Below, piece by piece: positions 1 through 64,000 of a stretch of 64,000 bases of DNA (positions are counted from its first letter, which is position 1; each line of letters starts with the position of its first letter). Source of the stretch: Octopus vulgaris (Eukaryota). The notes below the pieces were generated by a model, which searched no databases, was not told the origin of the DNA, and worked only from the letters and a program-made list of their open reading frames with translations. The translations under genes and the position numbers were made by a program. The DNA is taken from the NCBI GenBank assembly GCA_951406725.2, contig OX597814.1:13454001-13518000 (forward strand), in the 5' to 3' direction.

Positions 1-535
1 ATAAACAGTCGAAATGTCCCCATACTTATCGATCAGCTATGGCTTTTTGCCGTAGCCTCTTCAGTGGGGTCGTCTCAGTCGGTATAAATGTTTACACCAG
101 ATAAATCTATAGGTGATTTAGTGAGTCCTTAATGTGTATACAAATAATTAATTTAGTCAGCGGTGTGCAATGTTTTACTAATAAAGAAAACGATAATTGT
201 CATTAAATATGACTAAGGGTGTTAAAAACACTTACATTGTTGGAATTAAAAGCTCCAACATAATCATATAGAAACATAATAACATGGACCATGATAGCCC
301 GGAAGCCGTGGTCGAGATATCTCTATATGGCTTGGTCAATTTCGGTTTTTCGCCGTAGCTTCTTCAGTGGAATCGCTGGACTCGGCTGATTCCTGGCAAA
401 AATAACTGCCAGTATATATGTTTACACCATGGATACCTATGCATGAATAAGCGATTTGCTAATGTGTATACAAATAATTAATATAGCCCAAAATTATTAT
501 TGTCATTATACATTTATATATATAATTCATATATA

Positions 536-834
536 TATCAACATGATCACCGTGACCGGCCAGGGTATCAGATGCTGCTAAACATCGCTGGTCACAATTT
601 GCTTCGCATTATTTTAGCCTTCAAATAACGCCACCCCGCTGGCTAAGCGAGTAGGCTAACAGAGGAAAGAGTGAGAGAATGTTGTAGCGAGATAGTTCAG
701 CAGGGATCGCCATCTCCCCCTCTCGAAGCACGTGGAGCTTTAGGTGTTTTCGCTTAATAAACACTCACAAAGCCCGGTCTGGGAATCGAAACCGGGAGTC
801 CGTTGCCCTAACCACTGGGACATTGCACCTCCAC
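536..834 (-). mobile_element. tRNA-derived SINE, family A
   Basis: Minus strand starts GTGGAGGTGCAATGTCCCAGTGGTTAGGGCAAC...GGTTTCGATTCCC (A/B-box-like). Closely similar to copies at 21160-21440, 59227-59610 and 61638-61952. Confidence 0.85.
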
Positions 835-838
835 TTCA

Positions 839-869
<31 letters not shown>

Positions 870-870
870 T

Positions 871-909
<39 letters not shown>

Positions 910-1423
910 ATATAAGAGGTTGCCTAGAGATATATACGTATCTATTTGATTGTATATGTATGAATGTATATTTCAGTGTCTCTGGGTGTGTATTTGGGCA
1001 TGTATACATGAATATACATATATATAAAAGGCAACGTGTGTCTCTGAACCAACGAATACTTAAGGCTGGATAGTACAATTCCACATGTGTAGTCTAACAT
1101 AAGGGACAAAATAAATAGCCAATACATCCAATACCACTCACAAGAAGCACGCACAAGCACGTTCACACCAAGCAAAATGAAACTGCAAGGGCCTACTAAA
1201 TTAAAACAAGGTAGATGGATGTGTTAGCATCGAAATCGAAGGCTTTGTAACTAACGGGTACAGCAATTGAATACCACCTCAAGAAATACAACTGGATACC
1301 ATGATAAAGGTACAATGTTGCATAATCAAATTCTTGTATATGAAGAACTACGTTGTATGGAATTGTGTTGTGATTAAAAAATGACTATTCAACCGTATTC
1401 CTGTGACTCTATCGTATTCAATT

Positions 1424-1471
<48 letters not shown>

Positions 1472-1912
1472 GTATGTTATAAAGTAGAACACAGTAAAAA
1501 TTTGTCACTATCGTACTCGGAGTTTCGAATGCCGGAGCGAAGAGCTTCGATACATTCTTGTAGTTCCTGCATTCGAAACTCCCACTACTATAATGACACT
1601 CTTTTAGTGTTTGTTGTAATTTATGACATAAATTGAAAATTCCCTACTTCTGCTACCGACGTCTCAGTCTTTTGTTCTTATATTCTGTTATTAATATTGT
1701 GTGTATATATTTGAACCATTTTATATTCTCAATTCTCTTTGTTTTAGTGTGCAGTAGTATTATGTACGTAAGTTGGCATGAAGTTTCTTTTAGCATATAT
1801 TACATAATTAGATTAAGATTAAACATAGATGTTTATTAAATAAAGATATAAATGCATAATTTAATGGATATAGATTAAATTATAGTATTTTAGCTTCATT
1901 TAATATATATTA

Positions 1913-1968
<56 letters not shown>

Positions 1969-2254
1969 TTAAATATTTTGTTTTAATTACTTCTATTTTC
2001 ATTTTCCAGTAATAATAGTTTGTTATTATTTCTTGTATAAGTTAAATATATTTTCATAGATAAAATAAATATTTTATTTCTGTATTTATTCTAGTTCTAT
2101 TTACACAACACATTTAACGAGATAAACTTATTATAAACACTAAGTCGTACGTATTAAGTTTAATGATTTAGTTACATAATATATTCAATAAGATATTTCA
2201 TGTTTTTATTTTAAGATGTATTATTGCATTTTGTTACATACATATATATATATG

Positions 2255-2368
<114 letters not shown>

Positions 2369-2369
2369 C

Positions 2370-2413
<44 letters not shown>

Positions 2414-2726
2414 TTATAATTATATACGTACTTTTATTTAAATATATTATTGTTGTTATCTTAGACCTATGAGTGATTATATATAAATTGAAATGATTTT
2501 ATTGTTATCGATTTGAAAATATAGCTACAAAACACGTGTAGTCTATTTACTCTTTATATACTATTTATTTATTAATTCGTACTTTATTTAGGTCTAGGAA
2601 ATGTGTTATCGTATGTTTAATTTTTTCTATATGGTATGTTTTAAGTATATCATTGTCCAAATGCTACGTAGTAGTTCTTCTCTAATTTATATACATTTAT
2701 CTAGATGTGCATATACATATGCAAAT

Positions 2727-2766
<40 letters not shown>

Positions 2767-2866
2767 TTACACATACATAAATAGATGCATACATATATAC
2801 ATACATATATATATATATATATATTTATACACACATTTGTATGTATCTTATACATACATAAATATA

Positions 2867-4089
2867 CAAGAGTTGGACAAAATAATGAAATCACCTTGTG
2901 TAATGGCATCATAAGTTTGAAAATCTATAAATCCATTTATTTTGCCTTTTAATTCATTTGTTTTACATATTTATTGTTAGTGTTGCTTAATATAGTTTGC
3001 AAAAATTGTTGTTTCATTAAGATTCATTAAAACTTTCAAAGAGGTCAAATTGTTGATGCTCGTATGACAGGCGCTAGCATAACGAAAGCAGACGAAATGT
3101 TTGGTGTATCAATAAGTACTGTCTCGAAAGTAATGACAGCCTTTGAGAAAGTGGAAATTACCTACTCGTCGAAACAAAACTCCGGAAGAAAACAAAAATA
3201 TTCAGACTCGGAATCTTACACGTATTGTTAGAAATGATATCAATAGTACAGCTCCCATAATTACTGCAGGGCTTAGTGCCTACCTCGAGAACCTACTTTC
3301 TTAAAAAGCGTCCACCGGGAGCTGCACATAGCCGGATTTCACAGGAGGGCTGCACTCAGAAAAGAATTAATTTCAAAAACGAACATTACAAAGAGTTTAG
3401 AGTGGTGTAAAATCCTGCAGAATTGGTCCCTAGCGCAGTAGAAGAATGTTATTTTTTTGAACGAGTCATCCTCTACGTTATATCCGACCACAGGCTGGGT
3501 ATACTTGTGAAGACAGCCAAAAGAAGCATTTAATGCACACTGCCTTCTTACAACTGTTAAACATGGCGGATGATCTGTGATGATCTGGAATGGGGGCTAT
3601 ATTTTGGAAATCTACCGTGCCAATGGTTTCCCTTCATGACAAAATTAATAGTCAAGAAGTTTTAATCACTTTATCTGATCAAATTCATCCTATTTTTGCG
3701 GAAGTGTTTCCGGAGGGAAACGCAATCTCAGGATCATAATGCACCAATTCACAGAGCGAAATTTCTTACTGAATGTCATGAGGAACATTCTAGTGAAGTT
3801 GAACATCTTATCTGGCCAGCACAGTCCCCAGATCTCAATATTATTGAACATGCATGGTTCATTTTAGAAAAACAAGTAAGGATTTTATATCCTCCACCAT
3901 CATCACTAGAAGAACTGGAGGCTGTTTTAGCTGAAGAAAAGACAAAATTCCAATGGAAACAATTCAAATTTTGTACGAGACCATACCTCGTAGAATTCAA
4001 GCTGTATTTACTACCAAATGCGGTCCTATCCAATATTAAGATAAATTTGTCTGAAATTTGAATGTTTCCATTATTTTGTTCAACCCCTG
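2867..4089 (+). mobile_element. Decayed Tc1-family DNA transposon
   Basis: TIRs TA|CAAGAGTTGGACAAAATAATGAAA and TTTCCATTATTTTGTTCAACCCCTG. The frameshifted transposase reads FQRGQIVDARMTGASITKADEMFGVSISTVSKVM (HTH) ... QDHNAPIH ... WPAQSPDLNIIEHAW (DD34E-type motifs). Confidence 0.9.
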
Positions 4090-4107
4090 TTTATATATAC
4101 GGCACGA

Positions 4108-4203
4108 GAGACATTCTAGTGAATTTGAACGTCTTATCTGGCCGCCACAGTCCCCAGATCTAAATACTATTGAACATTTATGGTGCATTTTAGAAAAACA
4201 AGT
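4108..4203 (+). repeat. Second copy of an internal Tc1 transposase segment (about 3782-3877)
   Basis: ACATTCTAGTGAA...CTTATCTGGCC...CAGTCCCCAGATCT...TTTTAGAAAAACAAGT is repeated just outside the right TIR. Confidence 0.75.
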
Positions 4204-5900
4204 CTCCAGTTCTTGAAGGGATGATGGTGAGAAAGGTTGAGTTCAATTAGAAGAGTTTTACTTTGGTTGTCCAATGGTATATTTCTCATAAATTTGTAGC
4301 TTGCTATTGCAAGTATTTTGTTAAAAATATGAAAATTTTACAAGTATAAGATGTATTATGAGCATTTATAGAACACAGTCCTATATAAACTCAACAAATT
4401 ATTAAAGATGGAGAAGAGAAGAGGTTAAAAGTTTCATATTTAATCCATGCACACACGTTAATACCAAATGTAAGAAACATGGAAGAGATTAAATTAATTA
4501 TAATTAATTTAAGTATATATTAGCATTCCCGTCAATCCAAAAAATAAAGAAAACGTCAGAAAAATTTTAACAGAAGAAATATGTTGTTACAGAATACTGC
4601 ATTGAGACCGTATCTGATAACTCATTTGAATATTAATAAAACAATGTGAACGATTAAATATACAATACATGGTTATATACTTTTGAGTTTAGTTGTGTAG
4701 GAACTAAAACAGGTTTGGCTGACGAACATTTTGAAATATAAGTATGAAAATTTAAGGAAGCATTCTCTCTATATGAGTATAGGTCATATTATGAAACACA
4801 TACCATATATGTATATATAGTAAGAAAAATTATATTATATAAATTTCAATATACTCGCACAGATATAGTGACATATACGCAAAAAACACACACACGCACA
4901 CACACATATATATGCATACATATACAAACATACATACGCTCATATGTATATATACAAAAAGCAAAAGTGTGTGACATCATAGTTTTATTTAAATTTACAT
5001 GTGGATTGACATTTATGAGCGGTGTACAATGAAAAAATACTTGGAATAGAAAGTGGTAAAAAATTGAAAAAGAAACAGTTTACTAAATGAAAAGTTCCTG
5101 GGATGGGAAGTGTGGTTATATTAGATTTATTTATATAAGTAGATATAAAATCGAGAAGCATGTAACAAAATTTATTGGAGTAATATAATAGTGAAATAAT
5201 GCTAATAAAAATGGCTGGATAATGTTATATTCGATTGTAAGAAAGAGGGAAAAGTTGTTAATATTACAGAATGTAGAGGGAAAGAAAAGCTACTAACTCT
5301 TGTTTAGATATAGAAAAAAGATTAATGGAGAGAAAAATTGTTTAAAATCTATAGATTAGAGAATTAGTGAAGGGGAAATAATGCTAAGTAGATTTCCAGG
5401 AAAAAATATTTTCTATGTTTAAATGTAAAAAAAACACTGGTATGTATGTTAAAATACAAAAAAGAATGAAGAATCTGGATATGGGCAAAAACGATGTAAT
5501 AGAATAGTGATATATGTATATGTATATATATATATGTATATATATATATAATTTACTAATTTATGAAACGTGGTGATGAAGTTGGATGTGATTGTAAAAG
5601 CGTTTTTTATTTGGGTGATTCCTGCAGTATTGATTCGAAAGTTTAAATCTCGAATATAAGAGAGGTTAGTTATTTCAGATTCGTGTATGCATTTATATAT
5701 ACTGTTGCAAATGAAAAAAAAAGACGGGAAAATCACGATAAAAAAGAACAGAAAATAAAAGAAAATATAAAAAGGACAAGTGCAAATATTTATACACTTA
5801 CATATAGATACGCGTACATATATTCATACTTACACTCACGTATACATGTATATATACATATATAACCTATATATACACATACAGACACTTATATAGATAC

Positions 5901-5931
<31 letters not shown>

Positions 5932-7053
5932 TATATATATATACATATATGTACATATATCCACACATAACCACACATACGCACATGTTGACACATGCAG
6001 GTGTACATGTATATATATATATATATAAAGACGATAAATGGAGCAATAAGCAGTGAGAAGAGGAATGACGTTGTTATAAAGGCATTATTTTAGATGAGAG
6101 TATGTTCACAGTTGTTTCAGTATATCAAACTGGGGTAAATTTGCCCCTGCCTCGTTGCAATTGATTGATATCATCGGAACGATTACATGGCAGAGATAAG
6201 TAGAAGGAGAATAGAAAGAAAATGTGAGGAAAAGCAAGGAAAAAAGGGAAAATTGTTCGTTAATTCAATAGTCTTACGTTTTAGTGAAGTCCATAATTCA
6301 ATATATCAGTTGGAGGATAGAATTGAAGTCAAATTGGTTTATTAAATATACACGGTACCGGAAGCGGGGGAATGCAACATAGAGACTATCTTTTTAAAAC
6401 AGATTTAGTCGCAATTTATTGATGATTTCATGGTTAGCGTACATAATGCACTTTGCAATCAATGGAAATATAACCAGAAGACATAAAAATGAACATCTGT
6501 ACATACCAACCGAACAGCAAACGTATCCAACATAGCATATATGAAAGCTCACTCTTACATATCCATGTAAAAGGTGGGTTTCTCAAATTACATCGCGTAC
6601 ACGTTTATTGTCGGAATAATTCAGCACCTAATATATTCCGGTTTAATTTTCAATAATATCTAAGGATAAAATCTACATAAGAATTTATCAAGTAGCCAGC
6701 GTATAAAATTTGTTCAGAAAAAAAAATTAATACAAAATACATAATTTTTTCCTTTAAATGGACACAGTCCTTCCAGTCCTTCCAGTTCTGTGGGGTGCTT
6801 CCTGCCTGGATATATCCTGCGTCTCACAAGGTTTTATCTCTGTGCGCTGCATCTGTGCCCAATCTTTTCCACAGACCGACCTCGCTCGGTATATCTTGAG
6901 CCCTTTCTCATTCTTACTGATATTTAACAATGACACTTTACTTCCAATACCTCCCCAACTACTGATGTTTCAGCAGGTGCTGAAAACTGCAACTGTATAA
7001 ATATATTTATATATACATATATACATACACACATGCATACTCATACACACACA

Positions 7054-7100
<47 letters not shown>

Positions 7101-8052
7101 GTACATATATACATATATGTATATATATATGCATATGTATATATATATATATATATATAATACCGGAGTAAACACATAAATGTGAAACAATGTGGAAAAA
7201 AGAGTACTCAAATACCAACTCAAATACGAACGGGAACGTGAAACTCGAAGTAACAGGTTTTGTTGAATTTTCTGCTGCTTTTAAATAAAGTATATATATA
7301 ATATATATATATATAGATAGATAGATAGATATACATATATATACACACACATACACACACAAACATGCACGCACACAATTTTTCCCTAATTAATATCTAA
7401 TTTGAAAGTCGATCATGTCAGCATTCTATCTTCCATCACCCAAACGTTGTAATAATTTATTTACTTGAAGATGTCTTGATCAACGCAGCTGAGAAAATGT
7501 CTGTAACCTGTGTTTACTTAATTTAACAAAAATAATGTTATTCTGTAAACAATAATGTTACTTCCTACTATGAATTATTATTTTTTGTTTATCCTTTAAT
7601 ATATTCTGAATTAAGTTTTTCCAGCTTAACTTATTTATTAGACACAGATTTGAATCAATTAATGTTATGTTTTATTAAGCAATTAAGGTAATGCGACAAA
7701 ATGAATTATTTAAGTGGGTAACGAATCTAAATGCAATCAATATCTTAAACCCCGTGACAATGTAATTTATATTGTCTGCATTATTTGTATTAATTTAAGA
7801 ATGGAAACGAAAAATCATAACTAATTGCTTAATCATGTGTAGAGATCGTGATATAAACGAATTAAACAATTTTTATATGATTTCATCTTAGTGTAAGATT
7901 GGTTTGATACTATGCGTATGATTTATGATACTTTATGCAACAATAGGCTGTGTATATGGAGATGTTCAGCTTATGTAGAATATTTTCGCTCAGTTTTAAA
8001 AAAATGTTCAATAGCAAACAGAGGCTATGCAAACTTTTTGATATTGAGATGG

Positions 8053-8652
8053 CAAATTTCACGATGTGGGTTATATATTTACTTAGATAATATTCGAAAG
8101 AAGAACTTTCTGAAGTTCGTTCCATGTATTCTGTAGAGCAAAGGGATATTATTAAACAAAAGGAGGCTCAGAAGAAATGCAAAACGATGACGAATTGTTA
8201 GTTCTATAGATTGGAGCTTTCGTGTTATACTAAGTTTTGTCATAGTTGTATTTAAATTTACATGTGGATCGACATTAATGAGCGGTGTACAATGAAAAAA
8301 TACTTGGAATAGAAAGTGGTAAAAAATTGAAAAAGAAACAGTTTACTAAATGAAAAGTTCCTGGGATGGGAAGTGTGGTTATATTAGATTTATTTATATA
8401 AGTAGATATAAAATCGAGAAGCATGTAACAAAATTTATTGGAGTAATATAATAGTGAAATAATGCTAATAAAAAATTTCATGATGTGAGTTATATATTTA
8501 CTTAGATAATATTCGAAAGAAGAACTTTCTGAAGTTCGTTGCATGTATTCTGTAGAGCAAAGAGATATTATTAAACAAAAGGAGGCTCAGAAGAAATGCA
8601 AAACGATGACGAATTGTTAGTTCTATAGATTGGAGCTTTCATGTTATACTAA
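8053..8652. repeat. About 180 bp direct repeat flanking a copy of 4978-5210
   Basis: 8053-8233 matches 8472-8652, and the intervening 8240-8472 matches 4978-5210. Confidence 0.85.
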
Positions 8653-9099
8653 ATTTGGTCTGGCCAATACAAATTATAACAATACCGATATGGTAAGGTG
8701 ATGTCCACGTTTAGAGAACGCAAAAAAAAAATCCGCAAGCGACAAAAATACGACACTTACTTCAAAGATGAAACACAATCAATGATATAGTAATTTGTAT
8801 GAGAAGAGAAATTACCGATGTAAATATAAAGTGAAACTTCCAGCGTAATATCTTTCTTGCTACTTGATTTCCCGATATCATAAATTAAATATCTTCGTTA
8901 TATTTTTTGTTCAAGAAAGTATTTCATCAGTACGAATGACTATCGTATTCCGAAATATTATGTTAAGAAATAATTAGAGAAGCTACTACTCACTATACTA
9001 ACAGCATTGCTTTGAAGGTTCTCCTGCATTAAATTATTATAATAATGAAAATACTGATTACGTAAACGTGACACACACGCCTGTATCTGCATATCAGTG

Positions 9100-9157
<58 letters not shown>

Positions 9158-9286
9158 TTAACTATCTATATGTAAGTATGTATACACACATATTAGTATT
9201 TGCGTGCTTATGTTTATATATATATATACATATATATTTATATGTATGTATATACACACACATAGTATTTACATGCGTATATCTAA

Positions 9287-9347
<61 letters not shown>

Positions 9348-9706
9348 ATATAAAGAGACAGAGAAATTAATATATACATAGATCAATAAAATAGATGCAC
9401 ACATACGCGTGTATATGTATATAATTTATCTATACGTCAACCCACATCCACGCATTCTCTTCGGTAGCAACATTACATGCAGAGGAAGGAATGCATTCAT
9501 CTTTTTTCTTCTTATTTCTGTTTCGAAATTCTTAATATTAAAGGCATATTAGTCACACGACTTCTGATACGGATAATTATCTTGAAAATTTCTGACACTT
9601 CAAAGTTCATTCAGCTTCATTATAGAGTATGTTGTCGCAATTGTACAGTTTGATCGCATGTACACGTTAATAAATGACGACAGAAATATGCATTTCAAAA
9701 TCATAA

Positions 9707-9756
<50 letters not shown>

Positions 9757-9844
9757 GTATATATATATATATACATATAGACATATATATATATATATTT
9801 ATATATATCTATATCTATATATATCTATATATCTATCTATCTAT

Positions 9845-9889
<45 letters not shown>

Positions 9890-10574
9890 TATATATATAT
9901 TTATATATATCTATATCTATATATATCTATATATCTATCTATATACATATATATATATATATTGGAATTGGAATAGCACTCATAATTACGCATATTTTCC
10001 ATCTACATTTTCCGATATGGCATACGTACATTCATCATACCTATTTCCTACAAGCATAACATTAGAAGAGAAGGTATTCTCTGTAGGATCTTCATAATAA
10101 TAGTGTTTCAGGAAAAAAGATAACCAAATTTGTTCAAAGAAAAGAAATGCATCTTTTTTTTCATTTTTATCCTAAAAATGTCTTAAAAATAACGTCAATC
10201 TTATTTTATTGGAAACACAGGAATATTTTATCAAATTAGACTCATTAACATAGCGTGCATCGATTTCCAAACGTTACTATCAACTTCTAGATATTTATAT
10301 TTCTGGAGCAGGTGTTAAAAGTGTTATATTTTAAGTAATCTTATGTATACATTATATTTATGAATTTTCAATATAGATTGGTTGCAAATGTTTTTAATAG
10401 TTCTATATATACAGTGGCGGCCAAATTGTTCAGAACGGCATTTTTTTCGTCAGAAAAGTAGATGTAATTTTTTATCAAAGTTGTTTTATATTCTATAATT
10501 TTCACAGACAATAAATACGGTAGTATTTGTTATTGCCTGAGATTTTGGTGTAATTTGAGAGGATAATACAGAGT

Positions 10575-11420
10575 GCTACGATTGTGTAATAGAACAGCTT
10601 TGATGCTGTCCTTGGATGCATCTATGAAAAGTCACCAGTTGGTTTTATCATATGGTATTTCCAGTTGCTCAAAAAGTTCAGTGATGTCATTACAAAAGCA
10701 TAAGTCATCCTTCATGGTGAATAATGCAAGTAGATCCTCTGTACGTTTTCTGTACAGTGCTATCTTCATCCTTTCTCACGAAGATCACGTTCTTGAAGCC
10801 TTGATACCAGAAACTCACTTTTCTCTTTGGTTAAATAGAGATCCCTGCAAAAGTCATTCAAAGCCTCTTGAGTAAATGGTATTGGTTTATTCTCGCTTTC
10901 TGGATCATTGGGCTCCAAACATTCACCACAGGAATGTTCATCAGCACAATTAGAACTCTGCATTTCTTGATCTGGTGGTTTGGGCACAGGCAAATTTTCT
11001 GTGTGCTCTACTGGGCGTATTGCTGATTGCAAATTTTGGTAAATAATGTGTAACTTTCTCTTTGCTGTAGTACAGCCTGTAAAGTCATGGTGACAGAAAT
11101 AGCAACCATTAAAGTGATCTTCCTGCTCACGCCAAATCATTGGCACACGAAACTTCATGTGAACATTTTTCCTGCATACCAGGCACTCAATGTCTTCACA
11201 TATATAAGGCAACACACATGAGGAGCCCATGACTTATCCTGGTCTCCTAAGAAACAATCGAAGTACGCCTTGTATATTTTCTCGATATGACGTGTAATAT
11301 TGCGCTTCGCTTTTGCAAAAGTCAATTCCCCACAGATATAACAGAATCTGTTTGAATCAGTTTTGCACAGTCTTGCATTCATTGTTGAAAACAAATATGA
11401 TCTGAAAGATAAACAAATAA
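10575..11420 (-). pseudogene. Chapaev3-like (CMC) transposase, N-terminal half, inverted
   Basis: RLCKTDSNRFCYICG...LGDQDKSWAPHVC, PMIWREQEDHFNGCYFC, FTQEALNDFCRDLYLTKEKSEFLVSRLQE; frameshifted. Confidence 0.8.
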
Positions 11421-11422
11421 CC

Positions 11423-12669
11423 TTAAATACTGTACAGAAAGCGTACAGAGGATCTGCTGGCATTATTCACCACGAAGGATGACTTATGCCTTTGTACTGA
11501 CATCACTGAACTTTTTGAGCAACTGGAAATACCATATGATAAAACCAACTGGTGACTTTTCATAGATGCATCCAAGGACAGCATCAAAGCTGTTCTATTA
11601 CACAATCGTAGCTCTCTGCCTTCTGTCCCCATCGCTTATAGAACAACCATGAAAGAATCATATGAAAATCTGAAAGCAATTAAAACAAGCATGCTGTATG
11701 ATGACCATACCTGGCATATTTGTGCAGATTTTAAGTTTGCCTATACTAAATGTTGCTGCTTCTTGTGCTTATGGAATTCCAGAGCAAGAGCTGAACATTA
11801 TGTACGCAAGGATTGGCCAATCCGAGATGAAATTGAGCAGGGAAAGCAGAACATCCTGCACAAACCATTTGTGAAAAGTGATAGAATTGTTTTACTATCT
11901 TTGCCTATTAAACTTTATGAAAGTCTTCGACAAGGAATCCTCCGCACTTGCATATCTTGCAGAAAAGTTCTCTTCCTTCAGTCAAGCTAAATTTAAAGAA
12001 GGTTTCTTCATAGGCCCCCAAATTCGAAAAATTGTACCTGATGAAACCTACATTACACATCTCTAGAGAAAAGAAAAGCTTGCCTTTGAGTTATTCAAGA
12101 AAGTTTAAGATAACTTCCTGGCAACCATTGTTCAGAAGACTATGTGCAAGATGTCAATAATCTGCAGAGTCATTATCATGATATGGGATGTAACATGTTT
12201 CTAAAAGTTCATGTGCTTCATTCTCTTTTGGATTTTTTTTGTTGAAGATCTTGGTGATGTGAGAGGTGAACATGGCAAAATATTCCAACAGGATATTTTA
12301 GTGATAGAGCGACGATTCAAAGGAAAATGGAACTCCGGCATGTTGGCAGACTACTGCTGGGGTATATAAAAAGATCTCACTCTGCACAAGAGGCTTAGGA
12401 TGACAAAAGTTGTTTAAACTGACAGGTGTGTTTTTAATTCATAACCAATATATGTTTTGTTTTACGGGCTAAATTTTTGCTTTGTTTTTTGTAACTTTCA
12501 GTATTTGCAATTATGTGTTCAATAGGCGATATTATGCAGTATATTATAACATATAGGGTTCGTGGTACAGGAAAACATAGTCAGAATCAGAATCAGGGCA
12601 GTTTTTTGACCCAGAAACATAACTTACATAACTTATACTTTTTTCGAACATGAAATTTGTTGCACAGTG
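11423..12669 (+). mobile_element. Chapaev3-like transposase C-terminal half plus right terminus
   Basis: W*LFIDASKDSIKAVLLHN, YTKCCCFLCLWNSRAR, KEGFFIGPQIRK, GCNMFLKVHVLHS, EHGKIFQQDI, MLADYCW. Ends in GAAATTTGTTGCACAGTG (CACTG-type terminus). Confidence 0.8.
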
Positions 12670-13699
12670 GTACCAACAATTTTATCCGTCCACATGTGGC
12701 GAGTGTAACCCATTAAATGATGAATAATATATACAAAACTGAAAATTCCCCTTGAAATCTATTAGTAAGACAAATATAAAACAAATCATGATATCGATAA
12801 ATGACATTTGTTGATGTTGAAGAAAACATGAATTTCCATTTAACGGGTGGAGCTAAAATTGTTATAGACATAAAAGTCAGCTTCTATAAGATTAAATATA
12901 AAATATTAAGCAACAAAATATAAATGTCTTCTCTAACGCTACCTGAAGCAATTTTACTGTGTTAGCAGTTTTGAAAGGAACGAAGGCGTGTGTACTTCTT
13001 ATAGCCACCCGCGTACCCGTAAAGGTCAACGGAAACAATTATCTCCAAACATGAAGAAAGATAACGTGAATTTTATCAATTGACATTTATCAATACACCT
13101 AAACGAGCCTACATTGAAGGAACGTAACTGTGTTTCATTTACTTATTGCTATCTTTTCATGTCTTTTGTAAATTAATCAGTAACTCGACTATTCTAGTAA
13201 ATTTTCGGGGATTCATGTTCGTGTGCAAATTGAAAAACTGAAATGTCGTTAAAAATGTTGGTTTTTTTCGAAGTACATTCATAAATACTCTAAATTGTCT
13301 GTGTTTCAGATTTAAATAAAAGTGTCCATCATCCTAGAGCAGAAACCCGCCTTAACTTAATTTTTACTACTATTCCTCGCAGAATCCTTAACATTCCGGG
13401 AAATATACTTAGAATAGTTTCGTCCATCATTACTGAATTAAAATGATGCTGAGAGCTTCACCCATCATCATTTCGGTGTCGTTGAAATATGTACTAGTTC
13501 AAAAGTGGAGTCAATGTAATCAACTAGTGTTCTCCTTCAAAATGTCAGGCCTTGAGATTTTAGTAGATATCATTATGAAATAATTCATTCACAATTATAC
13601 AATACAGGATATCACAACTTAATTACTACCATTTTCGAGGGGAACTAATTTCGTGTCGCTGTGACCAACCTTGTCACCGTGACATTTCAGAAAATGATA

Positions 13700-14225
13700 T
13701 TTACTACTGAATGTTCATACACATCAATTCACTCTGTCCTTGATCAACATCAGGTAACGCATTACCCAGTGGAGTTCATCAATTCACTTCAGCCACCAGG
13801 ATTTCCGCCACACATTCTGATCATGAAAACAGGTGCTCTCAGAATGCTGTTAAGAGACCTGGGTGCACCCAAAGTCTGTAATGGGACAAGGTTGGTTGTA
13901 GAAACAGGTATGCCCCATGTGCTGGAAGCAACAATTATTACTGGCAACATGATGTGTGAGTAGGTCTTCATTCGAAGGATCTCCCTCATCTCAAATTATC
14001 CCTTTCAGTTGACGAGACTGGAGATTCCTGTCAAGCTAAACCTCGCAATGTCTATCAACAAAGCACAAGGTCACTCACTAAAAGTGGGGGAATTAAACTT
14101 CTTCAACCATGTTTCTCACTTCGTCAGCTGTGTGGTATGTTCAAGAGTTAGAGAGGAAAAGAACCTCTAAATTCACATCGATAAACATGGCATGATAGAA
14201 AGCATAGTATATGAAGAAGCACTTG
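13700..14225 (+). pseudogene. Helitron PIF1-like helicase C-terminal fragment
   Basis: YPVEFINSLQPPGFPPH...LLRDLGAPKVCNGTRLVV, then after a stop PFQLTRLEIPVKLNLAMSINKAQGHSL. Confidence 0.85.
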
Positions 14226-14965
14226 TAAGGTACACTAATCTTACACTGTGTATGTGTGTGTGTGTATGTATGTGCTTGTGTGTGTGTGCGCGGATGTGAG
14301 TGCAGTTTCTTACAGGTATTTGTAAACTGTCATTATCAAATGTAGAATATAATGCAAATTGCACTAAAAGTAAAGTAAATATACTTTTTAAATCCATGAA
14401 CTATTTTCTGCTTGCTTGATTTGTCGGTAGCAACATTTTCTTGCGTTAACAATATTAAAACTGTAGTTAAATTTATATTATAAAATCAGTTAGTTTTGAA
14501 GAGAAAATAATGAAATATTGCACATTTTCTTGTCATAGTATTTGCAGTCACATACATAAAATAGAAAGGTGATCAGTAATATTTTAAAGCAGGGTATAAT
14601 ACTATTCAAAATTTCTATGTTTAGGCAATTACGTTAGCATCTGTCAGTTATATTGAATATAGATCCGGTATTTAATAATGTAGTATTTACCCTGCTATTA
14701 GATACAGGTCCTCGTATCTGAAACGTAGGAGCAATAGATTCCTGTGTAAGTATTTGAAAAGAAAATTACAAAGCCCGAATTATAGTAGCAATAATTCTCC
14801 GACGTCTAAATATAAATTTACTAATCCGAGAGAAAGGTAATACTTACGAACGCACATAAACCATGTATATTCATTCCTGATTAAGAAAGTGGTTACATGT
14901 ATGTACATATGTATGAGTGCGTGTATATGTACATACACACATACATACATGCATACATACGTACA

Positions 14966-15049
<84 letters not shown>

Positions 15050-15842
15050 ATATTAATAATATCAAAATATTCAGAAATATTTGAAATTTCCATTACCAAT
15101 GGCCTAATTTCTATTACCTTAGGCTTCTGGTAATGGAAATCTCAAATATTTCTGATTACCCTTTGATATTATTAATTATTGATAAGTTTTCTTGATAATT
15201 TTCGAATCGAAAACCCGGCAATTTATTTACTGCCAACAGGGAGTTGCGTCTGTGCGGTAGATTTGAAAAATTAGAATGTATAAAGACGGGGAATATACTG
15301 GATCGCCTCGTGCATATATATTTAGTCTAAAGTGTACCTGCTGAAGAAGACTTCGCCTACCAAATTATTTTATTTGCTAAAAAAGTCTGTAAACATTGGT
15401 CCAGTAGTTAGATGGTAAATGTTTTTTTTATTTTTCATTCCCTTCGAAACTTTTTCCCTAATAGTGGTTTGGAATTTAACTTTCCTTTCTAGCGTGCAAG
15501 GAATACAATGATGCATACCTCTTATGTGTTTAATAATATTCGGTTAATTAGCTTATTGATGTCATTTGTTTCTCTTTTTTGTCTTGGTGCGAAGATCGCA
15601 TTGTTTTACATAATTTCATTCCCTCTGGAATAATACCAATGTTTTCTTCGAAACGTATGTTGGATGTATAAAGTTTTGAAGAACACCGGGTTTTAACTCC
15701 ATTTCCTTATATATCGGCCATGCAAAAACATTTGACTAAATTCTGGAATTTCTAACTTTACAAGTAGGCTGTAATATTAGCCTGGTAACTATTTACTTAT
15801 TTTTTCCGTGTTATGTGTACCTATTCAAAAAATACACATGCA

Positions 15843-15902
<60 letters not shown>

Positions 15903-16035
15903 TATATACTTACAAAATAAGGGCAAAAGAAAAATTCTAATGCCAAATATGCCGAAAAAAAGACAAAATAGTCAATAACCATTATAATTTATGCGTCTCG
16001 AAACAAACCGATAGAAATTTCTAAAAAATCCGTTA

Positions 16036-16095
16036 TTACCGTATTGGTCCCAATTTCGGGGTTAATTCATAAGAATTTCCCCTCTTCAGCGATAA
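16036..16095 (-). ncRNA. Type I hammerhead ribozyme motif (inverted copy)
   Basis: Reverse complement of 16657-16717. Confidence 0.75.
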
Positions 16096-16656
16096 ATACG
16101 TAAGACATAAATGAAATACTTACTCATACCCATGGAAAAAGCAAGCACTAAGTCGACCTAAGTACCCCAAATATATCCAAAAATCTTCAGCACATCTCGA
16201 GAAACGTCTGATTCGAACTAGAAACTTTCACAGAGTGAGAGAATCCGGAAGTGAACACTATTAAATTTACAACTAATGAAAGGATAACATTTTTTTCGAA
16301 AACAAAATTTATCAATGGCCAGCATATAAAAAAATACCTTTAAAGGTTAAATTTATAAATAACTTACAAAATAAGAACAAAAGAAAAATTCTAATGCCAA
16401 ATATGCCGAAAAAAAGACAAAATGGTCAATAACCGTTATAATCTATGCGTCTCGAAACAAACCGATAGAAATTTCTAAAAGTGCTCACTTCCGAATTCTC
16501 TCACTCTGTGAAAGTTTCTAGTTCGAATCACACGTGACTCGAGATGTGCCGAAGATTTTCTATTTTGGATATTTTTGGTGTACTTAGGTCTGCGCGGGAC
16601 TTAGGGCTTGCTTTCTCCATGGGTATGAGTAAGTATTTCATTTATGTCTTACATAT

Positions 16657-16717
16657 TTATCGCTGAAGAGGGGAAAATTCTTATGAATTAACCCCGAAAT
16701 TGGGACCAATACGGTAA
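16657..16717 (+). ncRNA. Type I hammerhead ribozyme motif
   Basis: UUAUCG-CUGAAGA-GGGG(aaAAUUC uuau GAAUUaa)CCCC-GAAA-UUGggacCAA-UA-CGGUAA. All three stems pair; the cleavage triplet is AUA. Confidence 0.78.
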
Positions 16718-16941
16718 TAACGGATTTTTTAGAAATTTCTATCGGTTTGCTTCGAGACGCATAAATAATAATGGTTATTGACAATTTTGTCTTTTTTTTC
16801 GGCATATTTGGCATTAGAATTTTTCTTTTGCCATTAATTTGTAAGTTATTTATAAATTTAACCTTTAAAGGTATTTTTTGATATGCTGGCCATTGATAAC
16901 ATTTTTTTTAGAAAAAAGTTTTTTCTTACATTAGTTGCATG

Positions 16942-16989
<48 letters not shown>

Positions 16990-17004
16990 GTGTATATATA
17001 TATA

Positions 17005-17925
17005 TATTAAGGAATACAAAAAATGGGACAAAAACGCAAAACATGCAAACACATAGGTGATAAAATAAAGGGACAAGAAAGAACACGGACAGGTCAATCA
17101 AAGTTGTCTTTCCTCAGTTAGGTTCCAGATTATCTTTGAAATTCCGGCTGGTTATACTCGAATTTTTTTCAATCTGGCCAGCCCCAAGGAAAAACTAAGC
17201 TAAGAGCAGCACTATATTCTTTGGAAGAAAGCAGCGAATGGAAATAAAACGGAGAAATGGTACACAAATGCAAATGCAAATAGCAGGACATAACAACATA
17301 TGTCTTTCAACTAAGGACGAATTAAATTAAGGTGCTATGTGTAGAAGTGAAGCCTCACGGCCGGGACATAAAAGGCGATAGGCATGGTGAGGAATATAGA
17401 TGTTGCACGCATGGTAGTCGAACCCAAAAAAAGGTCAGGATTGGTCAAACACCGGAGAGAGAGGAGAGAGGTAGAGGCAGAGGGACTACCATCCATGCAG
17501 CATTTATATTCCTCACCATACCTATCATCTCTTATATCCCGGCTGTAAGGCTTCACTTCCACACACGCCAGCTTAATTTAATTCGTCTTTAGTCGATAGA
17601 CACCTGTTGTTACATCCTCCTATTTGCATTTGTATTTTTGTACCAATTCTCCGTTTTTTACCGTCCTTGTTTTTGTAAACATTTGCTGCTTTCTTCCAGG
17701 GCCTCTAGTCCTCTTAACTTAGCATTCACTTAGAGATGGTCAGACTGGAACAATCACAAGTATACCCAGCCGAAATGGCAAAGCTCATCTGGAACTTAAC
17801 TGAGGAAAGAAAGCTTCGAATGACCGTCCGTGTTTTTTCTTGTCCCTCTTTTGTATCATCTATTTGTCAGGATGTTTTGCGTGCTTGTCCCATTTCTTAT
17901 ATTCCTTTTGATATTGCATATTGCG
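17005..17925. repeat. About 920 bp imperfect palindrome (arms about 420 bp, spacer about 65 bp)
   Basis: 17005-17419 is the reverse complement of about 17483-17925. Flanked by (TA)n and (CA)n. Confidence 0.85.
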
Positions 17926-17975
17926 GCGTACGTACATTTTGGTCTCTTATATGTAAGTACACACACACACATACG

Positions 17976-18043
<68 letters not shown>

Positions 18044-19046
18044 TATATATAAATTTTCTGTGACTCTCTTATTCTTTCCTTGTTTCTTTCTATCTATCAG
18101 CCACTTCACACGTACTTTGTTTTTCCACTCTTCTGGCTTTCGTTCCCCCACCGCCTCTCACATTTCCTGGCTTTCTCTTCCTTCTCACTTTCCCTCCTTT
18201 TTCATTTCACTGTGTCCTTTATCTTTTCTTTCGTCCCTTCCTAATTATTCTGTCTCTCTCCCACTACCGCTCTCCTCTTCCTCCACCTGACCGGTGTTCG
18301 GCTCCGCAAAGCAAATTTTAAAAAACAATTGGGTTTTGCGGAGGGTCAAAGTGGTAGCAAAAACTGAACAGTAAGAAAAAACCCCAGTAAAAACGAAAGG
18401 TATATACATACATACATACATACATACACACACAGACGCAGACAAGCCCTCCACCCACACACAAACACACAAATTCACACACACACACACGCACACATAA
18501 GTTCATAGATATATAAAATAATAATAGTATTGAAAAGTTCACCTATGAATTTATCAGGTTATTTATTTGAAAATGCTGTAGCTATTCACTTTGAAATCAA
18601 GCAATGACCGGTCATGCATTGTCAGATAGAAATTGTATAACTGATTGTATAAGTGTAACTTCATTTTGTTCAGCTTGTCTATGTATGCATCTGTCTATAC
18701 ACATAATTATCTTCTTATTCATCTATCCCTCAACCCATGTATACATTTCTCTCACTCTCTCGCTCTCTAAATATATATGCATGTGTGTGTGTGCGCGCGT
18801 CAGTGTATGTTCGTACATATGCGTGTTTGTGTCTGTAGTTTACTGAACAAACAATTAAATATGAATCGATGAATAGATGTTGAGTGTTACTAGTTAATCC
18901 ACAACTCCTACAGTATCCAAAAGTATTCAACATTATTACAATCGTTTGCTTAATTCTCTTCATTGTGACGTAATCTTAATACAGGTAGATATGCATTATG
19001 TTACGCAACTGTCAAATCATCGGTTTAACCAACTCTCTTTTACTAT

Positions 19047-19368
19047 CTTTTATCCGTTTCAGTTATTTGAAACGAACAAATCGACCCCAGGACTTATTGT
19101 TTGTAAGCCTAGTACTTATTCTATCGGTCTCTTTCGCCGAACCGCTAGGTTATGGGTACGCAAACACACCACCATCTGTTGTCAAGCGATGTTGGAGGAC
19201 AAACACAGACACACAAACATATACACAAACATACATATGTATTTACATGCACATATATACGACAGGCTTCTTTCAGTTTCTGTCTACAATCCACTCACAA
19301 GATTTTGGTCGGCCCGAAGCTATAGTAGAAGACATGTAGTTGGTAAGCAAGCGACTTACCACTTAGCC
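19047..19368 (-). mobile_element. SINE family B (internally deleted)
   Basis: Homologous to 43610-44019. Confidence 0.75.
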
Positions 19369-19451
19369 GTAAACGAACGAGTAGCGATAGATTCGATTAA
19401 TCAACAGATTAACCGCAATAAAATTTCTAATCAAACTCACCAGTATTCTTC

Positions 19452-19662
19452 TCTACTCTGGGCACAAGGCCCGAAACTTTGGGGAAAGGAGGCCTATGGA
19501 TTAGATTGACACCAGTATGCAACTGGTACTTTAGTTATTGAACCCGAAAGGATGAAAGGCAAAGTTGACCTCGGCAGAATTTGAAGTCAGAACGTAAAAA
19601 CAGACGAAATTTTGCTAAGCATTTCACCCGGTTTGCTAACGTTTCTGTTAGCTCACCGCCTT
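19452..19662 (-). mobile_element. SINE family C (MetaSINE-like)
   Basis: Minus strand GGCGGTGAGCTAACAGAAACGTTAGC...GCCTTTCATCCTTTCGGGTTCAATAAC...GTACCAG. Confidence 0.75.
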
Positions 19663-20857
19663 CAGATACAACAATATTAGAAAATATAAAGTGGGTTGGA
19701 ATAGTCTGTCAAACATCATAGAATGGTTATTCCAAATATGTCATTACACTTAGCAACCATGTTCATAATGTTTCGTAGTTGACAGAACGTAATTGTATAT
19801 CGGAAGATAGCAGGCCCCAAGTTGATCTGCCACTATGAAACTATGTTTAAAGTTGCGGCGGTGCCGACGCTGCTTAACAAAACGCAACTACGGTATCATA
19901 ATGTTTTAAAGATAATTACATTAAGGAAAGGAATGATTAGTAAATTCCAGTGATCGTTATTCGTTCATTTAAATAGACTTCATAAAACCGTTCTGAAAAG
20001 TAATTAGTAGAAAACATAGAATATTTGATTTAGTTAATGGAGATTCAGCTAATTATAATTCAGGGAGAATAACTTAAATAAAACCGCAGATTAAGGAATT
20101 TCCACGTGAAAATTCAATTCATCAATTCATATCTCGACACCCAATACCTATTTCACTTCCATTAATCTTAGGCACACACGTCTTTGTTTATAGAAATAGC
20201 GTCTTTATGAGAATGTGTTGAAAGCAGAATTAGCAATAATAAGTTAATATATACATTCATATATTTACAAATTTATAAATATCAGCTATTTGGCTCAAAA
20301 GAAGTTACGAGTTGAGCGGACAAAAATAATAGAAATGGGAAAACAACCTCTTATAATTCTGATGGAAACAGGACTACTATAAATCTAACGCTTCAACTAA
20401 CCGATATCATTATATCATACAGGTTCGGTTGCAGCAAAAATTATATTATGACAGTTAAAAATTACTGTGAGTGTGAAGAAAGGGATAAAAAGAGTCTATA
20501 AAATGATAGAGACGTTTTAATGTCCGTAACAAGGGAGGACGACCACATAATATGCAGATATCAGTAAAAGCTACAAGCAAGTTAAAGCAACATTATCAAA
20601 AGATTGAAAGTATAGATAGCAGGCATTGAAATCATCAGTATTTGTAGTTAGTACTAATGACATGCGGCAGTAGATTGAATATGAACGGCTGTATGCATAT
20701 CAGTTCTATATTTTAAGAGGGCCTAAGCTGCATAAATGTTTTCCATGAATCATGCTACTTACAATGTCCACTATCCGTCATTTAAGTGTACACCAGACAC
20801 ATGTATCAGAACCATATATTCGTGACGTTGTGATCTCATATAGAGATAAACAGCGGA

Positions 20858-21172
20858 TGGCCTTATCCTTATCATAGCCTAGTGGTTGGGATGCTGTATT
20901 TACGAACGCAATATCGTAGTTTACATTCGTAGTTTACATTCGTAGTCCGGGTTCAGGCCAGACATAGGATCTTTAAGAGGGACAAAAATCTTGCACGGGA
21001 TTTCCAGTTGCTTTAAGAAGTCTTGAAATTTCAATGGGTTTGAACCCAAAGCCCCGATAACCACTGGTATCACTATTACATTTGAAGGCTAAAACAATGC
21101 GAAGCGCATTGTAACCAGCGATGTATAACAGCATCTGATGATAGCCTGGTCGGTCACGGTGATCATGGTGAT
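20858..21172 (+). mobile_element. Degenerate SINE family A copy
   Basis: Head-like TAGCCTAGTGGTTGGG and family-A tail CATTTGAAGGCTAAAACAATGCGAAGCG...GGTCACGGTGATC. Confidence 0.55.
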
Positions 21173-21440
21173 CAGATGTTGCTACACATCGCTTCGCATT
21201 GTTTTAGCCTTCAAATGACGCCACCTCGCTGGCTAAGCGAGCAGGTCAACAGAGGAAACAGTGAGAGAAAGTTGTGGCGAAAAGGTACGGCAGGGATCTC
21301 CACCCCACCTCTGCCGAAGCTTCGTGGAGCTTTAGGTGTTTTCGCTCAATAAACACTCACAATGCCCAGTCTGGGAATCGAAACCGCGATTTTACAACCG
21401 CGAGTCTGCTGCCCTAACCACTGGGCCATTGCGCCTCCAC
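21160..21440 (-). mobile_element. tRNA-derived SINE family A
   Basis: Minus strand GTGGAGGCGCAATGGCCCAGTGGTTAGGGCAGCAGACTCGCGG...GGTTTCGATTCCC. Confidence 0.85.
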
Positions 21441-21777
21441 ACAGACACACACACACACACACACATACACACACACACCTATATATATTTACACATATGC
21501 ATATAGGCGTCTTTTTTCGTGTGTGTGTGTGCCTGTAGTTAATTTAATATAACAACACTGGCAATTGAAACTATTGGGAACACATTTCTCGGCCCAAAAT
21601 TAATAGATATAAAAAAGCAAGAATATTTTGAAATTCCTTGTCTTTTTTTCCTTCTTTCTAGAGTGCTTTCTCTCCTTCTTCACTTGTCTTTCGGATCAAT
21701 TCGACACTTTTGCCCAATACGTTTGCGTATGTATACGTGCACGTAGGAATATGTTAGTATATTATATGACTGCTTTG

Positions 21778-21825
<48 letters not shown>

Positions 21826-22055
21826 GTGTATATATAATAGATATATAGCTGCATGTGTTTGTGTATGTGTGTAGGTATATATATATGTATATATGTGAAT
21901 ATATATATATATATATGTGTGGGTTACAAAAATTGTTTTCTGTGGAGACTTATTTTTGTAGTAAAAGGAAATAGATTTTTTGACTGCTATTTCTAATATT
22001 TTCGGTATGTGGTTTAAGCAACTTGTTGCAAAAACCCCTTATTATTATAAATGTG

Positions 22056-22146
<91 letters not shown>

Positions 22147-22634
22147 GTGTGTGTGTGTATATATATATATATGTATACAAATGTATATGCATACATATAT
22201 GTATGTATGTATGTATGTGTGTGCGAAGGCATGTGCATTGGGAATATAACTCCTTCTCTATAGATAACCCTTTCTTTTCTTGTATGATAAGCTTGAATTG
22301 TCTTTTCAATTTTCCGTGATCTATATATGCATTCTAGAGGCGTATGAACAAAATCTTTTATTCATCTCGCGACAAATTCCATTATGCGTGTCCAATAACA
22401 ATAGATATGCATTGCACATTTTCTACGAAGCATATAGCTTCCGGGAAAATGGCTTTTACTAAGTGGGGAATGCAATGGTGAATTACTTTTATAACATAGA
22501 TATTTTGATAATCATCTCCTGTAATCTATTGTGAAAAGTTCTAAAGATATACGTGGGAGTATGTGTGTGCGTGTAAGTGTGAGAGTAAAATATAGCACGA
22601 AGTGGCAAGGACACAGACACATATCTCGACCACG

Positions 22635-22685
<51 letters not shown>

Positions 22686-22688
<3 letters not shown>

Positions 22689-22930
22689 TTACTTGTTTCA
22701 GTCATTTGACTGTGGCCATGCAGGGGCACCGCTTTTATTCGTGCAATTTTACCGCATGACATATGATTTGTAAGCCTAGTACTTATTATATCGGTCTCTT
22801 TTGTCGAACCACTAGGTTACGGGGACGTAAGCACAACAACATCGGTCGTCAGGCAATGATGGGAGGAGAAACAAACGCAAACAAACATACACATACACAC
22901 AAATACACACACACACATACACAAACACAT
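22686..22930 (-). mobile_element. SINE family B 3-prime part
   Basis: TTTTACTTGTTTCAGTCATTTGACTGTGGCCATGC matches the reverse complement of the 43610-44019 tail. Confidence 0.7.
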
Positions 22931-22931
22931 G

Positions 22932-22987
<56 letters not shown>

Positions 22988-23079
22988 TATATGTAGAAGG
23001 ATGAAAAGAAACACACGAGTTGATATATGAAAAAAAAGTCAATATAGAAAATGCTAAAATAATTTTATAAAGAACATTT

Positions 23080-23117
23080 CAGTACCGGTTTCAGTCATTT
23101 TGAGACCTTTTCAACTG
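23080..23117 (-). ncRNA. Minimal variant hammerhead motif in the Penelope pLTR
   Basis: CAG-UUGAAAA-GGUC ucaaaau GACU-GAAA-CCGG-UA-CUG, with palindromic stem III ACCGGU. The core deviates from CUGANGA. Confidence 0.55.
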
Positions 23118-23727
23118 TAAGTAATTAAATTTAGAAAAATTTAAAGAAATGTTTTTTTAAAGGAATATTTGTATAGTGTTCAAATATAAGTAGCATTTTC
23201 CTTGTTTGTGGCTTGCTCTGTCTCTCTTGTTCACACTTGTGGGTTCGAGGTCGAAGGATGATGAGGAGAAGGGGGTGGGGTGGGGTTGGGAGTGCCTTGA
23301 TTGTTGTATTTCGAATGGTCAGTGGCCGCTAGCAGTTCATGAGAATATTTCTATTGAAAGGTTTGTTTATAGAATTTGCGTAGGTGTTATGCTAAAAAGC
23401 ATTAGTGATAAAGTTAGGAAGTAGAAGGGGGAGCAGAAGAAGAGGAAGAAGAAGAAGGTGAAGAAGATGAAGAAGAAGAAAAAGAAGAAGAAGGAGAAGA
23501 AGGAGAAGAAGAAGAAGTAGAGGAAGTAGATGATGATGATGATGATGATGATGAAGAGGAGGAAGAAGAAGAAGAGGAAGAAGAAAGAGGAGGGAGAATA
23601 TGAATGAGTGGATGTAGTGAGGTGTTGTATGACTTAAAGTTGGCACGTTATGGGTTATAGCTGTGATTGGGGCTGATTTGTAATGGATTCTTAGGAATGT
23701 AATATTTGCATGTGGGTTTGTGTTAAT

Positions 23728-25996
23728 CTAAAGCCGAGGTGTATATTTCGTTTTCGTAGACCCGTTCAGAAGGGGCTTATATTTTGTAATAAAGAGAGTT
23801 TCTTTACTTATTCGTTGGTTCGAGGTTGTATCGTCCTTGAATTGGTAGAGGGGGAAAATCCTGAAGTTTGGTGTTTTGTTGTTGGCGCAAGTATCTATGT
23901 GTTGGTTGAATGTTATTTTTCTCTTCTGGGGAATTTTTATCTGGGATCTGTGCAGGGCCATTCTTTTACGCAAACTATTTTGTGTTTGGCCTATGTACTG
24001 CTCTTGACATCCAGAGCAGGTTAGTGTGTATATTAGGTTCTCCGAAGCATATGTGATGTTGCTTTTCACTGTAAACCGTTGTCCCTGTTTGAAGGAGAAC
24101 ACTGATCCCTCAATTAGATAATCGCATATCCCACAATTGGGTCTTCCACATTTTTTTACTGTCGGCTTCTGTGTTGAAGAGTGTATTCGGGCTTGTGTTA
24201 GGAGACTTTTCATAGATTTAGGCTGTCTTTTGCTTTTCATGATCGTGTGTGTTTGGAGGATTGTGTTCATTCTGTGGTCATTTTTTAGCAGGCGTATGTT
24301 TTGGAGGATGGTGTCGAAGTCTTCATTGTTTAGAGGGTTGTGTGTGGAGATGTATGGTAAGGGTTTTGGTCGTAAATTTTTCTTTGATTTGGGATGTCTG
24401 AGTTCATGGATGTTTAGTTGGAGGGCACGTTGAATGCATATGTCAATAAGTGAAGGTGGGTAGTTCCTGGTAATGAGGGTATCCTTTAGTTCTTGTAGTC
24501 GTGTGTCTCTGGTGTTTGCATTGGAGACTATAGTACATATCCTTTTTGCTAGATTGAAGGGGATATTCATTCTGGTGTGTCTGGGGTGGCATGAATTGAA
24601 TGGAAGATATTGCTTAGAATCTCTAGGCTTATAGTATATATCTGTTTCTATTACATTATTAGATTTCTTAATAAGGATATCGAGGAAGGGGAGTTGTTGC
24701 TAGCTATACTCCATCGTGAATTGGATGTTTACGTCCAGTCCATTTAAAATTGCTTGGAATTCTTTGCGTTTCTCTATATTTTCATGCCAAAGAATGAAAC
24801 AGTCATCTAGGTATCTCTTCCAGTTGTTTTCTATGTAGAGGGAGAAAGGGCTGCCATATCTTTCTAGAACCTTACGATACAGACTGATTTCTAGATATCC
24901 CATGACTAGGTTGGCTAAGGAGGGGGCCATTCGCGTACCCATCGCAGTCCCCAATTTTTGTTGGTAGAAGTTGTCTTTGAAGGCGAAGAAGTTATTTTCC
25001 GGGATGAATTTAACCCCTTCTATCACGAATTCTTTTTTGATGCGATGTGGGAGTTCGTTGGCGTGATTCTCTAGCCAGAATTGAATTGCCTCTATTCCTA
25101 GGTTGTGGGGGATATTGGAGTAGAGGTTGACTACATCGAAGGATACTAGTAGGGTGTTTTTGTTTATAGTATTAGGAAGGTGATTGAGCATATCCAAGTC
25201 GTCCCTTATATAGCTTTTGGCATGTTTGAGGAGTGGTTTTAACAGGGTGTCTAAGAAGTTACTGAGGCGGTGGGTTTCGCATGCGGGACCTGCTATTATG
25301 GGTCTCAATTTGAGGTCATTAGGATTAGGGACTTTAATTATTTTGTCTGTGGCTATCTTGCATGCGTTACTTATTTTCTCACTTTTGTGTATCTTAAGAA
25401 TACCGTAGAATTGTCTGGTTTTACTTGTGAAATTGGTCATATAGTCATATTCTTTCTCGGTGAGCCCTTCTTTGTAGGGGTTTAACATGGATTTTAGTTC
25501 CCTCATTATTTTTTGTTGACTGTAGTTTTGTACCTTTTCACAGTATGTTGTGTCTTCCAACATAGATAGTATAAAAGTTATGTAAAATGTCATGTCCACT
25601 AAGACAACTGCACTGCCTTTATCGGCCTCTTTGATTGTTATTGTTTTGTCTTGTTTTAATTTGTTCAACTCAGCCCATTCTTTTTTGCTGAAGTTTGGTC
25701 TGTGTTTATGTTTGCGCATATGTGGTCGATATGTGGTCACAGAAATGATCGAGTGTTTTGTTCTTACCTTTTGAGGGGTTGTAGTTACTCCTATTTCTAA
25801 CCAACGATTCATCCTCGTTGTATTTGTCGTATAGCTCCTCAGTAAGTCGTAATTCTCTACAGAATTCTGCGATGTCTTCTTTCATTTCATTGTAGTTGGG
25901 GTGTTGTGGGGTGGGTGTAAACTTGAGTCCTTTGGAAAGTATATTTATTTGATTTGCTGTTAGTTCATTAAGAGTTAGATTGATAATTTTTATCAC
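23728..25996 (-). pseudogene. Penelope RT + Cys linker + GIY-YIG endonuclease ORF (one frameshift near 25750-25810, one stop at 24700-24702)
   Basis: LSKGLKFTPTP; KEADKGSAVV; LRPII; LVSFDVVNLYSNIP; GTAMGTRMAPSLANLVMG; RYLDDCF; CGRPNCGIC; NLIYTLTCSGCQEQYIGQT...RMALH...E..FI...P.LN. Confidence 0.92.
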
Positions 25997-26791
25997 TTTT
26001 GGTTCCTCCTGCCTGTTTGGTGCTATCTTGTGTCTCTGTGTTTGCGTAATGGGTCTAAAAAAGGAATGCGGTGCTTGGGACGGTAGCTATTATATAGTTG
26101 TTCCTTGTTGATGTGGGTGTCCTTTTGTGATTTATGGTGTGTGTTCTTGGAACAGTATTGAGAAGTGCGTCCCGATATCCCATATTCGGGTGTGGTGTTT
26201 TAGGATGCCTTCGTTGGTAATCATTGCGAGTGGTGCGGGTTTGTTGTGCATGGTGGTTGGAACGAAAATTTCGTTGGTAACTCTTTTGAGTGGGGAGGAG
26301 GTTGCAGCGTCTATCCTGTGGGTATTGATCATCATCTTCTTCTTCACTTCTTCTTCTTCTTCTTCTTCAATTCTTCTTCTTCTTCTTCTTCTTCTTCTTC
26401 TTCTTCTTCTTCTTCTTCTTCTTCTTCTTCTTCTTCTTCTTCCTCTCCCCCTTCTACTTCCTAACTTTATCACTAATGCTTTTTAGTATAACACCTACGC
26501 AAATTCTATAAACAAACCTTTCGATAGAAATATTCTCATGAACTGCTAGCCGCCAATGACCATTCAAAACACAACAATCAAGGCACTCCCAAATTCCCTC
26601 CCCTTCTCCTCATCATCCTTCTTCTTCTTCCCTACCAAGAATTCACAACGGCCTCGAACCCACAAGTGTGAACAAGAGAGACAGAGCAAAGCACAAACAA
26701 GGAAAATGCTACTTATATTTGAACACTATACAAATATTCCTTTAAAAAAATATTTCTTTTAATTTTTCTAAATTTAATTATTTAATCGTTA

Positions 26792-26829
26792 CAGTTGAAA
26801 ATGTCTCAAAATGACTGAAACCGGTACTG
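26792..26829 (+). ncRNA. Minimal variant hammerhead motif in the inverted pLTR
   Basis: CAG-UUGAAAA-UGUC ucaaaau GACU-GAAA-CCGG-UA-CUG. Confidence 0.5.
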
Positions 26830-27148
26830 AAATGTTCTTTATAAAATTATTTTAGCATTTTCTATTTTGACTTATTTTTTCATATATATATGTTTCCGTC
26901 TATCAAATCCACTCACAAGGCTATGGTTGGCCCGAGGCTAGAATAGAAGATTGAGCGCTAGCTACTAAATCCTTCTTTTTTATGCTCTCTTTTTTTATTC
27001 TCTCTCTATTTATTTTCTCGTGTTCTTTTCTGCTGAAAATTGTAGGCTCGAAATATAAAACACTTTCTCACCCTCCCGAGCGTTAAACTAATACACCTGT
27101 TTGTTGTTTGCTCACATGTCTTCGTCTTTTGGATTTTGTAAATTCCAG

Positions 27149-27205
<57 letters not shown>

Positions 27206-27206
<1 letters not shown>

Positions 27207-27432
27207 TTCTTTATTACCCACAAGGGGCTAAACATAGAGGGGAGAAACAAGGACAGACAAACGAATTAAGTCGATTACATCGACCCCAGTACGTAACTGG
27301 TACTTAATTTATCGACCCCGAAAGGATGAAAGGCAAAGTCGACCTCGGCGGAATTTGAACTCAGAACGTAACGGCAGACGAAATACGGCTACGCATTTCG
27401 CCCGGCGCGTGCTAACGGTTCTGCCAGCTCGT
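27206..27432 (-). mobile_element. SINE family C (MetaSINE-like)
   Basis: Minus strand GAGCTGGCAGAACCGTTAGC...GAGTTCAAATTCC...GCCTTTCATCCTTTCGGGGTCGATAAATTAAGTACCAG, which resembles the Meta central domain. Confidence 0.8.
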
Positions 27433-27605
27433 GACTTTGGCCATACGTGTATACACACACACACACACAGACACACACACACACACATAGGGTGTTGGGT
27501 ATGTGTGTGTGTGTCCTTGATTCTCTATATGCATGCATGTATCACTGCATGGTTCTCTGCCTGCATTGTGTTTAGTATTGGCACGTAAAAATCTATAAAT
27601 ATAAA

Positions 27606-28343
27606 GAAAATTCATAATTAATCAATATAGGGTGGCAAAAAAATTTTGTAGAATTCTTTTGCCACCAGCGGCCTAGTGGGAAAAAATTAAATAGTCATAA
27701 ACCATTTTTAAGTTCAACATCACAATCAAGGAACGGCCATAATAGGCCATTCACCCACTAGAAATAACAGCCAAAAGCTTTAACCGCAAAATAACGTCAA
27801 TTCCGTGAACCAGGAGAAAATTAAAAAAACATTTACCCTGTAATTTCTTAGACGATGCACCGTTTCATCTACTGTTTAATGGAAAACTAACCTGATTAAA
27901 TTAAATCAAGCCAATCTACCATAGGCCCTTAGATTCATCAGTAAGAAATAGCCAAGCCGGAACAGATATTTTTCACGAGGCATTATCGTTGCTACCTCGT
28001 CAATATCTGACCTAAAATTTTCAAATCGTCGCACTCGCGCCAAATTTATCGGCAGCAAATAAATATAAGCCGCCGATTCCATTACGGAATTAACCAGAAA
28101 ATTCATAATTAATCAATATAGGGTGGCAAAAAAAAATTTGTAGAATTCTTTTGCCACCAGCGGCCTAGTGGGAAAAAATTAAATAGTCATAAACCATTTT
28201 TAAGTTCAACATCACAATCAAGGAACGAGGGTAAATGTTTTTTAATTTTCTCCTGGTTTACGGAATTGACGTTATTTTGCGGTTAAAGCTTTTGGCTGTT
28301 ATTTCTAGTGGGTGAATGGCCTATTATGGCCGTTCCTTGATTA
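27606..28343. mobile_element. A-B-HHR-A-B(inverted) non-coding module
   Basis: 27606-27735 is repeated directly at 28097-28227. 27724-27839 is inverted at 28228-28343. A hammerhead lies in the unique middle. Confidence 0.8.
27843..27949 (-). ncRNA. Canonical type I hammerhead ribozyme with long stem II
   Basis: AUUUCUUA-CUGAUGA-AUCUA(...)UAGAU-GAAA-CGGugcaUCG-UC-UAAGAAAU: 8-bp stem I, perfect core and GUC cleavage triplet. Confidence 0.82.
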
Positions 28344-28832
28344 TAAATATAAAGATGCATTTATAAAACTGTTGGAAATATATTAGTAATATTCATCATG
28401 GTTTAAGTTGTGTCTATTATCTGAAATCCAATTTTACCTGTTATTTGAGTTAATTGATTGTTCAGTTAAGACATTGTAAAGATTTTCTATTTACAGAGAT
28501 AATCAATTCTGCCCAACTACGGTTATTGACTTCTGTGTTCATCTACATAATTGATGTTTACTCTACGGTAAAGATCCCATACGTAACAAAAACACGGTTC
28601 CCTCAAATGTTCGCGCTATGCTTCTTTCAATAACTTTGCAAATTTACTCCGAATATTTTCGTTGCGCTTCTGTACCCTTGACATTTAACATTTTGTATTT
28701 TTAATATTTAAATGTCTGTTATAAAACATTTATTTTTGGAAATATGATGGTAAAACATTTATCAAAAGTTTTTAATGGATATGTATGTTTTTTTTTTGTG
28801 TCTGTTTGCAATCGAAGCTCTCTTTTCACTTC

Positions 28833-29205
28833 CTCTTTTACTTTTTTCAGTAATTTGACTGCGGCCATGCTGGAGCACCACCTTTAGTCGAGCAAATCGA
28901 ACTCAGGACTTATTCTTGGTAAGCCTAGTACTTATTCTAGCTGTTTCCTTTGCCGAACCGCTAAGTAAACACACCAGCATCGGTTGTCAAGCGAAGTTGG
29001 GGGGACAAACACAGACACACAACACACACACTAACATATATACATATACATATATACGACGGGCGTCTTTCATTTTCCGTCACAAGGCTTTGGTTGGCCC
29101 GAGGCTATAGTAGAAGACACTTCTCCAAGTTGCCACGCAGTGGGACTGAATCCGGAACCATGTGGTTGGTAAGCAAGCTACTTACCACACAGCCACTCCT
29201 GCGCC
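28833..29205 (-). mobile_element. SINE family B
   Basis: Minus strand GGCGCAGGAGTGGCTGTGTGGTAAGTAGCTTGC...GGATTCAGTCCC. Confidence 0.85.
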
Positions 29206-30201
29206 CATAGATTACTTTCGTAAATGATCACATATATGACTCTATCTACATGAGTCTCAGTGTTTGTTGTGTATGCGTGTGTGATTACACTGTCTCGTGT
29301 ATCAATACATATCCACTCAACTATTGGTTGATAGTTGCGGTAGAGGAAAACTACAGCGTGGCTTCTTATTATCGAGATGGCTGTCGTGACCTTATCGTTG
29401 TTGCTAATGATGATGATCGGAGAGTGACAGAACGAGAGAGAAAGAAAGAAATTAAAGGAGGGAGGGAATAGGGGAAAAGATAATTTAGGAAACTGTCACC
29501 TTACACATCATCACGCTTATTAACAATCCTCTGTAATCATAAAGCACTGTTTTATCTCTCTTTCTCTCTCCATCATTATCAAAACGGCTGTCACCAGTGG
29601 CTCCTCAGGAACCTTCTGGTGTTATCGCTTGTCATTCATTTCCTTTCTTAATCTTTGAGTTTCTTCCCATAACGTTAACCGTATTTAAAGAAGGCAGAAA
29701 CGTGAATATTAATATATTGTTCTGTGTGCTATTAATAAACTGAACACTAATTAAGCTAATAAAACCAAAGTAGCGTGTAAAATATACAAGAAAATATGAC
29801 ACCAATTGACAGTTCGGTGTGAGAAATATGCAGTGTTTTACAACCACATCAGCTCAGTTATCATTGCTGTATCTTGAGCTATTGTTAGGTAAGCTAGATA
29901 ATCGAAGAAGCCACTATAATGAAGGGACATTTCAGCGATTAATATCCCATGCTTAATCCATAGATACAGATATACTCGAATATATGTAGCTCCTTATTTG
30001 TTTACAATTCCAAACGCGCTTCTACAAACACGCATAAAGAAATACAGAGTGAGTTGCATTCGGTATAAGAGCATACAACACCCTGTTCATGTCTGGGTAG
30101 TTACATAGATATACGTGACAGATATAGATGTGCACTCATAAAACTACACTCAATACCACACCTATATGTAATTTTACTTTTAATATTTTACCAGTTTCAT
30201 G

Positions 30202-30410
30202 AGACGGAGAGCTGGAAGAATTTAGCATGCCGGTCAAAAGGCTTAGCACTAGCACGACCGTATTCACGTTCTGGATTTAAATTCTGACGTGGCCAACTTG
30301 GCTTTCATCCTTTCGGGGTTGATAAATCAGTTGCCAGTTCATCACTGCAGGTAACGTAATAGACTTACTCCTTCCTCGAATTTGCTGGTTGTCTGCTAAA
30401 ATTTAAAATT
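30202..30410 (+). mobile_element. SINE family C (degenerate)
   Basis: GGAGAGCTGGAAGAATTTAGCATGCCGG...GCTTTCATCCTTTCGGGGTTGATAAAT. Confidence 0.65.
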
Positions 30411-31030
30411 TCTCTGTTTCGGTTTGCGATCGGAGGTCATACTGGGATACAACAGTTGATATTCTTGTAGCTTCATACCTCGTCTTTTATTCTTGACATT
30501 GCTGAATGGGAGTGTTTGACACGGCTGCCCTCATTTAGGATTCCTGAGCGAAGTTGATTCACCTAAGTCGCTTGACAGTGCAAAATCTTATTTCAATTTC
30601 AACTCACCTCCATTTACCCTAACATCAGCATCTTAATGAGGACATTGAAAATTTGAGGGACGCGGAATTCCAAGGTATTGCAAAATCTGCTCGTATGTTT
30701 TCTTCAAAGTGTGAGCTCTTTGTATCAATAAAATGGAACACTCTACTGGTGATAATAAATTTTTCAACGCCGAAGTTTTGGACCTGATATTTGAGAAAAA
30801 TCCAGATGTACATAACATCATATCTTTCCCTTCTTACACATACATACATACACACATACACACATACACAAATACATACATACATACCTAAATGCATATG
30901 TATATATATATGCATAAATATATATACATATATGTATGTATATATGTTTGTATATATATATGTATGCATGCATGTATGTATGTATATATACATATATATT
31001 TATATATATATATGAATATATATTTATGTA

Positions 31031-31068
<38 letters not shown>

Positions 31069-31080
31069 TATATAAATTTT

Positions 31081-31750
31081 ATACACGGAGTGAAGACCAC
31101 TATGTGGTCATTTTGCATGCTAGAAAGGGCAGTAAAATTTATAAATTTTATGTTCTCTAATTATGTCTATTGACATTTATTTACACATGCTAGCAACTAG
31201 GTATAAATTATTTAAAATTATTTTTATCGTTTATATAATACTTAAATAATTTATATTTTGAGGTCAGGTAATTCACTGATGAACTTATATCCACTGCTGT
31301 ATTATTCTGGCTGGGCACGATGATTGATGTAATTTGATTTGAATTGATATATAACGATGAAACTCAGTATGCAAGTGAATCGGTACGTATTCGAGTTTTA
31401 TAATTATGTGTCGCAGCAATTCTACTGAGGATCCACGGATCGTTAATTCATCAGCTGATTGATGAATTAATTGATTTATTTAATTATCAATGGTGAAATG
31501 TGGGAGTATAGAATTAACTGATACTTTAATTATTTCAAATTGCCCTGATCGCTATAAACAAGAATGATATTTCTTGATTGGGGAATTTGACTGTTCTTCG
31601 TAGCATGCAAGGAGCCAAGACAGTGGTCTTCTCTCCGTATAGAAATTTTATATATTGTAAAAATATTTCTCTCTAATGACATTTTTCTACACATGCTAGC
31701 CACTTGGTATAAATTATTATTTTTAATAAATGTTACCCTTTACATATACA
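31081..31750. mobile_element. Old inverted plus direct repeat module with decayed hammerhead (31271-31380)
   Basis: 31081-31140 is inverted at 31583-31641, and 31151-31235 is repeated directly at about 31666-31748. The middle reads AUUCA-CUGAUGA...GAAA-CU...AG-UGAAU. (TA)n flanks both sides. Confidence 0.6.
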
Positions 31751-31806
31751 TTTACTTAAATACTTACATACATACATACATACACACATAATATATATAT
31801 ATATGC

Positions 31807-31865
<59 letters not shown>

Positions 31866-31874
31866 ATCTATCTA

Positions 31875-31936
<62 letters not shown>

Positions 31937-32349
31937 GAAAAGCTTGCTCACGTGTGTTACTTAAGGGATTCTAAAAATCTCTTTGAATGCATCAGGGAAA
32001 ATGTGAATTCCTATGGTACATTTTAAGTGCTAATTCCAGTGGATAAATTGTGTGAAAGAAAGTGACATTTCAGTACCCATTCTCTTCTACATATACTTTG
32101 CCGGGATACAAACGTATGTTTGAAAGCATATGCGTATATCCTATTTAGAATCTCTAGCAAAGTATTTAATTTGAGCCGCTTCACCAAGTCAAAGATGTTT
32201 AGTATTCTTGTCAGAAAATCCCTTATGCTCATGATCCAAATTCTGTTGCTCATTCAATGCATGACAGTGGACTAGTTCTCGAATCCATACACAGTATTTG
32301 TTCTAAGTGTTATCATAAAAATAAGAAACGTTATGTATAGTCCACTAAT

Positions 32350-32990
32350 AAGGAAAGTGTATGTTGTGTCTGTCACTATCGTGGAAGGTGAAATACTCCA
32401 AGAAATGGACAACTTTGCGTAGCTTAGAAGTACATTTAGTAGAGGTGGCATCCCTGGCGCTGAAATAAATAAACAACTAAAAGGTTGGCGAAAGCTAGTA
32501 TTGCTTTCGGGTAAATCGAGTAGAGAGTCTGGTCAGATCGATGTATCATGAGAGATTAAAAAAATCACTCTATATGAAGCATGTGTCCTTATAGCCTTAC
32601 GATAGGAATGCGAAACATGGCCAAATTGCAGGATGCCCGGTGCATCCTGAACATAACATGGTCCTCTTACACAACATAATTTGCTGTATTTGAGAAAGCT
32701 CCAATGTTGCGGAAATGATAATTTAGAACCATATCCTTTGGGCTGGTCAGATCATCGGACTAAAAGATAGCAGGTTGCAAAAAGAGTAATATGACAGAGA
32801 GCTGACCAGAGGGAAGAGGCGAAAGTAGAAATTTGAAAGTAGTTTATGTACGGCATAAAAGGCAGCCTTAAATCTATGGAAACTGATATCTATAGTGCTG
32901 TTAGCCGTATGTCATGGAAAGTGAAACTATCATTTACAAGTATGGCGTCGTCGAGTTAAAGCGAATGGAATATGCTGTTTTGGAGCTTTC
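32350..32990 (+). pseudogene. RTE-clade LINE RT C-terminal relic
   Basis: EILQEMDNFA*LRSTFSRGG...KASIAFGK...KITLYEACVLIALR*ECETW matches the F.YLGS...KA..AF..L...LLYG.ETW pattern. Confidence 0.7.
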
Positions 32991-33943
32991 TCTCTGTCAG
33001 ATGGAAGTGTAATGAAAGCAGGAACACAGCAGGAATGGAGGTGTAAAGTGTAGATAATTTCTCTCTGACTTACTGGGTTTGTCATTGGTGTAATGTCAGA
33101 TGAATCAGAGAGTAGTTGAACTCTAAGAGAGATGGTTCTACTGTCACGCGCACCTTAGTAAGTTTTACTGAAAAAAGGAATAAAAGCCACATCAGTGAAC
33201 GTTACTGCAGAACGAAAGCTGAACTAAAAATCCATCTGTATGCATATGGTCGACCAATGTTCAATAAAGCCATAACACTACTCCGATAAAAAGTAGCTGT
33301 TAGCATACATACGTACAAGAATGCATGCATACAAGCTTCCACACACATACGGACACGCATAGGCACACCCGCGGACACATATATCCAAGCACAGAAGCAC
33401 ACACACATACACATACTCACAGAATAAATACAAAGTGCAATTTCAACAAATCTGATAGGAGAAAAAAATTAATTTAAATGTTACATGATTAGATTTATAA
33501 TATCACAGTGATAGCGACCTTCATACAAATTTTAGAAAAACGTGTACATGCTGCAGAAATAAACCAACATGGTATTTTACGTAAAATGTACTGAAGATGT
33601 TTGAAATGTTGTAGAGACATTTCATTCTGAGGAAAACTTGAATATCTATATAACTATAATATATAGTTTGCTGTCTCGTTCGGGTAAACTAAACAAAAAT
33701 CAGTACTCCAGTGAGCGATAAACACCATTTAGTATATACCGTATGAAGATAAGGTCTACCAATAACCTCTTGGTGTGAATACATGTGGCTAGGCAGAGTT
33801 AATAACGTGCTAAGTCCCGTGTCATCACAGCAACAAACTGTTAGTAGATCTTACGTTTATACTGTGTGCATTAAATGATAATTAACCTACACTGATATAA
33901 TGTATACTTTATGTGTGTATGCATGTATATATATATATATATA

Positions 33944-34323
33944 ATTATAACAGTGAGGGTCTTTGCAACAAGTTGCTAGACTACATACCGAAAGTATTAG
34001 AAATAGCAGCCAGAGGACTGTTATTTCTATTACTACAAAAATTAAGATTACCTAGCATTTCTTGATTCATTTATCGGAATATTATATTGATGAAGGAAAT
34101 GAATCTTTGATTCTAATCCAGAAACGTAAGCGTCCATAATTGACCGTGACTGTTTGATCTCGTTATGGTACTTCGGCTTTTTGCCATATAATGAGTTACA
34201 AATACTGTTGTCGATGGGGACATATTTTTGTAGTAAAAGAATTAACAGTCCCCTGGCTGCTATTTCTAATATTTTCGGTATGTGGTCTAGCAACTTGTTG
34301 CAAAGACCCTCATTGTTATAATT
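33944..34323. mobile_element. Inverted-arm module with central hammerhead
   Basis: 33944-34042 is the reverse complement of 34223-34323. The same arm occurs alone at about 21952-22050. Confidence 0.8.
34081..34140 (+). ncRNA. Type I hammerhead motif, slightly decayed
   Basis: AUUAUa-UUGAUGA-aGGA(aauGAAUC uuu GAUUCuaa)UCCa-GAAA-CG uaag CG-UC-cAUAAU. GUC site; C3U change and terminal stem mismatches. Confidence 0.65.
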
Positions 34324-34421
34324 AGATATAATTTTACCGAATATGGTCCTTTTCCATACTGAAAGACTATTTGGTGAAATTTGTTGATTTTATTAAATTA
34401 ATTCTATTTCATCCTTTATCT

Positions 34422-34514
<93 letters not shown>

Positions 34515-35052
34515 TATATATACATACATATATAGTTATATATATTCTGCTAAGAACGTAGCAGAGTACAGTATAAAGCGCGTCCACCTTCAGATATACT
34601 TTAAGCAATCCAATAGTAGAATTATAGTACTTCAATATTTGTGTTTGGACATTTGTCGTGTGTGAATAGGTAACTGAAAAAATGGAGTCAGCAAGAAGGA
34701 CTACGTTGGGACAATTATTTTTTAAATCGCTACAATTGTTTCCACGCAAAGTAGTTCTGTATGCGTGCAGGTACTTGATTGCACAACTGTTGCTGTGGAT
34801 TATGAGATTTAGTTGTGTTTCCTCAGATGAATGTAAATATTATCTCCGCAAGTTAAAAAACCCGGCTTCAAGAACATTCTTTGTCAGTCGTGGCTTCAGA
34901 AACAACACACCCCGAGAGAGAGGATGTTCTTGAAGCAGCAGTAACGTATTCATTCGTAGTTAAGGCTATGTACAGTCCTAGAGTGACCAGTGGTTTAGCA
35001 TCCATAAATATCTTAGCTCCATGGACGCCCCGTGAATCTAAGGTCGGGGCAT

Positions 35053-35230
35053 ATACGAGATCTGATCAATAAGTATCCGGACGGTTGTCATAGAAACAAT
35101 ATTAATGCAATCAGAGTAAAACCGCTTGGCAAATATTGACCGTGAACTCTGTTGTGCATGCGCATTAAGTTTTAATGTTCTACCTCATCTTCCGCTTTAA
35201 TGTTTTAATGTTCTACCTCATCGGAGAGGG
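35053..35230 (+). mobile_element. Possible mariner-type terminal fragment
   Basis: TA|CGAGATCTGATCAATAAGTATCCGGAC resembles mariner TIRs; no partner end was found. Confidence 0.35.
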
Positions 35231-35619
35231 CCACTATAACCTGTAGTCCCTTGTAGGATACCATTCGTTGTTTTGTGTTTCCTTGGAGGCAACCCCATTG
35301 GCCACCATTTTTAGACATTTACTGAAACCGTAGATTGCTGAAACAGTTTTACTTTGCGCGGTAAATATGTGTCGAAATTAGTTTCATCGTTCTTTGTTTA
35401 GATACGGGAAATTCCGAAACCGAAACGGCTGGTCGTTATAGTTTTGAATACATAAATTATTTTGTTGTGACTATGAATTTAGAGCAAACAATCATACAAC
35501 ATAATTAGTTACCTATTCTTTTACTATGAACTATAATAAATAGTTGAACACTAAAACCTGCAACTGGAATATCAATAATCTAATAAAGAAACGCTTCTGT
35601 TCCATTATGCATTTGTACA

Positions 35620-36428
35620 TCTATATATATATAACTCAACCTGTGTGTCTGTGTGTGTATCTGTGTGTGTGTCTGTGTGTTTAACTTCCCGGCACATCTC
35701 CTCCTAGCCAACAAATCGTCGAACCACCAAAAATGGGTCACTTAAAATTTAGGCGAATGAAAGTCGAACTGCGCTATTTCTGTTCCGAAATTCATCTCGC
35801 AAGTGCAATAATCGATAATGCGTTTGTTTAGGCCTTATCCCATGCATTAAATAGTGAACTTTACTCAGTCAGCTGTTTGACGTGAACTGTGTTCACCACG
35901 CGTGCGAGCATGCGTAAATTGCATGAAAAATAAAAAATCAAGATATACAAACGAATCGCCGAAAACATTGTAGAGATTCGGCAAAGAAATGAATTTTCGG
36001 GAGTAGCCTGGAGGGTTTTTTCGTATTAATCGTTTGGACTTTGAGAACACATGCCAACTATCTATATATATAAAGTTGAAGTTGTCTGTGTATGGCAGGT
36101 TTCGTAGCCTTCAACTAACACTATCTCCTCCGAGACCCTGCGGCGCAAGTTTACCAAAATTGAGAGTTTGATAGAAGAAGGCTTGCTCTTCTTTCCGTAG
36201 AAGAAAAAATTCAAATCGGACCAAGTTAACACCAAAAATTATTTACATCAAAAAGGTACTTTTTTTCTATGAAAATCCCTATTTTTTTACGGTTCTTTGA
36301 CTGTCGCCATTTCTCGTGTATTTCAACCAGAAAAAATGTTCACTTAAAGAGAATAACAAGCTACATAATGCAAAATTTTTACTTTTCAAAAATTCCAATT
36401 CTAAGGCAACGCCGGGTGATACTGCTAG
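35620..36428 (+). mobile_element. Non-autonomous Helitron(s)
   Basis: A|TCTATATATATAT 5-prime ends at 35620 and 36061. The 3-prime end is GGCAACGCCGGGTGATACTGCTAG|T. Insertion is between A and T. Confidence 0.75.
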
Positions 36429-36432
36429 TATA

Positions 36433-36606
36433 CTCTTTTACTCTTTTACTTGTTTCAGTCATTTGACTGCGGCCATGCTGGAGCACCGCCTTTAGTACCT
36501 ATTCTATCTGTCTGTTTTGCCGAACCGCTAAGTGACGGGGACGTAAACACACCAGCATCAGTTGTCAAGCAATGCTAGAGGGACAAACACAGACACACAA
36601 ACATAT

Positions 36607-36672
<66 letters not shown>

Positions 36673-36681
36673 TATAAATAT

Positions 36682-36744
<63 letters not shown>

Positions 36745-36893
36745 TACGACAAGCTTCTTTCAGTTTCTGTCTACCAAATCCACTCACAAGGCTTTGGTCG
36801 GCCCGAGGCTATAGCAGAAGGCACTTGCCCAAGATGGCACGCAGTGGGACTGAACCCAGAACCATGTAGCTGGTTAGCAAGCTACTTACCACA
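36433..36893 (-). mobile_element. SINE family B with expanded internal (TA)n
   Basis: Homologous to 43610-44019. Confidence 0.85.
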
Positions 36894-37132
36894 GAAAACA
36901 AATATAATAAAATATGTTATCTATGTGCTAGACATTTTGATATTTCTCCGTATATTTCAAAAAAAAAAAAAATGAAGAATGCATGAACATCTTTAATCGA
37001 AACTGAGCAGCCAAGACTAACTGAAAATTTGAATTTGATGGACAGACTGAGATAACTTAAGCTTTAAAGATATCATTTTTGGAGTTTGTGCTGCATATCT
37101 TTAATACTCATATCTCGTCTTCGCCATGTGCA

Positions 37133-37186
<54 letters not shown>

Positions 37187-37292
37187 ATCTATCTATCTAT
37201 CTATCTATCTAACCATTTATCTCTTCCCCCCTCTCTCTCTCTCTTGATATACATAGATATGAAAATATATATGTATATAAATAAACAAATAA

Positions 37293-37341
<49 letters not shown>

Positions 37342-37352
37342 TGCATACATAA

Positions 37353-37408
<56 letters not shown>

Positions 37409-37419
37409 GTATATCTATA

Positions 37420-37462
<43 letters not shown>

Positions 37463-37503
37463 GTATATATATGTATATATGTATATATGTATATATATAT
37501 ATG

Positions 37504-37592
<89 letters not shown>

Positions 37593-37788
37593 ATTGAAGT
37601 AGATAAATGAATTATCTTATTACGGATAATTCAAATGATAACCGATACCTGGGTAGCAAAAATCACAACAGAAAGAGCACGGTTGAAGTTACGACCATGG
37701 GGCATAAAATCCGTGCCTTAGTGCGGAAATTTGAAGTTTTATATATTAATTATAGGAAAGAATGGAGCTGAACGAAGATTTAACAAAA

Positions 37789-37836
<48 letters not shown>

Positions 37837-38379
37837 TAAAGAGAGAGAGGGAATGAGAGAGAGGTAGAGATAGAGAAGAATATGGAAATTTTAGATAAAA
37901 GTAATGTCGAAAACATGAATGATAAATATCCTCGATATCAAATAAAGAGTTTGTTGTCTTCAAAAGCAGATAAAATACGTATTCTTCTCGAAACTATTAC
38001 TTCTGTGTTACATATAAGTCCTTCCATAAATAGACTTTCGAATCGAATGAAGAGAAACTTGGAAAGCAATAATCTTGAGTGACAAAATATCGAATGATCG
38101 CTTAAAACGAGCGGAAATTGAGAGATGAATATCTTTAACGATCAAACTTTATTGGCTGCCTTCCTCATGCTGGGTATTTGTTATTTCTTTTAGGCTGAAG
38201 GCTGAATGAACTTGACGTATTACTCTGACAATCAACCACAAGCAGCCGAAAGAAAAGCTGAAGAATAGCGAAATATATTCCATATACGAAAGTCATTTTT
38301 ACAACTTATACACCATTTTGACATCCACACAATATATGCACACCTATTCACTTATATATAATGCTTAGTATATACATAC

Positions 38380-38453
<74 letters not shown>

Positions 38454-39811
38454 TACATGCATGCATACATGCCGTCGTACGGACATACGTGTGCATAAAT
38501 AGTTACAGTCACACCTAGACACGTGGACACGTATGAACTAAGGTATAGAATATCAGTTTCTCTTACGTGTATCTTATTCTTCCGTTCCTTTTTATTCATG
38601 CTACACAACTTTAATGACACAAACGTGTGAATTTAACCTATGATGTAACGTATACTTTTCAACGTTATCGATTTTATAGCGATATATACCAAAGGAGACA
38701 AAGTGAATCAGTTCTTGGTGCCAGCGAAAACGATTCTAAAGCAGAGAGTTGAAATCAAGAGGTATATCTCAGTTTCGTGAATACCCACTTATATAGATAT
38801 TATTTCGTTACCATCTCGTAACAAGCAATGAATGAATATGCTGAAGGAATGACAAATTAAAGAACACCTTCAATACACAATAATTTTTTTGTGTGTGTGA
38901 ATTCCTTGGAGTATGAGAAACAGCTGCGTGTAATGTGAAAATACTTCAAATATATATGAGCAGATGTTCTTCGGCGATTCTTTGATACCTATCTTTTACT
39001 TATGATAAATATTTACAATAGTCTCTTCACAAAAACTATATTAATAATTGTCGGACTCTGTAGAATGAATACGATTCTTCCTTTGATAAAATATACTTGG
39101 TGTATTGAAGAAAACATTTATGCTTCCTCTTTTTTCCGAAAGCACTAATTCGAATTTGGTATACACGAGAGAAAAAGAAAAAAGCCAATACCTAAAAGAA
39201 TCAAACATATTTAGCAAACGCAGGTTGTCAAGTGTAATGTTTACTTTAAATATTTAAATATTAATGCTTTTTATGTGGTCTTTTCAAATAAAAACTTTCT
39301 CATATAAACAAAACTGCTGCGTCTCATCTTTGACACATACATGTATACATAAATACATACATACATGCTTGCAGGCATACATGAGTTTTCACGTTTGTAA
39401 GTGAATGTTACTGCAGCTCCGAATCTACGAAGTTACCTTAGTGGATTTCGTAGACAAAGACTGTAAGACGTCAGCAGTATTTATCTTTTTATCAATCTAT
39501 CTATCTATTTATCTTTCTGCTTGTTTCTTTCTCACTGTATCTAGATATTTATCTATTTATCTATATATCTATATATCTATCTGTCTGTCACTATCTCTAT
39601 CTAACTATCTAACACACTTTATATATATTTACACATGCATGTCCGTACAAGAGCGTATTTCACTCATTATCGCATTTTATTTTATGCTTTCATTTTTTGT
39701 ATACACTAGAATGCCTACCAGTACCATTTATGTATAAGCCACAACAGAAACATGACATTGCTCTCTGTGGTTTAGCAGAACGGTGAATATTATATCATTT
39801 CATTAGGCATC

Positions 39812-64000: not shown

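Follow-up and report, generated by a model that had tools for sequence, protein, structure and literature searches.

Insertion ends of hammerhead-carrying modules in the octopus genome probably record how retrozymes are copied

Repeat modules and a broken Penelope-like element

The window studied here is a 64,000-nt stretch of Octopus vulgaris DNA (contig OX597814.1 of assembly GCA_951406725.2, positions 13,454,001–13,518,000); coordinates below count from its first letter. It holds a broken autonomous-type Penelope-like element (PLE) and four short modules, M1–M4, described in a first-pass annotation as built from direct and/or inverted repeats. Repeats were called by masked self-BLAST (microsatellites swamped a generic repeat finder), and this build was found in all four. 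The arms of M1 (15908–16937) are 90–91% alike, and there is an internal direct repeat too. M2 (27605–28342) has a direct repeat (130/132) and an inverted arm (114/116), M3 (31067 to ~31765) an inverted match of 57/73 and a direct match of 92/126, and M4 inverted arms at 33944–34042 and 34224–34322 that are 94% alike. The fold-back leaves both 3′ ends facing outward in M1–M4, as in the broken PLE. M1–M3 are partial tandems of a 467–514 bp unit (in-window periods 467, 491 and 500–514) with an inverted 5′-truncated copy; M4 has the inverted copy alone, with no tandem seen in the window copy.

The modules have a GC content of 31–36% and, as had been claimed, no ORFs of note, the longest ATG-ORF being 44–58 aa across modules. 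A tblastn search with 120 PLE-related proteins gave no match in any module; the RT and GIY-YIG reading frame is absent from all of them. The same proteins matched 60232–61167 as well as 23749–26077. A 113-aa stop-free antisense frame in M4 was dropped as a gene candidate, Pfam giving no match above cut-off.

The modules had been called sequence-unrelated. That stands at strict scoring, but softer scoring relates M1 and M3 in register, with none of 2000 dinucleotide shuffles as good. M1 and M3 are distant relatives, and the modules represent fewer independent lineages than first stated. A hairpin motif common to M1 and M2 was not significant (121/2000 shuffles). Two further elements turned up. 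A 5′-truncated second member of the M4 family (21920–22050, + strand, 82%) lacks an inverted arm. A fifth and older module, M0 (15045–15846, +), is bounded by (TA)n, is a distant relative of M2 and carries a decayed hammerhead near 15335–15410.

The PLE (22991–26887, − strand) is of the Neptune/Nematis type, with RT, a CxxxxCxxC linker and GIY-YIG; its RT and GIY-YIG frame is present but broken. It has an inverted end copy, a 32-nt tail and outward-pointing ends. It was said to share the inverted-end, (TA)n-bounded layout of the modules; the inverted ends are there, while a (TA)n boundary is found at the left only, the right end lying 263 nt off a tract. We found no likeness between any module and this PLE's end, nor, in this analysis, any autonomous pLTR homologous to the units. 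Elsewhere in the window, 55376–56806 resembles a truncated relative of this PLE (1/2000 shuffles).

Hammerhead motifs

Scanned with a hammerhead descriptor, the whole window yielded three matches scoring at least 12, two in M1 and one in M2, against none in 20 block shuffles; scanning for types I and III returned type I alone. When U3-A8 and U3-G8 cores were admitted, there were seven matches at 6.5 or above versus 1.2 expected, and both PLE ends and M4 joined the list. The view that every module carries a type I hammerhead therefore needs qualifying: the motif is intact in both copies of M1 and in M2, and decayed in M3 and M4.

The left hammerhead of M1 (16036–16095, −) has a predicted cut after 16042 and a fold z of −3.4. 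The right one (16657–16717, +) has an AUA triplet, a near-palindromic loop III and a predicted cut after 16711. In M2 (27843–27949, −), helix I is 8 bp, loop II is long, the triplet is GUC and the predicted cut falls between 27851 and 27850. The putative remnant in M3 (31443–31517, +) was missed by the scans and recognised from the in-register alignment with M1; its 5′ core box is disrupted, and the cut would lie after 31510. A CTGATGA near 31276 in M3 was rejected as an intact ribozyme, having no helix I in any scan and a fold z of +1.1. M4 has a degenerate motif (34081–34140, +) with a U3-G8 core and a broken first pair in helix I, and its score was equalled in 2 of 30 shuffles. Each sense run of the window copies holds one hammerhead. 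Each end copy of the PLE carries a hammerhead of the minimal U3-A8 kind (23077–23120, −; 26787–26834, +), whereas the units carry helix-III hammerheads.

Rfam, proposed as a check, did not recover a hammerhead in any module among 120 window matches at E≤1. The sole hammerhead among them, an HH9 match at the PLE end, fell below threshold (23.1 bits against a cut-off of 52, E 0.3), and the rest included microsatellite-driven miRNA matches. Hammerhead scans of 1470–1920, 4960–5450, 8040–8680, 17009–17907, 48950–49960, 53000–53700 and 59600–60300 found nothing.

Insertion termini and targets

Relative to the cut, M1, M2 and M3 have a common layout, the hammerhead being followed by terminus A and then terminus B. 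Terminus A lies at +135 in M1, +126 in M2 and +146 in M3, and terminus B at +226, +243 and ~+255, the M3 values being counted from its inferred cut. The tail from A to B thus spans 91–117 nt, versus 32 in the neighbouring PLE, whose ends are at +60 and +92 rather than about +130 and +240.

The left arm of M1 (15908–16480, −; 1.2 units of the ~467-nt unit) starts 16 nt beyond the predicted cut, passes the unit junction and finishes at terminus A by (TA)n. The right arm (16481–16937, +) is one unit less ~10 nt and finishes at terminus B by (TA)n. The unit junction of M1 falls at the position where its other arm starts; in unit coordinates the arms are separated by 102 nt and so are non-adjacent. 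The main arm of M2 (27605–28227, −) covers 1.27 units of the 489–491-nt unit, from +116 to terminus B, and its inverted arm (28228–28341, +) runs from +12 to terminus A. M3 has an inverted arm (31067–31139, −) finishing at terminus A by (TA)n and a main arm (31140–31765, +) that is an old partial tandem of period 500–514. The inverted arm of M4 (33944–34042, −) finishes at terminus A (+188), which (TA)n immediately adjoins, and the second M4-family copy finishes at this same terminus, also by (TA)n. The main arm of M4 (34043–34425, +) probably extends beyond 34322 until it meets a (TA)n tract at 34426, which would put terminus B at +291. No arm seen exceeds 1.3 units. In all three tandem modules the start of the main arm is no more than 17 nt from A or B (0.003 by a rough, post hoc estimate of chance), and two arms, the inverted arm of M2 (+12) and the left arm of M1 (+16), start just past the predicted cut.

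M1, M3 and M4 lie beside (TA)n, in agreement with the first-pass annotation, and a (TA)≥6 tract occurs within 15 nt of four of the eight module ends versus 2.5% of background positions. The M2 copy adjoins no such tract and has instead a 14-bp TSD (27594–27607 and 28342–28355), the last 3 nt of the left copy being common to the unit; a TSD cannot be read where (TA)n forms both flanks.

The M2 family in sequencing runs

The M2 monomer alone was compared with contigs of four of 24 listed sequencing runs, two DNA and two presumed RNA. The family is abundant: 5033 and 14599 contigs aligned in the two DNA runs, with the caveat that depth here is a sum over overlapping contigs and no measure of copy number. 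A head-to-tail joint, 28095 to 27605/27607 (489–491 nt), was present in all four runs (7, 34, 1 and 1 contigs), and the junction contigs carry point variants at the junction. The share of contigs continuing into unlike sequence was zero in both DNA runs. Among 24 of the 221 loose ends, four enter (TA)n, all at ~27614 or 27717–27722; these contact points, ~100 nt apart, coincide with the two termini of the window copy. The presumed RNA runs contain the unit and the junction and indicate neither strand nor circularity, their RNA status being a guess on which we base no claim of expression. Exact 21-nt motifs, one from M1 and one from M2, had no matches in metagenome contigs.

Deletion joints within the unit were also seen, and three of seven have their start at position +1 or +2 relative to the predicted cut, versus 0.05 expected. 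These three are single contigs, two of them perhaps from one event, and they could be due to short microhomologies. None of the nine M2 joints listed changes strand; the inverted arm is known from the window copy only. Since contigs are mostly 80–200 nt, none spans two hammerheads.

Within the hammerhead, at least 15 sites vary across the family and none of them is among the 11 invariant core positions, in 40 of the 110 variants listed. By itself this absence is not significant (p 0.17). Positions N7 and N17 (C/A) both vary, and a GC-to-AT change in loop III preserves the palindrome; the joint chance of the whole pattern is 0.004.

Identity of the modules and their copying

We consider it quite likely that M1–M3, and probably M4, are insertions of protein-free hammerhead units (non-LTR retrozymes of 467–514 bp), likely copied and inserted by PLE RT and GIY-YIG endonuclease. 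The hammerhead motifs together with Penelope-shaped insertion ends argue for small parasites copied by Penelope enzymes. M2 is a non-autonomous retrozyme unit rather than a truncated PLE, because its junction recurs in all four runs compared, it ends at two fixed (TA)n places, no contig of the DNA runs continues into unlike sequence, and it has a 14-bp TSD. This supports for M2 the suggestion that non-autonomous ribozyme retroelements are mobilised by PLE enzymes. The in-window tandems suggest that the same is probably true of M1 and M3; M4, having no tandem, could be a truncation.

The copying steps can probably be read from the insertion ends. A head-to-tail stretch, of which we observed the M2 tandem junction, would be transcribed. 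The hammerhead would cut some of these RNAs, though not at every site; we infer such partial cutting from arms that cross intact hammerheads and, on the other hand, from two arms and three deletion joints whose first position lies at the cut or shortly beyond it. A PLE enzyme would then cut AT-rich DNA, mostly (TA)n, the target observed for the M2 family and from module flanks. Reverse transcription would be primed within the RNA by each DNA end, at either of two fixed positions, ~130–145 and 230–255 nt past the cut, a step that we propose from in vitro results for a lizard PLE; for M2, two termini were observed. Judging from the geometry, the copy started downstream would extend until it meets the region where the upstream copy began, or until a unit is complete, and the two cDNA ends would join head to head, leaving one direct arm and one inverted arm. 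An insertion longer than one unit would retain the junction and could act as a new source.

A linear multimeric template accounts for arm geometry and cut-site junctions no less well than circular RNA does. It is tentatively possible that octopus retrozymes are a radiation of several lineages with one conserved layout, whose insertions record a PLE enzyme dimer priming twice on a linear multimer with a 5′ end made by the ribozyme. If so, double priming would explain the inverted ends of PLEs in general, the insertions would be genomic evidence that the hammerhead cuts during transposition, and a linear template would replace the circular one for these retrozymes. In the published retrozyme model, RT reads round a circular monomer made by the hammerhead, which for these elements we think rather unlikely. 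The right arm of M1, one unit less ~10 nt, is what one round on a circle would give, the units are highly self-paired (folding z −6.6 for M2, −2.7 for M1), and coral and mussel retrozymes are abundant circles according to the available text of PMC7229834. Against this, no 5′ end exists at the cut in a circle, whereas starts lie at +12 and +16 for two arms and at +1 or +2 for three of seven deletion joints, and arms of at most 1.3 units leave no long concatemers; stalling at a folded ribozyme could still account for the +12 and +16 starts.

That the modules are ordinary 5′-truncated PLE ends (solo pLTRs) from several autonomous families, their short direct repeats being one-off template jumps, is improbable, although a typical PLE insertion is a truncated partial tandem that includes an inverted copy (PMC8557442 and PMC3846280, as far as their available text goes). 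M4 and its second copy, with one 3′ end, differing 5′ ends and no tandem, would suit this explanation, and 55376–56806 looks like such a truncation. A one-off jump does not account for an M2 junction that recurs in four of four runs with inherited variants and without run-on in DNA contigs, nor for the coincidence in M1 of the junction with the other arm's start; PLE protein similarity is absent from every module, and helix-III hammerheads with ends near +130 and +240 contrast with the minimal U3-A8 motif and +60/+92 of the autonomous-type end. MITEs and Helitron-associated repeats typically have inverted ends and TA-rich targets, which the modules have too, and satellite arrays could yield a common head-to-tail junction, but DNA-type non-autonomous elements, or satellites with a chance hammerhead-like motif, are a highly improbable source given inverted arms of 73–573 nt with variable inner junctions in place of a MITE's fixed terminal inverted repeats, a second M4 copy with no inverted arm at all, a family that ends at two internal sites with a 14-bp TSD, and hammerhead scores in M1 and M2 above all shuffles.

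Comparison with known systems

Retrozymes and their link to PLEs are already published, mobilisation having so far been argued from co-occurrence and pLTR similarity. New here are the ~100-nt tail between the two termini of retrozyme modules, the deletion joints (three of seven) that begin at the predicted ribozyme cut, and an arm geometry suggesting that one multimeric RNA was primed twice. How the inverted ends of PLEs arise and what their hammerhead does are posed as questions in the available portions of PMC8557442, PMC11167929, PMC7229834 and Li, Clavereau and Pollet 2026 (bioRxiv 10.64898/2026.07.22.740005). With an abundant, young family of 490 bp whose ends can be measured, such questions become countable, in inversion start sites, cDNA stops at the cut, and linear versus circular templates. 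Octopus repeat annotation may miss the retrozyme class: the words ribozyme and retrozyme do not occur in the text and supplement of a 2026 O. vulgaris annotation (its repeat library being outside the comparison), and a giant squid paper counts 235 hammerhead-1 matches with nothing further on them. The literature searched, which excluded most subscription papers, Repbase and the supplements of PMC7229834 and Li 2026, contained no study of octopus or cephalopod retrozymes; nor, again with most subscription papers excluded, did it contain one of twin priming or template jumps in PLEs.

Metazoan non-LTR retrozymes, for which PLEs were proposed as helpers (Cervera and de la Pena 2020, PMC7229834, in its available text), resemble the modules in being non-coding, low in GC and head-to-tail with type I hammerheads. 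High copy is common to them and the M2 family, and their TSDs exceed 4 bp, compared with 14 bp at M2. The mussel retrozyme, also from a mollusc, is 350–390 bp, the octopus units 467–514 bp. Circles are described there, while the octopus units are known from sequence alone. Several features of the octopus copies, namely dispersed insertion, arms of at most 1.3 units, inversion of one arm, a pair of fixed termini and a preference for (TA)n, were not found in that text, where the words inverted and octopus do not occur. In its available text, Li 2026 regards non-LTR retrozymes as non-autonomous PLE derivatives, a conclusion on origin that we share, and describes monomers, dimers and multimers with consensus lengths of 51–972 bp. 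It argues from co-occurrence and from pLTR homology across 31 vertebrates, three insects and one coral; we argue from insertion anatomy. It takes copies as active when they have at least two consecutive units, each with a complete hammerhead, and reports that eight of nine Xenopus retrozyme dimers failed to cleave.

PLE insertions show partial tandems, an inverted 5′-truncated copy, a tail and a (TA)n bias (PMC8557442, available text). The modules share the partial tandem and inverted truncated copy of EN+ PLE insertions (PMC8557442, PMC3846280) and, with PMC9977147 added, their microsatellite bias and long TSD, again as far as these texts are available. Where those insertions have a tail of 30–40 bp at one end, the two termini of the modules lie 91–117 nt apart, and unlike EN+ PLE insertions the modules have no ORF start recognisable at their termini. 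In vitro, a PLE used two internal RT starts and cut both strands, and its hammerhead was dispensable for insertion (PMC11167929). ORF-less head-to-tail partners like the modules exist in Chlamydomonas (Chlamys), but there they lack canonical hammerheads and target (C)n rather than (TA)n (available text of PMC8557442, PMC3846280 and PMC9977147).

The plant LTR retrozyme has a type III hammerhead in two LTRs and a 4-bp TSD, in contrast to type I and 14 bp in the modules. Twin priming was reportedly put forward for L1 inversions by Ostertag and Kazazian in 2001. In the summary available in PMC2246262, two DNA ends prime one RNA and leave an inverted segment, as we propose for the octopus modules; unlike in L1 twin priming, both priming points in the modules appear to be fixed and internal.

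Modules and their hammerheads

The first-pass annotation described a set of hammerhead-carrying fold-back modules. The set is real and mostly correctly described. That its members are non-autonomous elements bearing the insertion marks of Penelope-like elements (PLEs) is established for module M2 (27605-28342), likely for M1 (15908-16937) and M3 (31067 to about 31765), and possible for the fourth, M4. The kind of element is already known; the geometry of its ends is the new, testable part. Direct or inverted repeats are real in all four modules, M4 (33944-34322, probably on to about 34425) included, and the modules, at 31–36% GC, are indeed non-coding: tblastn with 120 PLE-related proteins gave no matches, and the longest ATG-ORFs are 44–58 aa. 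Their description as sequence-unrelated does not hold throughout: M1 and M3 align in register from hammerhead to end (0/2000 shuffles; pair chosen out of 45 comparisons).

A fifth module, M0 (15045-15846), is a distant relative of M2, with which it is collinear (global score 60 vs. a best of 31 in 1000 shuffles, likewise for a pair chosen out of 45 comparisons). M0 is (TA)n-bounded. Its left end folds back over 62 nt, its hammerhead (near 15335-15410) is decayed, and immediately beyond the cut it has a splice-donor-like motif in common with M2.

A type I hammerhead had been claimed for each module. It is intact in M1 (16657-16717 (+) and 16036-16095 (-)) and M2 (27843-27949 (-)), and these three were the only matches scoring at least 12 in a descriptor scan of the whole window, vs. 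0 in 20 shuffles, though none of the module motifs scored in an Rfam search. In M4 the motif is degenerate, and its score does not clearly exceed chance (2/30 shuffles score as well). Scans found no intact motif in M3, for which we infer a remnant at about 31443-31517, placed by alignment to M1. Loops III of the M1 and M2 hammerheads are self-complementary and would form dimer duplexes at -12.3 and -17.5 kcal/mol, as described for animal hammerheads that act as dimers (PMC4209133).

Read by eye, the M1 hammerhead lies between a donor-like site on its upstream side and an acceptor-like one downstream (16629-16740), which recalls the intron of Penelope terminal repeats (pLTRs). Another hammerhead-like sequence at 48300-48437, with complete core, long loop II and weak stems, lies immediately upstream of a long (ATT)n tract.

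The M2 family in sequencing runs

Part of the M2 monomer was present in 20 of the 24 runs listed. Contigs of four runs were placed on 27545-28095, numbering 5033 and 14599 in the two DNA runs. Summed contig depth in the DNA runs, which is not a copy number, was about 1e5 to 4.6e6 across the unit (the head-to-tail repeat) vs. 16–139 on the flank. The family is plainly abundant. A joint from 28095 to 27605 or 27607 recurred in all four runs (7, 34, 1 and 1 contigs) and came in several point variants. For each of the two DNA runs, the share of contigs leaving the unit for unlike sequence came to 0; the unit therefore closes on itself at 489–491 nt family-wide. A single template jump off a long element would leave no such closure. 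Of the 24 loose ends listed (out of 221), 4 enter (TA)n, each at one or other terminus of the window copy (about 27614 or 27717-27722). No strand-change joint was among the M2 joints listed, and the inverted arm was seen in the window copy only.

Of 40 variants listed (out of 110), 15 fall inside the hammerhead. None touches the 11 invariant core positions, N7 and N17 (C/A) both vary, and loop III variants alter the sequence while keeping the palindrome; this pattern has a joint chance of 0.004, the core taken by itself one of 0.17. The two positions of helix II pair 27871/27930 each vary, compatibly and perhaps in linkage. Three of seven skip joints are compatible with a position +1 or +2 from the predicted cut (0.05 expected), each a single contig and two perhaps one event. 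The unit was also found in two runs guessed to be RNA, whose contigs are uninformative on strand, ends and circles. One contig of run X5, guessed to be RNA, exits the unit at 27836, a donor-like site 14–15 nt past the cut, into unlike sequence, as expected of splicing from the unit to a downstream exon.

Termini, (TA)n targets and the neighbouring PLE

With the hammerhead strand as sense, every module has two outward 3' ends and two 5' ends joined inside. The neighbouring PLE (22991-26887 (-)) has this layout too. Measured in nt from the predicted cut, the termini of M1 are at +135 and +226, those of M2 at +126 and +243, and those of M4 at +188 and probably at +291; M3 has its termini at +146 and about +255 from the inferred cut. 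The spacing of 91–117 nt may correspond, by analogy, to the PLE 'tail' of 30–40 bp, the in vitro distance between two internal reverse transcriptase (RT) start sites (PMC11167929). Partial tandems have periods of ~467 nt (M1), 491 nt (M2) and 500–514 nt (M3); none was found in M4 (114/300 shuffles score equally well). A second M4-family copy, at 21920-22050, has the same terminus as M4, beside (TA)n.

The reported proximity to (TA)n held: 4/8 module ends are within 15 nt of a (TA)≥6 tract vs. 2.5% of background positions, the modules having maybe been chosen partly for this. The M2 target-site duplication (TSD) is 14 bp. Old palindromes at 17009-17907 (74%) and 1470-1633 (72%), possibly PLE-type fold-back stumps, also abut (TA)n at their left ends; a scan found no hammerhead in them.

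The neighbouring PLE is a broken copy, with a stop between its RT (PF00078, E 1.6e-9) and GIY-YIG (PF01541, E 2.3e-5) frames. Octopus proteins are among the closest matches to the RT frame (24700-25881), one from O. bimaculoides being 84% identical along 58% of the query, which makes an Octopus species the most likely host. A CxxxxCxxC linker precedes the endonuclease and matches the motif reported for PLEs of the Neptune and Nematis types (PMC8557442). Both ends carry a minimal hammerhead motif with the U3-A8 core variant known in other PLEs (PMC4209133), and the termini lie at +60 and +92 from the predicted cut. Its end resembles none of M1–M4.

Kin of this PLE end occur at 55376-56806, which is (TA)n-bounded with inverted arms of ~400 nt (72%) and a decayed minimal hammerhead; by sequence it looks like an ordinary truncated PLE, a contrast to the modules. 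A second PLE fragment (60232-61167, 84% identity to 24599-25311) is interrupted by a (TA)n tract, and scanning downstream of it found no hammerhead.

Other repeats were noted. Near-identical direct repeats at 4977-8660 (235 bp at 98.7%; 188 bp at 96%, period 419), in which a scan found no hammerhead, are a recent duplication or an assembly artefact. Inverted repeats of 190 bp (96%) at 10569-11618 enclose broken reading frames, which we take to be probably a DNA transposon remnant. Reading-frame pieces beside long (AAT)n tracts at 52378-55058 presumably resemble the C-terminal zinc-knuckle/endonuclease region of non-LTR retrotransposons.

Proposed insertion mechanism

M2 combines a short self-closing unit, two termini, a (TA)n target and a long TSD; M1 and M3, each a single copy, have the same layout. 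A PLE enzyme would perform the copying, because the literature treats these end features as specific to PLEs (PMC8557442, PMC11167929 and PMC3846280). Both arms, left and right of the inner joint, may further derive from one RNA. The main arms of M2 and M3 begin 11–17 nt inside the end point of the inverted arm, so that the two arms of each module span one continuous ~1.4–1.5 units; the second arm of M1 measures one unit minus 10 nt, with a 102-nt gap between arms. The main arm starts within 17 nt of a terminus in 3/3 cases (M1–M3; rough post hoc chance 0.003). An origin of both arms from one RNA would fit the lizard PLE, which cuts and extends both strands and is a predicted dimer (PMC11167929).

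Inverted arms start 16 nt (M1) and 12 nt (M2) past the cut, which suggests a 5' end made by the ribozyme. These starts could instead come from a stall at the folded ribozyme, and in M2 the position may be coincidence, its inverted arm of 115 nt being similar in length to those of M3 and M4. As for ribozyme cleavage, the arms traverse intact hammerheads, so the predicted cutting would be partial.

Comparison with known systems

A literature search of incomplete coverage, made without repeat databases, found no study on retrozymes (non-autonomous hammerhead-carrying retroelements) in octopus, on PLE twin priming or on a tail of 100 nt. The arm geometry resembles L1 twin priming as outlined in PMC2246262. 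ORF-less PLE partners are known in Chlamydomonas (PMC8557442 and PMC9977147). The module units work like metazoan non-LTR retrozymes (PMC7229834) and on testable features would belong to them, a group further defined by cleavage, circular RNA and copies with two consecutive hammerheads; a PLE origin of non-LTR retrozymes is argued in a 2026 preprint (bioRxiv 10.64898/2026.07.22.740005).
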